Part shown: one piece after another, positions 1-64,000 of the stretch
Numbering within the stretch: the stretch's first letter is position 1
Layout: every line of letters begins with the position of its first letter
From: a virus
Strand: one strand, 5' to 3'
IMG/VR virus record: IMGVR_UViG_3300027763_000027
Span: 64,001-128,000 of that record
Length of the DNA stretch: 64,000 bases
Translations under genes and position numbers: made by a program
The notes under the pieces: generated by a model
Database searches by the model: none
The model's input: the letters and a program-made list of their open reading frames with translations, nothing else
What the model was told of the DNA's origin: nothing

Positions 1-711
1 TTCTTTGACCATTGGATCATTAATTTTATCCATCACATTTTTTGAATGTTGATAAATAGAATTAATTGAACCAACTATCATTTCATAAAAATCTTCTTTG
101 TAATCTTCTAAGTCTTCAATTTCTTGTGCTTGAGATAGGGAAGCGTCAATTTTAAGAAGTTCAACTTGATCAAATTCTATTTCGCCATCCCATTCGTATT
201 CTTCGTTTAGATAATCTGCTGCTTGGGCTTTTTTTAATGCTTCTTGCGTTGGCCGATCTTTCGATCCTGGTTTTGCTGGACGATAATTTTTGCCCATTCT
301 TTTTTTCTTTTGTTGAATATTATACCAGAGACCTTTATTCTTGGCTTGAACATCTGCTTCTAAAGTAATTTCTTCTTCATTAACTGATCCACAATTTGGT
401 TTTCCACATGAACTTGTAATTTTGCTAACTGGCTTGGCACTCCACATTTTACAAGACCAGTAGTTAGCTTTATATTTTGGACCAGGATTATCGCAACCAT
501 GTCTGGCTCTGTATGCTTTTCTTCTTTCTGGATTATCTCTTTTAATAGACATATTTGGATCGCCGAAAGTAACTTTTACAATATTACCTTTATCATTTTT
601 AACATAAACGCCAAATTTCTTTTTGCTTCCAGAAGGAAGACGAAATGGTTTATTAAGTGGGGCTTTGCCTTTTTTGGCTGCTAATATATCTTTTGAAAAA
701 TCGATTTCCAT
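1..711 (-). CDS. Conserved phage protein, runs off the window start (N-terminal domain resembles DUF6321-like phage proteins)
   Basis: Open frame from ATG at 711 to position 1, not in the ORF track: MEIDFSK...KKFGVYVKNDKGNIVKVTFGDPNMSIKRDNPERRKAYRARHGCD...ANYWSCKMW, then GLWYNIQQKKKR; GTGTAA motif upstream at 726-731. Confidence 0.75.
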   Translation of the reverse strand, partial: MEIDFSKDILAAKKGKAPLNKPFRLPSGSKKKFGVYVKNDKGNIVKVTFGDPNMSIKRDNPERRKAYRARHGCDNPGPKYKANYWSCKMWSAKPVSKITSSCGKPNCGSVNEEEITLEADVQAKNKGLWYNIQQKKKRMGKNYRPAKPGSKDRPTQEALKKAQAADYLNEEYEWDGEIEFDQVELLKIDASLSQAQEIEDLEDYKEDFYEMIVGSINSIYQHSKNVMDKINDPMVKE

Positions 712-736
712 ATTATTTAATATAGTTACACTATTT

Positions 737-3700
737 TTATGCGGCGGTGATGGTGATGGATGGAGACCAACCAGTGGTAGGGATGTAATCTGCAGATTGG
801 CTACTTGAAGTATTTACAGAAAATTCATCAGGAATTGGAGGGATGCTTCCTTCGTCATAATTGCCAGCGGAGAATTTTATTAGATACCAAGTATTCGGAG
901 ATAGTGTTACATTAGGGGCCGCGTTTGGCTGATTAGAGACATAGGTTGTTGCGGATGTGTTGAAGAACAGAATTGCTCTGCTTCCAGTTCCAGTATCATA
1001 ATCCCACACACTGTATCCATAGTAGTTTGCTGGTCTTGGTGGTGTGGTTTGAGATTCATCAAATGAATATAAAAGATTTCCATCTCCATTATCATTTTCT
1101 TTTGTAAGTGTAAATCCAAGGTAGTCGCTTGTTATTGATGCTGTGCTTGCGTAAGGAATCCCAGGGGGTGTAGGTGTAATAGAATATTTATTAGATAGAT
1201 AACTTTCTACTTCTTGTCTTTCTGATGTATCTAAGACTCGATTGTAAATAATTACTTCTGCTATATTTGAAGATCCATCTCCTCCACCAATAAATAGATT
1301 ATATCCACCATTTGCACTGCCAAGAGAAGCAGTTCCAACAGGAATCCCATTATAATATAAACGTGCTGTATCTGCATTAAATGTTGTTTCAAGTATATAA
1401 TTTGTATTGGCATTTAATGTATTGCTTGAAGTCAAAACGGAATTCCCATCAAACGTTAAATTTAAAGTATTTGAGGTATCTCTAAGAAATTTAAACTCAC
1501 TTTCATGATAAACCAAGAATGAATTAACGATATTTTCAGTAAATCTAGCAACACAAAAAATTGTCCCAATAAATTGACTTTCATACCATATTGTTGGACA
1601 AGTTAGATTTGTATTTGCAGGAAAATTTACAAATGACTTTCCACCAATTGTTACATAAGATGATGGTATGTAAGATGATAATGAGGCGTTTCTAGCGTTC
1701 TCGCTTTGATCTTCCCAAGAATTTACATGGTTTGTATTTACGGTTTCCGTTGTTGCGTTTCCGATAATAGAGCCAGATGGAATAGACACTGCAGTAGAAG
1801 TTGGTGATCCAATTGACCTTAAAAATGGTGAAACTGAAACACTATCACTAGGATTTGGAGAAATATTACTTCCATTTAGGGTATAATAGGTAAAAAATTC
1901 GTACTCATTATTCCAAATCTGCTCACCATTCACAGTGATTAATTTTTTTCGAGTCTCTTTCACATACCATGGGGAATTTTGCTCTTCTTGACCAATATAT
2001 TTATCTATAGTTGGATACTGGAAGCTTATACCGAAACCTGCAGGTTCTAGAGACTCTAGTCTTGTATACGTTCCATTTCCAGCCGTTTCTGGCCCACTTA
2101 TAGTTATTGAGAGTGGATAAGATGCTGGATCCCAAGATACATAATTATTTGTTGTCGCAATAGGAAGAGACCAGTAGCCGTCGTTACTGATACGAGAAAG
2201 AGTATTTCCTTCAATACGATACTGACCTTTACTAAAGATAAAATCGCTTAAATTATAAATATCCCTATTATAGGTTCCATTTGCGTCTGTATATATCCCA
2301 GTAAATCCATTAATAATAAATTGTGAAATGTAAGAATTATATGTGCTCCAATTTATTCCATCGAAGGATTGATATCCTATGTCCGTGCCCCCTACGTTTT
2401 CTGTTATTATTCTATAATCATAATCACCATCACCATTGATACTATAACTTATATTTCCAAGGCTATAATCATTTAATCTGTTATCTTCAAAATTATAAGT
2501 TGGAATACTTGATGCATTATATGTGCCAGTAACACTTGGATTTCCGCTAAGTACTATTTGTGAAATATAATTATAACTAAATTTATTTATTCCAGTACTT
2601 GCATCTAACCAAAGGCTAGGAAAGAACATGTTATCTATATTAGGAAATCTATCTTTTTCGCCGCTATATAAATTAGCTACTTGAATTTCTGTTAAACCTG
2701 TATTGTAAACTTGGAAACTACCAACAGATCCTTTGCCAAAACCACCCTCTCCCATGTTGGTACTATCACCTCCACATATTGCATAATATAAATTAGTTGG
2801 ACCATTCATTCTTTGGCAATTACTGTCAGCAATTTTTTCTCCATTTATATAAGCACTCAAAACTCCAGAAAAATAAGTTAATCCAAGATGATACCATCTA
2901 TCAAAATTTATTGATCCAGTAGATTGAATTTTGAATGTTGAATTTGTTCTATAGTCTCCCCATATTCCAAAATTAACTTTGCCATCTTGCGTTACTTCTA
3001 GTTGACTATCATGCCATCCTCCAAATAATCCAGGTTGACCTAATTCGTCAACAACTACTCCAGCGCCAGTTGGTTTAAACCATATAAAATAAGAAATTGA
3101 TCCATCAGTTGATTGAGGAACTTCTTGAGTCATTGCATATTGATCTACTCCATTAAAAGAATATATTCCACTATAATCAGAGCTATAAGTTGGATTATTA
3201 ACTAAAGTAACGTGTTTATTACCAGTATAAATTACTCCACTATTATTGAAACCAGAAATTGAATCTAGCCAAACATGAGAATAAACTGCATTTGGCGCAG
3301 GGTTATATCCTGTGTTTGTTGATTGCCACTCTCCTAATGTGAAATCGTAAACATAATCATTTGAATTTGTTGCAATTCCATCTCCAGTAGAATTAAAAAA
3401 TAATCCACTAAAATCATAAGTATCGCCTTGTGCTCCATTACGATAACTTAAACTTAAACCAGCAGTAGTTGGATTCGCTGGATGACCCCATTGTAATCTA
3501 ACTGGATAATAAGTTCCAGAAGTTAAAGGTAAATTTATAATATTTGTTGAATTGTATGCAATTGAATACATATCTGCATTTCCAGTAGTATATCCATTAA
3601 GAGCTTTATTTCCTATCCAGAAATAAGCATCTTCATCGGCATTTATATAAAAATTATGATTTGAAGTATCATTTGCTCTAAAGTATCCAACCCATTGCCA

Positions 3701-5815
3701 TGAAGTATCATTTGAAAGAGCACGAGTAGTTCCAAAATTTGTGCTATTTTCAAAATTTTGAGTTTGTGTTATAGTAGTTGTTGGGGCTCCTTCATCGCCA
3801 TATTCTTCTATTGCTTCTGGAGTCATTGTCCATGTTATTAAATCATTTGATTTACTATGAATCGGGCCAATATTTGCTTGCAAGTACCAATAAGATTCTG
3901 ATGTTGAAAATGCAGAATGATAATAAATTGCCCATCCATCATTTCCTTGGGTACCTTGGAAATAGGATGTACCTTGATTATTTTGATCTCCAACTTTTAT
4001 ATATGGCCCTACCATATCGCTAGTTGGATGATTTAAAAATAATTCATTTATTATTGGTTTTACAGAAGCTGTATTAAACCATGTTGGGTCACTATCAAAA
4101 TAACCGCTATATTGAATTCCTAATAATCCATCTGTTTTGTTTCTAGGATAAACTCTTGTTGTAGAAGTTAACCCTACTGGGTCTGGACTTTCTCCTAAAC
4201 AGTTTCCTACAACGTACCAGCTTGAAAAATTTTCAGTAAGATATGTAATCCCACCATTTTCTTCATTGTCTGGATTATATACTTGACTATCCCACAATGA
4301 AAATTCGATTGCTCCGTCTTTGGATATATAATTTCCATTTGGCCCAGTAAATGTTGTATCTCCACCAGCTGATCTAGTGTATGTTCCATTACTAGTTGCT
4401 GTTCCTGCGTTGCTAATTATTATTGAGCTAACAAAATCATAATACCAACCATTTGGATCTAAATTAACATCATCATTAGTATATCTAGTAATATTATCAT
4501 CATCTTGTAAATCCCATCCGCTATTTTGATTTTTTGTTATGCGCCTTCCATTTTGCGAAAGACTATTAAATGTATTATCTCCAGAATTTGTTCTAGTATA
4601 TATATCATCTATAGCCCCTTGTATTTCTACTCTATTAACAAAAGGAATATTTCCAGTATTAAAATAAGTCCAATCATTTTCTATCCAATCTCCAACAAAA
4701 TATCCAGTTTTTCCATACTGAACATCAAACTCAACAAAATTATTTTTACCAGATACTACTGGTCCATAAAATCCAGTATTATGAAACATGCTTCCAGAAA
4801 TTGGTGCCCCAGTTTGTGTATAAACATAAACTCCATCTACTGTTGATACTCCTGCGCCATCAAATGATATTTGATTTGGATTCTCATTGTAAGAAACTGC
4901 ATCAAGAGATAATACTCTACCAAAGTACGCAGAAGGAGGAGCACATACTCTATGGCCTTTGCTATCAACATCATAAAATAATTTGCCAGCTAAATCTGAA
5001 GTCCAAGTATTTGATCCTGGGGGCATATAATCAAAGATTAAAACTCCTTCACCTGCTGGTCCGTTACCAAATTCTACTGTTAATGGATAATAAGAATTTG
5101 CAACCATTGTGAATGTGCCAGGTGGATCTGTGTGATAAGGTCCATGAATTCCAGGTAATGATACTACAGAATTAGAAATTGTTCTATTTCCATCAAGAGC
5201 ATTATTTCCTACCCATAAGTAACTAGCATCATCTGAATACAATCTAAATTTATATACGCCATTTACTGTAGGTTTAAAATAACCTTTTATAATAAGACTT
5301 TTATTGTTTTGTCCTTGAGCTTGAGAATAAGAATCATCAATTTGAGAACTAACTGATTCAGAAACTAAGACTGGTCCTAAGTTTGCAGTTCCTGCATTTT
5401 CAATTGGACCTCCACCGAAATAACTAACACCTTTGCCTATTGATGGAAACGGTAAACCTAAAGCTTCTGGTGTACTGTATTGAGGTGATTCTACGAATCC
5501 CCAGTTATACCAATCTTGTTGAGTTGTAGTTCCAATATCTAATATTTGATATGATTTACCTATATCTCCTATACTAATTGCGCTGACTAATTTAGTATCA
5601 AAAAATTCATTAACATCATCAAAATAACCTTCATATTTTTTCTTATATAATCCAGGCGCTAAATTTAAACATGCTGTATTACTATCTTCTGGAGTTGGGG
5701 GCGGTGGAGTTGGAGTACTATTAATTTTTCTTTTAGGATTAGTTACAATATTTCTGCCTTGATTGTTACGTTGGCTTTTGCCTAGTACTATAGAATTTCT
5801 ATTTTTAACAATCAT
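737..5815 (-). CDS. Large virion adhesin / tail-fibre-like protein with two PA14 and two LamG/concanavalin-A-like domains
   Basis: PA14 motifs (GYFKPTVNGVYKFRLYSDDASYLWVG; WVGYFRA...NADEDAYFWIG); LamG motifs (WYHLGLTY...AYINGE; LWLDAS...WEDQS...IAEVIIYNRVL); G/S/T/N/Y-rich. Confidence 0.75.
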   Translation of the reverse strand: MIVKNRNSIVLGKSQRNNQGRNIVTNPKRKINSTPTPPPPTPEDSNTACLNLAPGLYKKKYEGYFDDVNEFFDTKLVSAISIGDIGKSYQILDIGTTTQQDWYNWGFVESPQYSTPEALGLPFPSIGKGVSYFGGGPIENAGTANLGPVLVSESVSSQIDDSYSQAQGQNNKSLIIKGYFKPTVNGVYKFRLYSDDASYLWVGNNALDGNRTISNSVVSLPGIHGPYHTDPPGTFTMVANSYYPLTVEFGNGPAGEGVLIFDYMPPGSNTWTSDLAGKLFYDVDSKGHRVCAPPSAYFGRVLSLDAVSYNENPNQISFDGAGVSTVDGVYVYTQTGAPISGSMFHNTGFYGPVVSGKNNFVEFDVQYGKTGYFVGDWIENDWTYFNTGNIPFVNRVEIQGAIDDIYTRTNSGDNTFNSLSQNGRRITKNQNSGWDLQDDDNITRYTNDDVNLDPNGWYYDFVSSIIISNAGTATSNGTYTRSAGGDTTFTGPNGNYISKDGAIEFSLWDSQVYNPDNEENGGITYLTENFSSWYVVGNCLGESPDPVGLTSTTRVYPRNKTDGLLGIQYSGYFDSDPTWFNTASVKPIINELFLNHPTSDMVGPYIKVGDQNNQGTSYFQGTQGNDGWAIYYHSAFSTSESYWYLQANIGPIHSKSNDLITWTMTPEAIEEYGDEGAPTTTITQTQNFENSTNFGTTRALSNDTSWQWVGYFRANDTSNHNFYINADEDAYFWIGNKALNGYTTGNADMYSIAYNSTNIINLPLTSGTYYPVRLQWGHPANPTTAGLSLSYRNGAQGDTYDFSGLFFNSTGDGIATNSNDYVYDFTLGEWQSTNTGYNPAPNAVYSHVWLDSISGFNNSGVIYTGNKHVTLVNNPTYSSDYSGIYSFNGVDQYAMTQEVPQSTDGSISYFIWFKPTGAGVVVDELGQPGLFGGWHDSQLEVTQDGKVNFGIWGDYRTNSTFKIQSTGSINFDRWYHLGLTYFSGVLSAYINGEKIADSNCQRMNGPTNLYYAICGGDSTNMGEGGFGKGSVGSFQVYNTGLTEIQVANLYSGEKDRFPNIDNMFFPSLWLDASTGINKFSYNYISQIVLSGNPSVTGTYNASSIPTYNFEDNRLNDYSLGNISYSINGDGDYDYRIITENVGGTDIGYQSFDGINWSTYNSYISQFIINGFTGIYTDANGTYNRDIYNLSDFIFSKGQYRIEGNTLSRISNDGYWSLPIATTNNYVSWDPASYPLSITISGPETAGNGTYTRLESLEPAGFGISFQYPTIDKYIGQEEQNSPWYVKETRKKLITVNGEQIWNNEYEFFTYYTLNGSNISPNPSDSVSVSPFLRSIGSPTSTAVSIPSGSIIGNATTETVNTNHVNSWEDQSENARNASLSSYIPSSYVTIGGKSFVNFPANTNLTCPTIWYESQFIGTIFCVARFTENIVNSFLVYHESEFKFLRDTSNTLNLTFDGNSVLTSSNTLNANTNYILETTFNADTARLYYNGIPVGTASLGSANGGYNLFIGGGDGSSNIAEVIIYNRVLDTSERQEVESYLSNKYSITPTPPGIPYASTASITSDYLGFTLTKENDNGDGNLLYSFDESQTTPPRPANYYGYSVWDYDTGTGSRAILFFNTSATTYVSNQPNAAPNVTLSPNTWYLIKFSAGNYDEGSIPPIPDEFSVNTSSSQSADYIPTTGWSPSITITAA

Positions 5816-5868
5816 ATTAAATATTACACATTTAAATTATTTTAAATGTATTTTAAATTAATATAAAA

Positions 5869-6270
5869 TTAACTTCTTTCCCAAGAAATAAAATTGGGAG
5901 TTGATTCGTTTGCGCCAAGAACGCTAACGGCTCCAGTATAATTAAGATCACTTAAAATACCACCGTCTGCAGCAAAATTGGCTGATCCACTTATTAGAAT
6001 AAAATTAAAACTATTACTCGAAGCATTTTCTCCATATTTAACGAAAAGATTGTTTGTTCCTAAATTTTGAATAAAAAGTTCTTCTCGATCAGCGTTTGCT
6101 TGTAAAGCTATACCATTTGTTGTATTTGGTGTGAAATTAGATATATTTGATCCTTTTGAGGTTAAGTCGTCTACGGAGATAGCTTCTTGAGCTTTGTAAG
6201 AATCTGTAGTTGGATCATAAACTAAAGATATTCTTTTTTCTCCAGGATCATTTGATTTAATATTAGCCAT
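5869..6270 (-). CDS. Hypothetical, probable virion beta-strand protein
   Basis: 133-aa ORF co-oriented with the adhesin; GTGTAA motif upstream. Confidence 0.6.
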   Translation of the reverse strand: MANIKSNDPGEKRISLVYDPTTDSYKAQEAISVDDLTSKGSNISNFTPNTTNGIALQANADREELFIQNLGTNNLFVKYGENASSNSFNFILISGSANFAADGGILSDLNYTGAVSVLGANESTPNFISWERS

Positions 6271-6337
6271 AGTAAATACTATTACACATTAAATATAAAA
6301 AATGATATTATAAATTATTAATCTTTGTATTATATCT

Positions 6338-6725
6338 TGGACCCGAGAGGAGTTGAACCTCTGTCTTTTAAAAATCTAAATTAAAATACTACAAGTTTAG
6401 TTCATTTTAATATTTAGCTTCATATAGATAAATAAACAAACATATTCAGCGTATTCTATCTTGAGTATTGCTATCTAAAGAATAGAAAAACTATTAAATA
6501 GCAAACATCTAATTACGCAATATTCCAGTAGATGTGTCGTGGATATCACGCTGTAACTTAAGCTACAGAAGCGGTCTCTTCTACAAGAGAAACTCTTGCA
6601 GAAATATGACCTTTATATTTTGCTGTTTTGGCAGTTAATATAATTGAAACTTTTTAAGGAGTCCTCGATTCAACCTCCACTTGCATTTCAATTTATTTCT
6701 TTAAAATCGAAACCAGTACGGGCCC
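6338..6725 (-). ncRNA. ssrA: tmRNA; tag reading frame 6632-6558 encodes (A)AKTAKYKGHISARVSLVEETASVA*
   Basis: 5' GGGCCCGTACTGGTTTCGA pairs with 3' GACAGAGGTTCAACTCCTCTCGGGTCCA; acceptor stem has the G3-U70 alanine determinant; T arm present; TAACT-GCC resume context; CCA not encoded; 388 nt. Confidence 0.93.
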
Positions 6726-6794
6726 AATGAGAATGAACTATACTATATTATACATTTTATTTGAATTTTGGCAATATTTTTATTAAGATTAAAT

Positions 6795-6986
6795 ATGGTA
6801 CTACAAGATAAAATATTAAACCTATTAGATCAAATTATTGAAAAGAATATATTGGAAGATTCAATTAATAAAAAGCCAATTGAATCTGGAGATAATTGGA
6901 ACGTATTTTATTTAAAAGTTTTAAAAAATTTGTTACAAGAATTATTTGACAAAAAACAAAATAAAGAGTATTATAAGATCACATAG
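6795..6986 (+). CDS. Small hypothetical protein
   Basis: ATG 6795 follows TTGAAT-N17-TAAGAT; more plausible than the TTG at 6768. Confidence 0.55.
   Translation: MVLQDKILNLLDQIIEKNILEDSINKKPIESGDNWNVFYLKVLKNLLQELFDKKQNKEYYKIT
6946..6974 (+). promoter_or_regulatory. Sigma70-type promoter facing an ORF-free structured region
   Basis: TTGACA (6946-51), N17, TATTAT (6969-74). Confidence 0.7.
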
Positions 6987-7310
6987 TCCCCTATTAGGAC
7001 AGTTTATTGATACCAAAAAATCAATTATCAATCCCTGAGATAGCAATGTCCCAAGGGCTGACAACTATTAAAACCTTCATTTGTACATAACATGGCTAAA
7101 GAAGGAAATGTAGCTATAGGCATCGCAGAATGTAGTGATCGAAGCTACCTCTGATCCGTAAGTGCGATGGCCCTTTGTTGCTGAGATCGCAACAAATTTG
7201 GAGTTAAAAGAAAAGTTGGATTGATAATACTCAACCTCAGACTATAATAATCTAGAGGTAAAGCCCTTTTGGATATTAAAGAAAAGTTAAATAATTCAGA
7301 GAAGGACACT
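6981..7310 (+). ncRNA. Candidate structured ncRNA of unknown class
   Basis: No ORF in track; 11-bp perfect long-range helix 7024-34/7218-28; stems 7121-27/7163-69 and 7174-81/7189-96; GCAA-capped hairpin 7033-57. Confidence 0.55.
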
Positions 7311-7315
7311 AGATA

Positions 7316-8221
7316 TCACTTATCTAATATAGAATATAATTGATTCTTAATTTCTTGAGATTTTGTTTTCGCTATAATTAGACTCGATTCAATATTTTCT
7401 GTATACTTGCCTTCTAGAATTTTTTTTATTTCTAAAGATATATTTTCTGCTGTAGCATTTTCTCCGATCAATAAAGCTGGCCAATTTATTGATTCAGTTT
7501 GTCTTCTAACTTTATGTCCACCACCAATAGGATCGATTGCTAATACTGGAATTTTATTTTTCAATGAATAAACGATTCCATGTAATCTAGTGCTTATTAT
7601 TGCATCACATTTACATATAAGTGATTCTAAGATATCAGAAGAATAAACTCTTGTTCTGTTTTTATTTTTTTCTGTTGTTATAGTTGTGTCTATGTCTATT
7701 CTTGCAAATTTTTCTTTATCAAAAAAATTCCATACTTCTTTTTTAATGTTTTCATGATATCTTATACCTCCCGAGCAGCGACCATTTAGATGAACTAGTA
7801 AAACACCTATGACGGGAACTTTTTTATTTTTTATGTTAAAAACTAAATCTGGATTTTTTATAGTAGTTGAATCTCTTGCTACGATATAATCCACATAACC
7901 ATTATAAGTACTAATGTCGTCTCTAGAAATCGTAGTGTTTATAGCAATTTTTTTACAATGCGAAAAGTCATTAATAATATCTAATGGGCGAAAAGAGCTA
8001 GTACCAAATGGCCCACATACATAAAATAATATATTGTATATTTTTGGATTAATTTCATTAAATTTTATACTTTTTTTAGAACAACTCACTTCATTAACGA
8101 TATCATATTCTATATTTTTTTCAGTAAGCCAAGAAGCTACTACTTGTGCTGCTTGAACGTCTCCAAATGTACAAGCTCTATCTCTTACTCCAAAAGGCCC
8201 AAATATTAAAGCTCTATTCAT
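7316..8221 (-). CDS. Polysaccharide pyruvyl transferase family protein
   Basis: TFGD near N terminus, ARD, PDLVF, ISTRLHGIVYSL motifs. Confidence 0.75.
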   Translation of the reverse strand: MNRALIFGPFGVRDRACTFGDVQAAQVVASWLTEKNIEYDIVNEVSCSKKSIKFNEINPKIYNILFYVCGPFGTSSFRPLDIINDFSHCKKIAINTTISRDDISTYNGYVDYIVARDSTTIKNPDLVFNIKNKKVPVIGVLLVHLNGRCSGGIRYHENIKKEVWNFFDKEKFARIDIDTTITTEKNKNRTRVYSSDILESLICKCDAIISTRLHGIVYSLKNKIPVLAIDPIGGGHKVRRQTESINWPALLIGENATAENISLEIKKILEGKYTENIESSLIIAKTKSQEIKNQLYSILDK

Positions 8222-8553
8222 TATTTTTTATTTATTAAATGCTGTTGTATTATATCAAAATTACGATCTAATTTAGATTCAATTCTATCAAAATAATCAT
8301 CGAAAGACTCTTTTGTAACATATGTTGTGCTAATTTTTAAAGCTAAATCGGCTATTTCTTGTTGATGCTTTCTTCCTTCTAATTCCATTTCTTTTCTTAA
8401 AGTTATGAAATCGCTAAATGTTTTATCATTGATCTCTTTCATTAAGTTCTCTTGCTTATCGAAAAGAGAGAATACCCTAGTAAACAACCATCCTCCTAAA
8501 AAAGAAAGTGCTCCCAAGACTAAATTAAATAATAATGAAATATCTAAATTCAC
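8221..8553 (-). CDS. Single-TM coiled-coil protein (holin-like candidate)
   Basis: Hydrophobic N terminus LLFNLVLGALSFLGGWLF followed by charged helical tail; GTGTAA-N8-GTG upstream. Confidence 0.55.
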   Translation of the reverse strand: MNLDISLLFNLVLGALSFLGGWLFTRVFSLFDKQENLMKEINDKTFSDFITLRKEMELEGRKHQQEIADLALKISTTYVTKESFDDYFDRIESKLDRNFDIIQQHLINKK

Positions 8554-8592
8554 ATAGATAATTACACTTTTTAATTAAAATTATATAGTAAA

Positions 8593-9672
8593 TTATACTT
8601 TACAAGTAAAGGGAGGTCGTCTCGGTAGGTTCTTATTCTGGAGGCGGAAAATATCTGATTCGCTTGTGCAAGGAAATTGTTCGCTACCTACTTCTTTCAT
8701 ATTCTCATTATAGATACATCTTTCATTTAACCACACATGATAATGAAAAATATCATTTTCTAAAATTATTTGACTTTTATGTTCATGCGAAGTAAGCATG
8801 AACTCATTGTCTTCTATCGTATTTGTATTTAAAATTACTTTGCCATGTGTGTCTTGAAGTCTAACAAAATATTTAGCTAATTTCAAAACATTATTATTTA
8901 TAATATCATTGTTATTCCTATTTGTAATTAAATGGCTTTTTGAAAGTATTGTAGAATTATTAAAATTTAAAAAATTTTCTATATGGGTTTTACTAGGTAA
9001 AAATATAAATTCATCTGCATCAATTAATGCAATATATTTACATTTATTTTTAAATGCATTTACTCCAATAGTAAGTGTTAATCTTTGTAAAATATTCCAA
9101 TGGCCGAGGGATCCTTTATCAGTCATAATATTTTTATAAGGGAAATCTATTAAAATAACTTTTTCTTTAAATTTATTGCATATTTCTTGAGTAGTTTTAT
9201 TGCTAATAGTATAGTCTAAGCTTTCGTGTAAGCCATTTTGATCATTTTCATTATTATTAAAAATAACAATTCCAGAAAAACCTAATTTTATATTATATTC
9301 TATCCATTCTTCAAGTCTATGTGAATAATCTTTACACATAGTACTTATAATTGCTGATGTATTTTTATTTAAATTTAATTGACATTTTTCAAATGGAAAT
9401 TCTAATTCTAAATTTTTAAAATGAATAACCTGATCGTTACTTAAGATAAAATTAATGTTCGATATATTATATTTAAAATTTTCAATTTCATCTTCTATTA
9501 TGACGTAGAATTGACAATCTTTAACAAAAAAACTATATTTTTTATCAGTGTTAATTTTTAATCTTTTGATTATTAAATTAACATATGGATTTATTAATCC
9601 ATATATTATAATTTTTTTTTCTTTGATTAAAGATGTTTTAGTAAAAAAAAATAAAATTTCAGAATCTATCAT
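8593..9672 (-). CDS. Glycosyltransferase (GT92/GT2-like, GT-A fold)
   Basis: STMCKD...LEEWIEYNIKLGFS and IALIDADEFI (DxD) motifs. Confidence 0.75.
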   Translation of the reverse strand: MIDSEILFFFTKTSLIKEKKIIIYGLINPYVNLIIKRLKINTDKKYSFFVKDCQFYVIIEDEIENFKYNISNINFILSNDQVIHFKNLELEFPFEKCQLNLNKNTSAIISTMCKDYSHRLEEWIEYNIKLGFSGIVIFNNNENDQNGLHESLDYTISNKTTQEICNKFKEKVILIDFPYKNIMTDKGSLGHWNILQRLTLTIGVNAFKNKCKYIALIDADEFIFLPSKTHIENFLNFNNSTILSKSHLITNRNNNDIINNNVLKLAKYFVRLQDTHGKVILNTNTIEDNEFMLTSHEHKSQIILENDIFHYHVWLNERCIYNENMKEVGSEQFPCTSESDIFRLQNKNLPRRPPFTCKV

Positions 9673-10733
9673 AGTCTTAAATCACCAAAATCATCATCAG
9701 AGATATCAGTTTTCCTTGCGCCAACTTTATAGCTGGATATCTCTGTTTCTTGTGGTGCGACTTGCACTTTACTACTATCTAAATAACTATCATGCCATCC
9801 AGCGATAGGGTTATCTTTTTGATTAAATATCTTCTTATAGCCCAAGCTCCTTAATCGACTATCGCAAAGCCACTTAGAGTAACCGTCTAGAACCTCAGCA
9901 TTTAATCCAAGTAAGCTCCCTTTACTAAAGAGATACTTAGACCATTCACTTTCGTTCTTTGCGGCTTGTTCATAAAAAGCATAAATCTTATCTTCATTTT
10001 TTTTTACAATAGATGTAAAACCTTCTTTATCTTCCTCACGAAGTATCTTTAACAAATTTTGAGAGGTGGCGAAATGCAATGCTTCATCTCTTTGAATGAA
10101 TTTAATAATTTTAGAATTGCCTTCCATCTTACCACGATATCCAAAATAAAAAGAACAAGCAAAAGAAACATAAAATACAAGACCTTCCATTACATTAATA
10201 GAAAGAATAGCGTCAAAAATCTTTTGTTTAGGATCTTTCTTTTCATCATCACCAAGAATTTTATCAAAGTTATTTCTAATTAATTCAGCGCGGCTTGTTA
10301 TTTCTTTATCCTCCATAATACTATCAAAAAATTTAGTTGCATCTGGATATACATTATTTAAAAGATAAGAGTAAGAATAACTATGAATGCCTTCAAATTG
10401 AGCCCAAGTATTCATGCAAATTTCAAGTTCTGGATTACTAACGTAATCTTTTAAGGAGTGAATACTCCTAGAGAGCATGCTATCACCAAGCGTTTGGAAT
10501 CTTAAATTACTATCAAATACAAATCTTTCTGTATCAGTTAAATTTTTATAATCACTTCTATCTTTTCCTAGTGCTATTTCGTGAGGCCACCAAAAATTTT
10601 CATTTTGCTTTTTAAACAATTCAAAAAATATTGGATATTTAAATCTATCATATCTTTGAAGGTTAAGGTCTTCGCCAAGAAACAATGGCTGTTTAGTGGT
10701 ATCTATGTTTTTAAAATTTAATACTGTTTTCAT
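9669..10733 (-). CDS. nrdB: Ribonucleotide reductase class Ia beta subunit
   Basis: FWWPHEI, EGIHSYSY (radical Tyr), MEGLVFYVSFA, RDEALH, VAPQETEISSY. Confidence 0.97.
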   Translation of the reverse strand: MKTVLNFKNIDTTKQPLFLGEDLNLQRYDRFKYPIFFELFKKQNENFWWPHEIALGKDRSDYKNLTDTERFVFDSNLRFQTLGDSMLSRSIHSLKDYVSNPELEICMNTWAQFEGIHSYSYSYLLNNVYPDATKFFDSIMEDKEITSRAELIRNNFDKILGDDEKKDPKQKIFDAILSINVMEGLVFYVSFACSFYFGYRGKMEGNSKIIKFIQRDEALHFATSQNLLKILREEDKEGFTSIVKKNEDKIYAFYEQAAKNESEWSKYLFSKGSLLGLNAEVLDGYSKWLCDSRLRSLGYKKIFNQKDNPIAGWHDSYLDSSKVQVAPQETEISSYKVGARKTDISDDDFGDLRL

Positions 10734-10736
10734 GGA

Positions 10737-12992
10737 CTATAGTTTACACGCTCCACTAGAACAATCTCTATCTTCTTTTTGATTTAATGATTGCTCTTTA
10801 TCTCCGTCATCTGTGTTATTGTAATACAAACTAATCAAACCTAAACTATAAGCATAAATCAATTCTTTCATAACTTTTGCGTCTGGAAGAATATTATTTT
10901 CATAATGACTATAATTGTAGTATACATTAGTTGATATAGCCATGTCAATATATTTTTGAATTACTGCATTAATTTTAAGTAATCCGCTATTATCTTTTAA
11001 ATCATATGCTAATTCATAATTTTCGTCATACTTTCCAATCCCTGGAACCATAACTGGAAGTTTACCCATTTTACTAGTTTTATATGTTATAAGGCTACGA
11101 ATAGGCTCTACTCCATTTGTTGAGCATTGAATTACAGAACTGCTTTCGCATGGCATACAAGAAGATAATGTAGAATGTCTTAATCCAAATTCTTTGATAT
11201 CTTTTCTTAGTTTCTCCCAATCAAGCGATAGTTTTCTTTTAACTAGCTCATCCACTTTATCTTTGTAAGTATCAATAGGAAGTATGCCTTTGGAGTATTT
11301 AGTTCTATCAAACTTCTCGCACTTGCCTTTTTCTTTAGCTATTTCAATACTACTTTTTAATAAATAATATTGAAAATGCTCCATCCATTCGTCAACAGCT
11401 AGTAATGATTTATCAGAACTATATTTTAATTCATTTTTAGCAAGAAAAGCTGCGAGATTAGTAATTCCAACACCAAGGCTTCTACGTTTTTTAGCAAAAT
11501 TTTCAGCAGCAACATTAAAGTAATCTTGAAGCTCAATGATTTCATCAAGAAATCTTACGATAAGATCGCAAGTCTTTTCAAGATCTTGCCAGTTTTTTAT
11601 TTCTAGCATATTTACTGCCGAAAGAATACACATTCCAATTTCCCCATCCTTGTCATTGTAATCATTCAATGGAATAGTTGGATGGATAACTTCAGTACAA
11701 AGATTACTCATAGTAACTTTATCTAACCAAGCTCCATGATTATTCGCGTGATCAACATTTAATATATAGATACGGCCAGTTTCAACTCTTTCTTTTATTA
11801 TAAGAGAGAACAATTTACGAGCAGATATTTTCTTTTTAATCTTTAATTTTTTAGATTCACACTCTTTATATACTTTATCAAAGTCTTTAGTTCCCCATGC
11901 TTCGTAAAGCTCTGGAACTTCTGAATTGTTAAATAGAGTGATATCTTCATCTTTTAATACTCTATCATAAAATAGCTTACTCATTCCAATTGTATAGTCA
12001 AGTTTACGAACTCTATTATCGTCTGTTCCAGCATTATTCTTCAACACTACGACATCTTCAATTTCATAATGCCACCATTGAATATTACAAGTTGCACTTC
12101 CACCTCTTAATCCATTTTGTTGCCATGCTTTTACGCTACTCTCATAAATTTTTAAGAATGGAATTAACCCAGTATGAACAACTTCTCCATTTTTGATAGG
12201 AGAACCAATTGCTCTTATTTTACTTACATCAATACCAATTCCACATCTATTAGCAGTAGCCATACTCACAGCCGTGGCACTAGCTGTAATACTTTCTCTA
12301 GTATCATCAACACCGATCAAACAACAACTAGCATAATTTCTGCTAGAAGTTCTAACTCCTGCCATAACTGGAGTTGGTAAATTGATCTTATGCTTACTTA
12401 CAGCATCATAAAATCTTCTTACATAATTAAGTCTTGTTTCAACTGGATATTTGGCAAACGCATAAGCTGCAATTAATACATAAGCGAATTGTGGAGTTTC
12501 ATAAATTTTTCCAGTAGTTCTATTTTTGATTAAATATTTATCACAAAGCTGTTTAATTCCAGCGTAAGTAAAGATGTAATCTCTTTCATGATCAATGAAT
12601 TCTCCAATCTTATTAATTTCATCCTCAGAATATGAATTGAAAATGCTATCATCATAAATCTTATTTTTAATACTTTCTTTTAAAAATTCTAATAACCTTG
12701 GAGCATGCTTACCTTTCCAAACATCTTTTCTTAATTGATAATTCAACAATCTTCCAGCTACAAATTGATAATTTGGTTTTTTAATAGAAATTAAATTCGC
12801 AGCACTTTCAATTAAAAGGTTATGTATCTCTTTTGAAGTAATACCTTCGTGGATATTTATTTTAGCATTGATTTCGATATCAGTAAGACTTACTTCACTT
12901 AAACCATTAACAGCCCATGCAATTACTTTATTTATCTTTTCTATGTTAAATTTTTCAAATGTTCCATTTCTTTTTTTGATTTTAATATTCAT
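10737..12992 (-). CDS. nrdA: Ribonucleotide reductase class Ia alpha subunit with ATP cone
   Basis: N-terminal IKKRNG ATP cone; PTPVMAG, SCC, SNLCTE, MPCESSS; C-terminal CSSGACKL. Confidence 0.98.
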   Translation of the reverse strand: MNIKIKKRNGTFEKFNIEKINKVIAWAVNGLSEVSLTDIEINAKINIHEGITSKEIHNLLIESAANLISIKKPNYQFVAGRLLNYQLRKDVWKGKHAPRLLEFLKESIKNKIYDDSIFNSYSEDEINKIGEFIDHERDYIFTYAGIKQLCDKYLIKNRTTGKIYETPQFAYVLIAAYAFAKYPVETRLNYVRRFYDAVSKHKINLPTPVMAGVRTSSRNYASCCLIGVDDTRESITASATAVSMATANRCGIGIDVSKIRAIGSPIKNGEVVHTGLIPFLKIYESSVKAWQQNGLRGGSATCNIQWWHYEIEDVVVLKNNAGTDDNRVRKLDYTIGMSKLFYDRVLKDEDITLFNNSEVPELYEAWGTKDFDKVYKECESKKLKIKKKISARKLFSLIIKERVETGRIYILNVDHANNHGAWLDKVTMSNLCTEVIHPTIPLNDYNDKDGEIGMCILSAVNMLEIKNWQDLEKTCDLIVRFLDEIIELQDYFNVAAENFAKKRRSLGVGITNLAAFLAKNELKYSSDKSLLAVDEWMEHFQYYLLKSSIEIAKEKGKCEKFDRTKYSKGILPIDTYKDKVDELVKRKLSLDWEKLRKDIKEFGLRHSTLSSCMPCESSSVIQCSTNGVEPIRSLITYKTSKMGKLPVMVPGIGKYDENYELAYDLKDNSGLLKINAVIQKYIDMAISTNVYYNYSHYENNILPDAKVMKELIYAYSLGLISLYYNNTDDGDKEQSLNQKEDRDCSSGACKL

Positions 12993-13070
12993 AGTTTACA
13001 AGAAGCTTGAATATTATATTACATCATATTTAAGTATATAGAAAGAAAAAACCAAGAAGTTGTAAACAAT

Positions 13071-13418
13071 TTAATCTAAGTGACTTTTTGGGTGTACTTT
13101 ACCTTTTCTTTTTTTAGACCAATCATCGAAATATTTTTTCTTAATGGGATCTTTGCCGTAAACTTTTTTTCTTTTTTCAGATAATTCTTGACTTCTCTCC
13201 CAAAGATCACCTACTGTACCTTTTTGATTTTTTGTTACTCTTGCGAAATCTTTTTCATTTGAATTTACAGACAATTTTTCTTGGGTATTGACTTGAGGAG
13301 ACGTAAAAACCCTATCCCATAAAATACCATCTTCATAATACTCATGCTTATCATGAATACTTTGGATTATTTCTTTTACCTGTTTAGTCTTAGGATTTTG
13401 ATAGATATATACTGGCAT
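13071..13418 (-). CDS. FmdB-like small protein lacking the zinc-ribbon cysteines
   Basis: MPVYIYQNP start resembles MPxYxYxC FmdB-family phage proteins. Confidence 0.5.
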   Translation of the reverse strand: MPVYIYQNPKTKQVKEIIQSIHDKHEYYEDGILWDRVFTSPQVNTQEKLSVNSNEKDFARVTKNQKGTVGDLWERSQELSEKRKKVYGKDPIKKKYFDDWSKKRKGKVHPKSHLD

Positions 13419-13427
13419 TATAATATA

Positions 13428-14510
13428 TTATAGCTCTTTTAATATATTATCACAAAACTTTTCAGAAGAAAAGTCGTCTTGTAGTTTTAAACCATTTTTA
13501 TTAACTTTATTTGATTCTACTTTTTGTATAGTTTTATCACAAGCATCAATGAATTCATTTTCATCAAAATCAAATATATTACCTTGATTGTACTGCTGAC
13601 CCTTATGAAAGAAAACTCCATCATAAGCTTCAATTTTACCATTAGACTTTACTAAAGTAGAATTATCTTTGTTAGCCCAACTTTTATATCCATGCTCATT
13701 CATTATTACTCCGTGTTTACCTAACGCAACAGAATGAAACTCTGGTAAACCCCATCCTTCTCCGCCACTCATTCCTAAAACTATATCTGCACTATTCAGT
13801 AAATCATTATATTCAGCATTTTTTTGAATAAAATTTAAAAATGATATATTAAAATAATTTTTACCTTCCAAAATAACATTTCTTATTAAATGCTCTTGAT
13901 CTTCTTGTTTCAGAAAAGGATTAAAAATAGAACATTGCAAATGATACCTACGATCATTGCCATATTTTTTAACCCATGATTGTATAACTTTTTTATGATT
14001 TTTTCTTTTTTCTAGTTTGCCCAAAAGATTAAAAACTATTCTATCAGAAAAATATTGCTTATCTAAAGTTTTAAAATTATATTTATCAAAGCATAAAGGC
14101 ACATATTTAACATTTTTGCATCCAGCTTTACTAAAAGTATCAACTGTGTATTGAGATGTAAATAAAACTTTATGATTATTGCTTACAATATTTAATTCAG
14201 CATTAGTAGGATTATCTAGTTCATAGAATGATAGTAGTATTTGTTTTTCTGACATACTTTCCATGGCACCATTGATGTGCCATAGTTTAAAAACGTTATT
14301 CTTCCTATTATGTTTTAAATAAAAAGAATTTATATTATTGCTTAAATAATCAATAAATCCCTGATCGAGGTCTTGTGTTGAAAGATCAACATTTTGACCT
14401 ATTGGACAAATTGGAATATTTATACTCTTAGAGTACAATTCTCTAAGAAGAATAGTCGAAATTTGACCAAACGATACAGGGTTTATTGGTAGATTTAAAC
14501 TAAAATCCAT
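13428..14510 (-). CDS. Glycosyltransferase (GT4/GT-B)
   Basis: GKLEKRKN and SGGEGWGLPEFHSVALG motifs. Confidence 0.85.
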   Translation of the reverse strand: MDFSLNLPINPVSFGQISTILLRELYSKSINIPICPIGQNVDLSTQDLDQGFIDYLSNNINSFYLKHNRKNNVFKLWHINGAMESMSEKQILLSFYELDNPTNAELNIVSNNHKVLFTSQYTVDTFSKAGCKNVKYVPLCFDKYNFKTLDKQYFSDRIVFNLLGKLEKRKNHKKVIQSWVKKYGNDRRYHLQCSIFNPFLKQEDQEHLIRNVILEGKNYFNISFLNFIQKNAEYNDLLNSADIVLGMSGGEGWGLPEFHSVALGKHGVIMNEHGYKSWANKDNSTLVKSNGKIEAYDGVFFHKGQQYNQGNIFDFDENEFIDACDKTIQKVESNKVNKNGLKLQDDFSSEKFCDNILKEL

Positions 14511-14833
14511 TATAGGATATCTTCGTCAGAATCTTCGACTACTTGCTTCTTAACTTCTTTAACAGGAGTTTTTGCTACTGCTTTAGGTTGTTGAATAGCT
14601 GATTCTGATTGAGTAGATCCTGAATCTAGAGGTTTAGAGACATAGATTCTATAATCTGGAGCGTTATCCTTAGACTTGTTATTATTAGCAAATACTACTA
14701 CTTTAATTTCTTTCTCTAGACCTAGATCATCAACCTTGACATATCCAGATAGAAATGACATACCAGATTTGCTTTTCTTTTTCCAAAGAGCACCGAGCTC
14801 TGTATTTTTATTTTGTGTTTTATTGTTTTCCAT
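14510..14833 (-). CDS. DUF736-like protein with acidic C-terminal tail (possible ssDNA binding)
   Basis: ELGALWKK...FLSG...NAPDYRIY; tail EDSDEDIL. Confidence 0.6.
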   Translation of the reverse strand: MENNKTQNKNTELGALWKKKSKSGMSFLSGYVKVDDLGLEKEIKVVVFANNNKSKDNAPDYRIYVSKPLDSGSTQSESAIQQPKAVAKTPVKEVKKQVVEDSDEDIL

Positions 14834-14836
14834 AAA

Positions 14837-15436
14837 CTATATAATATCATTATTTTGTAAACTTGTCAACTTATTTTTCAATAAAAGTTTACCTTTATCA
14901 TGTAAGTTGATTGCTGTTTGAGTGCTGATATTAAGAGTTTTACTTATTTTACTCCAAGAAGTTACTTTCTTACCATTAAAATATCTTAATTTAAATACTT
15001 TACATATTCTTTTGTCTTTTACTCTGTCTAAAATTGAAAATACTAAATCGGAGTTTTCTTTATTTATAATTAAATTATTTTCATATTTTATTTGATTATT
15101 TTCTATAATATGATTTATATTCTCGTTGTCCATGCTAATAGTATTGTTTTGTTTGTTTATACAGTTCAAGCAATAATATCTAGCTTGATTACCTAGCCAA
15201 GTCGAAAATTTTACATTCTTATCTGGATTAAAATTTAAAGCCGATTTATATATTACAAAAAGTTTATCATTAATAATATCATCTGGATTAGCCCCAAAAT
15301 CAATTAAATGTTTATAGTATTTTTTAACCATTTGATTAAAAATACCAGTATGACGATTCTCTAGTTCTTTTAATGCATCACTATTTGATTCTTTTTTTAC
15401 TTTATTTATTAGATCTATGTCTGGTATATAATTCAT
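14837..15436 (-). CDS. Phage sigma-70 family RNA polymerase sigma factor
   Basis: Region 2-like FNPDKNVKFSTWL; C-terminal HTH VFKLRYF...SWSKISKTLNISTQTAINLH. Confidence 0.8.
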   Translation of the reverse strand: MNYIPDIDLINKVKKESNSDALKELENRHTGIFNQMVKKYYKHLIDFGANPDDIINDKLFVIYKSALNFNPDKNVKFSTWLGNQARYYCLNCINKQNNTISMDNENINHIIENNQIKYENNLIINKENSDLVFSILDRVKDKRICKVFKLRYFNGKKVTSWSKISKTLNISTQTAINLHDKGKLLLKNKLTSLQNNDII

Positions 15437-15995
15437 ATATTTTTTCTAAATTTTTTTCCATTAGTTCGTATAAGAAGTTTGTATCTTGACAAGTTTCCCA
15501 GCAAACAGAAAAATCAGCAACAGCTTTTAACTTATTATCATTTGCTTTTTCTTCAATATTAGCTGGTGGCACAAGGTTACCATTATCTAGTTTTCTAGAT
15601 ATATGTATTAGAATACCATTATTATTTTTCAACCAAGAGTATTCATCTTCCTTATATTCTATATATCGAACATCTGTAATTATAGGTATAATATTTTGTT
15701 TATTAAAATTTTTAATTTTCATATCTAATAATGAAGTCCAGTATTTGCCTTCTGTTTGAGATCTTCTGCATTTACCATAAGAAACCATTAAAGGTCTAAT
15801 AACTTCTTTTTCTTCATTTGTACATTTTGTTAAATCAATCTTAAATTTTTCAATTGTAAATGGATTTAATTCTTTTTTAAGATCATCAGCAAAAGCAAGC
15901 CTATCAGCTTTTAAGCCTTTATTTTCAAAATATTTAGCAAGAATACTATAGAATGTATCCTTACCAGATCGAGCTACACCTGTGATGCCTATCAT
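15402..15995 (-). CDS. Deoxynucleoside monophosphate kinase
   Basis: IGITGVARSGKDT P-loop; AFADDLK; ITDVRY. Confidence 0.85.
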   Translation of the reverse strand: MIGITGVARSGKDTFYSILAKYFENKGLKADRLAFADDLKKELNPFTIEKFKIDLTKCTNEEKEVIRPLMVSYGKCRRSQTEGKYWTSLLDMKIKNFNKQNIIPIITDVRYIEYKEDEYSWLKNNNGILIHISRKLDNGNLVPPANIEEKANDNKLKAVADFSVCWETCQDTNFLYELMEKNLEKIYELYTRHRSNK

Positions 15996-16071
15996 AATTA
16001 CAAGTATACATGTTTATTAAAAAAAGTAAAGTTAAAATTGACTTAATTTAAAATTAATATATAATTTATAA

Positions 16072-16488
16072 ATGAAAAGAGTATCGTTTAAAGACATGGC
16101 AATCAATTTTGCCATCAATGCTTCTTTAAGGTCAGAAGATAAGTATAAAAAAGTAGGATGTGCGATTTTAAATAAAGAAGGAAGATTATTAAGTATAGGA
16201 TATAATGGGCTACTACCAAAACAAAAAATAAAAAATAACTTTTGGAATGATAGAGATTATAGGAGAAAATACATAATACATGCAGAAACTAACGCTTTAT
16301 CATGTATAACTCGATACGATAACCCTTATCTTTTAGCTTGTACTTTATTACCATGCTCTAATTGCGCTTCTAATATTGCATCTAATGGGATTAAAGAGGT
16401 CTTATATATAGATGAGTATGTTCCTGACCAAAATGCACACGATATATTTGATTTTTATAAAATAAAATTAACTAAATTTAATAAATGA
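16072..16488 (+). CDS. dCMP deaminase
   Basis: KVGCAI, IGYNG, HAETNA, PCSNC zinc motifs. Confidence 0.9.
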   Translation: MKRVSFKDMAINFAINASLRSEDKYKKVGCAILNKEGRLLSIGYNGLLPKQKIKNNFWNDRDYRRKYIIHAETNALSCITRYDNPYLLACTLLPCSNCASNIASNGIKEVLYIDEYVPDQNAHDIFDFYKIKLTKFNK

Positions 16489-16524
16489 TTGACACTAGTT
16501 TAAATATAATTTAATATAAGGATT

Positions 16525-17625
16525 ATGGAATTTAAACAAGGTTTAGGTTACGATGATATACAATTATTACCAAATTTTTCGGACATAACTTCAAGAAAAG
16601 AAATAGATACTACCACAAAAATATCAAGAAATTTTAAGATAAAACTTCCAATTATATTATCTCCTATGGATACAGTATCATCTGTAAAATCATGCATTAA
16701 AATGAATCAAATAGGTGCAGCAGGAGTTCTTCATAGATTCATGTCTCCACAAGATCAAAGAAGTAAATCAAAGATAATAAAAGATGAAAGTAATTTTTGT
16801 ATTACTGCAATAGGATTAAAAGATGCAGAAGAAAGAATTAGACTAACTTCTACATATACAGATATATATTTTCTTGATACAGCTAATGGTTTATGTAAAA
16901 ATGTCGAAGATTTTTTAAGATGGTTTAAAACTTCTAATTTTTCTCAAGATATTATAGTAGGAAACACCTTAACAAAAGAAAGCGTTTACAGATTAGCAAA
17001 TCTTAAAGCTGATGGATTCAGACACTTAATTGGGCCAGGAAGCATGTGCTTGACGCAAATGAAAACTGGCATAGGATGCCCAAGCGTCACTGGTAATTAT
17101 TACGCTTGGAAATCTGTTAGAAATTGGGAGTTATCACAAGTAGATTTATTCAAATACGATAAACCAGATCCATCTAATAGACCAAGCGTTTTAACGGATG
17201 GAGGGATAAGATATCCAAAAGATCTTGTAAAAGCTATTGCTAGTGGATGTGATGCCGTAATCTGTGGTAGGATTTTTGCAGGTCTTTTTGATGTTATAGA
17301 CGAAGAAAATATCATAGAAAAAGACGGAAAAACATACGCTAAATATAGAGGTATGGCAAGCAAAGATGTAGTAGAAGATTACGAATTATATGATGGAACA
17401 AAAAAGAACTTATTTGTAGAAGGAGATTCTACATTAATTGAACTTAATAAAGTTGACACAATTGAAAGTATAGTGTATGATTTTGTTAATGGACTTAGAA
17501 GCGCAATGAGTTACTTAGGATTTAGATCAATAGATGAAATGAGAGGTGGTCTTTGGACTAATAAAATACAAGCGATTCTAAACTCCGCAAACAATATATA
17601 TGAGGGATTTGCACATGGAAAATAA
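16525..17625 (+). CDS. IMPDH/GMP reductase family enzyme, probably GMP reductase
   Basis: SPMDTV, IGPGSMCLT (catalytic Cys), DGGIR, YRGMAS, VEG, LRSAMSYLG; no CBS domain; no Arg-Tyr flap dyad visible. Confidence 0.85.
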   Translation: MEFKQGLGYDDIQLLPNFSDITSRKEIDTTTKISRNFKIKLPIILSPMDTVSSVKSCIKMNQIGAAGVLHRFMSPQDQRSKSKIIKDESNFCITAIGLKDAEERIRLTSTYTDIYFLDTANGLCKNVEDFLRWFKTSNFSQDIIVGNTLTKESVYRLANLKADGFRHLIGPGSMCLTQMKTGIGCPSVTGNYYAWKSVRNWELSQVDLFKYDKPDPSNRPSVLTDGGIRYPKDLVKAIASGCDAVICGRIFAGLFDVIDEENIIEKDGKTYAKYRGMASKDVVEDYELYDGTKKNLFVEGDSTLIELNKVDTIESIVYDFVNGLRSAMSYLGFRSIDEMRGGLWTNKIQAILNSANNIYEGFAHGK

Positions 17626-18103
17626 TATGAACTATAAGATTATGAAATATACAATTTTTGCATTATTTGCTTTTTGGTTAATCAGCAGCAAATCAAACGC
17701 GCAAGTCGCATACGGAAAATATGATCAACAAACTACTTGCTATGAGAAAAGTCTTATAGACTCTCAAATTAAAGCCAATGAAAAAACTATAAATCTTTTA
17801 AAATACCAGCAAGGTAATAATTCATTATTTACATCTCAAGGTTCTATAATGAGGTCAAGAATTCAGGCTACGGTAAATGCTAAAGAGCAAGAAAACTTTA
17901 GATTAAATCAAAAAACATTTGCCCTAAGTGATTCTAAAGTTATAAACGATAAAGAAAGACTTAATTCATTCAGGAGACAATATCCACTTTATAAAATTAG
18001 CCCCAACGATGGAACATCTCGCGGATCATATAGAATTAGTAAAACTTTCAATGAATTTAATAGCGCTCAAGGACAAGCAGTATTTGCTCCAGAGTTAAAA
18101 TGA
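17600..18103 (+). CDS. Hypothetical exported protein
   Basis: Signal-peptide-like MKYTIFALFAFWLISSKSNA; true start probably downstream of 17600. Confidence 0.6.
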   Translation: MRDLHMENNMNYKIMKYTIFALFAFWLISSKSNAQVAYGKYDQQTTCYEKSLIDSQIKANEKTINLLKYQQGNNSLFTSQGSIMRSRIQATVNAKEQENFRLNQKTFALSDSKVINDKERLNSFRRQYPLYKISPNDGTSRGSYRISKTFNEFNSAQGQAVFAPELK

Positions 18104-18321
18104 ACGAAGAAAAATTTCAATTACCAAATACTCCATATGCTAGAGGTACGGATTTTAGTCCAGTAGTTAGAGTATTAGCAAAAATTTCTAGAAATGCTAT
18201 GTGTCCATTGTTAAATAAGAAATTTAAAAAATGTTGCGGAAGTACTGGTCAAAATTATTGTAATAAAGCTAAAGAAAATCTAGAAACATATCTCAATGAA
18301 TTAAAGAATAAAAATGATTAA
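18100..18321 (+). CDS. Small SEC-C-like motif protein
   Basis: KISRNAMCPLLNKKFKKCCG resembles RNxPCPCGSGKKYKKCC. Confidence 0.6.
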   Translation: MNEEKFQLPNTPYARGTDFSPVVRVLAKISRNAMCPLLNKKFKKCCGSTGQNYCNKAKENLETYLNELKNKND

Positions 18322-19306
18322 ACATGTAGATATTATATTCGGATTAGCTTGGGGAGACGAAGGCAAAGGCAAAATTAGTTTTAATTTAACCGAAGATTAT
18401 GATTATGTATGTAGATGGAATGGTGGGCCAAACGCTGGACATACAGTTTATATTAATGATAAGAAACTAAAAACACATATTATTCCATGTGGAATTTTCA
18501 AAAATAAAAAAAGCATCATTGGTCCTAATTGCGTTATCAACATAGATAAATTTTATGATGAAATTGAATATTTACAAAAAGAAGGTTTTGATACATCATT
18601 AATAAAAGTTAGCCCAAGAGCTCATATCATTACCGAAAAGCATATACAATATGATTTACAATATTTAAAACCTAAACTTGGAACTACTGGACAAGGTATA
18701 GCTCCAGCGTATTCGGATAAAATGCTCAGAGTAGGAAAACAAGCAGGAAACTACTTAGACAAAAAATACATTTGGGATGGCAAATTAGAAGGAAGAGTAT
18801 TATGTGAAGGTGCTCAAAGCTTTTGGTTAGATATTAATTATGGAGATTATCCTTATGTTACAAGTAGCGAAACTTTACCTTATTCAGCTTGCTCATTAGG
18901 TTTTAGTCCAAAGTTAATAAGAAGTATAATTGGTGTTGCTAAAATTTATGATACCAAAAGTGGAGTAGATCCATTATTTCCAGAATCTTTATTTGAAGAT
19001 CAAGATTTGAATAAAATAATAGAAGAAGGCCAAGAGTTCGGAACCACAACTGGAAGAAAGCGTTTAGTAAATTGGTTAAGATTAGATAAATTAACCGAAG
19101 CCACAATCATTTCTGGTTGCACAAAATTAATTATAAATAAATGTGATATTTTACAAAAACTAGACTTATATAAAGTTTATATTGATAAAGAGCTTTTATC
19201 TTTTAAGACTTTTGATGAATTACACCAAGTTGTATTAAATTATATATATGGGAAAAACAAGCACATTACTCAAATCTTATTTTCTGGAAATAAGAATTAT
19301 ATTTAA
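18314..19306 (+). CDS. purA: Adenylosuccinate synthetase (short form)
   Basis: WGDEGKGK, GGPNAGHT, GTTGQGIAPAY, EGAQ, YPYVTSS, EFGTTTGRKR, NKCD. Confidence 0.93.
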   Translation: MIKHVDIIFGLAWGDEGKGKISFNLTEDYDYVCRWNGGPNAGHTVYINDKKLKTHIIPCGIFKNKKSIIGPNCVINIDKFYDEIEYLQKEGFDTSLIKVSPRAHIITEKHIQYDLQYLKPKLGTTGQGIAPAYSDKMLRVGKQAGNYLDKKYIWDGKLEGRVLCEGAQSFWLDINYGDYPYVTSSETLPYSACSLGFSPKLIRSIIGVAKIYDTKSGVDPLFPESLFEDQDLNKIIEEGQEFGTTTGRKRLVNWLRLDKLTEATIISGCTKLIINKCDILQKLDLYKVYIDKELLSFKTFDELHQVVLNYIYGKNKHITQILFSGNKNYI

Positions 19307-19596
19307 AATTGAGAAGTTTTTTCTTTTAGAATGTGTCTAACAAAAAGATAGTTAATAAAAAATCCACAAAAAGCACTTAATATATTACTAATATAAGGTA
19401 AAGTAATTAAATCTAATGGATTCAAGAAAATACTTAATCCCAAAGATATCCAAAAGCTAGAGCATTCATGACATAATAATGGTTTTCTTATATATGGAAT
19501 TTTTGCGATAAAATTCCTAAAAGGTCTAGAAACTTCTGTATCCGACCACGCATAAGTCAAAGCTAAACTAGTGAATAAATATATTATAAATATCAT
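19303..19596 (-). CDS. Small membrane protein (DUF1360-like)
   Basis: Hydrophobic helices with LLCHECSSFW motif. Confidence 0.55.
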   Translation of the reverse strand: MIFIIYLFTSLALTYAWSDTEVSRPFRNFIAKIPYIRKPLLCHECSSFWISLGLSIFLNPLDLITLPYISNILSAFCGFFINYLFVRHILKEKTSQF

Positions 19597-20019
19597 TTAC
19601 AAGAAATAAACATCAACAGAATCACCCCTATCCACTATAGAAAAAGACCTAAACATTTTGCCAAAAGTTGTTTTCGTAAATTCTTCCCAGTAATTATCTT
19701 TTTTCATAAGAGTAAAAATTTTACCACTTAAGGTGTTGGTGATTGTTTCTTGATTTTGCTTGATTTGATTAGACGCATTATTAATAGTTTTTTCTTTGGA
19801 AAAAATTCCATCCAAGAAAACTCTTTCAGTATCTGTCTTATATTTTTGAGTTATGTAAGATACCACTCTTCCTCTACAAGAACAATTAGAATTAGATTTC
19901 GCGCTTACGAGATCGGCTAAAATATCGGGATATCTGTCTTTTAATAACGAAAAAGATGTATCGTCTTCTAAGGCAGCGAATATATAAGCATACAAAAGAT
20001 GTTCTGGGATTGTGTTCAT
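19597..20019 (-). CDS. Hypothetical protein
   Basis: 140-aa ORF with NCSCRG. Confidence 0.6.
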   Translation of the reverse strand: MNTIPEHLLYAYIFAALEDDTSFSLLKDRYPDILADLVSAKSNSNCSCRGRVVSYITQKYKTDTERVFLDGIFSKEKTINNASNQIKQNQETITNTLSGKIFTLMKKDNYWEEFTKTTFGKMFRSFSIVDRGDSVDVYFL

Positions 20020-20061
20020 AATAATAATTATATATTTATAATATTATAAATTCTAATTTTT

Positions 20062-21006
20062 TTACCAATAATATGTTTTATTTTTTGACCAATCAGGTAA
20101 AGGCACCGAACTCACTGGTATATTTGCTTCTGACCACCAAAGATATGAATCTTGATATAAAGGATAAGACGTATAAGTTAATCTATTTGTAAATCTATTT
20201 GTTGTAGTGCTTAATAAAGGAAGAAAAAGAGCATCAGTTAACTGCCCATCTAAGACCTTCCACCTTACAATACCAATACATCCAGGAATACCAGGTAAAG
20301 CTTGTGGTTGTACGTATTCAGGATATGCTCCAAAAATGGGGGTTCCATTTTCTTCATAGTCTATAATAAGATACTTTGTGCATTGTTTAGCGCCGTACCA
20401 ATCTCTATATGCATATAAGTCCAGAGTATTAGCTACATCCATAGAAATAGAAGTGTTAGGCGTAGTGGAGATATCTCCTCTTATTTGATTAATTTGATAT
20501 GGTGAAACTCCACCTAATCGGGTATTTGCTCCATTCCATCTTGCTCCTTTTGGTTCTGATTGGCTCCTTGGCCATGTATTTTGGCTAAAATTTATATTGA
20601 AATAATTATTGGAGAATACCCAAAGCCTATCCACATTCCTTCCACACAAATCATATATAAGCATATTATTATAATTAGACGCAATTTGATATGCTGATGG
20701 ATTATAATCAGGATCACCTATCGTAGGACAGCCATCGCCTTCGTCGGTGGTGCAATATGCACACTTGAATGGTGCTCCGTAGGACTCAATTCTTGGACAT
20801 ATTATTTGTTCATTAAAAGTAGGAGTTCCATAACTATACTGATTTCTCCATTCGGATCTTGGCCTACTCCCCATAAAATCTCCAATATATGTTCCATTTA
20901 CAACAACTTGAAAATTATTTGTGTAATCATAACCACAACGGCTCATATATAAACCATATACTGAACAACCATCAAGATAAGTCGCAAAGTTTGGGTTATA
21001 TGGCAT
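20062..21006 (-). CDS. Hypothetical, probable virion-associated protein
   Basis: 314-aa Y/G/N/C-rich ORF; GTGTAA-N8-ATG upstream; divergent from the mucin-like gene. Confidence 0.65.
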   Translation of the reverse strand: MPYNPNFATYLDGCSVYGLYMSRCGYDYTNNFQVVVNGTYIGDFMGSRPRSEWRNQYSYGTPTFNEQIICPRIESYGAPFKCAYCTTDEGDGCPTIGDPDYNPSAYQIASNYNNMLIYDLCGRNVDRLWVFSNNYFNINFSQNTWPRSQSEPKGARWNGANTRLGGVSPYQINQIRGDISTTPNTSISMDVANTLDLYAYRDWYGAKQCTKYLIIDYEENGTPIFGAYPEYVQPQALPGIPGCIGIVRWKVLDGQLTDALFLPLLSTTTNRFTNRLTYTSYPLYQDSYLWWSEANIPVSSVPLPDWSKNKTYYW

Positions 21007-21049
21007 TTAATTGATTACACTCTTTTATTTCTTGTGTAATACATAAATA

Positions 21050-23368
21050 ATGGACAATTACAACTGGGATAAAGATTTTGATAATTTTTTAGTAGGCTTG
21101 GAGTTTACTTGTGATGATTCGGCTTTTGCTGCCGCTGCCGCTCAATGGCGAAGTGACGAAAGATATGCCAAAAACCAACAATATAAATGCGGCGCTACCT
21201 TTTGGATATGCAACAATGGATCTTGTTGTACAGTGTGGTTTTGGCCATTTGCATGCTGCACACAAAAAGATGGAAGTAATATGCAACAGTCATGTACTAC
21301 TCTATCCCATTGTGATGGTACGTCAGAGCAAGTATGCATAGATTATGATGCTTGTGGTTGCGGAAGTTCAAATGCATGTTGCGGTAGAACGGATCCTCCA
21401 CTTAATACGGCTGCTCCAGTCAGGACGTTCGGGCCTATTAAACACGACACAGCTGGCCCAACAACATCTGGTCCAGTAGAGCCTCCAATTGGACCAACTC
21501 AACCTCCAGCAAACACAAGTGCTCCAGGATCTACAGGTGCTCCAGGATCTACAGGTGCTCCAGCTGCTACGGGTGCTCCAGCTGCTACGAGTGCTCCAAC
21601 TGGTACGAGTGCTCCAGTAAACACTACTTCTGCTCCAGTAAACACTACTTCTGCTCCAGTAAAGACTACTTCTGCTCCAGTAAACACTACTTCTGCTCCA
21701 GTAAAGACTACTTCTGCTCCAGTAAAGACTACTTCTGCTCCAGTAAAGACTACTTCTGCTCCAACTACCACAAACGCTCCTATTTTTATTCCAACTCCAG
21801 TTCAACCTCCAGTTGCTACTCTTGCTCCAGTCAGGACGTTTGCTCCAGTAAAGACTTCTGCTCCAGTTGTTACGAGTGCTCCAGTTGTTACTAGTGCTCC
21901 AGTTGTTACTAGTGCTCCAGTTGTTACAAGTGCTCCAGTAAAGACTTCTGCTCCAGTTGTTACAAGTGCTCCAGTAAAGACTTCTGCTCCAGTTGTTACG
22001 AGTGCTCCAGTTGTTACGAGTGCTCCAGTTGTTACGAGTGCTCCAGTTGTTACAAGTGCTCCAGTTGTTACTAGTGCTCCAGTAAAGACTTCTGCTCCAG
22101 TTGTTACAAGTGCTCCAGTTGTTACGAGTGCTCCAGGAACAAGTGCTCCAGGAACAGGTGCTCCAGTTGTTACGAGTGCTCCAGTTGTTACGAGTGCTCC
22201 AGTTGTTACTAGTGCTCCAGTTGTTACGAGTGCTCCAGTTGTTACAAGTGCTCCAGTTGTTACAAGTGCTCCAGTTGTTACTAGTGCTCCAGTTGTTACA
22301 AGTGCTCCAGTTGTTACAAGTGCTCCAGTTGTTACTAGTGCTCCAGTTGTTACGAGTGCTCCAGTTGTTACGAGTGCTCCAGTTGTTACAAGTGCTCCAG
22401 TTGTTACAAGTGCTCCAGTTGTTACTAGTGCTCCAGTTGTTACGAGTGCTCCAGTTGTTACAAGTGCTCCAGTTGTTACAAGTGCTCCAGTTGTTACTAG
22501 TGCTCCAGTTGTTACAAGTGCTCCAGTTGTTACAAGTGCTCCAGTTGTTACTAGTGCTCCAGTTGTTACGAGTGCTCCAGTTGTTACGAGTGCTCCAGTT
22601 GTTACGAGTGCTCCAGTAAAGACTTCTGCTCCAGTTGTTACAAGTGCTCCAGTTGTTACGAGTGCTCCAGGAACAAGTGCTCCAGGAACAGGTGCTCCAG
22701 GAACAAGTGCTCCAGGAACAAGTGCTCCAGGAACAGGCGCTCCAGGAACAGGAAGTGGATCAGGAACAGGCGCTCCAGGAACAGGAACAGGCGCTCCAGG
22801 AACAACAACAGGCGCTCCAGGAGGAGGAACAGGGGCTCCAGGAGGAACAGGTGCTCCAGGATCAGGAACAGGCGCTCCAGGAACAGGAACAGGCGCTCCA
22901 GGAGGAACAGGTGCTCCAGGAACAAGCGCTCCAAATACAAGTGCTCCAACAAGTGCGCCAACTTGCGCGCCAATTGATCCAAACACTTGTACCTGTGCTA
23001 GTAAGGGCGCATATGATGATATTATAAGTGCAGTAGCAGCATGTATTAATAGCGCGGGTAATATACTATGTCCATCATGCACAGGGTATAAGACTAATTT
23101 TTCATGCGGAGGTGGTCCAGGATGTCCTCCAAAAATAATAACCTGTTTTACTAAAGGATACCCTCAAGCTGGCCCTACCTGTTATGGAACGAGGTGTGTA
23201 TTTGCAGGTGGAAAATGCCGAGAGCAAAATACAGGGCAAACATGCTGTAAAAAAGCACAAACTCAAGATTGTCATTGCGCTCAAGGCTGCCCACAAGACC
23301 CACCTTGTGGGGATTGGGAAGTAATAACGGTAGATACTAATCTTCGAGATGGAGGATTTACGGCTTAA
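21050..23368 (+). CDS. Mucin-like Thr/Ser/Pro repeat protein with Cys-rich N- and C-terminal domains
   Basis: About 40 VVTSAP units plus V(N/K)TTSAP and GT(G/S)AP units between two Cys-rich domains; no signal peptide seen. Confidence 0.85.
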   Translation: MDNYNWDKDFDNFLVGLEFTCDDSAFAAAAAQWRSDERYAKNQQYKCGATFWICNNGSCCTVWFWPFACCTQKDGSNMQQSCTTLSHCDGTSEQVCIDYDACGCGSSNACCGRTDPPLNTAAPVRTFGPIKHDTAGPTTSGPVEPPIGPTQPPANTSAPGSTGAPGSTGAPAATGAPAATSAPTGTSAPVNTTSAPVNTTSAPVKTTSAPVNTTSAPVKTTSAPVKTTSAPVKTTSAPTTTNAPIFIPTPVQPPVATLAPVRTFAPVKTSAPVVTSAPVVTSAPVVTSAPVVTSAPVKTSAPVVTSAPVKTSAPVVTSAPVVTSAPVVTSAPVVTSAPVVTSAPVKTSAPVVTSAPVVTSAPGTSAPGTGAPVVTSAPVVTSAPVVTSAPVVTSAPVVTSAPVVTSAPVVTSAPVVTSAPVVTSAPVVTSAPVVTSAPVVTSAPVVTSAPVVTSAPVVTSAPVVTSAPVVTSAPVVTSAPVVTSAPVVTSAPVVTSAPVVTSAPVVTSAPVVTSAPVVTSAPVKTSAPVVTSAPVVTSAPGTSAPGTGAPGTSAPGTSAPGTGAPGTGSGSGTGAPGTGTGAPGTTTGAPGGGTGAPGGTGAPGSGTGAPGTGTGAPGGTGAPGTSAPNTSAPTSAPTCAPIDPNTCTCASKGAYDDIISAVAACINSAGNILCPSCTGYKTNFSCGGGPGCPPKIITCFTKGYPQAGPTCYGTRCVFAGGKCREQNTGQTCCKKAQTQDCHCAQGCPQDPPCGDWEVITVDTNLRDGGFTA
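21500..22960 (+). repeat. Coding minisatellite: 18-nt GCTCCAGTTGTTAC(G/T/A)AGT core with 21-nt and 15-nt variants
   Basis: Direct tandem repeats visible in the sequence; core copies differ almost only at the Thr wobble base. Confidence 0.95.
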
Positions 23369-23372
23369 TAAT

Positions 23373-23969
23373 ATGGAATATTTTTTTTTGATTGCAAATT
23401 CTAAAACATCCGATTCTGAAAAAATAATAGAAAAAATAAAAAAATTAAATACTCAAGAAAATTATAGTTTTGTTTTTTTTAATAGATTTATTAGAGATTT
23501 AAAAAATCCATTTTGGTTAAATTTTATAAAAACAAATACAAAATTTAAATTTTGGTTTGTTTCAAGAATGACCAATATTACTGATAATGGTTATCCAAAT
23601 AATAAAAAAAGCGCCTTGTGGGGTTTATATGGCGAAGAATGTATATGCTCAGGGAAACATAAATTAGATAAATATTTTGAAAAAATTTTAATTTTTGCCA
23701 GTGGACAATCAAATATATTCTACCATAACTGTCCAAATAATTTTTTTAAGAAAACTATTCATATAAATGACTATCAAAAAATAAATAATACAAATTTCAA
23801 AAATCCTTCTACTGGATTATTAACGTATTTATTTATCAAAAAATATTACCTAGAAAGTAGATTGCATTTAGTAGGTTTTGAGCATATAGGTTTAAAAGAC
23901 CACGAATTTGAGCTTGAAAAAGTTTATTTTGAATTAGAAAAACAAAATAATCCTAATTTAATTTTTTAA
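23373..23969 (+). CDS. GT29 (sialyltransferase-like) glycosyltransferase candidate
   Basis: FVFFN (L-like), PSTGLLTY...LVGF (sialylmotif S-like), HEFELE (VS, HxxxxE). Confidence 0.55.
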   Translation: MEYFFLIANSKTSDSEKIIEKIKKLNTQENYSFVFFNRFIRDLKNPFWLNFIKTNTKFKFWFVSRMTNITDNGYPNNKKSALWGLYGEECICSGKHKLDKYFEKILIFASGQSNIFYHNCPNNFFKKTIHINDYQKINNTNFKNPSTGLLTYLFIKKYYLESRLHLVGFEHIGLKDHEFELEKVYFELEKQNNPNLIF

Positions 23970-24979
23970 AAAATACTATTTATAGTTTTAATGAAGTAAG
24001 TTTTTTTAAATTTTCTTAAATTTGAAATCATCCAAGACAAATTGCCAGGATATCCAACAAATGTATCGACTTTAGATGCTATATATATAATCGCCATAAT
24101 TGTTAAAACATGATACTTTTCATCATGAGTATTTGTCTCTTTTAAAAATTCATGATGCTGTCCTCCATCAGCATTTGCACATAAAGGTAATTCTTCAAGT
24201 ACTTTAATATTTTTTTGTTTTTTTAATTCTAAAAATATTTCTTGATCGTCTGTTTGAGCAATTGTATTATTTTTATTATCTTTTAATATTTCAATTGCTT
24301 CTGATAATTCAGGGTACTTTAGCCCACAATAAGCCAATTCATAAGGATGATCTGTTCTTCTCCAATATATAAAATTAGAATTATTTAAGTTTATATTATA
24401 TTTTTTTATTATTTTATTTGCTCTATTTTTAACAGAATCAGTAAAGTTAAAATAACTTTTTAAAATAACTCTTATTAAATTAAAATCTAAATTATTTTTA
24501 TCACTCCCAATACCCCAGCAACCTAGTTGATTTTTTTCTAAAAATGAAAGAAGATATTTATTATCTATTTTTTTAAAATTATTGATCTGTTCTTTATTTA
24601 TATAAAGAATATTATCATATAAATTATAATTTTTATATAAATATAATTTCGTAGATATATTTTCTGGCACAATATTATAATAAGCTTTTAATTCTATCAA
24701 AAAATAAATTATAACAGAGCAATTTGATCCTATTCCAGCCCAACGGTGTAATGTAAATGTTTTATTTTTCTTTTCATATATATAATTATCAGTTGGATTT
24801 TTTGACACTTTAAATGTTATAGTGTCATTATCTTCAATTATTTCCTTAGTCATACCTTTGGGTAAAAGATTCATTTTATTGAAATTATTAATATTTTTTG
24901 AAGTTGATACCTTTTTTGGATGATTGTTTAATTTTTGCTCATACAAAATACGACGTTTTTCATTAAAATTATTTTTCAT
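23966..24979 (-). CDS. GT23/NodZ-like alpha-1,6-fucosyltransferase-type enzyme
   Basis: AGIGS, IYWRRTD (cf. HVRRTD), AQTDD, FVGYPGNLS. Confidence 0.65.
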   Translation of the reverse strand: MKNNFNEKRRILYEQKLNNHPKKVSTSKNINNFNKMNLLPKGMTKEIIEDNDTITFKVSKNPTDNYIYEKKNKTFTLHRWAGIGSNCSVIIYFLIELKAYYNIVPENISTKLYLYKNYNLYDNILYINKEQINNFKKIDNKYLLSFLEKNQLGCWGIGSDKNNLDFNLIRVILKSYFNFTDSVKNRANKIIKKYNINLNNSNFIYWRRTDHPYELAYCGLKYPELSEAIEILKDNKNNTIAQTDDQEIFLELKKQKNIKVLEELPLCANADGGQHHEFLKETNTHDEKYHVLTIMAIIYIASKVDTFVGYPGNLSWMISNLRKFKKTYFIKTINSIF

Positions 24980-25073
24980 TTATATTTGGCTAATTGCAGT
25001 TATACTTATATAATATAAAAAATATGCATAAATATCTAATTCTTTCTGGCATATTTGAATATAATGTATTATT

Positions 25074-26048
25074 ATGAAAAAAATTCGTATAACAACAAAC
25101 TGGAAGATTATACCAAATGATGAAGAGCTAATTAAAATAATAAAAAATTCATTTATTACAAAAAATAATTTTAATGAAAAATATATCTTGACTCACAAAA
25201 ATGATTTTGATTATTTAGTTATATTGAACAAATATCATCCTGATATTTTAAAATCCGACATAAAACCATATAAGACTATATTGTATTACAATGAACCATC
25301 TTGGCACGCATATATAACTGATAATATCAAAAAAAATTTAAAAATCGCTAAATATATTTGTTATCATGATTGTGATTTATTTAAAGTTTGGGATAGAAAT
25401 ATAGGCGATAAAGCTCTTTGTAAATTAGACATTAAAAATTATAAAAATAATTTCTTAAATATATCTGGACACTTGCCTCATTGGGTCGTAGATATAGAAA
25501 AAAATATAAATTTAGATTATTTAATTAAAAATAAATTTAAAAAAACAAAAAAATGCAGTTTTATAGTTTCTTCGAAAACTATGATAAAATCATTTGCAAT
25601 TAAAACTAACTCGGTCTACGAAGAAAGATTGCTCTTGGTAAAAGACATTTTAGATTCCAAGTTAGATATAGATGTGTATGGTAAAGGACTCATTGAAATT
25701 TTCGGGGAACACCCCAAGTTAAAGGGCGAAATAGATAATAAGCTAGAAGCTTTAAAAGACTATCAATTTTCAATTTGTATAGAAAATACTCAAGAAAATA
25801 ACTATTTTACAGAAAAGCTAACGGACTGTATACTAACGGACTCAACACCAATTTATATAGGCTGCCCGAATATAGATGATTATTTTAATAATATACATAA
25901 AGTAAACTTTGAAAATGCTATACAGAAAATTGAGAAAATTTTAAATAATAATTTAATTCTAGATCAAACAGAAAATAAAAAATTATTTGAATTTAAATAT
26001 AATCTATATACTCAAATTATTGATATAATAGAAAAATATAAAATATGA
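25074..26048 (+). CDS. GT10 alpha-1,3-fucosyltransferase-like protein
   Basis: IDVYGKG, YQFSICIENTQENNYFTEKL, PIYIG. Confidence 0.85.
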   Translation: MKKIRITTNWKIIPNDEELIKIIKNSFITKNNFNEKYILTHKNDFDYLVILNKYHPDILKSDIKPYKTILYYNEPSWHAYITDNIKKNLKIAKYICYHDCDLFKVWDRNIGDKALCKLDIKNYKNNFLNISGHLPHWVVDIEKNINLDYLIKNKFKKTKKCSFIVSSKTMIKSFAIKTNSVYEERLLLVKDILDSKLDIDVYGKGLIEIFGEHPKLKGEIDNKLEALKDYQFSICIENTQENNYFTEKLTDCILTDSTPIYIGCPNIDDYFNNIHKVNFENAIQKIEKILNNNLILDQTENKKLFEFKYNLYTQIIDIIEKYKI

Positions 26049-26956
26049 ATGATATTTTATACATAATTGTCCCATATTTTAATTTTTTAGATTGGGAATC
26101 TAATAAATTTAATTTAAACAATTTCTTGATAAAAAATAATTTTCCACCCAATGCTAGAGTAGTTTTAGTAGAAGGATATATTAATAATAAATTACCAGAT
26201 TATTCTGATAAGGTTTATAAACATCTTAAATTTAAGCTTAAAAATATGTTTTGGGCTAAGGAGAATTTAATTAATATAGCTATTAATAATCTACCAAAAG
26301 ACTGGAAATTTGTTGTGTGGATAGATAGAGATGTGGTTTTTCAAACCAAAACTTGGGTGAATGAAAGCATAGAAAAATTAAAAATTTCAGATGTGATACA
26401 GCCATGGAATAAATTATTTTATTTAGATAAAGCTAATAAAATACTATACCCAGATTATCCAAATTTAAGCATTTTCTATACAAAATTGAGCCCAGATTTT
26501 TACAACAGAAAGGGTCATTCTGGAATGGGATGGGGAATTAATAAAAATTTTTATAATAAAATTGGCAAAATCATAGATTGGCATATTATTGGTGGTGGAG
26601 ATGTATCTTTTGCATTTTGTTGTGGAATGCAAAATAAAGAAAGATTAAAAGAAATGCCATCAATTAGAACAGAAGGAATGCAAAGAGGAATTGTCAATTA
26701 TGCAAAACTTTTTGAAAACACAAATTACGATTATGTAAACGCAACAATTTATCATTATCCTCATGGTATCCAAGAAAATAGACAATATAAAACAAGATGG
26801 GATATTTTACATAATAACAACTTTGACCCATCTCAAGATATTTTTTATAATTCCGAAGGAGTATTAGAATTTTCTGAAGACTGGGCAAAAAAAGCCTCAA
26901 AACAGATAGAAGATTTTTTTACTCACAGAAAAGAAGACGATTACGAAACAATTTAA
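26045..26956 (+). CDS. Putative glycosyltransferase (GT-A, DxD)
   Basis: WAKENLINIA, WIDRDV, GHSGMGW, IIGGGD; paralogue of 28651-29709. Confidence 0.65.
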   Translation: MNDILYIIVPYFNFLDWESNKFNLNNFLIKNNFPPNARVVLVEGYINNKLPDYSDKVYKHLKFKLKNMFWAKENLINIAINNLPKDWKFVVWIDRDVVFQTKTWVNESIEKLKISDVIQPWNKLFYLDKANKILYPDYPNLSIFYTKLSPDFYNRKGHSGMGWGINKNFYNKIGKIIDWHIIGGGDVSFAFCCGMQNKERLKEMPSIRTEGMQRGIVNYAKLFENTNYDYVNATIYHYPHGIQENRQYKTRWDILHNNNFDPSQDIFYNSEGVLEFSEDWAKKASKQIEDFFTHRKEDDYETI

Positions 26957-26981
26957 GCTCCAATTTAGTGTAAATTGTAAG

Positions 26982-27914
26982 ATGAAAAATAAAGCAAAAA
27001 AAATACGAATCACTTGTAATTGGCAATCTATACCCAACGACAATTTATTAGTAAAGCTATTTAATAGTACTTATATTACAAATAATAATTTAAATAAAAA
27101 TTATATTATAACATCAGAAAATGAATTTGATTATTTAGTCATATTGGGCGGAACCAAAGATAGTTCTTTATATGAAAAAATAAATCCTTCAAAAATAATA
27201 AAAGCCTACATGGAGCCATCATGGAACCCATTAATAGAATTAGAATGCGCCTCAAATTTATTTAGAGCAAAATGGGTGCTCTATCACAAACCCGAATTAC
27301 TCGAAAAGCATTTAAAAGAAAACGTCCAAAAAAAAGAAATTTATTTTAAAAAAAACCCAGGAATGCTACCCCATAGCTTAGAAGATTTAAATTTTCATTT
27401 AAATAATAAATATCAAAAAAATAAAAAATGCAGCTTAATCCTTTCAACGAAATTAATAAAAGATAAATCGGAAACAATTTATAAAGAAAGAGTATCAATT
27501 TTATCAAAAATTTTAAAAAGCGATTTAGACATAGATATATACGGTCAAGGACTAGATAGGTTCAAACATAAGGATTCAAGAATAAAAGGCTATATACCAT
27601 TAAAATTAAACGCTTTAAAAGACTATCAATTTTCTATAGCAATGGAAAACACGATAGAAGATGGGTATTTCACAGAAAAATTAACGGATTGTATTCTATC
27701 TGACACAACTCCAATATATCTTGGTTGCAAAGATGTATTTAATTATTTTAATAATATACATGCGTTCGATCTAAACTCAAACCCAGTAGAGTATATAAAA
27801 AATATACTTGATAATAATTTAATTCTAGATCAAACAGAAAATAAAAAATTACTAGAATATAAATATAATTTTTATATTCAATTAATTAGTTTAATAGAAG
27901 AATATAATATATGA
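26982..27914 (+). CDS. GT10 alpha-1,3-fucosyltransferase-like protein (paralogue)
   Basis: IDIYGQG, YQFSIAMENTIEDGYFTEKL, PIYLG; GTGTAA-N8-ATG upstream. Confidence 0.85.
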   Translation: MKNKAKKIRITCNWQSIPNDNLLVKLFNSTYITNNNLNKNYIITSENEFDYLVILGGTKDSSLYEKINPSKIIKAYMEPSWNPLIELECASNLFRAKWVLYHKPELLEKHLKENVQKKEIYFKKNPGMLPHSLEDLNFHLNNKYQKNKKCSLILSTKLIKDKSETIYKERVSILSKILKSDLDIDIYGQGLDRFKHKDSRIKGYIPLKLNALKDYQFSIAMENTIEDGYFTEKLTDCILSDTTPIYLGCKDVFNYFNNIHAFDLNSNPVEYIKNILDNNLILDQTENKKLLEYKYNFYIQLISLIEEYNI

Positions 27915-28645
27915 TATCCGCAATTATAAGCTGCATGAATCGAACGGATAGATTAATTCCAATGTTACCCACTTGGACTGAAGTAGATAAAATTAAAGAT
28001 ATAGTAGTTTTAGATTGGAGTTCAAGAGAGCCAATTTCAGAAAATAAAGAAATACAAAAAATATTAAAAAATTCGAATAAAATCAAAATAGTAAGAGTTG
28101 ACGGACAAAAACACTTTCATTTAGGTAAATCCAATAATCTCGCTTACACATTTACAGATCCAAAAAATAAAATTTTATTGAAATTAGATGTGGATTACAT
28201 GAACATAAATAGCAAATGGATAGATTCTCTCGTTTACATTAATGGGTATTTAAAAAAATATTTTATTGTAGGTTCATATAAATTCTACAAAAGCTCCAAT
28301 GGTTTTTTATTAGTAAATAAACCTGAATTTGCAAAAGTTAAAGGGTATAATGAAAATCTATTATCGGCTTGGGGTTGGGATGATGTTGATTTACATAAAA
28401 GATTATCAGATCTTTTTTCTCACGATCCCTCTCATAGAAAAATAGAATTTTTTAATATTAAAGACTATATCTACCATATACCTCATGACGACGATTTGAG
28501 ATTAGAGAATTACCCAATAAAAATTAAAAGCGATCTTTTGAATAAATCTGAGGCAGATAAAGATAAAAACAAAAATTGGGTTTTTAAAAAAGTGAAAGTG
28601 CTCGAATCACGCGAATCATATCAAAGAATAATTCTAGAGGACTAA
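27911..28645 (+). CDS. GT2/GT7-like glycosyltransferase
   Basis: SCMNR, VVLDWSS, LDVD, GYNE...WGWDDVDL (cf. GT7 WGGEDDD). Confidence 0.75.
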   Translation: MISAIISCMNRTDRLIPMLPTWTEVDKIKDIVVLDWSSREPISENKEIQKILKNSNKIKIVRVDGQKHFHLGKSNNLAYTFTDPKNKILLKLDVDYMNINSKWIDSLVYINGYLKKYFIVGSYKFYKSSNGFLLVNKPEFAKVKGYNENLLSAWGWDDVDLHKRLSDLFSHDPSHRKIEFFNIKDYIYHIPHDDDLRLENYPIKIKSDLLNKSEADKDKNKNWVFKKVKVLESRESYQRIILED

Positions 28646-28650
28646 ATTAT

Positions 28651-29709
28651 ATGAACGATAATTTATATGTTATAATTCCTTATTTTAATTTTTATAAAAA
28701 TATTTACAGAATTTCAAATTTACTTAAAGTTTTGAGTTCTTTTAAAAATTCTAAAAATTTCTTAAAATGCAAAGTCTTCATCGCGGAAGCGTGCCACGAA
28801 GAAGTTCCAATAAATAAAAACGTTAAATGGAATGAAGATGATTCTTTTTTTGAGCTGGACGAAACAAACGCTCACGTCCCTCAAGTTATGGATTTTACTA
28901 GAAACTTAATGGATAAAAATTATGAAAAATTAAATAATATTTTTTTACAATTCATAGATAACAAAAATTATTTTCATGTAAAATACCAAATACCCCAAAA
29001 AATTTGGATTAAAGAAAATTTAATTAATCTAACAATTAAAGAACACTTACCTAAAGATTGGGAATATTTTTGCTGGATAGACGGAGATGTTATTTTTGAT
29101 AATGAAAATTGGATAAACGAAACAAAAGAGCTATTAAATCAGTTTGATATTATACAAATGTTTTCTACATGCTTTAACCAAATGAATTATAACAAAAAAA
29201 ACTATGTAGGGCACAATGGATATATCTATACCGAACGCAAAAAAGAAAACAATAATGATTCATTATTAAATAGTATGTTTATTACGCATATGGGATACGC
29301 ATGGGCCATGAATAGAAAATTGTATGAAAAAATAGAAAAACTATGGGAAGTTAATATCGTTGGCGCTGCAGATAGTGTTATCGCTAGATGCGCTATTCAA
29401 AAATTATCAGAAGAACAAATTTTAAACACTGAAGCATTAAATGTAATTTATTCTCCGAATTATGGTAAAAAACTTTTGGAATACTATTCAAAGTTTAAAG
29501 ATTGTAAATACGGCTTCTTAAATAATAACTTATTTCATATATATCATGGACAAATACAGAAAAGACAATATATGGTAAGACATAAAATTCTTCAAAAACA
29601 TGAATATGATGATTCTTTTCTAGAGCGTAATGAATTTGGAGTTTTATATTTAAAAAATGAGAGCCTTGAAAAAGAAATAGAGCAGTACTTAATACACAGA
29701 GAAAATTAA
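28651..29709 (+). CDS. Putative glycosyltransferase (GT-A, DxD)
   Basis: WIKENLIN, WIDGDV, HMGYAWA, IVGAAD; paralogue of 26045-26956. Confidence 0.65.
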   Translation: MNDNLYVIIPYFNFYKNIYRISNLLKVLSSFKNSKNFLKCKVFIAEACHEEVPINKNVKWNEDDSFFELDETNAHVPQVMDFTRNLMDKNYEKLNNIFLQFIDNKNYFHVKYQIPQKIWIKENLINLTIKEHLPKDWEYFCWIDGDVIFDNENWINETKELLNQFDIIQMFSTCFNQMNYNKKNYVGHNGYIYTERKKENNNDSLLNSMFITHMGYAWAMNRKLYEKIEKLWEVNIVGAADSVIARCAIQKLSEEQILNTEALNVIYSPNYGKKLLEYYSKFKDCKYGFLNNNLFHIYHGQIQKRQYMVRHKILQKHEYDDSFLERNEFGVLYLKNESLEKEIEQYLIHREN

Positions 29710-29807
29710 AACATTTTTTAATTCTAAATTAAAATATCCATTTACTAAAAGCAAAACGTCAAATATATACTTGACGAAACTAATTTGGTTATATATAATA
29801 TAATAAT

Positions 29808-30128
29808 ATGAATAAAATTAAAATACTATTATCGATTGGACTAATTTTTGGTTCTTTAACGTTTGCTGACACAGGCTCAACAGTAGACCCGAATTTTATA
29901 GGTCCTCGTCTTGAGTCTAACTCAGTAGCAGATGGTTTTCTAGCTGCTGGAGATTTAGTATTTGTACGTCCAATCTCGACCGCGGCAACCATTGGTGCTT
30001 TTGGAATTTTTGCGATAGTGGCCCCATTCACAGAAATGGCTGGATGCACAGAGGAAACTTACGAAGGTCTTGTAGAAAAGACTGGAAAGTTTTCTTTTGA
30101 TCGTGATCTTGGCGACTTTAAAAAGTAA
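29808..30128 (+). CDS. Hypothetical exported/membrane protein
   Basis: Signal peptide plus DLVFVRP hydrophobic segment; TTGACG promoter upstream. Confidence 0.65.
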   Translation: MNKIKILLSIGLIFGSLTFADTGSTVDPNFIGPRLESNSVADGFLAAGDLVFVRPISTAATIGAFGIFAIVAPFTEMAGCTEETYEGLVEKTGKFSFDRDLGDFKK

Positions 30129-30224
30129 TATTTACTAATAATATTTAGCCAAATATATCCTTATTTCCTAATAGGATATTCACAAATATATAACTATATT
30201 TGCTAATAGAAAAAAGCCAAATAT

Positions 30225-30422
30225 ATGAACAAAAAATGTCCAAATATGAACGAATGTCGGCCAAATATAGGGGCTGGAAAAGGGGATAAGCCAAGAAATT
30301 GTTTCTCTGATAGATTTAAACAAAACTATGATAGTATAAACTGGTCAGATGAAAAAGATAAGTCGTTGATTAAAAAAGAATTAAAAAAGCAAAACAACTC
30401 ATCTACATACATTTACAAATAA
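30225..30422 (+). CDS. Small phage protein
   Basis: GAGKGDKPR...FKQNYDSINW motif typical of small phage ORFs. Confidence 0.6.
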   Translation: MNKKCPNMNECRPNIGAGKGDKPRNCFSDRFKQNYDSINWSDEKDKSLIKKELKKQNNSSTYIYK

Positions 30423-30433
30423 TATATAGAGTA

Positions 30434-30471
30434 TTGACAGATTTGACAAAAAGTAATATACTCTTACTATG
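30434..30471 (+). promoter_or_regulatory. Sigma70-type promoter abutting the start codon (leaderless)
   Basis: TTGACA-N17-TATACT-N6-ATG. Confidence 0.75.
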
Positions 30472-31368
30472 AGAAAAGGAGTTTGCTGTATTGTATTAAG
30501 TCTAACTGAACAAGATAATCCTATCAAGTTCAATACTATGACTTATGCTCGTTTTTCTGCGATGGATAGGAAAGAAGCTCTTTCTACCCTATCCTCTAGA
30601 ATATTAAACAATATGCTAACTACATATCACTATATCAAATATTGTGCAGACCATAATCATACATACAGAATTTCTTCTGATCTATTTCCTCTTATTACTT
30701 ATGATAAAGCAGATGTTAAGCTCGAATATTTACCAGATTATACCCGAATACTAGCATCATTTGATAGTATCAAGAAACTAATACAATCTAGAAATGTTAG
30801 AGTATCTTGCCATCCTAGTGAATTTAATGTTCTTGCAAGTGATAATGAAAACGCAATCACTAAAACAATCAAAGAATTAAATCACTATGGTTGGTTTATG
30901 ACGCAAATCGGTTGTCCTCTTAACTATGATTCTCCTATGAATATGCACATACATAATTCTAAAGGTGATTTAAATAACATAGTAAAGAAGTTTATGAGTA
31001 ACTTTGAAAAACTATCAGAAGATGTTAAGTCTAGATTAGTTATTGAGAATGACGATAAAGATACTTGCTGGTCAGTTAAAAAACTTATGAAGTATTTTCA
31101 TTCTGTTTCTAATATCCCTATTACCTTCGATTATCTTCATCACAAATGCCATCCAGATAATCTATCAGAGGAGCAAGCATTTCATCTTGCACGAATTACT
31201 TGGGGCAATCATACTCCACTATTTCATTATTCTGAAAGTATTGATGGTCATAAGAATCCACGCAAACACGCAGATTACGCAAAAAACTTGCCAAACACTT
31301 ATAATTATGATAATATAGATATTGACTTTGAGTTAAAAATGAAAGAACAATCTTTTGCAAATTTATGA
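30469..31368 (+). CDS. uvsE: UV damage endonuclease
   Basis: YRISSDLFP, RVSCHPSEF, RLVIENDD, FDYLHH, PLFHYSES, HADY, ELKMKE. Confidence 0.93.
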   Translation: MRKGVCCIVLSLTEQDNPIKFNTMTYARFSAMDRKEALSTLSSRILNNMLTTYHYIKYCADHNHTYRISSDLFPLITYDKADVKLEYLPDYTRILASFDSIKKLIQSRNVRVSCHPSEFNVLASDNENAITKTIKELNHYGWFMTQIGCPLNYDSPMNMHIHNSKGDLNNIVKKFMSNFEKLSEDVKSRLVIENDDKDTCWSVKKLMKYFHSVSNIPITFDYLHHKCHPDNLSEEQAFHLARITWGNHTPLFHYSESIDGHKNPRKHADYAKNLPNTYNYDNIDIDFELKMKEQSFANL

Positions 31369-31877
31369 AAGAAAGAACATTAATCAAACATTTTCCAAAA
31401 GGAAAAGAAGATATTGACAAGTATTTTATTGTAGACGAAGAAAATCAAAAGGTTTGGAATCGTAAAACTGGAAACGAATTAAAATTTTATCCTAACAGCG
31501 ATAATTACCCAAGATTTAGCATAAGAATAAATGGAAAGCAAATTCATATTAAAGTCCATCAATTTTTTTGGTATTATAGATATAATGATCTTCCAGTAGA
31601 ATTAGATCATATAGATAGAAATAGACAAAATTATAAATTAGAAAATTTAAGACCCGCAACAAAAAGACAAAATAATCTTAATTCTGATTACGATAAAAAA
31701 ACAAACAAGCATCTTCCAAAACATATTTATAAAGTAAAAAATAAAAATACTTTATTCGTAAAAATAGACGGAAAATATCTAGGTTGCTCTACGGACTTAC
31801 AAAAAGCTATCGAAATCAGAAATAAGGCTTATGAAATTATATTTTCCGAGGAAGATAAAAAGTTTTTATCAATCTAA
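31365..31877 (+). CDS. HNH endonuclease (homing type)
   Basis: VHQFFW...LDHIDRNRQNYKLENLR. Confidence 0.85.
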   Translation: MKERTLIKHFPKGKEDIDKYFIVDEENQKVWNRKTGNELKFYPNSDNYPRFSIRINGKQIHIKVHQFFWYYRYNDLPVELDHIDRNRQNYKLENLRPATKRQNNLNSDYDKKTNKHLPKHIYKVKNKNTLFVKIDGKYLGCSTDLQKAIEIRNKAYEIIFSEEDKKFLSI

Positions 31878-32228
31878 ATGAAAGTATGCGTAAAATGTAA
31901 AGTCTTAAAACCTATTACAGATTTTAGACTTCATTCTAAAGGAGAAGGAATTAATTATCGTAGACCAGAATGTATAGAGTGTGAAAAAAGCTATCAAAAG
32001 AAAAGAACTGCTAGTAAATTCAGAGAAAAAGAAAGACCACAAATAGGAACTCCTTGTGATTGTTGTAGTAGAACAGATAAAAAATTGATATTAGATCATT
32101 GTCATATTACTGACGCTTTTCGTGGTTGGTTATGTCAAAATTGCAATTTAGGTATTGGAAGATTAAATGATTCTTTACAAGGAGTAAAAAATGCTTTAAA
32201 ATATTTGGAGAAATTTTATGACTCATAA
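31878..32228 (+). CDS. Endonuclease VII-like protein
   Basis: CxxC pairs; LDHCHITDAFRGWLCQNCNLGIG. Confidence 0.85.
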   Translation: MKVCVKCKVLKPITDFRLHSKGEGINYRRPECIECEKSYQKKRTASKFREKERPQIGTPCDCCSRTDKKLILDHCHITDAFRGWLCQNCNLGIGRLNDSLQGVKNALKYLEKFYDS

Positions 32229-32306
32229 GTTATATGAAATGTTTATTGTTATATTAGGTGTGATAGCTAATATTGTGCTTATTATAAATGCAATTCATCA
32301 TTGGTA

Positions 32307-32969
32307 ATGAATAAATATTTAATTGTATCAGATATTCACCTTGGAGATAAAGATTGCAAGGCTGAAATTTTATTAAAAGTTTTTAAACAAAACAAAGCAA
32401 AAACAATTATAATTGCTGGCGATCTTTTTGACCACCACAATCTTCATAGGTTAAATAAAACTCATTGGAAGGTATTATCTAAACTACGAAAACTTTCTAA
32501 AAAATGCAAGATAATTTATCTGATTGGCAATCATTGTTTTCTTAAAGCAGAGTTTATGAGTATTCTTCTTGGTTTTAATTGCAAAGACGAACATATTATA
32601 GAATTAAAAAATAGTAAAGTATTAGTTGTTCACGGAGATGTTTTCGACATTTATTTTACAAAATATAAATGGATTACTAATTTTATTGTTAAAGCCTATT
32701 ACTTTATTAGACATTATACTCCATTTGCAGATGATTTCTTTAGATTATTTAAACATCATACAAACGATTTTGTAGAGAAAAGCTCGGATATTAAACAAAA
32801 CGCTTTGAATTACATCAATATGAATAGATATGATAAGATAATTTGCGGTCATACCCATCTTCCAGAATATAGCGATAAATACATAAATACTGGAAGTTTT
32901 TGTGAAAAAGAATGTAGCTATGTTATTATAGATAAAAAAGACAAGATAACATTGACAAATATTAAATAA
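32307..32969 (+). CDS. Calcineurin-like metallophosphoesterase (LpxH-like)
   Basis: SDIHLG, GDLFD, GNH, HGD, CGHTH, YINTGSF. Confidence 0.85.
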   Translation: MNKYLIVSDIHLGDKDCKAEILLKVFKQNKAKTIIIAGDLFDHHNLHRLNKTHWKVLSKLRKLSKKCKIIYLIGNHCFLKAEFMSILLGFNCKDEHIIELKNSKVLVVHGDVFDIYFTKYKWITNFIVKAYYFIRHYTPFADDFFRLFKHHTNDFVEKSSDIKQNALNYINMNRYDKIICGHTHLPEYSDKYINTGSFCEKECSYVIIDKKDKITLTNIK

Positions 32970-32986
32970 AAGGTATCATATAGTAT

Positions 32987-33634
32987 ATGGGTTTATTTAA
33001 TTATATCAAAGTTGAGCAAGATTTACCTCTTAACGAGGAATTAAAAGCTCTTAATATTGACTTTAAGAAAGAAGAATTTCAAACAAAAGAACTAGAAGAA
33101 AGCCTTATGTCTACCTATATTATCCGTGATTATAGATTATTTGAATTAAAAATAAATAGTCATTGGGAAGATAATCCAGACTATGCAAAAGATGGCAGTA
33201 GATTTGGTGAATTTTTTAATAAGAATAAATTGGTAGAAGATAGTAGAGAAGAAGTTTTTAGAGATGATTATACTGGCACATTTACTTTTGGTGCTTATAT
33301 CTCTGGTAAAACTAAAGAAAGCTATGATTACTTTCCAGACTGGAAATGTGTCGTAGTCCAAGGTTTATTAACAGAAATATCCTTAATTAAGCCAATAGAA
33401 AAAAATTCATCTAGACAAAGAATAGAATCTCTAGAAGCCTTTAAAAAAGAATTAGACGATCACGAAAGAAAAATGAGATGTCCAGTTTATAGTTTTTATT
33501 TTAAATATTATGTTAAGGCTATGAATGTTATTGAATGGAAACTTGATGCTGGAATAAATACTATCATAAGATTCTTCAACTGGTTGCGATGGAAAGGTAT
33601 TAGAAAAATAATAAGGATTTTAACACCAAGATGA
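32987..33634 (+). CDS. Hypothetical phage protein
   Basis: MGLFNYI...FQTKEL; own promoter upstream. Confidence 0.7.
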   Translation: MGLFNYIKVEQDLPLNEELKALNIDFKKEEFQTKELEESLMSTYIIRDYRLFELKINSHWEDNPDYAKDGSRFGEFFNKNKLVEDSREEVFRDDYTGTFTFGAYISGKTKESYDYFPDWKCVVVQGLLTEISLIKPIEKNSSRQRIESLEAFKKELDDHERKMRCPVYSFYFKYYVKAMNVIEWKLDAGINTIIRFFNWLRWKGIRKIIRILTPR

Positions 33635-34293
33635 AAAAGAGCAAAAGAAATAAAAATACTTTTAAGAAAATCTTTCCTACGAAAGAGATACTAGAAAAAC
33701 ATCTTTTTATTGATATAGAAAAACAAGAAATTACAAAACTTTCTACTGGAAACAAATTAACTTTTCGTTTAGCTGGTAGAAAGAACAATCATTATCATAC
33801 AATTAATTTTTGTTTAAAAGGAAAATCGTATAATTTTTTGGTGCATCGTTTATTTTTTTATTGGCATTATGGATATTTGCCATATCAAATAGATCACATA
33901 GACGGAAATAGTCTTAATAATAAAATTAATAACTTAAGAGAGACAAACGACTCTAATAATCAAAGGAACAAAAAGAAAAATAATATTAGACTTGGTAAAA
34001 AGACATCTTCTAGACATAAAAATGTAACTTGGGATAAAAGAGGAAAAAAATGGATTGCCAGAGTCAATCTCAATAAAAAGAAGCAAGGGTTAGGAAGCTA
34101 TGAAAATGAAGATGATGCTGGCGAAGCCGTTAATCAATTTTATATAAAAAATAATTTGATAGATTACGCACACTTTAATGATACTCCTCAACAAAGAATA
34201 AGAGAGAATAATCAATTTGACCCCTTACCACCAGAGATGAATCATCTTAAAGATTTATTTTTAAATATTGAGCCTTTGGTAGATTTTAAATGA
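33631..34293 (+). CDS. HNH endonuclease with AP2-like C-terminal domain
   Basis: VHRLFF...IDHIDGNSLNNKINNLRE; KNVTWDKRGKKWIARV...LGSYENEDDA. Confidence 0.85.
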   Translation: MKKSKRNKNTFKKIFPTKEILEKHLFIDIEKQEITKLSTGNKLTFRLAGRKNNHYHTINFCLKGKSYNFLVHRLFFYWHYGYLPYQIDHIDGNSLNNKINNLRETNDSNNQRNKKKNNIRLGKKTSSRHKNVTWDKRGKKWIARVNLNKKKQGLGSYENEDDAGEAVNQFYIKNNLIDYAHFNDTPQQRIRENNQFDPLPPEMNHLKDLFLNIEPLVDFK

Positions 34294-34481
34294 AGAAAAA
34301 CACTCATATTTTAGAAGTTAAAGAACAAGACGGATATCAATACATTGAGTTGCCAGATTCTTTGATGAAAAAAATGGGATGGAAAATCGGTGATACGATT
34401 GATTGGCAAGATAACAAAGATGGTAGTTGGAGTTTGTTGAAAGTTGTAAGTCCTTCTAAATCAAAAAAAAACAAAATTTGA
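34290..34481 (+). CDS. AbrB/MazE-like DNA-binding protein
   Basis: YIELPDSLMKKMGWKIGDTIDW. Confidence 0.7.
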   Translation: MKKNTHILEVKEQDGYQYIELPDSLMKKMGWKIGDTIDWQDNKDGSWSLLKVVSPSKSKKNKI

Positions 34482-34515
34482 CAGCTTGGATAATCCAGTA
34501 TAAACTGGAAGTATG
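34478..34515 (+). promoter_or_regulatory. Sigma70-type promoter abutting the start codon (leaderless)
   Basis: TTGACA-N17-TAAACT-N6-ATG. Confidence 0.75.
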
Positions 34516-35625
34516 AAGTTACCTACAATTTATAAAAAGACTAAAACTGGCAAAGTCCAAGAGTGGACTATTGAAGTTAAAGGGAATCAATACCGCACAA
34601 TTTCTGGTCAAACAGATGGCGAAAAGATCACTAACAAATGGACAGATTGCGATATAAAAAACGAAGGTAGATCAAATGCTACTACTCCAGAAGAACAAGC
34701 AATCAAAGAAGCAGAAGCAAAACGCAAAAAGAAATTAGAATCTGGATACTTTGAATCTGTCAAAGATATTAACAAGGTTCAATACTTTGAGCCAATGCTT
34801 GCACAAAAGTATGAAGATCACGAAATTAATTATCCAGTTTATAGCCAACCTAAACTAGATGGTATTCGTTGTATTGTAACAAAAGATGGAATGTTTAGTA
34901 GAAATGGCAAGAAGATTATTTCTGCACCGCACATTCGCCAAAATTTAGATTTATTCTTTAAAGATTATCCTAATGCAATTCTTGATGGTGAGTTATATTG
35001 TGATAAGTTTGCAAATGACTTTAATAAAATTTGTTCCCTTGTCAAGAGAACTAAACCTACTGATGAAGAACTAGAAGAAAGTGCTGATAGTATTCAGTAT
35101 TGGGTTTATGATGCTCCTAAAATTGGAATAATGAATGAGAAAGATTCTTTTTATCAAAGATATGAATTAGTATCTGATGCTCTTACTAAAAGAAAATATA
35201 CAAGCATAGTTGTTGTAACTACTTTAAAAGTAAATAACGAAAAAGAACTTACTCAAGCATACGAAATGTATGTAGAGCAAGGCTATGAAGGTCAAATGGT
35301 TAGATTAGACCGACCTTATGAGAATAAGCGTAGCAAGTTTCTTCTTAAAAGAAAAGAGTTTATGGATGCCGAATTTGAGATTAAAGGAGTCCAAGAAGGC
35401 GAAGGCAATCGCAAAGGAACTGCTGGATATATGGAGTTTGTGAACGCTCAAGGAAAATACTTTAAGAGTAATATCAAAGGTGATTTTGGTTATCTTAAAG
35501 AAGTATATAAAGAAAGAAATGAATTAGTAGGCAAGAAAGCTACAATAAAGTTTTTTAATTACACACCAGATGAAGTGCCAAGGTTTCCTTATGTTGTTGC
35601 TATTGATAGAGATAGCTACGAATAA
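34513..35625 (+). CDS. ATP-dependent DNA ligase
   Basis: PMLA, QPKLDGIR (KxDG), LDGELY, YEGQMVR, LLKRKEF, PRFP. Confidence 0.93.
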   Translation: MKLPTIYKKTKTGKVQEWTIEVKGNQYRTISGQTDGEKITNKWTDCDIKNEGRSNATTPEEQAIKEAEAKRKKKLESGYFESVKDINKVQYFEPMLAQKYEDHEINYPVYSQPKLDGIRCIVTKDGMFSRNGKKIISAPHIRQNLDLFFKDYPNAILDGELYCDKFANDFNKICSLVKRTKPTDEELEESADSIQYWVYDAPKIGIMNEKDSFYQRYELVSDALTKRKYTSIVVVTTLKVNNEKELTQAYEMYVEQGYEGQMVRLDRPYENKRSKFLLKRKEFMDAEFEIKGVQEGEGNRKGTAGYMEFVNAQGKYFKSNIKGDFGYLKEVYKERNELVGKKATIKFFNYTPDEVPRFPYVVAIDRDSYE

Positions 35626-35668
35626 AATATTATTTGACATCATTTTAAATTTAATTTAAATTCAATAT

Positions 35669-37867
35669 ATGAAATTACTAGAAAAACCAATCAATGTAGT
35701 CGAGTCCGATAGTTTTGAATCCGTAAGTTTTGGAATCAAGCAATCTGGACTTCCTTATATCTTCAACATCCTTCGCAATCAGTTGTATTCCAACAAACCT
35801 CTCGCAGTTTTGCGTGAGATTACTTGTAATGCACAAGACGCTAATATCGAAGCAAAGAGCAAGCGTCCTATTGAGATTAAACTTCCTACGAAGCTAGAAC
35901 CTACCTTAACTATCAGAGATTTTGGTAATGGTCTTTCTGCTGATGATATTAAGAATCTTTATTGTTATTATGGTGAATCTACCAAACGCAATAACAATTC
36001 TGCTATTGGATATTACGGCATCGGTAAATTCGCACCATTCAGTTATGGTGATAACTTTGTTTTGATTTCTTATCACGATGGCAAGAAAACTACTTACAAT
36101 GCTTTTATTGATGAAACTAAAATTGGTAAGATCGTTAAGCTCAAGGATGAAAAATCTTCCGAGCCTACTGGCGTTTTGATTTCTGTGCCAATCAAAGAAG
36201 AAGATACAGAAACCTTTTTGTCTACTGCTCAAGAATTATTTAAGTATTTCAAGAACAAGCCAATTATCAAAGGTGCAAGAAAAGAAGATTTGTCAGAAAT
36301 CTATGATCGCACACCAGTATTTAAAGGTAATGGTTGGGCTTATTATAATAACTCTGGCTATGGTAGAGAATCTGTTGCGATTATGGGAGTTGGTTATCCT
36401 ATCGAAACTAGCGATGTGCAATTCAAAGAAGATTCTGACGAGCAAAGTATTTGCTCTCAAGGATTTGAAGTAGAGTTTGAACTTGGCGAACTAGATATTA
36501 CTGCAAGCCGAGAGAATCTAGAATATACTGAAAAGACTAGAAAAGCTATTAGAGATAAATTCCGTAAAATCAAGAAAGAGATGGCAGAGTGCATCTCTCA
36601 ACAATTTAAAGATTCTACAAACATCTATGATGCCAAAGCTCTTTATAACGAAGTCTTTGGGACTTATGGCAGTTTGGGTTATATTGTTCGTAACGCTTTA
36701 AGCAACAAAGTGACTTGGAATAGCAAAACTATTACTGATAATCATATTGATTTCAATGATAAGATTGCGAAGATGATTGAGAATGGCAAATTGACTTCAA
36801 AGTTTTATCAGAAGTCTCGCAGAAGCACAAAATTAAATTCAGAGAATGAAGCCAAAAGGATTCTTTGCGAAAAGACACATAAAGTCCTAGTCAATGATAC
36901 TGGTTCAGCTATGGGAGTAACTCATCGTCTTGCTACTCTTTGGAATGAATTAGGAGACAAGATTGATGGTGCTTATGTATTTACATTCGTAGATCAAGCA
37001 ACGAAAGATACCTTTAACAAAGAACTTGGTATTGTTAATGAGAATTATTTGAATCTTTCTGATTATGAGAAGATTACTATTCAGAAGATCAACTCTGGAA
37101 CTAGCGTTGTAACCAGTAAGAATCCAAAACATTCTTCTCAAATCTTTAAGTTTAAGCGTAAAGACGCTACGAATTGGGGAACAAATTCTAATAATTGGGA
37201 GACTATGGCTATGGATTTAGCTAATGATACTGCTATCTATGTGGAGATCAGTAACTTCCAAGCCCAAGGCAAGGAACACGAATTTAGAAATGGGACTCTA
37301 AAAGATATTCTTGAGAAGTATGAAGAACTTACTGGCGAGAAACTTCCAGAGATTTATGGAATCAAATCTAAAACTTTTGAAGCCAAGAAAAAGATTATTA
37401 CTAAAAATAAAAATCTTACAAGCCTCTGGAAATATCTTGAAGATGGAATCCGCAAGGAGTATTCTAAACTATCACAGCAAATCACAGACAAGAACCATTG
37501 GGATAAGCACAATGGAGAAGATAATGGTTTTGCTGATCTTGTTCAAAATCTCCACAAGAAAGAACTACACGAACTTATTGAAAATCAAAATTCAGAGTTT
37601 GCACAATACTTGAGTGCGATTATGTTCTATGCGAAATCGAACTTTAAGAAGGTTGGCGAAGCTCTTGGGTTTTTAAAATTGGCTGAAATTGATATTAAAT
37701 TCGATCAAGTCAATCCAACTTATAATTTGGATACTCTCTTAAAGAATATCCAAAGCAAATATGAAATACTCGATGTATTTATGCCTCATACTTCTATGTG
37801 GCAGATTAGCGAGAAGAAACAAATGACAAGGATTGTAAATTACATAAATGTCATTGACAAAAACTAA
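35669..37867 (+). CDS. rIIA: rIIA-like protein (N-terminal GHKL ATPase)
   Basis: LYSNKPLAVLREITCNAQDA, IRDFGNGLS, ESTKR, IGYYGIG, ITASRENL; upstream of rIIB-like gene. Confidence 0.85.
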   Translation: MKLLEKPINVVESDSFESVSFGIKQSGLPYIFNILRNQLYSNKPLAVLREITCNAQDANIEAKSKRPIEIKLPTKLEPTLTIRDFGNGLSADDIKNLYCYYGESTKRNNNSAIGYYGIGKFAPFSYGDNFVLISYHDGKKTTYNAFIDETKIGKIVKLKDEKSSEPTGVLISVPIKEEDTETFLSTAQELFKYFKNKPIIKGARKEDLSEIYDRTPVFKGNGWAYYNNSGYGRESVAIMGVGYPIETSDVQFKEDSDEQSICSQGFEVEFELGELDITASRENLEYTEKTRKAIRDKFRKIKKEMAECISQQFKDSTNIYDAKALYNEVFGTYGSLGYIVRNALSNKVTWNSKTITDNHIDFNDKIAKMIENGKLTSKFYQKSRRSTKLNSENEAKRILCEKTHKVLVNDTGSAMGVTHRLATLWNELGDKIDGAYVFTFVDQATKDTFNKELGIVNENYLNLSDYEKITIQKINSGTSVVTSKNPKHSSQIFKFKRKDATNWGTNSNNWETMAMDLANDTAIYVEISNFQAQGKEHEFRNGTLKDILEKYEELTGEKLPEIYGIKSKTFEAKKKIITKNKNLTSLWKYLEDGIRKEYSKLSQQITDKNHWDKHNGEDNGFADLVQNLHKKELHELIENQNSEFAQYLSAIMFYAKSNFKKVGEALGFLKLAEIDIKFDQVNPTYNLDTLLKNIQSKYEILDVFMPHTSMWQISEKKQMTRIVNYINVIDKN

Positions 37868-37889
37868 AAAAAGAGAGAAAATACAAAAA

Positions 37890-38807
37890 ATGAAAATACC
37901 ATATATATTAACAGATCGTAGTCTTACTATCGTTCTTAACGATGAGCCAAAGACTATCACTAGCGAAAATCCAGTTTGGAATGACGCTATCACCGCAATC
38001 AGAGAAGGAAGGTTTAGCGATCTTCCAGATATTCTCGACAAGAGCAAAGCTATTGCACGATTCTCTCACGGCAAGATTGAAGTCCGTGATGGTCTTGTGA
38101 CTTATGCTGGCGAAGAAATTCATAATATTGTTGTAGATAGAATCTTAAACTTTATTAAGAATGGTTTGCCTTATGAGCCTCTTGTTAAGTTTCTTGATAA
38201 GCTAATGGCAAATCCTTCTCGTAGAGCAGTTAATGAACTCTACAAATTCTTGGAGCATAAAAAAATGCCTCTCACACCAGATGGCGATTTCCTTGCATAT
38301 AAGAGTGTTAGAGCAGATTTTACTGATTGGTATAGTGGCAAACATAATTTTGCTATCGGCCAAGTCCGTGAGATGGCAAGAAATCAAGTTTGCGATAATG
38401 CAGATGTTGGTTGTTCTGCTGGTTATCACGCTGGCTCAGAAGAATATGCAAAAAGTTTTAATGGTGGTGGTAATCTTGTGATAGTTAAGATTAACCCTGC
38501 TGATGTTGTATCTGTTCCAACAGATTGTGAATGTCAGAAACTTCGTGCATCTAAACTAGAAGTTGTTGCACTATATCGTAAATCTCTTGACAAAGAACTT
38601 TATGATATTGCTTATGGAAACTTTATTCATCCATATAGTCCAGAAGCTCAAGAAGCTATGCAAGAAATGTATGATGTAGACCCCGATGGCGAATACGATG
38701 ATGAAGATGAGGAAGATGATGTTCCTAGTTGGGGAACTGATGGCACACTTAAAGCGAATTATCACAATAAGCGTGACCCTCATACTGGAAGGTTTATTAA
38801 GGGATAA
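37890..38807 (+). CDS. rIIB: rIIB-like protein
   Basis: NPSRRAVNELYKFL, TPDGDFLAYK, CSAGYH, VKINPADVVSVPTD. Confidence 0.85.
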   Translation: MKIPYILTDRSLTIVLNDEPKTITSENPVWNDAITAIREGRFSDLPDILDKSKAIARFSHGKIEVRDGLVTYAGEEIHNIVVDRILNFIKNGLPYEPLVKFLDKLMANPSRRAVNELYKFLEHKKMPLTPDGDFLAYKSVRADFTDWYSGKHNFAIGQVREMARNQVCDNADVGCSAGYHAGSEEYAKSFNGGGNLVIVKINPADVVSVPTDCECQKLRASKLEVVALYRKSLDKELYDIAYGNFIHPYSPEAQEAMQEMYDVDPDGEYDDEDEEDDVPSWGTDGTLKANYHNKRDPHTGRFIKG

Positions 38808-39049
38808 TGAAGTTAGGTTTGCACATTGATTGGTGCATAGGGAGATGGTTTGGTAGGAACAATAATCTTGAGATTAGAGTTACCCTACCGACCATCTCTC
38901 TCGGTTATAAACAAGAAGATGATGATAAATGGTTTGGATTTAAATTCAATTTAAGGACAGACATATCATTTGAATCATACGAATATGGAAAAATATTTAC
39001 CTTGATTTTATTTGGATTTGGAGTTAAAGTAAGCAAGTTTAATTTATGA
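38807..39049 (+). CDS. Hypothetical protein
   Basis: ORF coupled to the rIIB stop. Confidence 0.55.
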   Translation: MKLGLHIDWCIGRWFGRNNNLEIRVTLPTISLGYKQEDDDKWFGFKFNLRTDISFESYEYGKIFTLILFGFGVKVSKFNL

Positions 39050-39240
39050 GTGAAGAAGATAATTTTAATTGTAAAGCTGGAAATCAGTTGAGAGATACTT
39101 TATATAAAGATATATTAAGATATGCTCACGAAAGCGATATGACAGCTTATCAAGTAATTGGCGTTTTAGAATCATTGAAATTTGATTTATTAAATGCTAT
39201 GAGAAATGTTGATGAAGGAGGAGATGAAGATGAAATCTAA
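39046..39240 (+). CDS. Hypothetical protein
   Basis: Overlapping ORF in operon. Confidence 0.6.
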   Translation: MSEEDNFNCKAGNQLRDTLYKDILRYAHESDMTAYQVIGVLESLKFDLLNAMRNVDEGGDEDEI

Positions 39241-39436
39241 TCGTGGTCGTAAAAAAGGTTCGTTTTGTTTTTCAATGGTAACATTGAGTGAACTTAATAA
39301 AGTATTGAAGCAAGATGCAGTAGTTATCGTATCAAAGAAATTCCTCGACAATTTAAATATAAAAGGAATTGAAAAGGAAGTCAATACTAAAACCTATAAT
39401 AGTTTAGAGCAACCTATTGATTTTCAAGTAGTTTAA
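39230..39436 (+). CDS. Small basic protein with RGRKKGS motif
   Basis: AT-hook-like N terminus. Confidence 0.55.
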   Translation: MKSNRGRKKGSFCFSMVTLSELNKVLKQDAVVIVSKKFLDNLNIKGIEKEVNTKTYNSLEQPIDFQVV

Positions 39437-39480
39437 ACAAACTTCTTGATTAGAATTTAAAACCCATATATAAAGGTTCT

Positions 39481-40416
39481 ATGGCAAAAGAAAATTATTC
39501 AGAAATAGTTGGACAAGAAAAAACAAAAGGAAAGTTAAACTTTCTACTTGAGGGATTTGAGCAAACAAAAATTATGCCTCATCTTCTTTTTGTTGCTCCA
39601 AGAGGTTGCGGTAAAACTATGATCGCTCAAGAGACAGCGAAGATTATGAATAGAGAAAGGAATGTTATTGTTAATTGCTCTACAATCAAAAATGTTAAGA
39701 GTTTCTTTAATCAAATTATGCTTCCTTATGTTTATGATAAGAATACTACAATTATCTTTGATGAAGCAAGTGAATTGCCTAGAGATGTGACTATGGCACT
39801 TCTTACTATTTTAAATCCTAATACTAATAATCAAAATGAATTTACTTTTGAAGATGGGACTTATACTTTCAGATTCAATCAAAACTCTTTTATCTTTTGC
39901 ACAACAGAAGCTCAAAAGATTTTTCACGCTCTTGCCGATAGACTTTATAGAATTGATATGGAAGATTATTCTTATATTAGTCTTGGTAAGATTATTCAGA
40001 ATAACTTGAAATCTAAAAGTCAATTCATAGAATTAGATGTTATTGATGAAGTCGCTAGTGTTTGCCGTGGTAATGCTAGACAAGCTCAATCCTTGGCGAA
40101 TCAAATCTCATCTTATTTGATGAGTAAAAAATCTAATAAACTCACTATTGGAGGTTGGAGTGAGATTAAAGGCAAATTATCCATCTACCCTCTCGGTCTT
40201 TCAGAAATTGAACTTAATATAATTAAAATTCTAAAAGAACACGGAGAAGTTAGATTAACCAATCTTTCAGCTAAAACTAATCTTACCAAAGATATGTTGC
40301 AAAAGAATGTTGAAATGTATTTGATGAGAAATAATCTTATTGAGATTCGTCCAACTGGTCGTGCTTTAACTAAAAAAGGTCACGATTATCATAAGGAGCA
40401 TCTTGAAAAGCGTTAA
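39481..40416 (+). CDS. ruvB: RuvB-like AAA+ Holliday junction branch migration ATPase
   Basis: IVGQE, PHLLFVAPRGCGKT (Walker A), IIFDEA (Walker B), RGNAR, C-terminal winged helix ...PTGRALT. Confidence 0.8.
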   Translation: MAKENYSEIVGQEKTKGKLNFLLEGFEQTKIMPHLLFVAPRGCGKTMIAQETAKIMNRERNVIVNCSTIKNVKSFFNQIMLPYVYDKNTTIIFDEASELPRDVTMALLTILNPNTNNQNEFTFEDGTYTFRFNQNSFIFCTTEAQKIFHALADRLYRIDMEDYSYISLGKIIQNNLKSKSQFIELDVIDEVASVCRGNARQAQSLANQISSYLMSKKSNKLTIGGWSEIKGKLSIYPLGLSEIELNIIKILKEHGEVRLTNLSAKTNLTKDMLQKNVEMYLMRNNLIEIRPTGRALTKKGHDYHKEHLEKR

Positions 40417-40612
40417 AATTAAAAGCAAAAAATACGGCACAATTAGCGAAGTTAAATACTATAATAGTAAAATTAAAATGTTTTATTGCTATATCCCTCA
40501 TCTTGATATGAATATGCACATACATCCTTCTGCTTTTTTGCTTGATATTGGAGAAAAAGAGCTAGATAATCTAAAAATGGAGATGTTACTAAATGAACAA
40601 GAAAATAATTGA
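40403..40612 (+). CDS. Hypothetical protein
   Basis: Overlapping ORF in operon. Confidence 0.5.
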   Translation: MKSVKIKSKKYGTISEVKYYNSKIKMFYCYIPHLDMNMHIHPSAFLLDIGEKELDNLKMEMLLNEQENN

Positions 40613-40787
40613 TAAAATTGATTTAGTTATAGAAGATATTTTTAATCTTCAAGAATTAATAGACTTCGACACATCTGATTCTAGCGAATACGATTTGGAT
40701 TCAGTAGTGACTCTACTAGCTAAAATTCGTGGTAGAGTAGCGAATCAAGAGGATGAAGTAGAAAAAATTGATCTTAAACAGCTATGA
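40593..40787 (+). CDS. Hypothetical protein
   Basis: Acidic small ORF in operon. Confidence 0.55.
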   Translation: MNKKIIDKIDLVIEDIFNLQELIDFDTSDSSEYDLDSVVTLLAKIRGRVANQEDEVEKIDLKQL

Positions 40788-41032
40788 CATTACATCCTAA
40801 AATTAAAATGATTGCAGAGGAGTTTGGTGAATCCTATGAATGGATTGCTGGTGATGAGAGCTTGTTTATTAAGGTCGGTAATCATTTCATAGATATTGTA
40901 AAAGAAAGATTAAAAACTTGCAAGCTAGAACTTGTAGAAACTCAAGAAAAAAACGATCATACCTATCTTTGGTTTCGTTCTCCAGAGGAAAACGAACCAG
41001 TTTATGATTTTGAGGATGAGGATGAGGAATGA
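40784..41032 (+). CDS. Hypothetical protein
   Basis: ATGA-coupled ORF. Confidence 0.6.
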   Translation: MTLHPKIKMIAEEFGESYEWIAGDESLFIKVGNHFIDIVKERLKTCKLELVETQEKNDHTYLWFRSPEENEPVYDFEDEDEE

Positions 41033-41361
41033 ATATTTATGTTACTGGACATAATTGGCTTGCTAAAGTAGATATTAATACTAATTTAATAGATAAATCT
41101 GATTGGTACAATGAGGCTTGCACAAGAGCAATAGAAAGCGTTCTAGATCAAGAAGAAAAAGATGGAGTAGAATTAAAAATTCAAGATTATGATGATTTTG
41201 GTCTTGGAATTATTACCTTGACTTACGATGAAAAAGACATTAAAAATGAGGGAGAACATCGAGTAATGCTTACAAGTAATATTCTAGCCAACGCTGGGCG
41301 TTGGGAGCAATATAAATTCTTGAAGGATTATGAGGAAAAATGTAAGGAGCAAGGATTATGA
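41029..41361 (+). CDS. Hypothetical protein
   Basis: ATGA-coupled ORF. Confidence 0.65.
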   Translation: MNIYVTGHNWLAKVDINTNLIDKSDWYNEACTRAIESVLDQEEKDGVELKIQDYDDFGLGIITLTYDEKDIKNEGEHRVMLTSNILANAGRWEQYKFLKDYEEKCKEQGL

Positions 41362-41705
41362 AACATAAAATATTTTGGGAAAAGAATAGCAGAGTTAAGG
41401 GTGTTGTCCCATCTGCACAAATTATCAATAAAACATCCACGGATAAATTTCCTTGTGATGCAGTAACTATTCGTATGTATAATCTTAATGATAAAAACCC
41501 AACGGCAACCGCATATTTTTATGGGAAAGAAGCTCAAGGAAGCTCTTGGAATGGAAGCAATTATACTTATGCCGAAACTAAATTAATGGTTACCTTTGAT
41601 AAAGATAAAGAAGGTTATAGCTTTAATGGTGGAGCTAAATCATTCTCTTTACAAGACATTAAAGAAGTGTTAGATTCAGTAAGGGAAACATTAAACAAAT
41701 TATGA
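41358..41705 (+). CDS. Hypothetical protein
   Basis: ATGA-coupled ORF. Confidence 0.65.
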   Translation: MKHKIFWEKNSRVKGVVPSAQIINKTSTDKFPCDAVTIRMYNLNDKNPTATAYFYGKEAQGSSWNGSNYTYAETKLMVTFDKDKEGYSFNGGAKSFSLQDIKEVLDSVRETLNKL

Positions 41706-42376
41706 GTCAAAAACAAACATTTGAAGAATTGATGCGATCTTTTAGATTTCACAAGAATCCTATTTTAAACTGGTTTCTAGGTGAACTCAGTTATTACTCT
41801 CATACTTATCTTAATGTTAAGTGGGGATTAAAAAATAAACTTCAAAAATTAATTCGTGGATATTCTGATAGTGATTGCTGGAATCTTCCTCAATCTACTG
41901 CGAAGTTTATGCTTCCAAGAATCAAGCATCTTCGACAAAACTATCATAGCCTTGCTAATCGTCACCATTTAATTATTGATGATAAGATTGTTCCTTATGT
42001 TGGTAAAGAAGATGATTTTGTATTTAATACAACTCTTGGATGCCACATTGATAAAACAACTGGCTTGGAAATTTCCCTAGATCAAAAAGAATATGAATAT
42101 GTATTAGATGAAATTATTTTTGCACTCCAAACTATTGTTGATGAAGATGATATTAATGTAAGTCTAGAAGAAGTTTATGAGGTTTATCCAAAAGGATTTG
42201 ACCCAATTAAAGATAGACAAATGTTCTTGACTCGTCAAGAAGATGGCACAAGTTTGGTAGAATTTGAAACAAAGGACAATATTCAACCAGATTACTCAAA
42301 ATTAAATAAAGCCTATGAGCGTCAAAGAAATGGATTGATGCTCCTTGGCCTTTACTTTAAGGACTTATGGGATTAA
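41702..42376 (+). CDS. Conserved hypothetical phage protein
   Basis: RGYSDSDCWNL...ILDEIIFA-like segment...GLYFKDLWD ending typical of a phage family. Confidence 0.7.
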   Translation: MSQKQTFEELMRSFRFHKNPILNWFLGELSYYSHTYLNVKWGLKNKLQKLIRGYSDSDCWNLPQSTAKFMLPRIKHLRQNYHSLANRHHLIIDDKIVPYVGKEDDFVFNTTLGCHIDKTTGLEISLDQKEYEYVLDEIIFALQTIVDEDDINVSLEEVYEVYPKGFDPIKDRQMFLTRQEDGTSLVEFETKDNIQPDYSKLNKAYERQRNGLMLLGLYFKDLWD

Positions 42377-42485
42377 ATTATGAACAACGATAGAATACTA
42401 TTAGACATTAAAAGAAGTTTGGTTGATATATCTCAATCACTCTATAATTTATCACTTGATATTAACAAGATTACAAGGAAAATAA

Positions 42486-42731
42486 TTGAAGAAGATGAAA
42501 AAGAAGAAAAAAAGAATGACAAGCGAAGAATTTGAGAAAGCTATGAAAGCTCAAGGTAGATTGGTAAGCAAAGTCTACTATCGTATCACATTTAAAGGTG
42601 TGGGGCTTTATATTTTAAATTCATTTAAGTTTAAATTGTTTCCTAAATTTTTTTATATGAATGGTAAATACTTTACTGAATGTGGATTTAATTGGTTGGG
42701 ATGGATTTTTGAGTTTCAATGGAATAGATAA
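42486..42731 (+). CDS. Hypothetical protein
   Basis: ORF in operon; start uncertain. Confidence 0.5.
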   Translation: MKKMKKKKKRMTSEEFEKAMKAQGRLVSKVYYRITFKGVGLYILNSFKFKLFPKFFYMNGKYFTECGFNWLGWIFEFQWNR

Positions 42732-43033
42732 TGAAACCTAGATACGACTTTACTAAAGGAAAATTAATTTCATACGATGGTGAAATTATCGAGTTTGCTG
42801 GTTCAGCAGGAGTGGACAAGTATCCAGATCAAGTGCAAGAAATAATGGATTTATTTGATTTTAAAAAAGGCGAATACCTTGTGACTGATGAAAGCTCTGT
42901 TGGGGATTTTGAAAAACAGAATATGAATCCTAAAAAACTTGCAAAATTTAAGAAAAAATACGGATTCAGTTTGACAAATAAATCAAACATAAGTAAGATA
43001 GCTGAAAGGATGTATAACTTTAGACCATTTTAA
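42731..43033 (+). CDS. Hypothetical protein
   Basis: Coupled ORF. Confidence 0.6.
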   Translation: MKPRYDFTKGKLISYDGEIIEFAGSAGVDKYPDQVQEIMDLFDFKKGEYLVTDESSVGDFEKQNMNPKKLAKFKKKYGFSLTNKSNISKIAERMYNFRPF

Positions 43034-43039
43034 AAATGT

Positions 43040-43330
43040 ATGAAATACACAATAACATCGCAAGACAAAGAAGCACTAACTGAATTTGACCAGATAAAAG
43101 AAGGAGAAGTTTTTTCTTTCTTTGACCCCGAATCGGTTCAGCGAGGCAATCACGCAATCTATATGAAGATTAAAGTTCCTAATACAACAAGCGTAAATAT
43201 TCTAGATTTAGGAGATGGCAAGGCTTATGACTTTTCTAATAAAAAGCGTAACACACTAAATGACCCCGATGAGCAACAAGGCAATCGAGTTTATAAATTA
43301 AACGCAAAAATTAATATTGTTGTTTTATGA
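43040..43330 (+). CDS. Hypothetical protein
   Basis: ORF in operon. Confidence 0.6.
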   Translation: MKYTITSQDKEALTEFDQIKEGEVFSFFDPESVQRGNHAIYMKIKVPNTTSVNILDLGDGKAYDFSNKKRNTLNDPDEQQGNRVYKLNAKINIVVL

Positions 43331-43497
43331 GTAAAATCAAATATACATATTATATAGAGCAAGACAAGGATAAAGATGGAAACCTTGTGCAAGGTTGGTC
43401 AATTTATAAAACTCCATTAGTTAAAACTATTAAACTTAAAACATTTAAAAAGCTAAAAGATGCAGATACTTTTCTAGATAAATATGAAAGTAATTAG
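43327..43497 (+). CDS. Small hypothetical protein (below ORF-track cutoff)
   Basis: ATGA-coupled; MSKIKYTYYIEQDKD...KYESN*. Confidence 0.5.
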   Translation: MSKIKYTYYIEQDKDKDGNLVQGWSIYKTPLVKTIKLKTFKKLKDADTFLDKYESN

Positions 43498-43675
43498 ATA
43501 CATAAAACAATTAGAAGATGAGTTTGGAAATGACCTTGAATTATGGGGAGCTTACGAGGAAACTCGTAAAGACAATTACCCCAATGTTGATTTCATTGAT
43601 GCTAAATTGTTAAAAACCTTTCCAAGTCCTTATCACGCAAGGAATTGGATGGAAAATGATGGTAAGAACAATTAA
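43484..43675 (+). CDS. Hypothetical protein
   Basis: ORF in operon. Confidence 0.55.
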   Translation: MKVIRYIKQLEDEFGNDLELWGAYEETRKDNYPNVDFIDAKLLKTFPSPYHARNWMENDGKNN

Positions 43676-43713
43676 TTCTTTGACTTAAATTAAATTTAAA
43701 TTATATTTGAGTT

Positions 43714-44388
43714 ATGGATACAACTAAACCAGATCAGTTTTTCGCCAGCTTTAACGAGCTTCATAGTCACAAGGTAGAAGCCTATAAGCAGTATTGGGAA
43801 ACCCTTAAACCTTTAACCAATGAAGATATTTTTAGGCGTTATCTTTTTGCTTTCTGCTCGGTTCATACTACTTGGGAAGGCAACATCAAGGGTTATCTTG
43901 CTATTCGTGATTTTATTTATTGGAGATACAACCGCAAAGAATTGTTGAAGCGTCTTACTCGTTCTGGTGTTGGTTGTCAGAATGAACGCACAGATTATAT
44001 TTGGGATTTTGCAAAAGATTTCTGGCAGAATCCCAAAGACTTTGTTTGCTATAACAAGAAGCACTATATCAAGGTTCGTGATAGTCTTGTTGAGCGTATT
44101 CGTGGATTGAGCTATGCTAAAGTTAGCTTTGCTCTTGAGATGATTAATCCCAATCACACCAAAGTTGTATGCGGTGATGTTCACCATCTTCGATTCTATG
44201 GTATGGAGAATTTAAAATATACAAAGTCAAAGGTTGGTGCGTTAAAATATAAAGCGATGGAAAAGCATTGGATTGATAATTGCGATAAATTAGGTGTGCC
44301 ATCTTATATTGTTCGTTGCCTTATGTGGGACGATATTCAAAAACAAGCCGATAGTGATTATTGGGGATATGTTCTCAAGCCATTTTAA
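43714..44388 (+). CDS. HhH-type DNA glycosylase/AP-lyase-like protein
   Basis: RDSLVERIRGLSYAKVSFAL (HhH with Lys) and VVCGDVHHLR (catalytic Asp), resembling Ogg-type glycosylases. Confidence 0.65.
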   Translation: MDTTKPDQFFASFNELHSHKVEAYKQYWETLKPLTNEDIFRRYLFAFCSVHTTWEGNIKGYLAIRDFIYWRYNRKELLKRLTRSGVGCQNERTDYIWDFAKDFWQNPKDFVCYNKKHYIKVRDSLVERIRGLSYAKVSFALEMINPNHTKVVCGDVHHLRFYGMENLKYTKSKVGALKYKAMEKHWIDNCDKLGVPSYIVRCLMWDDIQKQADSDYWGYVLKPF

Positions 44389-44389
44389 T

Positions 44390-44587
44390 ATGAAAGCATC
44401 ATCTTATTTTACTGATGGAGAGATTGAATTAGCTATGGGAATCCTTGGAGATTTATTATCTAATAAAGATTTTTTAGATGAAATTTCAATATCTCACGAT
44501 GCTACCGATAAGTATTATAAATTAGTAGACAAGATAGATGTTTATTTTAATGATTTTAATTTACATAACGAAACTCCACAAGAATGA
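44390..44587 (+). CDS. Hypothetical protein
   Basis: ATG just after the previous stop. Confidence 0.55.
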   Translation: MKASSYFTDGEIELAMGILGDLLSNKDFLDEISISHDATDKYYKLVDKIDVYFNDFNLHNETPQE

Positions 44588-44814
44588 ACCTAGAAGATTT
44601 AATTGATCGTAAAATTCTTTACTTGAATTACCCTATCAATAAGTATTTAATTCAAGAGGGAAAAGTAACAGAAATTTCTCCCGCCAAAAAATGTATTAAA
44701 ATAAATGCTGATTGGCATTTGAAGGATAACATTCGTATCATAGAATTATTTAGCGAAGATGAAAGGCCAAAGTTAGGATTTGGTTTGACAAAAAATGAAA
44801 AACAAGCAAAATAA
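44584..44814 (+). CDS. Hypothetical protein
   Basis: ATGA-coupled ORF. Confidence 0.55.
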   Translation: MNLEDLIDRKILYLNYPINKYLIQEGKVTEISPAKKCIKINADWHLKDNIRIIELFSEDERPKLGFGLTKNEKQAK

Positions 44815-44818
44815 AGAT

Positions 44819-44959
44819 ATGGAAAAAGCAATTAAACTTTTAGAGGAGCTTGTTAATCAAGCTGACGAAGATTGTCCTCAAGATTGTAGAACAATGCACT
44901 TCACTAATGCTCTTGAGGAAGCTAGTGAATTTATAATGGAGTATAAAAACACAAAATGA
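44819..44959 (+). CDS. Small hypothetical protein (below ORF-track cutoff)
   Basis: MEKAIKLLEELVNQADEDCP...; TTGACA upstream; ATGA-coupled to next gene. Confidence 0.5.
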   Translation: MEKAIKLLEELVNQADEDCPQDCRTMHFTNALEEASEFIMEYKNTK

Positions 44960-45165
44960 AAATGGGACGAGTTTGTTTGGATTTAAATTATATTGTAGAT
45001 ATGGACAATCAAGAAATGGTTGAACGAGCTATTGAATGTCTTTATGAAGATTTGATGCAAGGCGTAAAATATGGTAACATCACTAACTGGATTGATGTTA
45101 TCGAAGATAAAAACGCAAAAAAAAATATGATTCCAGAGTTCTTATTGGAGAAAGAGAATGACTAA
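44956..45165 (+). CDS. Hypothetical protein
   Basis: Coupled ORF. Confidence 0.55.
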   Translation: MKMGRVCLDLNYIVDMDNQEMVERAIECLYEDLMQGVKYGNITNWIDVIEDKNAKKNMIPEFLLEKEND

Positions 45166-45349
45166 TCCAAGATCAAAGATTCTATCAGACCTTAAAAGAG
45201 CATATCTCAAAGAACATTCTATAACTCTTGTGGATAGGATTCTTGGTTATTTAAATAATCTAACAGATTTTCAACTTTGTCAATTATATTCTGAAAAGTA
45301 TGAAACTAACCCAAAATATATAGCAGAGCAGTTTGAGTTTAAATTTTAA
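45158..45349 (+). CDS. Hypothetical protein
   Basis: Coupled ORF. Confidence 0.55.
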   Translation: MTNPRSKILSDLKRAYLKEHSITLVDRILGYLNNLTDFQLCQLYSEKYETNPKYIAEQFEFKF

Positions 45350-45367
45350 TATTTAATTAGAATTACT

Positions 45368-46108
45368 ATGATTTATATAGCGTATAGGGGAAGATTAGGC
45401 AATAGATTAATTCAATATTGTTTAGCGAGAATACTTTCCAAAAAATTCAACGAACAAATTTCGCATCCCGAAATAAAATTTTTCAAACCACGATATATAA
45501 CAAATTATAAAATTCATAAAAAAAATATTTTAGTTGATGATAATAATTTTTTAGAGATTTTACAATTAGAAAATTTAGAACCAGCAAATCTTGTTTTAAG
45601 TGGATATTTTCAAGATAAGTTGTTTTTATCAGAATATCGTAAAGAAATATTACAATTAATTAAATTTACTTGGGAAGAAAAAGAGGGTATATTTATACAT
45701 TATAGGCTAGGGGATTGTTTGACCAACAATAACGGAAGTATAAGGCTAATTCCAGCCCAAGAATATTATATGTATTGTTTAGATGAAATTTTAAAAACCT
45801 CAAATCAACAAGTTTATATATCTAGCGATTCGCCAAACCACGATAGAGTTACAAGTTTAAGCAAAAAATATAAAGCAAATATAATTAATTTTGAAAACCC
45901 GATAATCGCTATGTTTTATGGTTCTCAATTTAAAAATAAAATTTTAAGTTTAGGAACTTTTAGTTGGTGGATTGGTTTCTTGGGTAATCAAAACAATATA
46001 TATTATCCCGATGGTAAAGAATGTGGATATAACAGAAATATATTTAACCTAGAAGAATGGAAGTCTGTAAAAAGAAAAAAATATTTATTGAAAAAAGAAC
46101 AAAATTAG
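45368..46108 (+). CDS. GT11 alpha-1,2-fucosyltransferase-like protein
   Basis: GRLGNRLIQY, GYFQ, IHYRLGD, ISSDS, GTFSWWIGFLG. Confidence 0.85.
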   Translation: MIYIAYRGRLGNRLIQYCLARILSKKFNEQISHPEIKFFKPRYITNYKIHKKNILVDDNNFLEILQLENLEPANLVLSGYFQDKLFLSEYRKEILQLIKFTWEEKEGIFIHYRLGDCLTNNNGSIRLIPAQEYYMYCLDEILKTSNQQVYISSDSPNHDRVTSLSKKYKANIINFENPIIAMFYGSQFKNKILSLGTFSWWIGFLGNQNNIYYPDGKECGYNRNIFNLEEWKSVKRKKYLLKKEQN

Positions 46109-46123
46109 AATATTATATATTAT

Positions 46124-46312
46124 ATGGAAGAAGAAGTTAAAGCGATTCGCACAATAAAAGAGTTTATCTCTTGGTATGAAGCAAAAGAAAATATTAATAC
46201 TGAACAGAGTTTGCAGGGAGATTTAGAGCTTCACAAGTTTTATATTAAATTTAAATACATTCTTGAACAAGAAAAAGAAGAAAACAAAAGAATGGGTAAT
46301 TTTTTAGGATAA
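46124..46312 (+). CDS. Hypothetical protein
   Basis: ORF with promoter-like upstream sequence. Confidence 0.55.
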   Translation: MEEEVKAIRTIKEFISWYEAKENINTEQSLQGDLELHKFYIKFKYILEQEKEENKRMGNFLG

Positions 46313-46316
46313 ATCC

Positions 46317-46499
46317 TTGAAAGATCAAACCACATTAGTTAGCAGAGTAAATAAAGAGCTTCAAGAGCTAGAGAATGATATTACAGCTTTAGTTGAATGG
46401 CACGATAACAACTATAAAGATATTTCTGGAATCAAATGGCAAGAATTAGACGAGGCTCAACTCCTTGTTCAAAAAATTAAAAAATATATAAAAAAATAA
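46317..46499 (+). CDS. Hypothetical protein
   Basis: Helical small ORF. Confidence 0.5.
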   Translation: MKDQTTLVSRVNKELQELENDITALVEWHDNNYKDISGIKWQELDEAQLLVQKIKKYIKK

Positions 46500-46538
46500 T
46501 ACTTGCTTCTGTATTAAAATACAAGTATAAGTTTATAT

Positions 46539-46835
46539 ATGGCAACCGCAAAAATTACTAAAACAAGGAAATCAATAAAATCATTTATTGAAATGAATTA
46601 TAGTGATTATGCAGACAAGATTCTTCTTGCAGATGGATTCGATAATTGTCTCATAGGTTTTACGCCTAATGATAAAGGGAATCCAGTAGCAGTTTATGAT
46701 AAGTGGAAAATGATTAAACAATTATCTAAAGACTTGAAAAGTGATGATGGTGAAGCTCTTGAGTATTTTGAATTTAATATTGAAGGTGCTTATGTGGGAG
46801 AATTTACTCCTAAATATTTGGATAAATATGAATAA
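46539..46835 (+). CDS. Conserved hypothetical phage protein
   Basis: ADGFDNCLIG...AVYD...ALEYFEFNIEGAYVGEFTP. Confidence 0.75.
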   Translation: MATAKITKTRKSIKSFIEMNYSDYADKILLADGFDNCLIGFTPNDKGNPVAVYDKWKMIKQLSKDLKSDDGEALEYFEFNIEGAYVGEFTPKYLDKYE

Positions 46836-47157
46836 AAAAATTAATTGGGTTAATCTAGTTTCTTCTTACGCATTATTTTCTTTTGGTTATAGTGCGGTTA
46901 TTTATATTATCTGGAATTATCTTTTCGCACCAGTTTTTGATAATTTGACTTTATCTTATTTACAAATTATTGGTGCTTATACGATTTGTAGAATTTTATT
47001 TGGTAATACTAACACAAATTATATTAGTAATTTTTATAGTCCACCAACTCCAGACCTAGATAAGATTGATGGCTACTTAAAAGAAATACAAGCAGATTTA
47101 GACAAAGAAGCAGACGAAGTTGAAAGACAATACGAAGATTTAGATAAAAAAGATTAG
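46828..47157 (+). CDS. Two-TM membrane protein
   Basis: Hydrophobic segments around IWNYLFAPVF...LSYLQ. Confidence 0.6.
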   Translation: MNKKINWVNLVSSYALFSFGYSAVIYIIWNYLFAPVFDNLTLSYLQIIGAYTICRILFGNTNTNYISNFYSPPTPDLDKIDGYLKEIQADLDKEADEVERQYEDLDKKD

Positions 47158-47158
47158 T

Positions 47159-47572
47159 ATGAACTTCAATAAGATTATTGAGGTTACTTATGCCTTGATT
47201 AATAAGCATAATGCAGATTTAAGATGCCGACATTTTTCTTTTATTCTTGACCGCAATCGTATTATTAGTATTGGAATGAACTCTACCAAGACTCATCCAA
47301 TGAATTTAAAATACAATTATGTAAATAAAAATAAAGAAAAGATTAGCAATATTGTTGGAACTCATAGCGAATTAAATGCAGTTATTAAACTTGGAGAGGA
47401 AGATTGTTCTAAATTAACCCTAGTTAATACTAGAATCAATAGAAATAATGTCTTAGATAATTCTTCTCCTTGCTCTGGATGTGCTGATATGATTAATCAG
47501 TTAAATTTTAAAAATGTATATTTTAGTAATCTTAAAGGTGGATTTGATAAATTTAATTTGACAAATAGTTAA
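47159..47572 (+). CDS. Cytidine/deoxycytidylate deaminase-like zinc protein
   Basis: ISIGMN, THP, HSELNA, PCSGC. Confidence 0.8.
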   Translation: MNFNKIIEVTYALINKHNADLRCRHFSFILDRNRIISIGMNSTKTHPMNLKYNYVNKNKEKISNIVGTHSELNAVIKLGEEDCSKLTLVNTRINRNNVLDNSSPCSGCADMINQLNFKNVYFSNLKGGFDKFNLTNS

Positions 47573-47594
47573 AATATATATAATATTAATCATT

Positions 47595-47771
47595 ATGGCA
47601 AACAGACCCAAAACATACTTTGTTAAAATGACAGACAACATTAATGGAACATTTACCATTAGTGAGGCAAAGGTTCTTGATAAGGTTAATCAACACACTC
47701 GTCATTGGCGTTCCTTTGATAAGCGTAAATTGACTAGCAAGCTCCGAGTTGCTGACATTCTTACAAAGTAA
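47595..47771 (+). CDS. Small hypothetical protein (below ORF-track cutoff)
   Basis: MANRPKTYFVKMTD...ILTK*; TTGACA-N17-TAATAT upstream; hairpin 47791-47813 downstream. Confidence 0.6.
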   Translation: MANRPKTYFVKMTDNINGTFTISEAKVLDKVNQHTRHWRSFDKRKLTSKLRVADILTK

Positions 47772-47936
47772 TACTATTATAGGATACATTCATAGGGATT
47801 AAATGCCCCTATGGGTGTAATCTATATTATTATGAAGTCTATAAATCATAAGGAATTATTTAGTCGCTAGAAGAAGTTAATCTAGCTTGACATTTTAATC
47901 AATTTAAATTAATCTCAAATAAGTCGAGGACAAGTT

Positions 47937-48404
47937 ATGAAAATACTATGTAGAATATCCGTTTTGTTGTTAGCCTCTTGTATATTATTCAAGAGCGAAA
48001 TAACATCATCTTCAAAGAAACCTATTATCTTTAATAAAGATCAAATGGTTGATAATTTTATTAAAACTAATACTCCCAAGAAAGAAATCAAGGTTCGCTT
48101 AACTGCTTATTGGGCAAGAGGTTCTGATACGGATTCTTGGAGTGCAAAGAGACAAAGCTCTACTGGTGCGACTCTTAAACCTAATAAGAGCGTTGCAGTA
48201 GACCCTAGAATTATACCTTACTTCTCAAGACTTTATATTCCTAATCTTGGATTTAGATTTGCTCACGATACTGGCACAGATGTTATTAGAAAGAAAGCTA
48301 GTCACGGCAAGTATCCAGTTGTTGATATTTTCTTTATGACAGAAAAAGAAGCTATGAGGTTTGTTAATAATAATCCTAAAATAGTTAAAGTTGCTGTATA
48401 TTAA
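47937..48404 (+). CDS. 3D-domain (MltA-like) cell-wall enzyme with N-terminal signal/anchor
   Basis: LTAYW, VAVDPRIIP, AHDTG, VDIF (three conserved Asp). Confidence 0.85.
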   Translation: MKILCRISVLLLASCILFKSEITSSSKKPIIFNKDQMVDNFIKTNTPKKEIKVRLTAYWARGSDTDSWSAKRQSSTGATLKPNKSVAVDPRIIPYFSRLYIPNLGFRFAHDTGTDVIRKKASHGKYPVVDIFFMTEKEAMRFVNNNPKIVKVAVY

Positions 48405-48405
48405 A

Positions 48406-48780
48406 ATGATTATTGATGATAGCGTAACTTTTTTTGGTGTTTATTTTTATAACTGCACATTAAACTTAAATACCATAAAAGCATTACAAAAGATAATGGA
48501 TAATTACAAATACAACAATTTAATTCTTTGTCAAAAAGATCAGTTTGGTGGGTATCTTTTGACTCATAATGTATTTAATGATAAGAAAATGAGAGATGTG
48601 CAAAGTCATTATTTTAAAACAAAAGATTCTTTAAAGCAATCATATAAAGATATGCTTAATAAATTTTCTAATATAGAAAAAACTTTTTATTTGATTTGTT
48701 CTGAATATAATGATATAAATGAAACAGAAGGTTTATTATCAAAATGGAGAGAAGGAATCCAAGAAGCGTGTAATACATAA
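48406..48780 (+). CDS. Hypothetical protein
   Basis: ORF in operon. Confidence 0.55.
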   Translation: MIIDDSVTFFGVYFYNCTLNLNTIKALQKIMDNYKYNNLILCQKDQFGGYLLTHNVFNDKKMRDVQSHYFKTKDSLKQSYKDMLNKFSNIEKTFYLICSEYNDINETEGLLSKWREGIQEACNT

Positions 48781-48781
48781 T

Positions 48782-48991
48782 ATGCCTTCTAAAGAGAAAA
48801 AAATGACACTTTTAACAGATCATTTAGAAAGTTTAAATTATTGGAGAGATCAATTATTGGGTTTAGAGAAATCGTATTATAGTAAAGACCCCGAAAAAGA
48901 AAGAACTTGCCGTAATATGATTAATAAATATTTAGATGATGTTTTAGATCATAATAAAAAAATCAAGGAAAAGTCTAAAAACAAGGTGTAA
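48782..48991 (+). CDS. Hypothetical protein
   Basis: GTGTAA-N8-ATG at 48768-48784 suggests this start. Confidence 0.55.
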   Translation: MPSKEKKMTLLTDHLESLNYWRDQLLGLEKSYYSKDPEKERTCRNMINKYLDDVLDHNKKIKEKSKNKV

Positions 48992-49069
48992 TAGTTGATA
49001 GAACAAATTTATGGAAATCGCAATTTTATCAGCTTGTTTTATTTTAGGTGGAATTTTTGGAGTCCGTAT

Positions 49070-49300
49070 ATGAACTGGCTTACCGACCTTTATTGGAATA
49101 TTCGTCTTAAAATTGAAGATAAAATTTATGAATGGCAATCTAATCGTGAATTAGCTAGACTTGAAAAAGAAGATGTTGCTTTTGCTGATGAAGATAATAA
49201 CGAAATTATAGCTAGTTGGGAAGATGAAGAAGTAGAAGTTAAACCAAAGAAAAAGAAAGCCAAAAAGAAAAGTGTTAAGAAAGTTAAAAAAAGTAATTAA
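49070..49300 (+). CDS. Hypothetical protein with Lys-rich tail
   Basis: MNWLTDLYW...KPKKKKAKKKSVKKVKKSN. Confidence 0.55.
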   Translation: MNWLTDLYWNIRLKIEDKIYEWQSNRELARLEKEDVAFADEDNNEIIASWEDEEVEVKPKKKKAKKKSVKKVKKSN

Positions 49301-49475
49301 TTTTATTTTAAACCTCAAATTAGAGTGTGGTTGTAGAGGTTGTAAGCCAAGGTATAAAGCACCAGTCAAGAAAAAATGCGATGGAAAATGTGTTTCTTGT
49401 AAATGTAAAAAAGATTAAAAGATTCATTTAAAATTTTCTTGCTTTTTTATTAAATTCTTTGTATAAAAGAGGACT

Positions 49476-49673
49476 ATGGCATTAACAAAACAAGACTTAA
49501 AAGAAATCAGAGCATTTCAAGCTAATCTAAAAAACTCTGGTATGAATCCTTGGGGTAATCTCAAGCGTGGTAAAGATATGAAAGTGACAAATATGGGCAG
49601 ACCCAAGAGGGCTATCTACAATAAAGAAGATGTGAACGAACAGCCCAAAGAAGAAAAGTTTAAAAATAAATAA
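49476..49673 (+). CDS. Small basic protein
   Basis: TTGCTT-N17-TATAAA promoter upstream; GRPKR motif. Confidence 0.6.
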   Translation: MALTKQDLKEIRAFQANLKNSGMNPWGNLKRGKDMKVTNMGRPKRAIYNKEDVNEQPKEEKFKNK

Positions 49674-49715
49674 TATATATTGACATTATCTCAAATATAT
49701 ACTAATATTAACATT

Positions 49716-49877
49716 ATGAATACAACTCAAACTCAATATACTTGGCAAGTCAAAGCTACGACTGGTCAGCTTGTTGTTGCTCCCAAGAGTTACCCAACTC
49801 TCCGTGGTGCAAAGATCGCTAGTAAGCGATTTGCCAACAAGACTGGTGGTGCGGTAGTTTCTGTCTCGGTCAAGTAA
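49716..49877 (+). CDS. Small basic protein
   Basis: TTGACA promoter at 49680; MNTTQTQYTWQVK... Confidence 0.6.
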   Translation: MNTTQTQYTWQVKATTGQLVVAPKSYPTLRGAKIASKRFANKTGGAVVSVSVK

Positions 49878-49881
49878 TGTA

Positions 49882-49919
49882 ATGGTAGGATAGATGGTTC
49901 AATCCCACTATCCTATCAT
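49882..49919 (+). terminator. Strong hairpin after small gene (terminator or stabiliser)
   Basis: ATGGTAGGATAG pairs with CTATCCTATCAT (12 bp, one G-U); loop region TGGTTCAATCCCA. Confidence 0.55.
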
Positions 49920-50063
49920 ATAATTTTATGTGGACTCCAGTAGAAATTTTTCTTTTAACATTACTTTTGAATCATTCGCCAACAAAAAGCGAAAGACTTT
50001 CAGTAAAAGAAGTTATTCAAAATCGTGAAGCTCAATTAGTAATAGAAAGCGTATCGTTAAGAA

Positions 50064-50288
50064 ATGACTTTCAGTATTAAAAGAATAATAGGTTTTGTAT
50101 TATATTGTTTATTTTGGATACTTTTGGCATACTTGTTTATTGGTTGTGTAAATACATCCTATAAGACGATTCCTAGTGCGATGAGTGAAGATGCTCAAGA
50201 TTATCCTACAAAATATAATATGATGGATAGTCAAGATGGTCGCAGAAATCCTAATGCTCAAGTAAATATTTTTGGTGCGACCTATTGA
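50064..50288 (+). CDS. Putative lipoprotein/membrane protein
   Basis: Hydrophobic N terminus ending LFIGC. Confidence 0.55.
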   Translation: MTFSIKRIIGFVLYCLFWILLAYLFIGCVNTSYKTIPSAMSEDAQDYPTKYNMMDSQDGRRNPNAQVNIFGATY

Positions 50289-50318
50289 CGATTTTTAAAT
50301 TTGCAGTATATTGAATAT

Positions 50319-50480
50319 ATGAGCAAAACTAAAACGAAGAAAACTAATATAGTAAGAATTGAAATCAACAGAGGTATGGCAGAAGTTGTGTCTAAACCAG
50401 CAGGGGTAGTTGTTGAGATTGCTGACTTTGACAATGAAGATCATATTGAAACATACGGAGTTAGGCAAGTTATCAAATGA
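50319..50480 (+). CDS. Small hypothetical protein (below ORF-track cutoff)
   Basis: TTGACG-N16-TATATT-N6-ATG; VRIEINRGMAEVVSKPAGVVVEIADFD. Confidence 0.6.
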   Translation: MSKTKTKKTNIVRIEINRGMAEVVSKPAGVVVEIADFDNEDHIETYGVRQVIK

Positions 50481-51019
50481 AAAAGAAATTCAAGAACGCA
50501 TTAAAGTTTTACAATAGTCTTTCGGGAGATGAGAGAGAAGTTGTTACTCGTAATTATGTTGAGATGAGTAAAATGGATTTAATTGAGCTTGTCTTTCAAA
50601 ATAGACCTTATTATGATGATCTTGAGAAGATTGTAAATTCTCATAGAAAAGAGTTGGCTCATATTCAAAAAGAAATACTTGCAACCAAGAAAGATCAAAA
50701 GAAGAAGTTAGCAGAATTTAAAAGTGGCGTAAGATATAAAGTAACAATCTATACTATCACAGATGATATTAGTAACAAACACGGCTCAAGCTCCCAGCAT
50801 ATTCTTGAATCTTATGCAGACGAAGCAGAGAATGATGCTCACGGATGCGTTACAAGAGAAGAAGATGAGGAATATCTGACAGATGCAGAATTAGACGATT
50901 GGGCTGAATTTAACGGAGCAAAAGAAGAATTAGCAGAGTGGAGAAAAGAAAGAGAGTTAGAACAATTTGATATGAAAGGTGAGGAAGTTGTCAAGAGAAA
51001 GTCTAGAAGGTGTTCCTAG
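50477..51019 (+). CDS. Hypothetical protein
   Basis: N-terminal domain similar to 51217-51474. Confidence 0.65.
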   Translation: MKKKFKNALKFYNSLSGDEREVVTRNYVEMSKMDLIELVFQNRPYYDDLEKIVNSHRKELAHIQKEILATKKDQKKKLAEFKSGVRYKVTIYTITDDISNKHGSSSQHILESYADEAENDAHGCVTREEDEEYLTDAELDDWAEFNGAKEELAEWRKERELEQFDMKGEEVVKRKSRRCS

Positions 51020-51020
51020 A

Positions 51021-51230
51021 ATGAAGAAAATTAAAAAAGATAAATACACCTTTCAGTATGAATATGCTGATGAAATTGGCAGAGAAACGAATCATAAGAT
51101 TACTTTTAATGCAACAACTATTGATGAAATTTGCTGTAAGTTAAGAGATTTTCTTAAAGGATGCGGATTTTCATTTGACGAAATAGGAGTAATAGATTAT
51201 GACAAAGAAGATGAAGATGAAAAAGTTTAA
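51021..51230 (+). CDS. Hypothetical phage protein
   Basis: TIDEI...DFLKGCGF motif. Confidence 0.6.
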   Translation: MKKIKKDKYTFQYEYADEIGRETNHKITFNATTIDEICCKLRDFLKGCGFSFDEIGVIDYDKEDEDEKV

Positions 51231-51474
51231 AAATATCAAAGAGTTTCTTGAGACTTGTTCCGAGGGTGAAAAAGAGTATGTCTATGATTTGTATAATAAT
51301 GCTTCAGTAGCAGATTTAATTGATTTACTTTTTGAACATTTGCCAGCAGATGAGACTATAAAAGAAATTGAAGAATACAGAGAAGAACTAGAATGGGACG
51401 ATAACGAAGCTAAAAAATCAAATAAACTCAATAGAAAGTGCGATTGTGACTTTGTTGGATGCCAAGGTTGTTAA
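51217..51474 (+). CDS. Hypothetical protein with C-terminal Cys cluster
   Basis: CDCDFVGCQGC end. Confidence 0.6.
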   Translation: MKKFKNIKEFLETCSEGEKEYVYDLYNNASVADLIDLLFEHLPADETIKEIEEYREELEWDDNEAKKSNKLNRKCDCDFVGCQGC

Positions 51475-51708
51475 ATGAAAAAACAGATTCCACAGATTAA
51501 ATATAGCAATCTTAAATCTATTACATCTTATGTTGCAGATTTACAAGGAGACGAGAAAGCATTTAAAATACTAAAGAATGTTGGCAAGAAGGTTATCACA
51601 GAAGAAGAATATATTATGATTGGTTTTAGGCATATATTCTCAAATTCAAAAAATAATAAATTTGAATTGACTTCTCTTAATAAAAAGTTAAAATCTAAAA
51701 AGAGATGA
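51475..51708 (+). CDS. Hypothetical protein (paralogue of next gene)
   Basis: GKKVITEEEYIMIGF. Confidence 0.6.
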   Translation: MKKQIPQIKYSNLKSITSYVADLQGDEKAFKILKNVGKKVITEEEYIMIGFRHIFSNSKNNKFELTSLNKKLKSKKR

Positions 51709-51947
51709 AAAATAAAACAATATCTAAAAACGACCCTTACCATCTTAAAGTAGGTAAATTCAAGAAAAAGAATGTATTTGATACTCAAGTAGATATGGGA
51801 GATCGTATGAGAGATTTTTTCCTTGGCTTGGGCAGAAGGGTAATTACAGAAGATGAGTTTATTAATATTGGTTTTAACTATGCACTAATTAAAGGCTTGG
51901 GCGAAGCGAAAAAAACTAATAAAAAATCAAAGAAAGGTCGAAATTAA
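51705..51947 (+). CDS. Hypothetical protein (paralogue of previous gene)
   Basis: GRRVITEDEFINIGF. Confidence 0.6.
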   Translation: MKNKTISKNDPYHLKVGKFKKKNVFDTQVDMGDRMRDFFLGLGRRVITEDEFINIGFNYALIKGLGEAKKTNKKSKKGRN

Positions 51948-51970
51948 AGGCGAAATGATTTTTTTATATT

Positions 51971-52393
51971 ATGGATAAAGAATTAGCTTTAATTTGGGAA
52001 AATTTAAAACAATTTGGCTATTTTTCTCCTTATATTTATCTAAAAAGTGCTGGACATAAAGGTTTAGGAGTTTTTGCGAAAACTGATATTCCGCAAGGTG
52101 TTATTATAGAATATTGTCATTCTTTTGTTTTAAATAATGCAATTAAAGATATGCAAGATAATAAATTAAATCAATATATTTATACTTTTCATTCGGGCAA
52201 AAGGGGAATTATACCAATGGGATTTGGTATGATATATAATAGTGCTGATAGTCAAGAAGAAGCAAATGCAGAATATGTTGCTTTTGATCAAGAAAATCTT
52301 GTAATTTATAAAGCTAAAAAAAATATTGACAAAGATGCTGAAATTCTGTTATGGTGGGGAGAGGATTATTACAACTATTGGTGCAAAAAATAA
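51971..52393 (+). CDS. SET-domain protein-lysine methyltransferase-like protein
   Basis: KGLGVFAKTDIPQG, GMIYNS (NHS-like), AKKNIDKDAEILLWWGEDY (ELxxDY-like). Confidence 0.8.
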   Translation: MDKELALIWENLKQFGYFSPYIYLKSAGHKGLGVFAKTDIPQGVIIEYCHSFVLNNAIKDMQDNKLNQYIYTFHSGKRGIIPMGFGMIYNSADSQEEANAEYVAFDQENLVIYKAKKNIDKDAEILLWWGEDYYNYWCKK

Positions 52394-52398
52394 ATAAA

Positions 52399-52734
52399 AT
52401 GACATTTAATAACTATCAAGCCAATGCTGGTCGAACTGCTTTTTATCCAAGAGATTTAGCGGGTGATGGGTTATACTATACTACTTTAGGGCTTGTTGGT
52501 GAAGCTGGTGAGATTGCTAATAAAGTTAAGAAGGTAATGAGAGATAACAATGGAAACCTCTCAAAAGAAAATAAAGCTAGTATTGCTGATGAACTTGGTG
52601 ATGTGCTTTGGTATTGTGCGAGTTTAGCAGATGAACTTGGTATGAATCTTGAAGATATTGCAGGAAATAATATAATTAAACTTGCAGATAGATTAAAAAG
52701 AGGTAAAATAAAAGGAAGTGGAGATAAAAGGTAA
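52399..52734 (+). CDS. MazG-like NTP pyrophosphohydrolase
   Basis: LGLVGEAGEIANKVKK...ELGDVLWY...KLADR...GSGDKR. Confidence 0.9.
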   Translation: MTFNNYQANAGRTAFYPRDLAGDGLYYTTLGLVGEAGEIANKVKKVMRDNNGNLSKENKASIADELGDVLWYCASLADELGMNLEDIAGNNIIKLADRLKRGKIKGSGDKR

Positions 52735-52913
52735 CAAATGATAATTTCTAATAAAGAATTGACTTGTGTTAATTGTGGCAGAGTTGTTACACCAGAGCAA
52801 ATGAAAAAAGATGAAGTGCGTATGCACAGATATAAAGATGACTTTTATTGTGAGCTATGCTATGGAGACATAAGGGAGCAAATATATAAATCTATGAATG
52901 AGGGAGAAAATCT

Positions 52914-53219
52914 ATGACTCAATTTATTAACGCTAACCCATTAGATTATGACGCAAAGTATCCTCAAAGCGTTGATACTAGCGTAAATGAAGATGCTAAA
53001 ATGTTTCTTATGGAACGAAATGAAGGCAAAGAGGTAGCGTTTCAGATTGAAGATGGAACTCAATACTATGGTAAGATTAGCTATGTGCCAAATAGTGAGC
53101 ATTATTGTGTTGTTGTCGATAAGAATGGAACTCCTTGGGAATGGTATGTTAGGGAAGAAGCTGTAAGATTTGTAGAAAATACTATCAAAGAAAGCCTTTG
53201 GCAAAATCCTTTAGTATAA
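52914..53219 (+). CDS. Hypothetical protein
   Basis: 101-aa ORF. Confidence 0.6.
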   Translation: MTQFINANPLDYDAKYPQSVDTSVNEDAKMFLMERNEGKEVAFQIEDGTQYYGKISYVPNSEHYCVVVDKNGTPWEWYVREEAVRFVENTIKESLWQNPLV

Positions 53220-53751
53220 TGAATTTGATAGTGCCATTATTAGCGGTATCGCTTGTGGGATGGTTTGTTTATCTATTAAATCAAAGATAATATGTTCCTT
53301 ATAATTAATGATAATCTGACTTATACTGACCTAAACCTCACTATTAGCCTTGATCTTGCAATATTCTTATGCAGTTTCTTGGCACTATTCTTTTTGAACT
53401 GCTTTATTTTACTTGAAATAAAGGCTATTAGAAGGTATATTAAAAAGAGAGGTGAAAAGTAAGATTATGTCTTTATTAGGTATATATTTTGATATAGAAG
53501 GGTATGTATTCAAGCCCTTTTACCTACTACTAGGGGTATTATACTTTATTGTATTAATAACTTTATTAGGAACTTTGTATGTTGTGCTATACTTAAGAAA
53601 TACTCTAGAGAATGTGTTAAATAACATAGAAAACAATAGAAAGAAGTATAATAAGTTAAAATAGTATTGGTTATCCCGAAAATATATATTTACAAGCAAG
53701 TCAAGCATAAAATTATAAAAATATCTATTATTTATATAGTATATTACTTAA

Positions 53752-54174
53752 ATGAACCTAGATTTAGAGCAACAATTAAGTAAATATTATGAAACTATAA
53801 AGAATCCCTCTTATAGACTAGATAACTGGATAATAGCTAATAATGAACTATATAATATACTATATAATAACTTAACTATAAGTAATATAATATCAGTTAG
53901 TCAAACTACAATTAATGAATTAGTAATAGTATTTGATACTAAAAAAGAATACTATGTATTCAAATACAATAATAACTATATATGTTTGAAGATTAGTCCA
54001 ACAGAATATGGATTAATAACTCAAGATTATCAATTATTAGCAGTAGAACAAAATGCACTATATACTCTAATAAATAATAAAGAAACGGCAAGATTCAAAG
54101 AGCTATGCAAGTTATTGAAGTGGAAGATAAGCAAAAGAGCAAAGGATGATTTAAATTATTTTAAGAATATTTAA
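53752..54174 (+). CDS. Hypothetical protein
   Basis: 140-aa ORF in very AT-rich DNA. Confidence 0.55.
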   Translation: MNLDLEQQLSKYYETIKNPSYRLDNWIIANNELYNILYNNLTISNIISVSQTTINELVIVFDTKKEYYVFKYNNNYICLKISPTEYGLITQDYQLLAVEQNALYTLINNKETARFKELCKLLKWKISKRAKDDLNYFKNI

Positions 54175-54228
54175 ATTAATTTAAAAAATTTTATTGACTT
54201 TTGATTATATTTGTTTTATTATTAAATA

Positions 54229-54290
54229 CTTGGAAGCCGTGACCCAAGGAAGCATAGGTTGGTGGTTATCCTAAGCTCATAAAAAACCAC
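54229..54290 (+). ncRNA. Candidate pseudoknotted leader or small RNA
   Basis: Follows TTGACT-N17-TATTAT; hairpin 54229-33/54244-48; stem 54251-58/54270-77 whose loop GTGGTT pairs with AACCAC (54285-90). Confidence 0.45.
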
Positions 54291-54403
54291 ATTAACTAAA
54301 AGCAAATAACCAAATACTAAATAATATGCCCGAAATAACACAAACAACACTACTCTTATTAAGCGGATTAGCAATCCTTCATTGGATGCAATTTGCCAAA
54401 TAA

Positions 54404-54640
54404 ATGATATCAAATAATCAAATAAGAGCTTTGTCAGAGGACGAGCTAACTTATCTTTTTTATTGCTGTAAAACTGAATGGGATAGTCTAAATATGGGTT
54501 ATGATTTTGATTGGTATGTGCTTAAAGCATTTAGAAATAATATGATACATAATTTATTAAATAAACATAGTGCGAACTTGACAGATGAAAATAAAGGTAT
54601 TATACTACAAATACTAAATAAATTGGAGGCAAATATATGA
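54404..54640 (+). CDS. Hypothetical protein
   Basis: ORF. Confidence 0.55.
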   Translation: MISNNQIRALSEDELTYLFYCCKTEWDSLNMGYDFDWYVLKAFRNNMIHNLLNKHSANLTDENKGIILQILNKLEANI

Positions 54641-54873
54641 ATCATTTAATAGCTTGGGCAATTCTTGTAACAGCTTTCAGTTCGGGGCTATATCCAATTT
54701 ATAAATTTGTTAGATCTAAATATGTATCCTATGATACAAATCCGATTCGCTATTGGTCAAATAGAAAGCAAAGAGTAAAGAAAAGATATAAGACTCTTAG
54801 AAGGTATAAAGCTAAAAAGCGAAATAGCTATCTTGCAGTTATAAATAAATATAAATTGACATCTCGTAAATAA
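54637..54873 (+). CDS. Membrane-anchored basic protein
   Basis: N-terminal TM, K/R-rich tail. Confidence 0.55.
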   Translation: MNHLIAWAILVTAFSSGLYPIYKFVRSKYVSYDTNPIRYWSNRKQRVKKRYKTLRRYKAKKRNSYLAVINKYKLTSRK

Positions 54874-54890
54874 AGGTTATATATAGTTAT

Positions 54891-55442
54891 ATGATTAATT
54901 TTAATATCCCATCGGAAGATCCCATTGTTCATTGGCCTAATCTAAAAGTAAAAGATCAAAATGTTTTAGATCTTGGGTGTGGAAGGCATGGATCTGGTTG
55001 GGATTTAATTGATGATAATGGGATGCCAGCTGGAGCTTCGGGTGCAACACCTTTTTATTTTTTAAATAATTGTCAAGCAAATAAAGTAGTAGGCGTGGAT
55101 TTATCTAAAAGAGACATAGATTTTTATAATAAAATAAATTCTTCACCAAATATAATTTTTATAGAGCAAGATCTAAGCGTTCCTAATGCAGATGAAATAA
55201 TTAAAAATATAATCAAAGAACACCAAATAACATATATTAAATCTGATATAGAAGGATATGAATTATTCTTTTTAAATTTCAAAAAAGAAGATTATCAAAC
55301 AATAAATGGTATTGCGATTGAATATCATAACTTAGAGGGAAAGAGTTTATTACTATCACATTTTATTTCAATGGGATTTACTCTTGATGCCGAAGGAATT
55401 TATAATGATCAAGTTGGGGTTTTAGTCTTAAATAAGAATTGA
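54891..55442 (+). CDS. Class I SAM-dependent methyltransferase (FkbM-like)
   Basis: VLDLGCG, VVGVD, IKSDIEGYE, IAIEYH. Confidence 0.8.
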   Translation: MINFNIPSEDPIVHWPNLKVKDQNVLDLGCGRHGSGWDLIDDNGMPAGASGATPFYFLNNCQANKVVGVDLSKRDIDFYNKINSSPNIIFIEQDLSVPNADEIIKNIIKEHQITYIKSDIEGYELFFLNFKKEDYQTINGIAIEYHNLEGKSLLLSHFISMGFTLDAEGIYNDQVGVLVLNKN

Positions 55443-55472
55443 CTATACTTAAATAAAGGTTATATTAATTAT

Positions 55473-55655
55473 ATGAGCCAATATACAGATGAAAATTTTA
55501 AAAGAGAAGATTGGGAATTAATTCAAGATGCTATTGTAGATCAAATCTCGTACCTTAAGCATAAGCAATCTTGGGGGTACGAGGAGCAGGTTGAGCGTCT
55601 AGAAGCCTTGCTGGAAAAAGCTAGAATTAGTAGATTAGTTGCAAATAAGGGATAA
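55473..55655 (+). CDS. Hypothetical protein
   Basis: Own leaderless-type promoter. Confidence 0.6.
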   Translation: MSQYTDENFKREDWELIQDAIVDQISYLKHKQSWGYEEQVERLEALLEKARISRLVANKG

Positions 55656-55764
55656 TCAAATAATGAATTACTATTATATTTTTGGTGTTATCCTAGTAGT
55701 ATATATTTTAAATATTTTCTTAAACAGGGATTGACAAAGTTTAAGTTTAGATTATATTGGATGT

Positions 55765-56283
55765 ATGAGCAAAACATCTAAATCTAAAAAAATCAAAATG
55801 CCAAAGATGACAGACATCATGGCACAAATTAAAGCAGAGCAAATCAAAAAAGGAGATAGAGTAAAGTATCATTCTAATCTATTATTTGATACTCTAGCAC
55901 AAACAAAAGTATCTTCTATTGAAGTATCTTTTGAAGGTTGCGGAGACTCTGGACAAATCGAATCAGTAGATTATACAGATGCTAATGGCAAGGGCATAGA
56001 CGAAGCATATCTTGATAAGGTTATTGTTAAAGGTTCAGCTAAAACATCCTATCACAAATGGGACGAAAAGACAAAAAAGCTAGTCAAGACAGAAGCCACA
56101 GAAGGAAATGTCAGAGAGATTATCGAAGAGATATGTTATGATAAGTTAGGTGCAAGCCACGGAGGTTGGGAGATTAACGAAGGTAGCTATGGAACATTCT
56201 ACTTTGATGTCTCTACTCGCAAGGTGCGTCTCGAATACAACGAGAGGATAGAGGAGGTTCGGACTAGTGAGGAGAGTTTCTAA
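55765..56283 (+). CDS. Conserved hypothetical protein (DUF6878-like)
   Basis: FEGCGDSGQIE and HGGWEINEGSYG motifs; adjacent to DUF6915-like gene. Confidence 0.65.
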   Translation: MSKTSKSKKIKMPKMTDIMAQIKAEQIKKGDRVKYHSNLLFDTLAQTKVSSIEVSFEGCGDSGQIESVDYTDANGKGIDEAYLDKVIVKGSAKTSYHKWDEKTKKLVKTEATEGNVREIIEEICYDKLGASHGGWEINEGSYGTFYFDVSTRKVRLEYNERIEEVRTSEESF

Positions 56284-56633
56284 TGGCTAATCCATACCAT
56301 CATTCTGTCTCTTCGTCAAAGAAGTGGGGTGGAACTCCAGAAGATTATCAGAAGATTCACGACTGGTTCGATGAATCAAAGATGATGATGGCAGACTTTA
56401 GACATCGTGCTTTGCGACATCACGCCGAGGGTATCTTTATGTGTGAGAGGATATTTGGTCACACCATTACTTTAAGTAATGGAAAAAAGATTCCTACTCG
56501 TTGGGTTGGCGAACAGCATGTAGCAGAGGACTTGGGATTTATTCCATCTATGCAAGATTGGCTTAAACATATTATGCCAGAACCTTGGATGGGTAAGACA
56601 AAGAAACTTGACATAGAAAAGCAATTAGTATAA
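56283..56633 (+). CDS. Conserved hypothetical protein (DUF6915-like)
   Basis: PYHHSVSSSKKWGG...IHDWFDESK...HRALRHH...GEQHVAEDLG. Confidence 0.75.
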   Translation: MANPYHHSVSSSKKWGGTPEDYQKIHDWFDESKMMMADFRHRALRHHAEGIFMCERIFGHTITLSNGKKIPTRWVGEQHVAEDLGFIPSMQDWLKHIMPEPWMGKTKKLDIEKQLV

Positions 56634-56643
56634 TATATTGTAT

Positions 56644-57300
56644 ATGAAAAAATTAAACTTAAGTTTATTTCTAATACTATTTGTTTCTAGTGTTTTTTCT
56701 CAAACACCTTACGATAGAGTTGCTATTGAGAAAACTATTAAACCTAACAAAGCAACAAAAAATATATATTTATTTGTTAATCCTCTTGTTCAAGATCCCC
56801 ACCAGTGCCAAACCACCTGTGTTTCAATGCTGTTAGGTTATGGTGGAATTAATATAACCCCAGCCAGTATCGAAATGGCATCTACTGGCAAGTTAGACGG
56901 AACTCCTACTATGTGGAAAATAGTAGAAACATTATTAAGGGAATGGAATATTCCATTAAAGGTTTCTAGATATGAGGCCAAGTATTCTAGCGTAGACCAT
57001 ATTGTTGAGTTCTTTAAGGAGTTGTTAGATCGTAATACGCCGTGCTATTTCTTGGCTAATTATCACGCAATCGTTGTTCAAGGTTACGACCAAGGTACGA
57101 GAAAAATATATTGCATTGACCCTAGCCGTTCGAACTCTATTGTTCTCGTATTTACCTACCAAGAGTTTATGAATTATATTCGTAACTCAATAGAGTACAA
57201 AAAGAATAAAGGTATATTAATCGCACACCAATCAACTAAATTAAACAATTTCTTTTATCTAGAAAATAATATCTTTATATTTAAAGGAGCTTTAAGATAA
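56644..57300 (+). CDS. Exported C39-like cysteine peptidase
   Basis: Signal peptide; Q...CQTTCVSMLL, HAIVVQGYD, IDP. Confidence 0.75.
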   Translation: MKKLNLSLFLILFVSSVFSQTPYDRVAIEKTIKPNKATKNIYLFVNPLVQDPHQCQTTCVSMLLGYGGINITPASIEMASTGKLDGTPTMWKIVETLLREWNIPLKVSRYEAKYSSVDHIVEFFKELLDRNTPCYFLANYHAIVVQGYDQGTRKIYCIDPSRSNSIVLVFTYQEFMNYIRNSIEYKKNKGILIAHQSTKLNNFFYLENNIFIFKGALR

Positions 57301-57388
57301 TTTGGTGAGGTGGTTTGGTCATCGGTAGTTGCTTCCGTTAATAGCAAATCGTTTGGGAATACCGAATAATTCTCGTGTAATAACTATT

Positions 57389-57685
57389 ATGAATGATTTT
57401 AATATTTTAAACGAGATAAATGAATGTTTGATAATAGCAAACCAATTTCAGTTTGGACATAATACTTTTTCTAGAAATGTTAGATCTTATCTTTTGTACA
57501 AAAAAATAAGTTCTTTATATAGAAAAGTAGATAATTTTGAACTAGCAACTTATTATAGTTCACAAGCGGAAACTGCATTATCTCTAATAGAAGATGGTGA
57601 ATACAAAAACAAGCTAGCTCAAGTTGTATCAGACGATTTTCCTCCTTCATTATTTTTAAAAGAAGTAACTAATTCTACTGAATAA
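57389..57685 (+). CDS. Hypothetical protein
   Basis: GTGTAA-N8-ATG suggests this start. Confidence 0.55.
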   Translation: MNDFNILNEINECLIIANQFQFGHNTFSRNVRSYLLYKKISSLYRKVDNFELATYYSSQAETALSLIEDGEYKNKLAQVVSDDFPPSLFLKEVTNSTE

Positions 57686-57876
57686 ATTTTTTTGTTCTAC
57701 TATTTGTTGTATTTGTGTTATAATAGATAGTATGAGTAAAAAAGAAATGGAGAAAAATCTTAATTATGGTGATTGCAATAATATTTTCTGTTTTTTCAGT
57801 GATGTTCTTGAGAGCGCACTTCAGAGTGTAGAAAAAAGTATTGACCTAATCGTAAAAAAAGATTAAAATATAAACA

Positions 57877-58055
57877 GTAGAAGGCACACTCTCATTTGCG
57901 AGAGGGTGCAAAGAAAGAGAGCGAGGCGCCCTATATTTCTTTCGTTCCTTCTACGTTGATTTCCGCACAGAAATCAAGGATTGGCTGTTGAGGTGATTGC
58001 GGGATTAACCTCAACCATATATCCCTTGAGCGTTTTTTGGTGTCGCAGAAACCAT
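57877..58055 (+). ncRNA. Candidate structured ncRNA of unknown class
   Basis: Follows TTGACC-N17-TAAAAT; GC-rich and ORF-free; helices 57877-84/57947-54, 57956-63/57970-77, 57987-93/58009-15. Confidence 0.6.
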
Positions 58056-58077
58056 TTATTTTCGTGTAATTTGAGAT

Positions 58078-58278
58078 ATGAAATACAAACAATTAAAAGA
58101 ATACTTGAATACCCTAACTGAAGAACAATTAAACCAAGATGTGGTGGTTGTAGAAAAAACAGATTATGCTCCTTTAGTTTCTTATATAGATTCAGCTTTT
58201 GTGGTAGAAGATGGAGATACTTTATCTTACGAAAATCTTTTAAATAAAGTAGTATTGTACGTTCCTAGATTGAATTAA
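58078..58278 (+). CDS. Hypothetical protein
   Basis: MKYKQLKEYLNTLTEEQLNQDV; GTGTAA-N8-ATG. Confidence 0.6.
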   Translation: MKYKQLKEYLNTLTEEQLNQDVVVVEKTDYAPLVSYIDSAFVVEDGDTLSYENLLNKVVLYVPRLN

Positions 58279-58345
58279 TCATGTATATTATGAGTTATTT
58301 ATAAATAATCATTGACTAAATAATAATTTAAGTTATATTTGGTAG

Positions 58346-58597
58346 ATGACCACATATAAATACATAGCAGACTATATAAATAAACCTACTATATTTTGTT
58401 ATATTGTAGATTGTGTGATAAATAACAATCCTTATTTGTTTGGTGGCGAGTATAATAAAAAATTACTAAACAAGAAAGTATGGATGGCTAAACAAGTATT
58501 TCCTCATTGTGAACCAACTCAATATACTTATTTCAAAACATTCAAAGAAGCAAAAGATACATTAAATAGATGGGGCGCAAAGTGGGAAAGGGTTTGA
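58346..58597 (+). CDS. Hypothetical protein
   Basis: TTGACT-N16-TATATT-N6-ATG. Confidence 0.6.
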   Translation: MTTYKYIADYINKPTIFCYIVDCVINNNPYLFGGEYNKKLLNKKVWMAKQVFPHCEPTQYTYFKTFKEAKDTLNRWGAKWERV

Positions 58598-58614
58598 CAA
58601 AATAATAATTCAAT

Positions 58615-58815
58615 ATGAAAATACTTAATCAACAAGATAATATAGATTATTCTTCTTATACTATAGAAGATAATAATAACATATATAGTGTTGTTAAACC
58701 ATGTAAAGGAACTTGGGTAGCTTTTGCAGGAGTAAAATTATCTGTAAGAGATTCAGAAGGAAATATTGTTCGAGATAAGAATATTATTGAAAATATTAAC
58801 AATTTAATATTTTAA
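58615..58815 (+). CDS. Hypothetical protein
   Basis: ORF. Confidence 0.45.
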   Translation: MKILNQQDNIDYSSYTIEDNNNIYSVVKPCKGTWVAFAGVKLSVRDSEGNIVRDKNIIENINNLIF

Positions 58816-58857
58816 AAAAGAAATTGACTAAATAATAATTTAGATTATATTCTATTT

Positions 58858-59118
58858 ATGACTAAAACATTCAAAATAGGTGAGTATGCAGTAGGAGGAA
58901 AGATCAAAGTATCTATTCCTAAAACCTTAACTAATATAAAGATAGATGTTATTGATTCTAATTTTGGCACAGGTCAATTAGTTAATCAGTATATCTATTA
59001 TAGCTTTGATAGGATTAGAATTGAAAGAGATTTGTTTCAAATAGTAAGTGGTTACTGGTCAGATCAAATACTAGCATGGATTAATAAAAGTTGGCAAAGT
59101 CAATTAGCCAAAATATAA
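58858..59118 (+). CDS. Hypothetical phage protein
   Basis: MTKTFKIGEYAVGG; TTGACT-N16-TATATT-N6-ATG. Confidence 0.65.
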   Translation: MTKTFKIGEYAVGGKIKVSIPKTLTNIKIDVIDSNFGTGQLVNQYIYYSFDRIRIERDLFQIVSGYWSDQILAWINKSWQSQLAKI

Positions 59119-59153
59119 TTTGACAATAAATATAAAAGGAGTATATTAAAACT

Positions 59154-59390
59154 ATGAACAACACCGAAAAACCCCTAAAGAAATTCACGATTCGTATGCA
59201 ACGCAACCAAATCGCAGAAGTGGACATCGAGGTGGAGGCCACATCAGATGAGGAAGCGGTTGATAAGGCAACAGAGATGGCTGAAAATTGCACTGATGCT
59301 AATGGCTTTGCCCTTGAGTGGGATGAGGTTGATTATAACTTCGAAGCTATTGATGTCGAGGAAGAAGAGGAGGACGAAGATGAAGTCTAG
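59154..59390 (+). CDS. Acidic small protein
   Basis: IEVEATSDEEAVDKA motif; TTGACA-N16-TATATT-N6-ATG. Confidence 0.7.
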   Translation: MNNTEKPLKKFTIRMQRNQIAEVDIEVEATSDEEAVDKATEMAENCTDANGFALEWDEVDYNFEAIDVEEEEEDEDEV

Positions 59391-59535
59391 TGAACAAATT
59401 ACTAAAGAAATCAGTGATAGGATTGTAGAATACAAAGCTCTTATGATTGAGCATGATAATAATCAAAGTGCAGTAGATGAATTAGAAAGTGCAATTCATG
59501 AACTAGATCATCTATTAAGGTGGATTAATGAGTAA
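59380..59535 (+). CDS. Small helical protein
   Basis: MKSSEQITKEI... overlapping previous gene. Confidence 0.55.
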   Translation: MKSSEQITKEISDRIVEYKALMIEHDNNQSAVDELESAIHELDHLLRWINE

Positions 59536-59894
59536 TACTCCTTTATTTTTCGCTATTGTATTAAGCATTGTTTTTGCTATTTATATATATTTTAGCTACA
59601 ATGAATAAGATAATTAATTATATTATATGGATAGCTTTTGGCCTTATTATATTTGGCTTATTAAGATTATTTTTATGAGCTTTGCACGAGATATACTAAC
59701 AAATAAACCTGTAATATGCTTTGATGAATTGCTACTAGCTAAATATGAAATAGATAATAGTGTAATAAGAGATAGTGAAGATACTAAAGAGTCTAGTTAA
59801 TATAGTTTTGTTTTTCTTATTATTTCCTCTGATATTATTAAGTGATATGATAAATGATGATTGACATAATTTTAATTTGGGTTATAGTTGGTTT

Positions 59895-60269
59895 ATGAAA
59901 TTCGAAGTAAAAGATACTACTCCAACTAATACAATTAAGCTTCATTATCCTCATATCTTATTAAAGATTATTTTTGGATTTCACGACTTTAATCTTGAAG
60001 CTAAAGCGTTTGTTAGATTAAACTCTATTCAGCGTGATGAAGTTGGGAAACTTATCATATCTAAAGAAGATAAAAATGATATTATATCTAAAGTCAAGAA
60101 AAAAATGTCAAAAAAGTTTAATGGCACTTTTCCTAAAGCATTAAAGTATTGTTCTATATATTCTAATAAAATACAAGATTATAGCACCCCTAATGGCACT
60201 CGTTATTTAGAAAGCTGGATTATATCTAAAACATATAATGATAAGAATCAATTAGTAGAGTGTTTTTGA
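59895..60269 (+). CDS. Hypothetical protein
   Basis: TTGACA...TATAGT-N6-ATG. Confidence 0.6.
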   Translation: MKFEVKDTTPTNTIKLHYPHILLKIIFGFHDFNLEAKAFVRLNSIQRDEVGKLIISKEDKNDIISKVKKKMSKKFNGTFPKALKYCSIYSNKIQDYSTPNGTRYLESWIISKTYNDKNQLVECF

Positions 60270-60304
60270 TTTGACATATATTTAATTTACTATATTATTA
60301 GCCT

Positions 60305-60757
60305 ATGAAGCTAATTAATACCACCTCATATTGTTCTGAAAAGTTAAAAGAAATTATCAAATGGTGTATGCCAGAAGGCGTATTCCTTAAAGACATTAGA
60401 AAGATAGATTTTGGTAATACTAAATTAAATTGGCATGGCAGGGCTTGGGGAAGCATGAGAGTGCATATTGGTGTGCCACGATACGGCAAGTATATTCGTC
60501 CTTATAATACAGGAGGCAGAAGAGGCTATTTAAGTGTTGAAACATATAGCTGGGAAGAAGGTTTAATTGAATTAATTGCTCATGAATTAAGACATATATA
60601 TCAATGGAAAAAAGGTAAGTATTATCATGGTATTAAAAAGATAAGAAAATATAACATGGGTACACGAGCTAAATTATGTGAAGTAGATGCTAGTTTATAT
60701 GCTAAGAGAAAAGTAAGAGAGTATAGAAAAAGTAATTTTAAATTAAATTTGGTTTGA
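60305..60757 (+). CDS. Putative zinc metallopeptidase-like protein
   Basis: LIAHELRHIYQ (HExxH) with downstream CEVDA. Confidence 0.7.
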   Translation: MKLINTTSYCSEKLKEIIKWCMPEGVFLKDIRKIDFGNTKLNWHGRAWGSMRVHIGVPRYGKYIRPYNTGGRRGYLSVETYSWEEGLIELIAHELRHIYQWKKGKYYHGIKKIRKYNMGTRAKLCEVDASLYAKRKVREYRKSNFKLNLV

Positions 60758-60758
60758 C

Positions 60759-60891
60759 ATAAGTAGTTGATTATTATATAGTTACGTGGGCGGGCTCCCC
60801 GCGCGCGCAAGTCGTTGATAGGTAAGCATTTACACAACAACAGTAAAAAACTTTAACAGGATTGGCAAGTGTCTGATAATCAGAATCTTAT
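60759..60891. repeat. Three 27-bp imperfect palindromes; first two separated by a GC-rich spacer
   Basis: 60759 ATAAGTAGTTGATTATTATATAGTTAC; 60807 GCAAGTCGTTGATAGGTAAGCATTTAC; 60865 GCAAGTGTCTGATAATCAGAATCTTAT. Confidence 0.7.
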
Positions 60892-60941
60892 GATACGAAA
60901 AAAGTTCTTGTCATAGTTTAAAAGTGTGGTATGATTAACAT

Positions 60942-61799
60942 ATGGCTAGAACAACAAAACCCGCTCAAAGTGTATACGATTTCGATGTACACCAAGAGCC
61001 ACTCCTCACAACAGACGGCAAGAGGACAGGATACTTCGGGATGGTACGCCGTGATACCCCCGAACCCATGACGCTCGGAGTTTGCACCGAGCAGTATGGT
61101 GTGGTGAAGAATGCAGACCTCGTAACGATGGTCGAAGAGTCGCTAGCGCAGAACAGTATGCTCGCCAATCACAACTCCAAAAAGTTTGTGGTTCGTGATG
61201 GATCCCGTTTCTATGCTAGCTATGACTTCCCTGAGTTCAAAACTCAGTTGAAGCCAGTTGGCAAACGTGCGGTTGGTGATGTGCTTGGTTTGAGATTGAC
61301 TGTTAACAACAGTTATGATCGCTCCAGTCGCGTTTCCCTCTCGCTTGGCTTCCTCCGTTTGGTTTGTTTGAACGGAATGAAGTCGTTGACCAAAGAGTTC
61401 AGCATGACGAAGAGACACACTCTCGCCGTGAATCTGGATTTTATTGGTGATGCATTGGCAAACGCACTCTCCAGTGTTGATACCTCTGTAGCAATCTTCA
61501 ACAGGTTGGCGCAGAAGGCAATCACTGATGAGCAGGGTTTGACATTGCTCACTAAGCTGGAAGAGAAGGCTGTCATCTCTGCTAAGGTGCGCGAAGGCAT
61601 CGAAGCAGTTTGGCGGAATCCTTCTTACGAGGAGGATCATGATCGCAACCTGTACAACTTGTACAACGCCACTACGCAGTTTTTAACTCGTAATGTCGCT
61701 GACGAGCGGTACGAGTATAGCGAGAGGGTCAGCACCGACTTGCTCAAAGTCTTCAGCGGAAAAACCCGCGACGAAGAGCTCCTGAAGCTGGTCGCCTAA
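60942..61799 (+). CDS. DUF932-family protein
   Basis: LGVCTEQYGVVKN, NSYDRS, RLVCLNGM, KRHT, NLYNLYNATTQF; markedly higher GC than flanks. Confidence 0.8.
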   Translation: MARTTKPAQSVYDFDVHQEPLLTTDGKRTGYFGMVRRDTPEPMTLGVCTEQYGVVKNADLVTMVEESLAQNSMLANHNSKKFVVRDGSRFYASYDFPEFKTQLKPVGKRAVGDVLGLRLTVNNSYDRSSRVSLSLGFLRLVCLNGMKSLTKEFSMTKRHTLAVNLDFIGDALANALSSVDTSVAIFNRLAQKAITDEQGLTLLTKLEEKAVISAKVREGIEAVWRNPSYEEDHDRNLYNLYNATTQFLTRNVADERYEYSERVSTDLLKVFSGKTRDEELLKLVA

Positions 61800-61817
61800 A
61801 CTAAAACGAAACTTTAA

Positions 61818-61859
61818 CAGAGGCGGAGGGCAAAACCCTCCGCTTCTTTTTGCTTTTTT
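61818..61859 (+). terminator. Rho-independent terminator
   Basis: AGAGGCGGAGGG-caaaa-CCCTCCGCTTCT followed by TTTTGCTTTTTT. Confidence 0.85.
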
Positions 61860-61869
61860 ATTGACATGC

Positions 61870-61944
61870 ATAAGTCGTTATCTATCAAGTATTTACAGCG
61901 CGAGGGACCCTGCGTTTGTAACTCGTTATCTATCAGAGGCTTAC
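61870..61944. repeat. Second pair of 27-bp imperfect palindromes with GC-rich spacer
   Basis: 61870 ATAAGTCGTTATCTATCAAGTATTTAC; 61918 GTAACTCGTTATCTATCAGAGGCTTAC; same 48-bp period as 60759/60807. Confidence 0.7.
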
Positions 61945-61983
61945 AACACTTGACATTTATATTATTTATGTTATAGTTATGAG

Positions 61984-62325
61984 ATGAAAGCAAAGCATAA
62001 AGTATATTATAACTTACATAAGAAGTGTCTTTCTATTATGCTTCGTGGAAAAGTATTAGAGCATAGCACAGAATTTTTTTTGCGTGATGTTGAGTTTAGA
62101 GTGAGTCAAGCAGGGCGCTCCAGGGTTCTAAAGGAACAAAGAAAGAATGTACACGCCTTTGTATGTGGGACTCCAGATGATGGTTGGCCTATTGACCAAA
62201 ATGAAAGAAAGGTAACCTATAATCCTTATAAGTATAACAGCTTTGTTTATTCTGATACCTTTGAACCAGTATATAAAGCAAAATGGGTTGGAGTTATTAA
62301 TAGAGATATTTTTGTCTTGAATTAA
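61984..62325 (+). CDS. Conserved hypothetical phage protein
   Basis: VYYNLHKKCLS...FRVSQAGRSRVLKEQRKNVHAFV...TYNPYK. Confidence 0.75.
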   Translation: MKAKHKVYYNLHKKCLSIMLRGKVLEHSTEFFLRDVEFRVSQAGRSRVLKEQRKNVHAFVCGTPDDGWPIDQNERKVTYNPYKYNSFVYSDTFEPVYKAKWVGVINRDIFVLN

Positions 62326-62350
62326 TCTAAAAGTATAGTAAGATTATCTA

Positions 62351-62506
62351 ATGGAAATCACTAAAGCCAAGAAACTAAAGGAGGGCGGTTACGCACTATA
62401 CGCAACTGACCCTAAAACTAAAACCGAAACCCAAGTTGGATATATTGGAGAAGGTCTGACTTTGGAAGCGTGGCTTCCTAAAGGAGTAAAAATTGAAAAC
62501 TCTTGA
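62351..62506 (+). CDS. Small hypothetical protein (below ORF-track cutoff)
   Basis: MEITKAKKLKEGGYALYATDP...IENS*. Confidence 0.55.
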   Translation: MEITKAKKLKEGGYALYATDPKTKTETQVGYIGEGLTLEAWLPKGVKIENS

Positions 62507-62879
62507 AGAAACATTTACTAGCAGAGGCTTTAAGTTCACGATGGTTGGTCGTGATGGCGATGTTGCTATCTATAAAAAGCGACTCGATGAACCAGACAGC
62601 GAAGCTTTTAACTATGAAGTGATTGCTATTAAGCGTCACAATGGATATGAGATTGCAGGTGTCAAGATGCCTCCTGCTGAAATGTATCCGTCCGATAGTC
62701 AATGGGGCGATTGGGCTTATACTTGTATTGATCGTGAAGATGCAGACAAGCGATTCGTTCAACTAAAAGAAAAACTATCAGCTTATGTTGCAACATCAAC
62801 TTTAGCTAATGGTGAGAAGCGTGGTCGTGGCCGTCCTCGCAAAATTGATTTGACAAAAACAGAACTTGTGGTATCATAA
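62493..62879 (+). CDS. Hypothetical protein with C-terminal AT-hook
   Basis: EMYPSDSQWG motif; KRGRGRPRK. Confidence 0.7.
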   Translation: MKTLEETFTSRGFKFTMVGRDGDVAIYKKRLDEPDSEAFNYEVIAIKRHNGYEIAGVKMPPAEMYPSDSQWGDWAYTCIDREDADKRFVQLKEKLSAYVATSTLANGEKRGRGRPRKIDLTKTELVVS

Positions 62880-62883
62880 CAAA

Positions 62884-63120
62884 ATGACATATAAATGTGC
62901 AGTAAGCGGTGAAGCACTTTCACCAGAGAGAGTTGAGGCTCTGCAAGTCCTCGGCGTTCCAGAGAGTCAATGGACAAAGAAAGAACATAGTCAAACAAAA
63001 AAACTACGAGCTGTATATGCTGGTGACGATGGCAGTAATGACATTGTTATTTGTGATGCAGTAGATGGTGGCTCGATGTTTGATAACGCAGTAGCGTTGG
63101 AGGTAGAAAATGAATCTTAA
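62884..63120 (+). CDS. DksA/TraR-like small protein (degenerate zinc finger)
   Basis: CAVSGEALSPERVEAL resembles CxxCGExIxxxRLEA. Confidence 0.45.
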   Translation: MTYKCAVSGEALSPERVEALQVLGVPESQWTKKEHSQTKKLRAVYAGDDGSNDIVICDAVDGGSMFDNAVALEVENES

Positions 63121-63268
63121 GTATATCGTTTTGCGAGACGGAATTCGTGTGAGTGAAGATATGCACACGAAGATTGAAGATGCTGAACACGAAGCGGAGT
63201 TTTGGCGTAAAGTCATTCGCTCGTGGCCTGATGGAACGAAAGTTACCATCAAGAAAATCGGCGGATAA
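63110..63268 (+). CDS. Small hypothetical protein (below ORF-track cutoff)
   Basis: MNLKYIVLRDGIRVS...FWRKVIRSWPDGTKV. Confidence 0.6.
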   Translation: MNLKYIVLRDGIRVSEDMHTKIEDAEHEAEFWRKVIRSWPDGTKVTIKKIGG

Positions 63269-63307
63269 CTTCGGAGGCTGACATTGAGCTACGGCTTAGT
63301 GTTGATT

Positions 63308-63398
63308 GCTAGGGTCGTCTAACTGGTTAAGACCCCACACTTATAATGTGGTCGCTCTAGATTTGGGCAAAATGTAGGTTCGAATCCTACCCCTAGTA
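63308..63398 (+). tRNA. tRNA with UAU anticodon (nominally Ile) and long variable arm
   Basis: Acceptor GCTAGGG/CCCTAGT plus A73; D stem GTCT/AGAC; anticodon stem CCACA/TGTGG with loop CT-TAT-AA; 22-nt variable region; T arm GTAGG-TTCGAAT-CCTAC. Confidence 0.85.
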
Positions 63399-63474
63399 TG
63401 TATTATATGTAAGTACTTAATGTTCAACCAATTATTTTTATTGACTATTTTTCTGATTCTTGTATATTAAACCT

Positions 63475-63678
63475 ATGACAAACAAAACAGCACCATTCTA
63501 TGTGATGAATGTGTTCGGTCAAGACCGAGCCGTTATCCTAAACACCTCAATCCGTATGTGTACGCCTAAAGAGACTTGTTCTCTTAAAGAATTGGAGAAC
63601 ATCTCCAAGGCTTTTGGAGTAGAGTTCTTTCAAGTACCAAAACCTTCTAGCTTCCCAGCGAAAGTAGTAGCTTCGTGA
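63475..63678 (+). CDS. Hypothetical protein
   Basis: TTGACT-N16-TATATT-N6-ATG. Confidence 0.6.
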   Translation: MTNKTAPFYVMNVFGQDRAVILNTSIRMCTPKETCSLKELENISKAFGVEFFQVPKPSSFPAKVVAS

Positions 63679-63683
63679 AAGAT

Positions 63684-63759
63684 GGGCTTGTAGCTCAATG
63701 GTTAGAGCAGAGCACTCATAATGCTTTGGTTGGGGGTTCAAGTCCCTCCGAGCCCACCA
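63684..63759 (+). tRNA. tRNA-CAU, probably Ile2 (lysidine-modified) rather than Met
   Basis: GGGCTTGTAGCTCAATGGTTAGAGCA...CT-CAT-AA...GGTTCAAGTCC...CGAGCCCACCA; 76 nt with encoded CCA; paired 1-72 and no GGG/CCC anticodon stem, so not an initiator. Confidence 0.9.
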
Positions 63760-63886
63760 CTTCTCCTTGTGCGGATTGGATGCTCAACTCTTATAGTAAG
63801 CATGCTGAGATAACTCAAGAAGATGTAGAATGGTATTTAAAAAACAAAAGCATTGACAACAAACAAAGATAGGATAAACTAAAACT

Positions 63887-64000
63887 ATGAAACTTATTAA
63901 ACAAAACCTCGGTGCCCATTGGGTCATCGGAATCAAAGGCAACAAGGACGAGATTGAGCAGTTCCACAATCGAGTCTATAACTGGGGCGGAACAAACGGA
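63887..64000 (+). CDS. Hypothetical protein, runs off the window end
   Basis: TTGACA-N16-TAAACT-N6-ATG; MKLIKQNLGAHWVIG... Confidence 0.6.
   Translation, partial: MKLIKQNLGAHWVIGIKGNKDEIEQFHNRVYNWGGTNG

What the first reader, a model, noticed from the sequence alone, without database searches (positions are those of the whole stretch)
6946..7310. Promoter-driven, about 300-nt structured RNA beside the tmRNA
Seen: TTGACA-N17-TATTAT fires into about 330 nt without a tracked ORF in an otherwise densely coding genome. The region has a perfect 11-bp closing helix (ATTATCAATCC 7024-34 / GGATTGATAAT 7218-28), a GCAA-capped hairpin (7033-57), CATCGCA/TGCGATG (7121-27/7163-69), TTTGTTGC/GCAACAAA (7174-81/7189-96), and further 7-bp complementarities able to form pseudoknots or alternative folds (7146-52/7254-60; 7053-59/7262-68). 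I could not match it by eye to RNase P, SRP or 6S RNA. Inference: a possibly undescribed large phage ncRNA.
Basis: partly seen in the sequence, partly recalled or inferred. Interest (0 to 1): 0.75.

Follow-up and report, generated by a model that had tools for sequence, protein, structure and literature searches.

The report
New structured RNA gene in lake phages
A roughly 310-base stretch of this 172-kb freshwater phage is a separately transcribed, intricately folded non-coding RNA that matches no catalogued RNA family, and relatives of it occur in many related uncultured phages, so it looks like a new RNA class whose job is still unknown.

Summary
The finding holds. Window 6981-7289 (+) is a non-coding RNA gene. 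It has a promoter whose layout is the same in all four clades: TTGACA, 17 nt, TAnnAT, about 6 nt, then ACATA(G/C).

Conservation begins at the predicted start site and ends at ...AAAGAAAAGTTA. The flanking genes differ between relatives.

A covariance model found full-length homologues in dozens of uncultured freshwater phage contigs, in four clades (A-D).

- **Structure:** On a structure-blind MAFFT alignment, 87% of cells pair, against 31-46% in slid controls. 30 of 49 pairs show compensatory changes.
Two proposals are not supported: the GCAA hairpin and 7146-52/7254-60.
- **Known families:** No Rfam 15 family matches any clade at E<=10. The genome has no reverse transcriptase, SmpB, Ro, RtcB, ToxN, CsrA, Hfq or S21.
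- **tmRNA linkage:** It holds only in clades A and C. In B and D the RNA lies just upstream of nrdA.
- **Twin motifs:** Two single-stranded 17-nt motifs change in parallel across clades and have no complementary partner in the RNA or the genome.

The most likely role is a trans-acting scaffold or decoy that binds two copies of one partner. Function is inferred, not shown. The scan had already noted this same stretch in an overlapping window.

The parts
6946..6974 (+). Sigma-70-type promoter: -35 TTGACA (6946-6951), 17-nt spacer, -10 TATTAT (6969-6974)
   Evidence: 11 of 12 consensus; the -35 is TTGACA in nearly all distinct relatives of clades A-D (one clade-D member, L084, lacks it). The -10 is TAnnAT. 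Spacer length stays nearly constant (16-18 nt) while its sequence varies freely. The distance to ACATA is about 6 nt; the overlapping ORF is not conserved, so these bases are not kept as codons.
6981..7289 (+). The RNA itself, about 310 nt, from the predicted start ACAUAG to the last conserved bases AAAGAAAAGUUA
   Evidence: Full-length covariance-model matches are. GC is 0.41-0.45 against 0.2-0.3 in the surroundings. The true 3' end is not determined.
6986..7000 (+). H1 hairpin (6986-89/6997-7000) with conserved loop CCUAUUA
   Evidence: All 4 pairs show compensatory changes and 100% of cells pair. The arms read GUCC/GGAC, GCUU/AAGC, GCCU/AGGC and CCGC/GCGG in the four clades.
7006..7025 (+). 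H2 hairpin (7006-11/7020-25)
   Evidence: A-U changes to G-C at 7006/7025. RNAalifold recovers it de novo on the MAFFT alignment, with compensatory changes.
7026..7034 (+). H3, 5' strand of the long-range closing helix (pairs with 7218-7226)
   Evidence: All 9 pairs are compensatory on A3 and 7 of 9 on the structure-blind A4. RNAalifold predicts it de novo.
7040..7068 (+). H4 hairpin (7040-43/7065-68 and 7047-50/7060-63), with the near-invariant internal loop G-CAA-YG / CRAC. Its loop carries the 5' strand of pseudoknot 1 (7053-59).
   Evidence: Position 7047/7063 is U-A in 18 sequences and C-G in 13 within clade A.
7074..7105 (+). H5 hairpin (7074-78/7101-05, inner pairs 7083-88/7092-96)
   Evidence: Position 7078/7101 reads C-G, A-U and U-A within clade A. 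4 of 5 pairs are compensatory across clades.
7110..7114 (+). Pseudoknot 2, 5' strand GUAGC. It pairs with GCUAC (7144-48) in the loop of H8'.
   Evidence: This helix was not in the covariance model. 96.8% of cells pair on A3, with GUAGC/GCUAC, GUAGG/CCUAC and GUGG/CCAC variants. RNAalifold found it de novo on A4.
7121..7169 (+). Core stem-loop: H7 (7121-27/7163-69) encloses H8' (7137-40/7153-56). The 12-nt loop of H8' holds the conserved CUACC.
   Evidence: For H7, 5 of 7 pairs are compensatory. For H8', 3 of 4 are. Swapping my first guess for H8' raised the model scores of every divergent clade. Bases 7105-7173 are identical in all 36 clade-A contigs.
7174..7196 (+). H9 hairpin (7174-81/7189-96). 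It is capped by a GNRA tetraloop in clades C and D.
   Evidence: 5 of 8 pairs are compensatory within clade A. GAAA and GCAA loops are visible.
7200..7216 (+). Twin motif, copy 1: GGAGUUAAAAGAAAAGU, a single-stranded junction strand
   Evidence: It is invariant or changes in parallel with copy 2.
7218..7226 (+). H3, 3' strand
   Evidence: See the H3 5' strand.
7234..7259 (+). H10 hairpin (7234-41/7251-59) with a variable AU-rich loop
   Evidence: One search shows wobble changes and one compensatory change, with a free loop sequence. A hairpin sits at this place in all clades. Its alignment between clades is poor.
7262..7268 (+). Pseudoknot 1, 3' strand AGCCCUU, preceded by the conserved GG(U/G)AAAG
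   Evidence: It pairs with 7053-59. The partners read AAGGGCU/AGCCCUU, CAGGCU/AGCCUG, GAAGACU/AGUCUUC and CGGAGCU/AGCUCCG in the four clades. 5 of 7 pairs are compensatory on A3.
7271..7287 (+). Twin motif, copy 2: GGAUAUUAAAGAAAAGU, in the 3' tail
6335..6725 (-). Neighbouring one-piece tmRNA gene (context, not part of the RNA)
   Evidence: ARAGORN. Rfam RF00023 at 114 bits. It is adjacent and divergent in clades A and C, and 6-12 kb away in B and D.

Best explanation
**What is shown**
Window 6981-7289 (+) is an independent gene for a structured non-coding RNA of about 310 nt. It belongs to a family absent from Rfam 15. So far the family is found only in one lineage of AT-rich freshwater phages of roughly 130-170 kb. 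There is one copy per genome.

The RNA has its own host-type (sigma-70-like) promoter. It folds into a multi-helix junction closed by the long-range helix 7026-34/7218-26. Two pseudoknots tie hairpin loops to distant single strands: 7053-59/7262-68 and 7110-14/7144-48.

**What is inferred**
- Host RNA polymerase transcribes it early in infection.
- It acts in trans, not on a neighbouring gene.
- The rigid double-pseudoknot scaffold displays two nearly identical single-stranded 17-nt motifs (7200-16 and 7271-87).
- These motifs bind two copies, or two subunits, of the same partner. The RNA would then work as a decoy, sponge or ribonucleoprotein scaffold.

The partner is most likely a protein, because no complementary RNA site exists in the RNA or in the phage genome. 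Its identity is unknown.
For: **Gene and promoter**
- The promoter layout is the same in all four clades, and nearly every member has TTGACA, while the spacer sequence varies.
- Conservation starts at the predicted +1. The flanks diverge and carry different genes in different relatives.
- No ORF is conserved. L001 has a stop in the only 20-codon frame.

**Structure**
- On A3, 95.5% of cells pair, 37 of 49 pairs are compensatory, and 0 of 500 shuffles reach the observed values.
- On the structure-blind MAFFT alignment A4, 87.2% of cells pair against 31-46% when slid, and 30 of 49 pairs are compensatory.
- RNAalifold recovers H2, H3, H4 and pseudoknot 2 de novo.
- Both pseudoknots covary although neither was in the covariance model.

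**Strand and copy number**
- G-U pairs fit only the + strand.
- There is one copy in the complete 171,916-bp genome.

**Acting in trans**
- In clades A and C the next gene is convergent, so there is nothing downstream to regulate in cis.
- The RNA keeps its own promoter at two different genomic sites.

**Twin sites**
- The two motifs change in parallel at 7199/7270 (U, A or G) and at 7205/7277 (C or U).
- In clade D the block AAAGAA becomes AUUGGG in both copies. In L084 the same U-to-C change occurs in both.
- No column in the RNA is complementary to these changes.
- No complementary site with 3 or fewer mismatches exists in the whole genome. In five clade-D contigs the exact motif occurs only as the two copies in the RNA; no exact antisense match was found.
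Against: - Transcription, RNA ends and stability were not observed. No transcriptome data were available, and all 48 metagenome hits are genomic contigs.
- The window shows no clear intrinsic terminator after 7289. An AT-rich hairpin with a U-run does follow in a typical clade-A relative (L066).
- No candidate partner protein was found. The genome lacks Hfq, CsrA, Ro/TROVE, SmpB, RtcB, S21, ToxN and reverse transcriptase.
- Parallel change of two short motifs could also come from gene conversion or from a shared structural role.
- In clades B and D the RNA lies 116 nt upstream of nrdA on the same strand. That layout fits a cis-acting leader.
- The clades are few and related, so parallel changes are counted over a small number of independent events.
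Confidence: 0.5

Rival explanations
1. It is a cis-acting sensor (riboswitch or attenuator) for the ribonucleotide reductase operon. In clades B and D it would be the sense leader of nrdAB. In clades A and C, transcription reading through it would produce antisense RNA against the 3' end of the convergent operon that contains nrdAB.
For: - In B and D the RNA ends 116 nt before nrdA on the same strand.
- In A and C it points into the end of the minus-strand gene string that ends with nrdB and nrdA.
- The RNA always lies within a few kb of nrdAB.
- An invariant core with pseudoknots is typical of ligand pockets.
- From my own knowledge: riboswitches upstream of RNR genes (cobalamin, 2'-deoxyguanosine) and riboswitch-controlled antisense transcripts are known.
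Against: - No conserved terminator/antiterminator or ribosome-binding-site sequestering alternative was found at the 3' end.
- The conserved part ends in a single-stranded motif.
- nrdA keeps a similar T-rich upstream segment whether or not the RNA is present, which suggests a promoter region of its own.
- In A and C the genes between the RNA and nrdB vary or even run the other way.
- More distant phages with NrdB at 40-64% identity have no room for such a leader; their gaps are 0-100 nt.
- No riboswitch family matches.
Confidence: 0.12
2. It is a ribozyme. One example would be an RNA-processing catalyst for the phage's tmRNA and four tRNAs, as a reduced or rearranged RNase P-like RNA. Another would be a different catalytic RNA.
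For: - The size, the long-range helix, the two pseudoknots, the GNRA-capped hairpins and the 69-nt core identical across clade A are features common in ribozymes.
- The phage carries a tmRNA and four tRNAs that need 5' processing.
- GAGGUAAAG-CCC before pseudoknot 1 loosely recalls the RNase P CR-I/P4 strand (my own comparison from memory, a lead only).
- The gene is adjacent to the tmRNA in clades A and C.
Against: - No RNase P model (bacterial A or B, archaeal, or type T) gives any hit at E<=10 in three clades.
- The P4-like strands are in the reverse order.
- The GGAAA stretch near 7103 is not conserved in clades B-D.
- Hosts already have RNase P.
- tmRNA adjacency is lost in clades B and D.
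Confidence: 0.08
3. It is an anti-defence decoy of the type III antitoxin kind. The two A-rich motifs would be cleavage or binding sites for a host endoribonuclease toxin, which the RNA neutralises.
For: - Two repeated A-rich single-stranded motifs each follow a structured module, 71 nt apart.
- The RNA is pseudoknotted.
- The promoter is an early host-type one.
- Parallel change of both motifs between phage clades would fit adaptation to different host toxins.
- From my own knowledge: phages are known to carry pseudo-ToxI RNAs.
Against: - The RNA is not an array of tandem 34-45-nt repeats. Only the 17-nt motif is duplicated.
- No ToxN-like gene is in the phage. That search had no positive control, so it carries little weight.
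- The 200 nt of conserved non-repeated scaffold has no counterpart in known antitoxin RNAs.
Confidence: 0.08
4. It is a self-assembling 'ornate' RNA like ROOL or GOLLD. Those are phage-borne, lie next to t(m)RNA genes, and form homo-oligomeric particles.
For: - It is phage-borne, next to a tRNA-like gene in two clades, multi-pseudoknotted, and of unknown function.
- The cryo-EM paper listed (bioRxiv 10.1101/2024.12.08.627333) reports RNA-only complexes for such RNAs.
Against: - It is half the size or less of those RNAs.
- No Rfam match to ROOL, GOLLD, OLE or raiA was found.
- No consistently palindromic loop is present that could drive self-association.
Confidence: 0.05
5. It is not an RNA gene at all, but a conserved DNA element (an origin, packaging site or recombination site) or a small protein gene.
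For: - Nucleotide conservation is extreme, and many metagenome assemblies break at this spot.
- A 54-aa minus-strand ORF (7145-7309) and a 20-codon plus-strand frame exist in the window.
Against: - Compensatory changes are strand-specific and include G-U pairs.
- The promoter sits at a fixed distance.
- Substitutions show no codon periodicity, and stops appear in relatives.
- The assembly breaks are explained by variable flanks around a conserved core.
Confidence: 0.03

Closest known systems
ROOL and GOLLD large phage-associated ncRNAs (Rfam families; Weinberg et al. 2009 and 2017; cryo-EM preprint 10.1101/2024.12.08.627333)
   Same: Both are carried by phages, often beside tRNA-type genes. 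Both are large for a bacterial ncRNA, have several pseudoknots and strong covariation, and have no known function.
   Different: There is no sequence or structure match at E<=10. This RNA is about 310 nt, against roughly 580 and 800 nt. It has twin single-stranded motifs. It is found only in one freshwater phage lineage, and nothing points to oligomerisation.
Protein-sequestering RNAs (6S RNA; CsrB/RsmZ)
   Same: These are trans-acting, strongly expressed RNAs that present repeated or mimic sites to titrate a protein. That is the mechanism I favour here.
   Different: 6S is one long hairpin with a central bubble. CsrB carries many GGA motifs in hairpin loops. Here there are two sites on a pseudoknotted junction. 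No Rfam hit was found, and the phage has no CsrA or Hfq gene.
Type III antitoxin RNAs (ToxI, CptI) and phage pseudo-ToxI
   Same: They have repeated A-rich sites and a pseudoknotted RNA, and phages use them against host toxins.
   Different: Those are tandem arrays of 34-45-nt repeats that the toxin processes. This RNA is a single large fold with only a 17-nt duplication and no ToxN partner.
Bacterial RNase P RNA
   Same: The size is similar. Both have a long-range helix and a pseudoknot flanked by conserved A-rich strands. Both have a functional link to tRNA-like substrates.
   Different: The helix order differs and CR-I/CR-V are not conserved across clades. No hit was found to any RNase P model.
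Riboswitches upstream of ribonucleotide reductase genes (cobalamin; 2'-deoxyguanosine)
   Same: In clades B and D the RNA sits directly upstream of nrdA on the same strand.
   Different: There is no match to those families and no expression platform. In clades A and C the RNA has no downstream gene.

Membership tests
Any Rfam 15 family (4227 models) | Score at or above the family's gathering threshold | tested here: not met
   One search covered the whole window: only the tmRNA and two tRNAs scored. At E<=10, only noise of 18 bits or less against gathering scores of 37 bits or more appeared. Clade D gave nothing. Whole loci of clades B, C and D gave only the tmRNA.
RNase P RNA | Conserved CR-I (GAGGAAAGUCC) and CR-V strands forming P4, with CR-I on the 5' side | tested here: not met
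   No RNase P model hit. The GGAAA at 7103-07 becomes GAUGAAA, UUAA or GGGAG in clades B-D. The P4-like strands of pseudoknot 1 are in reverse order.
RNase P RNA | Cleaves pre-tRNA 5' leaders | not testable with these tools
   This needs an in vitro assay.
tmRNA (a second piece or a second copy) | A tRNA-like acceptor/T-arm domain and a tag reading frame | tested here: not met
   ARAGORN and RF00023 find only the complete one-piece tmRNA at 6335-6725, matching model positions 1-374. Nothing is found in 6946-7310.
6S RNA | A single extended hairpin with a large central bubble that mimics an open promoter | tested here: not met
   The covariation-supported fold is a multi-branch junction with pseudoknots. 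No Rfam 6S hit was found.
Group I intron | A P3-P9 core including the P3/P7 pseudoknot, inserted in a gene with flanking exons | tested here: not met
   No RF00028 hit. The upstream ORF is not conserved, and the downstream gene is on the opposite strand. The helix order differs.
Retron or DGR non-coding RNA | An adjacent reverse transcriptase; for a DGR, a template repeat matching a variable repeat | tested here: not met
   No RVT_1 domain in the complete genome. The RNA has no repeat elsewhere in the window.
Y RNA / YrlA | A Ro60 (TROVE) partner and a tRNA-like module | tested here: not met
   No TROVE or RtcB in the genome. No Rfam hit. ARAGORN finds no tRNA-like module.
Type III antitoxin RNA (ToxI-like) | Tandem direct repeats of 34-45 nt next to a ToxN-family gene | tested here: not met
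   Only a 17-nt motif is duplicated, 71 nt apart. The ToxN search found nothing, but it had no positive control, so the gene part is inconclusive.
CsrB/Rsm-type sponge | Many GGA motifs in hairpin loops, with CsrA present | tested here: not met
   About five GGA motifs are present, mostly in junction strands. No Rfam hit. The phage has no CsrA. Host CsrA is unknown.
Riboswitch (generic) | A conserved aptamer followed by an expression platform that controls a downstream gene in cis | tested here: inconclusive
   A downstream co-oriented gene exists only in clades B and D. No terminator or antiterminator was found. Ligand binding cannot be tested here.

The most novel reading that the evidence does not exclude
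The RNA is the first member of a new functional class of phage RNA with an activity of its own. It would be either a ligand-sensing RNA or a catalytic RNA. A ligand sensor would control the ribonucleotide reductase operon from the sense side in some phages and from the antisense side in others. The evidence does not exclude this: the 69-nt core is invariant, two pseudoknots covary, and the gene stays close to nrdAB and the tmRNA.
Probability: 0.15. Interest if true: 0.9.

Novelty: categorically new. Interest (0 to 1): 0.72.

Why it matters
Large structured RNAs with several covarying pseudoknots are rare. In the past they have turned out to be ribozymes, riboswitches or parts of ribonucleoprotein machines. 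This one is carried, one copy per genome, by an abundant uncultured lineage of freshwater phages: hundreds of IMG/VR contigs share an NrdB at 80% identity or more. In the window's clade its 69-nt core is identical in every contig, while the genes around it are swapped.

The twin motifs that change in step give a concrete experimental handle. Mutating or baiting them should reveal the partner. The work here also supplies a curated structure, four subfamilies and a working covariance model, which is enough to submit a family and to search metatranscriptomes.

One caveat applies. The catalogue of about 10,000 unnamed candidate viral RNAs (Fremin et al. 2023, PMC10690425) may already list this region. 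I could not check its supplementary files.

Tried and rejected
- **Cultured phages:** blastn of 6300-7400 found nothing. The nearest cultured NrdB is only 42% identical (HTVC008M). A 41-kb stretch of HTVC008M around nrdAB gave no model hit.
- **Bacterial genomes:** The exact 23-mer of the core has no match in 185,579 species genomes.
- **My first core helix:** GUAGU/GCUAC (7132-36/7144-48) was wrong. GAUC/GAUC (7137-40/7153-56) with pseudoknot 2 fits all clades and raised the model scores.
- **Terminal helix from RNAalifold:** It proposed 7003-15 with 7272-85 on clade A alone. Clade D has no equivalent, so I rejected it.
- **More distant phages:** Those with NrdB at 40-64% identity show no hit within 6 kb of nrdB and have no long gap before nrdA.
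- **DGR or other repeats:** None in the window.
- **Small-ORF reading:** I rejected reading the twin motifs or the core as small ORFs. Stops occur in relatives and the frames are not conserved.
- **RNA target for the twin motifs:** I looked in the tmRNA, the nrdA leader, the H1 loop, the whole genome and five clade-D contigs. No covarying complement turned up.
- **Transcript ends:** The metagenome scan meant to catch transcript-sized contigs returned only genomic contigs.
- **Catalogue check:** The supplements of PMC10690425 are not held.
Full report
**1. The observation**

A complete one-piece tmRNA lies at 6335-6725 on the minus strand.

The region 6946-7310 holds only short ORFs. A 72-aa ORF (6768-6986) overlaps the promoter. 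GC content rises to 0.41-0.45 at 7050-7200, against 0.2-0.3 in the surroundings. Folding energy is only modestly better than shuffles: z = -2.06 on the + strand and -2.33 on the - strand. The complementarities alone would therefore not be convincing.

**2. Relatives and boundaries**

An exact 23-mer from the core occurs in 36 IMG/VR contigs and 48 metagenome contigs. It occurs in none of the 185,579 species genomes scanned.

In the alignment of 31 distinct copies (A1), conservation begins at ACATAG (6981). That is about 6 nt after the -10 hexamer, the expected start site. Conservation stops after AAAGAAAAGTTA (7289). Bases 7105-7173 are identical in every copy, while the flanks are about 50-75% identical.

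The frame of the 72-aa ORF is interrupted in all but one of the 36 relatives, and the one long frame left bears no resemblance to it. TTGACA is therefore conserved as a promoter element, not as codons. The spacer is free in sequence and nearly constant in length, and the -10 is always TAnTAT.

The genes on either side differ among relatives. The window has a pyruvyl transferase where others have a 171-aa ORF. Many assemblies break at this spot. This is what a conserved island between variable flanks would produce.

**3. A wider family**

I built a covariance model from A1. I ran it on loci fetched through the nearby NrdB gene. It found full-length matches in three further clades:

| Clade | Score (bits) |
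|---|---|
| A (window's clade) | 369-421 |
| B | 154-169 |
| C | 130-143 |
| D | 49-75 |

All clades have the same promoter layout in front of ACATA(G/C). The complete 171,916-bp genome has one copy.

Phages whose NrdB is only 40-64% identical have no hit near nrdAB and no room for one. The nearest cultured phage, HTVC008M, has an NrdB only 42% identical, and the 41-kb stretch of it that I searched gave no hit.

**4. Structure**

The divergent clades corrected my first model. The core helix is GAUC/GAUC (7137-40/7153-56). The GCUAC in its loop pairs with GUAGC at 7110-14, forming pseudoknot 2. This change raised the scores of every divergent clade.

The supported fold contains the following elements.

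| Element | Coordinates |
|---|---|
| H1 | 6986-89/6997-7000 |
| H2 | 7006-11/7020-25 |
| H3 (long-range) | 7026-34/7218-26 |
| H4 | 7040-50/7060-68 |
| Pseudoknot 1 (H4 loop to 3' tail) | 7053-59/7262-68 |
| H5 | 7074-78/7101-05 |
| Pseudoknot 2 | 7110-14/7144-48 |
| H7 | 7121-27/7163-69 |
| H8' | 7137-40/7153-56 |
| H9 | 7174-81/7189-96 |
| H10 | 7234-41/7251-59 |

- **Model-derived alignment A3:** 95.5% of cells pair and 37 of 49 pairs show compensatory changes. No shuffle out of 500 reaches the observed percentage paired, compensatory counts or covariation score. Slid controls pair at 31-47%.
- **Pseudoknots:** Neither was part of the model, yet both covary.
- **Structure-blind MAFFT alignment A4:** RNAalifold recovers H2, H3, H4 and pseudoknot 2 by itself. 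The full structure still gives 87.2% paired, against 31-46% slid, with 30 of 49 compensatory pairs.
- **Strand:** Frequent G-U pairs fix the strand as +.

For the GCAA hairpin at 7033-57, position 7047 covaries with 7063 instead of 7042. The pairing 7146-52/7254-60 clashes with H10 and pseudoknot 2 and is mismatched in clades B-D.

**5. What it is not**

No Rfam 15 family matches at the gathering threshold or at E<=10, in the window or in clades B, C and D. The genome encodes none of the following:

- reverse transcriptase
- SmpB
- Ro/TROVE
- RtcB
- ToxN (this search had no positive control)
- CsrA
- Hfq
- ribosomal protein S21

There is no repeat of the RNA elsewhere in the window, which argues against a DGR template. 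The helix order differs from RNase P, group I introns and tmRNA. The RNase-P-like words I noticed are not conserved between clades.

**6. Context**

In clades A and C the RNA is divergent from a tmRNA about 300 nt away. In clades B and D it lies 116 nt upstream of nrdA on the same strand, and the tmRNA is 6-12 kb away.

The link to the tmRNA is therefore not a constant of the family. Closeness to nrdAB is. In A and C the next gene is convergent, so a simple cis-regulatory role is not possible there.

**7. The twin motifs**

Two single-stranded 17-mers, at 7200-16 and 7271-87, are near-identical and change together across clades.

| Position or block | Change seen in both copies |
|---|---|
| Base before GGA (7199 and 7270) | U in A, A in B, G in C |
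| 7205 and 7277 | C, or U (twice independently) |
| Clade D | AAAGAA becomes AUUGGG |
| L084 | the same U-to-C change |

No column in the RNA is complementary to these changes. No complementary site with 3 or fewer mismatches exists in the 172-kb genome. In five clade-D contigs the exact motif occurs only as the two copies in the RNA, with no exact antisense match.

This is the main clue to mechanism. It suggests two equivalent sites read by the same trans-acting partner.

**8. Mechanism**

- **Shown:** an independent, promoter-equipped, structured RNA gene of a family new to Rfam.
- **Inferred:** early transcription by host polymerase, action in trans, and a double-pseudoknot scaffold that presents two sites for one partner. 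That partner is probably a protein dimer or two copies of one protein. The role would be decoy, sponge or ribonucleoprotein scaffold.

I put this at about 0.5. The rivals are:

| Rival | Confidence |
|---|---|
| nrdAB sensor acting in sense (B, D) or antisense (A, C) | 0.12 |
| Ribozyme | 0.08 |
| Antitoxin-like anti-defence decoy | 0.08 |
| Self-assembling RNA of the ROOL/GOLLD kind | 0.05 |
| Not an RNA gene | 0.03 |

**9. Novelty**

The RNA matches no catalogued family, and its architecture is not that of any class I could test. The general category already exists: orphan large structured RNAs in phages.

The 2023 catalogue of about 10,000 unnamed viral candidates (PMC10690425) may include this locus. 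I could not check. The scan's own notes show that the same stretch was flagged before in an overlapping window of the same genome.

Noticed in passing
window 6335-6725 (-): The phage tmRNA is one-piece and encodes an unusually long 24-residue tag, AKTAKYKGHISARVSLVEETASVA. Clade C phages carry a different variant ending in LIAA. The genome has no SmpB gene.
   Followed up: partly
window 6768-6986 (+); L001-L036 between RNA and tmRNA: The window's 72-aa ORF overlapping the RNA promoter is unique to it. 29 relatives instead have a ~69-aa ORF on the minus strand in the same intergenic space.
   Followed up: partly
window 7316-8221 (-) and the same position in relatives: The gene just downstream of the RNA is swapped between relatives. 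It is a polysaccharide pyruvyl transferase here, and a 171-aa ORF or others elsewhere. Many metagenome contigs end inside or beside the RNA, as expected for a conserved core between strain-variable flanks.
   Followed up: partly
L112:7260-7745, L092:7230-7745 and other clade B/D loci: Where the RNA sits upstream of nrdA, the cassette is bracketed by TACAC(T) motifs. It is followed by a conserved AAATGTTAATAAGAT and a T-run. The window has one GTACAC and a similar T-rich segment before nrdA, but no RNA there. This could be a recombination scar or promoter elements.
   Followed up: no
L112:7270-7298 (-): A second consensus promoter (TTGTCA, 17 nt, TATAAT) faces the other way and overlaps the RNA promoter's -35. 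It would serve the divergent 247-aa gene.
   Followed up: no
contig of L084 (G004), 12936-12945 (+): A third exact copy of that phage's own motif variant, ACTGGGAAGT, lies 14 kb from the RNA. About 0.1 would be expected by chance.
   Followed up: no
L066:11390-11440 (-): In a typical clade-A relative (L066), a 12-bp AT-rich hairpin followed by UUUUUUAUUU lies 10-50 nt after the conserved 3' end. It is a possible terminator that the window lacks.
   Followed up: partly
whole genome G000: The genome is a complete 171,916-bp phage genome with 31% GC. Besides the tmRNA it has four tRNAs: Ile-tat, Met, Leu-taa and Arg-tct.
   Followed up: no

Follow-up and report, generated by a model that had tools for sequence, protein, structure and literature searches.

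A freshwater phage that probably sugar-coats its own mucin-like protein inside the host cell

Introduction

Giant viruses, as exemplified by the fibrils of Mimivirus and the Vp54 protein of chloroviruses, use a viral nucleotide-sugar pathway and many glycosyltransferases (GTs) to build their own glycan coat without the host secretory machinery. The phage described here likewise carries many GTs and a predicted nucleotide-sugar pathway of its own, but giant viruses are eukaryotic viruses with other acceptors, whereas the present virus is a tailed bacteriophage whose candidate acceptor is a mucin-like protein with tandem repeats. As in the secreted mucins of animals, a PTS tandem-repeat stalk lies between Cys-rich ends, but a signal peptide and a secretory pathway are lacking. 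The enzyme families match the classical tool kit of Lewis/sialyl-Lewis synthesis (GT7, GT10, GT11, and GT29), with the GT29 membership of one enzyme (o206) not established.

Among phages, virion glycosylation has been reported for the mycobacteriophages Che8, Corndog, and Myrna (Freeman et al. 2023, cited in PMC12619734 and PMC12691614). As related in these citing papers, the glycans are located on the C-termini of capsid and tail-tube subunits, one to a few GTs are encoded in the structural operon, and soluble GTs encoded by the phage presumably act on its proteins within the host cytoplasm, yielding a glycan-bearing particle. A similar arrangement is predicted here, but a distinct protein of 772 aa, with mucin architecture and Cys-rich ends, is the candidate acceptor, and the enzymes are of fucosyl-, sialyl-, and Gal-type, plus a GT60-type enzyme and a prolyl-4-hydroxylase (P4H)-type oxygenase.

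GT60 enzymes initiate the mucin-type O-glycans of protists and, after a dedicated P4H, the cytosolic hydroxyproline-linked glycans of Skp1 (PMC8724618). The phage set resembles the Skp1 pathway in the P4H-type oxygenase adjoining a soluble GT60-type GlcNAc-transferase, the presumed cytosolic location and elongation by Gal and Fuc, and the presence of multi-domain enzyme fusions. It differs in that the candidate acceptor sites number in the hundreds and lie in the repeats of a phage protein, in place of the one Pro of Skp1, and in the fusion of the GT60-type enzyme to an O-FucT domain; the Skp1 pathway, in turn, lacks the GT10, FUT8-like, and sialyltransferase-fold enzymes of the phage.

Sets of Gmd, GDP-fucose-type enzymes, and GT10-like genes are also found in aquatic cyanophages (e.g. 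P-SSM2 and S-SSM7), in which no mucin-like ORF or GT60/P4H pairing has been reported and which are usually read as modifying the host surface; the genes for Gmd and GDP-fucose in T4-like cyanophages have been treated as auxiliary genes of host metabolism (PMC10611076). Our literature search found no paper describing the pairing of a mucin-like protein with GTs in a phage.

Materials and methods

The source is an uncultured freshwater phage with a genome of 172 kb, and the window is the whole stretch of 64,000 nucleotides analysed. The related set comprised 59 loci and the genomes of four large relatives (77-87% complete). Families were assigned using Pfam cut-offs (23.9 bits for PF00852, GT10; 23 bits for PF02709, GT7C), and NCBIfam, PHROG, and PDB were also searched. 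Folds were assigned by comparing predicted models (pLDDT) with known structures (VIA Z).

Results and discussion

The mucin-like protein

The mucin-like ORF is divided into the following segments.
21050-23368, plus strand: mucin-like ORF, 772 aa
21050-21382, plus strand: N-terminal Cys-rich end (residues 1-111, 14 Cys)
21383-22963, plus strand: stalk (residues 112-638)
22964-23368, plus strand: C-terminal Cys-rich end and stop codon (residues 639-772, 18 Cys)

The protein consists of two disulfide-type Cys-rich globular ends spaced by a long extended Thr/Ser/Ala/Pro stalk. Its 32 Cys residues lie in residues 21-111 (14) and 639-753 (18), and the 527-residue stalk, measured from the last N-terminal to the first C-terminal Cys, is composed of T (19%), V (18%), P (18%), A (17%), S (13%), and G (9%), with 169 Ser/Thr and 93 Pro. 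Eighty units with an AP end, 61 TSAP, and 39 exact VVTSAP were counted, and Tandem Repeats Finder identified an 18-bp unit with 46.4 copies and 88% matches, although copy numbers of repeats in a short-read metagenome assembly may be inexact. Since the GC3 of the ORF (0.11-0.30) matches that of the rest of the phage despite a total GC of 0.42-0.50, the plus frame is the coding one. Codon usage is that of the phage itself, and the ORF is a real gene of this phage, encoding a protein of mucin architecture.

Neither a signal peptide nor a TM segment was found in a Kyte-Doolittle scan, and the N-terminus is acidic. These features agree with the earlier note, which had described a 772-aa protein with Cys-rich ends, a Thr/Ser/Pro stalk of about 40 VVTSAP units, and no signal peptide. 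Homolog searches with the N-terminal Cys-rich end were empty, the C-terminal end had no match among 1.84 billion representatives, PDB, and viral contigs, and the ends share no sequence homology with mucin D, CK, or SEA domains. PHROG and Pfam matches of the protein were repeat-driven only.

Enzymes adjoining the mucin gene

The mucin gene is flanked by a divergent orphan and seven genes that had all been proposed to encode GTs.
20062-21006, minus strand: o314, a 314-aa orphan divergent from the mucin gene
23349-23969, plus strand: o206, putative sialyltransferase-fold enzyme (predicted model and invariant residues)
23966-24979, minus strand: o337, putative GT-B FUT8/POFUT/NodZ-like enzyme (predicted model, fold match)
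25074-26048, plus strand: GT10a, alpha-1,3/4-fucosyltransferase family (PF00852, E 2.1e-8, 34.5 bits)
26045-26956, plus strand: o303, GT-A-like by its WIDRD motif only, paralog of o352
26982-27914, plus strand: GT10b, alpha-1,3/4-fucosyltransferase family (PF00852, E 1.5e-9, 38.2 bits; alpha-1,3-FucT motif)
27911-28645, plus strand: GT7C/GT2-type GT-A enzyme, galactosyltransferase-like (PF02709, E 5.5e-6, 26.4 bits)
28651-29709, plus strand: o352, paralog of o303, WIDGD motif (read by eye)

Five of the seven have support as GTs, and all of the island GTs are soluble, with no TM segments. Both GT10 genes and the GT2/GT7-like enzyme proposed earlier score above the Pfam cut-offs. GT10a carries the alpha-1,3-FucT motif ENT..Y.TEK and is 48% identical to GT10b, homologs of which are present in T4-like cyanophages; homologs of the GT7C/GT2-type enzyme occur at eight related loci. 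The model of o337 (pLDDT 78) gave VIA Z scores of 14.5 to FUT8, 12.9 to POFUT1, 12.8 to AtFUT1, 12.7 to POFUT2, and 12.0 to NodZ (next fold, 7.7), W206, R207, and D210 are invariant, and its Atlas neighbours bear NodZ/FUT8/O-FucT. Its previous assignment as NodZ/GT23-like is thus supported at the level of fold, as a predicted fucosyltransferase-superfamily GT-B.

For o206 (pLDDT 82.6), the Z scores to Cst-I (9.9), Cst-II (9.5), ST6GalNAc2 (9.1), MptE (9.1), and Maf (7.8), with unrelated folds at about 5, and the invariant residues P153, S154, G156, and H185 support a sialyltransferase-type fold at moderate Z. Of the earlier 'GT29-like' label, the fold stands (Z 9-10); GT29 membership, to which an Atlas lead points, is not established. 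Because the mucin stop codon overlaps the o206 start, or precedes an alternative ATG (23373) by 4 nt, the two genes are predicted to form one transcription unit.

The 'two further DxD enzymes', o303 and o352, are paralogs (28% identity) with no family match in Pfam, NCBIfam, PHROG, or PDB, and their proposed GT nature comes down to a WxDxD-type motif read by eye. Homologs of o303 occur in three relatives, and o352 shares 31% identity with a protein of Xanthomonas phage XaC1 annotated as hypothetical. No match to o314 was found in the same four databases or in the 59 related loci.

A start-proximal motif shared with virion genes

The GTGTAA motif noted previously upstream of the mucin gene and one GT10 gene was located at both, and also before o314.
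21015-21020, minus strand: GTGTAA, 14 nt before the o314 start
21034-21039, plus strand: GTGTAA, 16 nt before the start codon of the mucin gene
26968-26973, plus strand: GTGTAA, 14 nt upstream of the GT10b start
14837-15436, minus strand: sigma-factor-like protein, candidate GTGTAA reader (Sigma70_r2 E 1.4e-4, below the cut-off)

In the genome, 23 of 60 copies are sense-oriented and lie 10-30 nt 5' of start codons (median for hexamers of the same composition, 1), and the motif is kept in four relatives, suggesting a phage-specific, promoter-like element. The sigma-factor-like protein, conserved in four relatives, may read it. Besides the three genes above, GTGTAA precedes a third GT10 gene, the gene of a GT60-type protein, and the tape measure, portal-position, 461-aa PT-stalk, and BppL-type fibre genes. 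It also precedes nrdB in four genomes and is therefore not exclusive to structural genes. The 461-aa PT-stalk protein, encoded directly after the capsid gene, matches the Pfam 'PT disordered repeat' family; its orthologs in relatives consist of the N domain only (~115 aa).

Distribution among relatives

The mucin gene, o314, o206, o337, and both island GT10 genes were found in none of the 59 related loci and none of the four large relatives' genomes. They make up strain-specific cargo in a hypervariable island, which lies between purA and UvdE and is a recombination hot spot holding 158 unrelated protein clusters in relatives. The adjacency of the mucin gene and the GTs consequently carries less weight, as the genes may have been inserted independently. 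Relatives encode other Cys-rich, Pro/Thr/Ser-rich proteins under GTGTAA, one in the purA-side island and some in tail modules (982 aa with FG-GAP/TIG domains; 1416 aa).

In another reading, the protein is glycosylated by the phage enzymes but does not belong to the particle; lysis would release it as a soluble, mucin-like polymer that could, for instance, form a matrix or act as a decoy against lectin-type receptors, grazers, or rival phages. This would fit the strain specificity, which is common among accessory genes, the lack of homology to virion proteins, the position outside the structural modules, and the Cys-rich ends, which suggest an extracellular life. We regard it as improbable, given the motif shared by the mucin gene and virion genes, the analogous proteins in the tail modules of relatives, and the absence of a secretion signal.

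Other sugar and modification genes

Three further genes proposed elsewhere in the window exceeded the Pfam cut-offs.
7316-8221, minus strand: polysaccharide pyruvyl transferase (PF04230, E 1.7e-9)
45368-46108, plus strand: GT11, alpha-1,2-fucosyltransferase family (PF01531, 26.2 bits; cut-off 23.9)
54891-55442, plus strand: FkbM-type methyltransferase (PF05050, 24.8 bits; cut-off 22.7)

The matches behind the proposed 'GT4' and 'GT92-like' genes fell below threshold. The genome contains at least 15 GT genes, and also encodes Gmd (E 7e-102), two SDR enzymes, and one NDP-sugar dehydrogenase, together a predicted GDP-6-deoxyhexose pathway of the phage's own. An HtrL/YibB-like gene is also present. 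A 1020-aa protein matches PF11397 (GT60 type, E 5.7e-32) and O-FucT (E 3e-20), and adjoins a 2OG-FeII_Oxy_3 oxygenase of the P4H type (E 1.3e-19); GT60, O-FucT, and P4H are families that we consider known only from protein glycosylation. The pair lies 43 kb from the mucin gene and was not found in the four large, incomplete relatives. The genome contains no lipid-carrier or export genes (Bac_transf, WecA-type, Wzx, or Wzy/ligase).

These genes also allow a reading in which the island GTs and the Gmd pathway fucosylate or otherwise change LPS, capsule, or S-layer glycans of the infected host, for superinfection exclusion or to keep progeny off debris, and the mucin-like protein is an unglycosylated, flexible spacer that neighbours them by chance. 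GT10/GT11-type fucosyltransferases with a Gal-transferase-like enzyme form the bacterial Lewis-antigen LPS set of Helicobacter pylori, HtrL/YibB-like and pyruvyl-transferase genes are typical of polysaccharide loci, and cargo genes have a hot spot in the island. In addition, T4-like cyanophages bear GT10 homologs and Gmd without mucin-like genes (PMC10611076). Such remodelling would, however, lean wholly on host intermediates, since its genome supplies neither a priming transferase nor a flippase, polymerase, or ligase of the phage's own; moreover, protein-directed families are present, and the mucin gene shares a predicted transcript with one GT and GTGTAA with others. Gmd with P4H/GT60, the lack of export genes, the shared motif, and the Cys/Pro-rich proteins of relatives favour a protein as the target, and we consider host-surface remodelling unlikely, although a serious contender.

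Glycosylation of modified bases in the phage DNA is very improbable: no thymidylate-synthase-type hydroxymethylase is encoded in the genome, and to our knowledge none of the assigned families (GT10, GT11, FUT8/POFUT-like, GT60 type, and sialyltransferase fold) acts on DNA. It is suggested by the frequent action of phage GTs on DNA (PMC12619734).

The stalk could also be an unmodified, protease-resistant spacer, comparable to the PT linkers found in secreted enzymes, placed beside GTs with unrelated targets by an accident of the hot spot, as the orphan status and the hypervariable island would allow. Many PT linkers have no known glycosylation, and Pfam includes the 'PT disordered repeat' family matched by the 461-aa protein. 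Nevertheless, it would be a remarkable coincidence for 169 Ser/Thr in regular units to occur in a phage with at least 15 GT genes and a GT60-type initiator, and the mucin gene is coupled to o206 by start and stop; we hold a plain linker to be quite improbable.

Proposed mechanism

The earlier note had proposed cytoplasmic, phage-encoded O-glycosylation of a virion appendage. The GDP-6-deoxyhexose pathway, the P4H/GT60 pair under GTGTAA, the soluble GTs with no lipid-linked export genes encoded, and the predicted co-transcription of the mucin gene with o206 strengthen this proposal, whereas the orphan gene set in a recombination hot spot and the two 'GTs' without a family weaken it. It remains our preferred reading, held tentatively at a confidence just short of even. 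The 772-aa protein would be made in the host cytoplasm with the virion proteins, from a GTGTAA-type phage promoter, and its stalk O-glycosylated there by soluble phage enzymes. The initiator would most likely be the GT60-type enzyme, as a polypeptide alpha-GlcNAc-transferase acting on Thr, or on hydroxyproline formed by the adjoining oxygenase at the 80 Ala-Pro sites. Chains may then be elongated and capped by the GT7C-type enzyme, the two GT10 enzymes, the FUT8/POFUT-like enzyme, and the sialyltransferase-fold enzyme, the last probably using a host CMP-ulosonic acid, with fucose or another GDP-6-deoxyhexose supplied by the Gmd pathway. Once complete, the glycoprotein would have its role extracellularly, most likely forming a fibre or hair of the phage particle.

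Mucin-like protein

The hypervariable interval between purA and UvdE (hereafter, the island) carries the gene for a mucin-like protein and seven neighbour genes. The ORFs considered here are positioned in the window as follows.

20062-21006 (minus strand), o314, upstream of the mucin gene
21050-23368 (plus strand), mucin gene
23349-23969 (plus strand), o206, predicted sialyltransferase-type fold
23966-24979 (minus strand), o337, predicted fucosyltransferase-type fold
25074-26048, GT10a, predicted fucosyltransferase
26045-26956, o303, candidate GT-A enzyme
26982-27914, GT10b, predicted fucosyltransferase
27911-28645, predicted GT7C/GT2-type enzyme
28651-29709, o352, candidate GT-A enzyme and paralog of o303

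The mucin gene product comprises 772 residues, with 14 Cys within residues 21-111, 18 Cys within residues 639-753, and a stalk of 527 residues between these Cys-rich ends. The stalk is composed of T (19%), V (18%), P (18%), A (17%), S (13%), and G (9%), with P, T, and S accounting for 50%; in being long, built of tandem repeats, and rich in these three residues, it resembles the repeat domain of mucins. It contains 80 units, each with an Ala-Pro end, i.e. 39 exact VVTSAP units, 5 VKTSAP units, seven V[KN]TTSAP units, and a Gly-rich GT(G/S)AP series; at the DNA level, an 18-bp unit is present in 46 copies with 88% matches. The earlier note had described the Cys-rich ends, the Thr/Ser/Pro composition, about 40 VVTSAP units, and the lack of a signal peptide correctly, and had put the length of the stalk at ~480 residues. 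Neither a signal peptide nor a TM segment was identified, so that the secretory entry typical of mucins is missing, and the ends have no homology to mucin D, CK, or SEA domains or to any other protein found. As judged from its sequence, the protein is mucin-like in architecture only.

The GC content of the mucin gene (0.42-0.50) is high because of its amino-acid composition, and its GC3 (0.11-0.30) is in the range of the other genes of the phage. The low GC3 indicates that the plus frame is the coding frame. A recent foreign origin of the gene was rejected because its GC3 is as low as elsewhere in the genome, and a 426-aa minus-strand ORF within the repeats was dismissed as a by-product of the repeat.

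For the N-terminal end, a word-indexed search that covered 5.8 billion proteins and was restricted to near lengths gave no relative, and a single 30-aa match in the viral-contig scan, located on a high-GC contig, was judged spurious. The C-terminal end yielded nothing in the viral-contig scan, in an exhaustive HMMER search of 1.84 billion representatives, or in PDB. A degenerate DNA pattern for VVTSAPVVTSAPVVT matched two viral contigs, both of which are unrelated, high in GC, and without a PTS ORF.

The abundance of Cys suggests that the protein functions outside the reducing cytoplasm; given the lack of a secretion signal, it would then be located on the particle or set free at lysis. The second of these, a released glycoprotein that is not part of the virion, we consider improbable, as several genes for virion-type proteins share an upstream motif with the mucin gene (see below).

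The phage and its GTGTAA motif

The source record is a 171,916-bp IMG/VR virus rated complete by CheckV, of which the window represents bases 64001-128000. The virus is a tailed phage with genes for a large terminase (TerL), a 2028-aa tape measure protein, a family-B DNA polymerase, a DnaB-type helicase, and BppL-type fibre proteins, and its capsid gene has a weak capsid-family match only. Its GC content is ~0.29. No DNA-level match was found among GenBank phages, and the identity of TerL to its counterparts in deposited phages does not exceed 25%. The k-mer matches were to freshwater and lake metagenomes, and two freshwater DNA sequencing runs contain 0.97 and 0.62 of the k-mer words, the former run possibly being the source sample; the remaining runs, including one RNA run at 0.11, hold small shares that count as no evidence. 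The tmRNA gene (window 6338-6725, minus strand) has a predicted tag peptide ending in ETASVA, which is unusual compared with the common ALAA ending (ARAGORN).

In total, 60 copies of the phage-specific motif GTGTAA were identified on both strands of the genome, 23 of which are in the sense orientation and followed by a start codon 10-30 nt downstream; for the 89 alternative hexamers of identical composition, the number of copies at such sites has a median of 1 and reaches at most 7. The motif precedes virion-type genes, namely those for the tape measure protein, a 514-aa head-region protein, a PT-stalk protein after the capsid, a BppL-type fibre protein, and a 1692-aa PA14/GLEYA/LamG protein, and the gene located after TerL. 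On the glycosylation side, it precedes the genes for a GT60 protein, a third GT10 copy, and o314, together with the mucin gene and GT10b, which agrees with the earlier observation that the mucin gene and one GT10 share it. GTGTAA and several of its positions are conserved in four large relatives. It is also present 16 nt before the ribonucleotide reductase small-subunit gene nrdB (window 9669-10733, minus strand), here and in the related genomes G001-G003 (four genomes), indicating a phage-specific promoter class that is not restricted to structural genes.

Two more stalk proteins, of 461 and 1374 aa, are encoded by this phage. The 461-aa protein (genome 153372-154757), encoded directly after the capsid gene, consists of an N domain, ~220 aa of T-A-P-T repeats, and a C domain, whereas its orthologs in G001 (36039-36413), G002 (132784-133131), and G003 (621-965) consist of the ~115-aa N domain only; the stalk and distal domain are, from this comparison, additions in this strain. 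The 1374-aa protein has a TSAP patch and a Cys-rich end, which showed no significant BLASTP similarity to the C-terminal end of the mucin-like protein. In the four large relatives, other Cys-rich, Pro/Thr/Ser-rich proteins are encoded, mostly under GTGTAA. Among these, a 982-aa protein of the tail module combines FG-GAP and TIG domains with a 60-residue polyproline run and a Cys-rich end, and another tail-module protein, of 1416 aa, contains (TP)n linkers. A further family comprises small Cys-rich proteins that contain SPPSPP runs, and one of its members is encoded inside the same purA-side island. Four small Cys-rich proteins of G003 (27000-28774 and 80670-81464), with extensin-like SPPSPP or polyproline runs, have a common T-N-C-V-G-G-G ... 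P-P-E tail and no family match. The 1692-aa protein (window 737-5815, minus strand, with GTGTAA upstream) contains PA14, GLEYA, and LamG-type lectin domains, two of each, and probably serves as a fibre or adhesin that binds carbohydrates; the best-known occurrence of GLEYA domains is in adhesins of yeasts.

Genes following the mucin gene

The start of o206 lies within the last codons of the mucin gene, and an alternative ATG at 23373, which is the start used by most homologs, lies 4 nt past the mucin stop. This arrangement leaves no space for a promoter or terminator between the two genes and thus argues for one shared transcript. The AlphaFold model of o206 (pLDDT 82.6) aligned best with Campylobacter Cst-I (VIA structural-alignment score Z, 9.9), Cst-II (9.5), and human ST6GalNAc2 (9.1), followed by the archaeal MptE kinase (9.1), ST8SiaIII (8.0), and the flagellin glycosyltransferase Maf (7.8), with unrelated folds at ~5. 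As the kinase and the transferases tie in Z, the fold leaves the function of o206 unfixed. A P-S-T-G stretch resembling sialyl motif S and one His are invariant among 11 homologs, and PF00777 is carried by only 15-30% of the members of the Atlas look-alike clusters. The model thus suggests a sialyltransferase-type fold, at moderate Z (9-10), to which the earlier designation 'GT29-like' may apply; the sequence matched neither Glyco_transf_29 nor any Pfam family at E up to 10.

The model of o337 (pLDDT 78) matched FUT8 (Z 14.5, rmsd 4.9, 231 aligned residues), POFUT1 (12.9), AtFUT1 (12.8), POFUT2 (12.7), and NodZ (12.0), the next fold after the fucosyltransferase GT-B group scoring only 7.7. W206, R207, and D210 (W-R-x-x-D) are invariant across nine homologs and represent a nucleotide-sugar motif of the R-x-D type; the role of the conserved Arg in this motif is known from FUT8 and POFUT1. 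By its predicted fold, o337 is a member of the fucosyltransferase GT-B superfamily (GT11/23/37/65/68), without placement in a family inside it. The former assignment as 'GT23/NodZ-like' holds at the superfamily level, but no NodZ or FUT8 profile, no Pfam family at E up to 10, and no PDB sequence matched o337. Neither o206 nor o337 has a protein-level match in GenBank phages. The Atlas look-alikes of o337 include a giant-virus cluster in which 2OG-Fe(II) oxygenase domains are fused to a FUT8-like domain, a fusion that echoes the pairing of a P4H with a GT in this phage (see below).

GT10a and GT10b matched Glyco_transf_10 with 34.5 and 38.2 bits, respectively (curated cut-off, 23.9), and contain the alpha-1,3-FucT motif as YQFSICIENTQENNYFTEK and YQFSIAMENTIEDGYFTEK, respectively; we take this motif to be F/Y-x-h-x-h-E-N-x(5)-Y-x-T-E-K. 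They are paralogs with 48% identity and, as previously proposed, belong to CAZy family GT10, with predicted alpha-1,3/4-fucosyltransferase activity. The third GT10 copy is located at genome 5063-5992 (29 bits).

The product of the ORF at 27911-28645 matched PF02709 (Glyco_transf_7C) with 26.4 bits (cut-off, 23) and Glyco_tranf_2_2 below the cut-off, has an invariant DxD (D93 and D95), and has no PDB sequence match. It is predicted to be a GT-A, Gal-transferase-like enzyme, for which GT7, GT27, and GT2 are not separable, in line with its earlier description as 'GT2/GT7-like'. The paralogs o303 and o352, reported before as 'two further DxD enzymes', do have an invariant W-x-D-x-D (W92, D94, and D96), which by itself would suggest GT-A enzymes, but no family was matched in Pfam, NCBIfam, PHROGs, or PDB, or by hhalign to the GT7-like family. 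A hypothetical protein of the 349-kb Xanthomonas phage XaC1, 31% identical to o352, is the only cultured-phage relative of the o352 family. Overall, the data support a glycosyltransferase assignment for five of the seven neighbours of the mucin gene, and no membrane segment was found in any of the island GTs.

Sugar supply and protein-directed enzymes

GT11, a pyruvyl transferase, and an FkbM-type methyltransferase are encoded in the window, as noted earlier. Outside the window, the region at genome 49-57.5 kb encodes GDP-mannose 4,6-dehydratase (Gmd; E 7e-102), two SDR epimerase/reductases, an NDP-sugar dehydrogenase, an HtrL/YibB-like protein, and GT1-family enzymes. For one SDR epimerase/dehydratase (genome 49061-50119, minus strand), the Pfam match begins at residue 1 of a 353-codon open frame, whereas the first ATG/GTG/TTG yields only 240 aa; either an error in the sequence determination or the use of a non-canonical start codon could account for this. 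No nucleotidyl-transferase or CMP-sugar synthetase was found in the phage genome.

For cyanophages, such Gmd/GT sets are usually assumed to remodel host surface glycans (PMC10611076), and the same explanation, the main rival here, is possible for the present gene set, although we regard it as rather unlikely. The phage genome yielded no polyprenyl-phosphate priming transferase (Bac_transf/WecA type), Wzx flippase, Wzy polymerase, or ligase in searches whose controls were positive in most reference genomes. Modification of DNA by these enzymes is very hard to credit; no thymidylate-synthase-type hydroxymethylase was found in the genome. The following gene pair bears on the choice between surface glycans and proteins as targets.

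Genome 38467-42825 (outside the window), GT60-type gene and adjoining P4H gene

The first gene (genome 38467-41529) encodes a 1020-aa multi-domain GT that matched PF11397, the GT60-type polypeptide/hydroxyproline GlcNAc-transferase family (E 5.7e-32; 112 bits vs 21), and PF10250, the protein O-fucosyltransferase family (E 3e-20); the second encodes a P4H-type 2OG-Fe(II) oxygenase (PF13640, E 1.3e-19). The phage thus has families known only from protein glycosylation. GT60 enzymes initiate mucin-type O-glycans in protists, and in the cytosolic Hyp-linked GlcNAc-Gal-Fuc glycan of Skp1, the GT60 start follows a dedicated prolyl hydroxylase; the enzymes of the Skp1 pathway are all soluble and often fused (PMC8724618).

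Distribution of the island

Using UvdE, just downstream of the island, as bait, 59 related loci were obtained, 45 of which have the purA and UvdE flanks. Their intervals are 1.5-9 kb in length, compared with 11.2 kb in this phage (window 19307-30468), and contain 158 protein clusters, including BspA-type LRR proteins, DUF6065, GT1 enzymes, a TylF-type sugar methyltransferase, and a flavodoxin-like reductase. The mucin ends, o314, o206, o337, and the GT10 pair were found in none of the 59 loci, and homologs of o303, o352, or the GT7-like enzyme in few. The absence of the set and the variability of the interval suggest that the mucin gene and its GT genes are strain-specific cargo of a recombination hot spot. 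A small protein at the right edge of the island (window 29808-30128), the N-terminus of which resembles a signal peptide and which contains a second hydrophobic segment, is kept in 41 of the 59 relatives and has a near-consensus sigma-70 promoter; host-type sigma-70 promoters were located upstream of the ORF o106 and of UvdE.

For the synteny comparison that the earlier note had proposed, single-protein scans with GT10a and o314 gave no relatives, and profile scans with the o206 and o337 families gave nothing in viral or metagenome contigs. The longest contigs with homologs of the two families have the same sizes (7909 and 9530 bp), and nothing else pointed to linkage. The orphan status of the gene set, which leaves no relatives for a co-variation test, is a decisive weakness of the glycosylation reading given below. 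A plain linker beside GT genes by accident of gene order would be compatible with such an orphan, and appears quite improbable to us given the transcript that the mucin gene and o206 would share.

Possible glycosylation of the stalk

The reading that we favour, tentatively and at close to even chances, is that the stalk is O-glycosylated in the cytoplasm by phage enzymes and that the product works extracellularly, probably on the virion. Either the GT60/P4H module or the GT7C-type enzyme would initiate the glycans, which the fucosyl- and sialyl-type enzymes of the island would then elongate and cap. A bolder version, which we think doubtful, is that this tailed phage builds a true viral mucin, with GT60/P4H starting hundreds of O-glycans on the stalk and a strain-specific cassette (the Gal-T-like enzyme, GT10, the FUT8/POFUT-like enzyme, and the sialyltransferase-fold enzyme) adding fucosylated, ulosonic-acid-capped (Lewis-like) chains to form a glycan hair on the particle. 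The composition of this hair would then differ between closely related strains because the cassette lies in a recombination hot spot.

Virion glycosylation on the C-termini of capsid and tail-tube proteins is an established precedent in mycobacteriophages (Freeman et al. 2023, as cited in PMC12619734 and PMC12691614), and full-text literature searches returned no account of a mucin-like carrier protein in a phage that is accompanied by a comparable set of enzymes. If host surfaces were the target, the gene set would be one more ordinary case of phages remodelling host surface sugars. If the stalk is instead glycosylated by the phage, virion glycosylation would extend beyond the one established case, the mycobacteriophages, to a dedicated mucin-like carrier with a eukaryote-like tool kit (P4H, GT60, GT10/11, and a sialyltransferase fold) that operates without a secretory pathway. 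It would also provide a compact, soluble, and genetically linked enzyme set for producing mucin-type and fucosylated glycoproteins in bacteria, and a system in which to ask how glycan coats serve environmental phages, for example in adsorption, protection, or avoiding non-host binding, with a virus surface glycan that would vary at the strain level through cassette exchange.

Follow-up and report, generated by a model that had tools for sequence, protein, structure and literature searches.

A 75-bp composite DNA element repeated between early-gene cassettes in an uncultured freshwater phage and its relatives

The stretch of DNA analysed here, referred to as the window, comprises 64,000 nucleotides of a phage genome (positions 64,001 to 128,000 of IMG/VR record IMGVR_UViG_3300027763_000027). 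Close to its end, a DUF932-family gene with its own promoter and terminator is flanked by paired palindromic boxes. The features of this region are displayed below, in window coordinates.

60754..60782, + strand: sigma-70-type promoter-like sequence TTGACA-N17-TATAGT (promoter scan 11/12; L001 4754-4782)
60759..60833, + strand: element E1 (59.7 bits, E 1.2e-17 against model R1), with box 1 at 60759-60785, GC-rich spacer at 60786-60806 and box 2 at 60807-60833
60848..60859, + strand: 12-bp direct repeat AAACTTTAACAG, copy 1 (direct reading)
60865..60891, + strand: single promoter-proximal box a3 (7.0 bits, single-box profile from relatives)
60908..60935, + strand: DUF932 promoter TTGTCA-16-TATGAT with TG extension (promoter scan; L001 4908-4935)
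60942..61799, + strand: DUF932-family gene, 285 aa, 50% GC (Pfam PF06067, E 3.1e-14)
61809..61820, + strand: 12-bp direct repeat AAACTTTAACAG, copy 2 (direct reading)
61819..61847, + strand: intrinsic terminator of the DUF932 gene, a 12-pair stem and then a T run (L001 5819-5847)
61870..61944, + strand: element E2 (59.3 bits, E 1.7e-17), with box 1 at 61870-61896, spacer at 61897-61917 and box 2 at 61918-61944
61950..61977, + strand: promoter TTGACA-16-TATAGT (promoter scan; L001 5950-5977)
61984..62325, + strand: Mycobacteriophage L5 gp82-like gene, which opens the next cassette (Pfam PF25735, E 3.9e-33)
63409..63435, + strand: degenerate single box c (8.7 bits; full element before the orthologous gene in relative L111)
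63441..63468, + strand: promoter TTGACT-16-TATATT (promoter scan; L001 7441-7468)

The six degenerate palindromes that an earlier note had reported are all present, at 60759, 60807, 60865, 61870, 61918 and 63409. They constitute two composite elements, E1 and E2, and two single boxes. Each composite element is 75 bp long: two 27-bp boxes, their centres 48 bp apart, enclose a 21-bp GC-rich spacer, the core. The two pairs with exact 48-bp period and 21-nt spacers were recovered at E about 1e-17 by a sequence-only model of the composite (R1). E1 and E2 belong to a set of ten copies in the phage genome; the element lies between early-gene cassettes in this uncultured freshwater phage and its relatives, and it appears to be undescribed. 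The information is held by the core-facing arms, which read WATCAAnnACTTAC, then 21 nt, then GTAAGTnnTTGATW. Each of the six boxes departs from the idealised 27-mer at 7-9 positions, and therefore a search with that 27-mer allowing up to 3 mismatches returned zero matches; the complementary arm positions in single copies number just 6-9 of 13. All six boxes are detected by a single-box profile built solely from relatives. The single boxes are weak in isolation (E 3.1 at 60865 and 0.87 at 63409), and the second is backed by L111, which carries a full element at the corresponding place. Judged from this comparison, box c is a relic of a box 2.

The TTGACA-N17-TATAGT sequence overlaps box 1 of the first pair, as had been claimed, and 5 of the 13 relatives retain the exact pattern. 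In the DUF932 promoter, the -35 begins 16 nt past box a3, near the usual offset after box 2, and the ATG is located exactly 6 nt past the -10, which is leaderless spacing. Similarly, the -35 begins 6 nt past E2 box 2 in the promoter at 61950 and 6 nt past box c in the promoter at 63441; both ATGs lie 6 nt past the -10, the latter at 63475. The DUF932 gene is indeed GC-richer than the genome (50% versus 31%) and is followed by the terminator described earlier; in 13 relatives its GC content is 44-53% and its position is retained. Two other details of the earlier note stood only in part. A TTGACA is found before the second pair (61862-61867), but no TTGACA exists there in L111. The 12-bp repeat does bound the cassette, at 60848 and 61809, but it is present on both sides in the closest relatives only and is therefore probably no functional boundary.

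In the 171,916-bp phage genome (G000), ten composite elements are found, all at genome positions 124,759-135,303 (10.5 kb), and most of them fall past the window end. The relative G002 has ten elements inside 11 kb of 132 kb. The family comprises 179-200 unique copies across about 55 related viral contigs, and 260 of 287 full-length instances are ungapped 75-mers. A strict core pattern was found at 36 sites in viral contigs, and a search of 596 Gb of cellular genomes gave a single match, which is unrelated; by this measure the element is specific to this phage lineage. The first 60 kb of the window, where no copies had been seen before, contain no composite copy, and the single-box matches at 30359, 39410 and 51772 are at chance level. 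The profile scan of genome and relatives upholds the idea of modular repeated sites confined to an early-gene island, in an array much larger than first described and with the 48-bp pairing conserved. Orthologous element positions are retained among relatives whose DUF932 proteins are 70-94% identical, and the architecture is retained across clades whose core proteins are merely 30-45% identical. A conserved gene block adjoining the elements is common to all element-bearing clades and includes a zinc-ribbon protein, a sigma-like protein, and a 364-aa protein without assigned function. Element-flanked single-gene cassettes include anti-restriction-type genes, e.g. ArdC. The early region with the elements also carries L5 gp82-like and GP88-like genes. 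The lineage has no cultured relative and is not T4-like; the cultured phages closest to it by terminase infect Bacillus and related genera, and the identity is about 24%.

We regard as very unlikely the possibility that a selfish, miniature mobile repeat (a MITE or REP doublet) without function for the phage has spread in the island. Such an origin would suit its palindromic, intergenic character and the different number of elements in relatives (L005 versus G000). However, the copies are clustered in one 11-kb island and not dispersed, orientation and promoter distance are fixed, and the retention of both orthologous positions and architecture argues against it; additionally, no Y1 or other transposase was found. 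BIMEs occupy 3'-end positions or lie between convergent genes, and bind gyrase. Enterobacterial REP/BIME repeats include the IHF-binding BIME-1 (RIP) type (PMC3333891, PMC2817692) and bind architectural proteins including IHF (PMC2817692, PMC3479197). Like the phage element, BIMEs are intergenic mosaic repeats with palindromic units, linkers and regular spacing. However, BIME palindromes are GC-rich and hairpin-forming with the IHF site in the linker, an arrangement that is inverted in the phage element, and BIMEs are dispersed over the chromosome in dependence on a RAYT transposase. The REP/BIME assignment was rejected since the copies are confined to one island and PF01797 is absent.

The boxes are palindromic, and their pairing was compared with shuffled expectation at 45 column pairs. 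The Watson-Crick fraction equals that expectation at essentially all of them; two reach nominal P < 0.05 before correction, and the variable columns 7:21 and 8:20 are paired in just about 25% of copies. No covariation or compensatory change was found at any of the predicted palindrome pairs, and a structured RNA or folded single-strand recombination site is therefore rejected. It is extremely improbable that the element acts as RNA, be it a three-hairpin terminator or processing signal or a small RNA gene. Folding does slightly favor the sense over the antisense strand (in 6 of 8 G000 copies and in 91 of 139 across the family), and transcription from the promoter inside E1 box 1 would run through the spacer and box 2. 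Against this, G-U-type mismatches are not clearly commoner than A-C-type mismatches, the spacer hairpins barely exceed shuffled sequence in stability (mean z -0.48) and have no T run after them, and orientation relative to local transcription is inconstant, as E5 opposes the local direction. Three candidates were rejected by these comparisons: a structured RNA family, given that no Rfam match covers the elements and no covariation exists; a terminator-like stem-loop directly before the promoter, given the same lack of covariation and the weak spacer hairpins without T run; and an integron attC or other folded single-strand site, given that pairing is not conserved over varying sequence. Conservation is column-wise and the geometry is fixed, so that the element looks like double-stranded DNA read by a protein.

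Some rearrangements of cassettes can be seen elsewhere in the array, with joints inside elements, in comparisons of G000 with L005 and L111. L111 has box 1 and the spacer of E2 but continues with another box 2, another promoter and another gene; in L005, an extra copy is situated beside a cell-wall hydrolase gene, and one copy exists where G000 has two. The cassette shuffling that the earlier note had considered is supported to this extent. However, element junctions were broken in 60 of 131 comparisons and other intergenic gaps over 100 bp in 32 of 76; five of the eleven element junctions are frequently broken. Element junctions thus break no more often than other long gaps, and no special recombination activity is shown. 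The relocations and block swaps, together with the element-flanked single-gene cassettes such as that of ArdC, would be expected of recombination sites of a dedicated site-specific system shuffling early cassettes, like integron attC or lox sites. We consider this very improbable. The complete genome G000 has no tyrosine recombinase (PF00589), serine recombinase or Y1 transposase (PF01797), and the 86%-complete G002 has no tyrosine recombinase. The order metalloprotease-like gene (MP)-DUF932-gp82 is retained in every informative relative but one. Together with the missing covariation and the poorly conserved 12-bp repeat, these results speak against the recombinase-like sites proposed at first.

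A promoter follows box 2 in 78 of 174 copies (about 45%). In these copies, box 2 passes into an A/T-rich stretch and then a sigma-70-type promoter. Other copies lie between convergent genes or have promoters both before and after them. Measured from the box, the offset of the -35 is 15 in 53 copies and 5 in another 16, and the two offsets are one helical turn apart. Leaderless spacing is found in 55 copies, with the ATG 6 nt past the -10 and no Shine-Dalgarno sequence. Most boxes lie upstream of the -35 and do not overlie the promoter, a position more in keeping with activation or an architectural role than with repression. Among the three mechanisms put forward in the earlier note (recombinase-like sites, cooperative operators, marks on first-injected DNA), cooperative protein-binding sites are best supported, by column-wise conservation, fixed geometry and fixed promoter distance.

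IHF, the integration host factor, activates from upstream at Mu Pe and lambda pL, and an IHF-sized footprint is about 35 bp. The inner arms match the IHF consensus WATCAANNNNTTR (PMC8942017): in 84% of copies, no more than one of its nine specified positions deviates. Among 179 unique copies, this holds for 151 box-1 right arms and 151 box-2 left arms. Information content is highest at ATCAA and TTA. The island contains 12 consensus matches versus about 2 expected; the same consensus found three sites in lambda attP, and one of these, AATCAACTACTTA, recurs without any difference in E1, as the left arm of box 1. The element thus looks like a double candidate site for an IHF-type DNA-bending protein. 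As at known IHF-activated promoters, the candidate sites lie upstream of promoters at distances keeping the helical face. Unlike single IHF sites, there are two inverted copies, often four, at fixed 48-bp spacing, with a GC-rich core, ten repeats per genome, and extra conserved positions. The consensus positions N1, N2 and N4 hold 0.2-0.6 bits and N3, an A shared with the lambda site, holds 1.5 bits. This A lies between ATCAA and TTA, and its mirror-arm column 54 holds 1.9 bits. The bases flanking TTA are also conserved, as are the C/G at the spacer-facing arm ends (0.8 and 1.5 bits), which lie outside the IHF consensus.

Conservation beyond that consensus is also what operators for a dedicated phage-encoded regulator would show. 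Each 27-bp palindrome would bind a dimer, pairs would cooperate across 48 bp, and the whole early island would be switched together, as by cluster A stoperators or plasmid leading-region global repressors. The spacer in the main clade bears an oriented CCTCCCTGCG motif that IHF does not explain. An unrelated contig carries the half-site GTAAGTCGTTGATA in four tandem repeats with a period of 21-22 bp, too tight for four IHF footprints, which suggests a smaller sequence-specific binder. The restriction of the element to one phage lineage and its absence from cellular genomes, the gene block shared by all element-bearing clades, and the promoters on either side at fixed distances are likewise in favor of such a regulator. 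On the other hand, the arms match a known host-factor consensus and one authentic lambda site exactly, and most boxes are placed unlike repressor sites. A Pfam search of 30 island and neighbouring proteins found no DNA-binding domain besides the sigma-like protein, and a PHROGs search of ten of them added none. A dedicated regulator is therefore considered a serious though rather unlikely explanation. Stoperators of cluster A mycobacteriophages, e.g. L5, are unpaired, asymmetric sites of 13 bp, to which the repressor encoded by the temperate phage binds. The likeness lies in many oriented, putatively protein-bound sites in short intergenic spaces of an early region, which here also has gp82-like and GP88-like genes. 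The phage element differs in being a 75-bp double palindrome, and no repressor or integrase was found in this phage.

Tentatively, and at somewhat below an even chance, we favor a protein-bound module combining promoter and boundary functions, with IHF/HU-type bending at each box. The bending protein would be supplied by the host, because the phage encodes none: no HU/IHF gene was found in G000 or in the 86%-complete G002. Two points count against this reading: no IHF is known to us from Bacillus and related genera, whose phages are nearest by terminase, and E5 is oriented against local transcription. The bound boxes would fold the DNA into a fixed shape at the borders of early-gene cassettes, serving as upstream promoter scaffold and as boundary between transcription units. 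Crossovers within elements, the only long repeats of the island, would for that reason occasionally move cassettes, a by-product arising without a dedicated recombinase. If this is true, a single standard module of 75 bp underlies the arrangement of early and accessory genes throughout a lineage of uncultured lake phages, uniting leaderless starts and a promoter at fixed helical phase with a docking site for a host factor. Both early genes and the borders of cassettes would then be predictable in metagenomic phage contigs, and one could test how a phage enlists an architectural protein of its host so that DNA just injected is expressed or insulated. A stronger version, in which lytic phages possess a plug-and-play platform for cassettes and the elements are its docking modules, is regarded as quite unlikely. 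Here two IHF-type bends would surround a GC-rich core to which a putative phage factor is bound, and the nucleoprotein complex would drive and insulate leaderless early promoters and channel cassette exchange. Early and anti-defence cassettes would be actively exchanged between co-infecting phages, in a functional counterpart of an integron that lacks an integrase.

The favored module of promoter and boundary is comparable to the promoter-early stem-loops (PeSLs) of T4-type phages (Arbiol et al. 2010, PMC2839356; Comeau et al. 2014, PMC4122927), for which occasional cassette movement by crossover has also been proposed. In a PeSL, the part upstream is no more than a stem-loop that resembles a terminator and varies in sequence, whereas the element here is strictly spaced (27-21-27) and sequence-conserved, without pairing constraint or T run. 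Moreover, its promoters are leaderless-spaced without Shine-Dalgarno, and the phage is not T4-like, its terminase being about 24% identical to those of Bacillus siphophages. The module would accordingly represent a second, mechanistically different example of the PeSL idea, in which genes are exchanged by crossover at repeats that also serve in regulation. Both the GC-rich core and the strict spacing of 48 bp are unusual and worth biochemical study. In other respects the two systems are alike. Both are short composite repeats in intergenic spaces of a variable early region, both have a conserved upstream part fused to a sigma-70-type early promoter and gene start (here in the copies with a promoter after box 2, and without Shine-Dalgarno), and both are found beside places where relatives differ by insertion, deletion or exchange of genes. 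Half copies in a degraded state, represented here by boxes a3 and c, are also common to both.

All six boxes claimed by the earlier note are present at 60754-63435. Two of them, a3 (60865) and c (63409), stand alone, and the other four form two composite units of the same geometry:

60759-60833, element E1: 27-bp box, 21-bp GC-rich spacer and 27-bp box
61870-61944, element E2: layout identical to that of E1

The idealised 27-bp palindrome proposed for these boxes lies near the consensus of the family, but every box in the window departs from it at 7-9 of the 27 positions. Arm complementarity within any one window copy extends to 6-9 of 13 positions. A search with the idealised 27-mer allowing up to 3 mismatches gave zero matches, and profile models were used instead. 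The source is a single viral record of 171,916 bp and 31% GC, 100% complete by CheckV, and the window covers its bases 64001-128000. Over this whole genome, a model of the 75-bp unit based on sequence alone and an nhmmer profile detected ten composite elements, all located at 124,759-135,303, which supports the suggested restriction of the sites to the early region. E1 and E2 are the first two of the array, and the remaining eight lie just beyond the window end. A few further, weaker single boxes occur in the same stretch, and one box is found outside the composites:

136,367-136,393 of the genome: single box

In the other 160 kb of the genome, neither the model nor the profile gave any element signal above chance.

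The family was collected with the seed pattern TTAC-N21-GTAAGTCGTTGA, searched against IMG/VR contigs. It matched 94 contig stretches, about two thirds of which hold true elements, commonly several per contig. Profile searches of the pattern-matched loci yielded 179-200 unique copies in about 55 contigs. Of the 287 full-length instances, 260 are 75-mers without gaps and keep the 48-bp pairing first described in the window; the other instances have indels of 1-6 nt, chiefly in divergent clades. Many relatives have near-perfect palindromic boxes. Ten elements lie inside 11 kb of a 132-kb relative (86% complete), and thirteen were found on a 31-kb fragment of a clade with 42% GC. The strict core TCAAnGAnTTAC-N21-GTAAnTCnTTGA occurs at 36 sites in the viral collection; the bacterial and archaeal genomes searched, 596 Gb in all, have one site only, which is AT-rich and unrelated. 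The element is thus absent from cellular genomes, which offer no pointer to the host. Additionally, no close DNA match to the phage exists among phage records. Among cultured relatives, none matches its large terminase at more than about 26% identity (24% for Bacillus phages). That gene belongs to a conserved block downstream of the island, the early-gene stretch that holds all ten elements:

140,662-146,515 of the genome (662-6515 of stretch L002): PhoH, zinc-ribbon protein, sigma-70 region 2 protein, 364-aa unknown, ERCC4 nuclease and large terminase

This block, from PhoH to terminase, is common to divergent element-bearing clades at 30-45% identity. From its sigma-70 region 2 protein it follows that the phage carries a sigma-like factor of its own.

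Palindromic boxes may act as folded RNA or as double-stranded DNA. Covariation was examined in 139 unique copies of clear orientation, where every palindromic column pair was compared with shuffled partners; the 45 pairs covered both box hairpins, the right arm of box 1 against the left arm of box 2, and the spacer. At essentially all of these 45 pairs the Watson-Crick fraction was that expected from shuffling (two reached nominal P < 0.05, uncorrected), and the two variable positions of each arm are paired in only about 25% of copies. No clear excess of G-U-type over A-C-type mismatches was seen once the promoter-linked column 49:75 was set aside. Spacer folding is barely above that of shuffled sequence, with a mean z of -0.48, and the spacers are not followed by a T run. 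Rfam returned zero matches at gathering or E-value thresholds, and RNAalifold gave only a weak hairpin of 9 pairs in box 1. Single-sequence folds carry a suggestion of sense-strand bias; one element, E5, opposes the local direction of transcription. A structured RNA was dropped after the flat covariation across the 139 oriented copies. Without covariation, the palindromy stems from sequence conservation of each arm. Such arm-wise conservation is the signature of a double-stranded protein-binding site. It speaks against an RNA, and equally against a cruciform or a folded strand of attC type. These results show a sequence-conserved, double-stranded element of fixed geometry, which is specific to a phage lineage and clustered in the early island.

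Most elements of the genome lie between tandem genes and are oriented with them; the exceptions are two that separate convergent genes, one that separates divergent genes, and an inverted one. The TTGACA-N17-TATAGT promoter reported over box 1 of E1 is present. Of 174 copies examined across the family, 78 are followed by a sigma-70-type promoter no more than 70 nt past box 2. The start of its -35 favours two offsets that differ by one helical turn: 15, seen in 53 copies, and 5, seen in 16. Promoters directed outward from box 1 were found in only 37 copies, also with preferred distances (for example, offset 5 in 18). Where a copy is linked to a promoter, the outer arm of its box 2 degrades to an A/T-rich stretch, and in 55 copies an ATG follows 5-7 nt past the -10 hexamer. 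The order of the module is therefore box, GC core, box, A/T stretch, -35, extended -10, six bases and ATG. Among the 217 ORFs of the whole genome, 39 have a TAnnnT hexamer exactly 6 nt upstream of their ATG, compared to about 10 at other offsets, and a Shine-Dalgarno-like motif precedes only 38. Examples of leaderless-type starts in the window are:

60930-60944: leaderless-type start
61972-61986: leaderless-type start
63463-63477: leaderless-type start

The spacing from -10 to ATG implies leaderless early mRNAs, and it can be seen that the element is often fused, in helical register, to promoters of this type.

The information content of the boxes is high at TAAGT and TTGA in the left arms and at TCAA, A and TTA in the right arms, and near zero at two positions between the conserved arm blocks. 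A phage sigma-factor promoter was rejected by inspection, since the roughly 34 nt between the conserved blocks exceed the distance of a -35/-10 pair; DnaA, Fur and CtrA boxes and the H-NS motif were rejected by eye, as the positions they need are the variable ones here. The two arms facing the spacer are the best conserved and read WATCAAnnAcTTA outward from the box centre. The consensus of IHF is WATCAANNNNTTR (PMC8942017). These inner arms fit WATCAANNNNTTR: at most one mismatch at the nine specified IHF positions is found in 84% of inner arms, compared to 58% and 27% of outer arms. In the island the consensus is matched at 12 places, where about 2 would be expected. The lambda record used has no IHF-site annotation, and lambda was scanned with the consensus instead; attP gave three sites, against 0.04 expected by chance; these are the IHF sites already known there. 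The left arm of box 1 of E1 has exactly the sequence of one of the three, AATCAACTACTTA. No HU/IHF gene was found in the phage genome, nor in the 86%-complete relative.

A DNA-bending protein of IHF type, supplied by the host, may therefore be the ligand of the boxes, and with two bends flanking a stiff GC core the element could serve early transcription units as a scaffold or boundary. The leading alternative, a dedicated phage regulator, would account for a conservation exceeding the IHF consensus and for the orientation of the spacer motif CCTCCCTGCG. Moreover, the 14-mer of the best-conserved element arm, GTAAGTCGTTGATA, recurs as four tandem copies with a period of 21-22 bp within non-coding DNA on an unrelated viral contig (46-48% GC), as half-sites suited to such a protein:

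L075 479-560: tandem GTAAGTCGTTGATA half-sites
L057 2020-2084: tandem GTAAGTCGTTGATA half-sites

However, among 30 island and neighbouring proteins searched with Pfam, ten of them also with PHROGs, no DNA-binding candidate appeared besides the sigma-like protein.

The proposal that the sites shuffle gene cassettes was examined in the island. Its genes are small and encode DUF932, L5 gp82-like, ArdC-type anti-restriction and GP88-like proteins, a cell-wall hydrolase and tRNAs; about 20 further ORFs have no family. Two island genes without known function, at 7887-8273 and 15682-16137 of stretch L001, are paralogues with 30-39% identity on opposite strands. Two clear rearrangements have their joints in elements. 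Elements at 130,319 and 130,582 flank a 44-aa minus-strand ORF, and at that place the related contig L005 has a single hybrid element, with the 44-aa ORF directly after the orthologue of a different element. In L111, another relative, two gene blocks are in swapped order; its element after DUF932 keeps box 1 and the spacer of E2 with a different box 2, promoter and gene, and box c, weak in the window, is what is left of that L111 box 2. The element is thus sometimes a crossover site. Gene-content breakpoints are not concentrated there, since across relatives gene adjacency was broken in 60 of 131 cases at element junctions and in 32 of 76 at other intergenic gaps over 100 bp, which shows no extra fragility. 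Change-point mapping of recombinant pairs was not used and is uninformative, because the selection of pairs itself forces the break into or beside an element. An FkbM-type methyltransferase gene, present in this genome only, lies between a tRNA-Arg and the next gene, with borders lacking an element:

128,450-129,088 of the genome (8450-9088 of stretch L001): FkbM-type methyltransferase gene, just past the window end

The DUF932 gene (60942-61799) does not behave as a shuffled unit. Its terminator is present and its high GC content was confirmed (44-53% in all 14 genomes, in phages of 31-40%), but its place is kept: in the compared genomes its neighbours are the metalloprotease-like gene before it and the gp82-like gene after it, an order found in all informative relatives except L072. 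The 12-bp direct repeat taken for the cassette boundary exists in the window but is not conserved among relatives. Composition and place together point to an old acquisition or to GC maintained by selection, rather than to recent insertion. No tyrosine recombinase, serine recombinase or Y1 transposase was found in the genome, and the 86%-complete relative also lacks a tyrosine recombinase. Exchange at the elements would be ordinary homologous recombination between repeats, as has been argued for PeSLs, the promoter-early stem-loops of T4-type phages (PMC4122927).

PeSLs, the palindromic bacterial repeats BIME-1 (PMC3333891, PMC2817692) and the stoperators of cluster A mycobacteriophages are close in concept to the element but differ in architecture, and some defining features of these families were tested for and are absent from it. 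In the full-text literature the box sequence retrieved primers only, plus a loosely similar motif in the T4-like Stenotrophomonas phage DLP6, in whose list of terminators the GC-rich hairpins are immediately preceded by TCAACGACTTAG or GACTTAGCGAA (PMC5349666). The DLP6 motif with its hairpin resembles a box arm with the GC-rich spacer.

Two other RNA genes were observed in the window. The tRNA-Ile (anticodon UAU) at 63307-63399 is unusually long, at 93 nt, and may carry an insertion or intron. A phage-encoded tmRNA gene is located at 6335-6725 (Rfam, 114 bits), and its atypical tag ends in VA.
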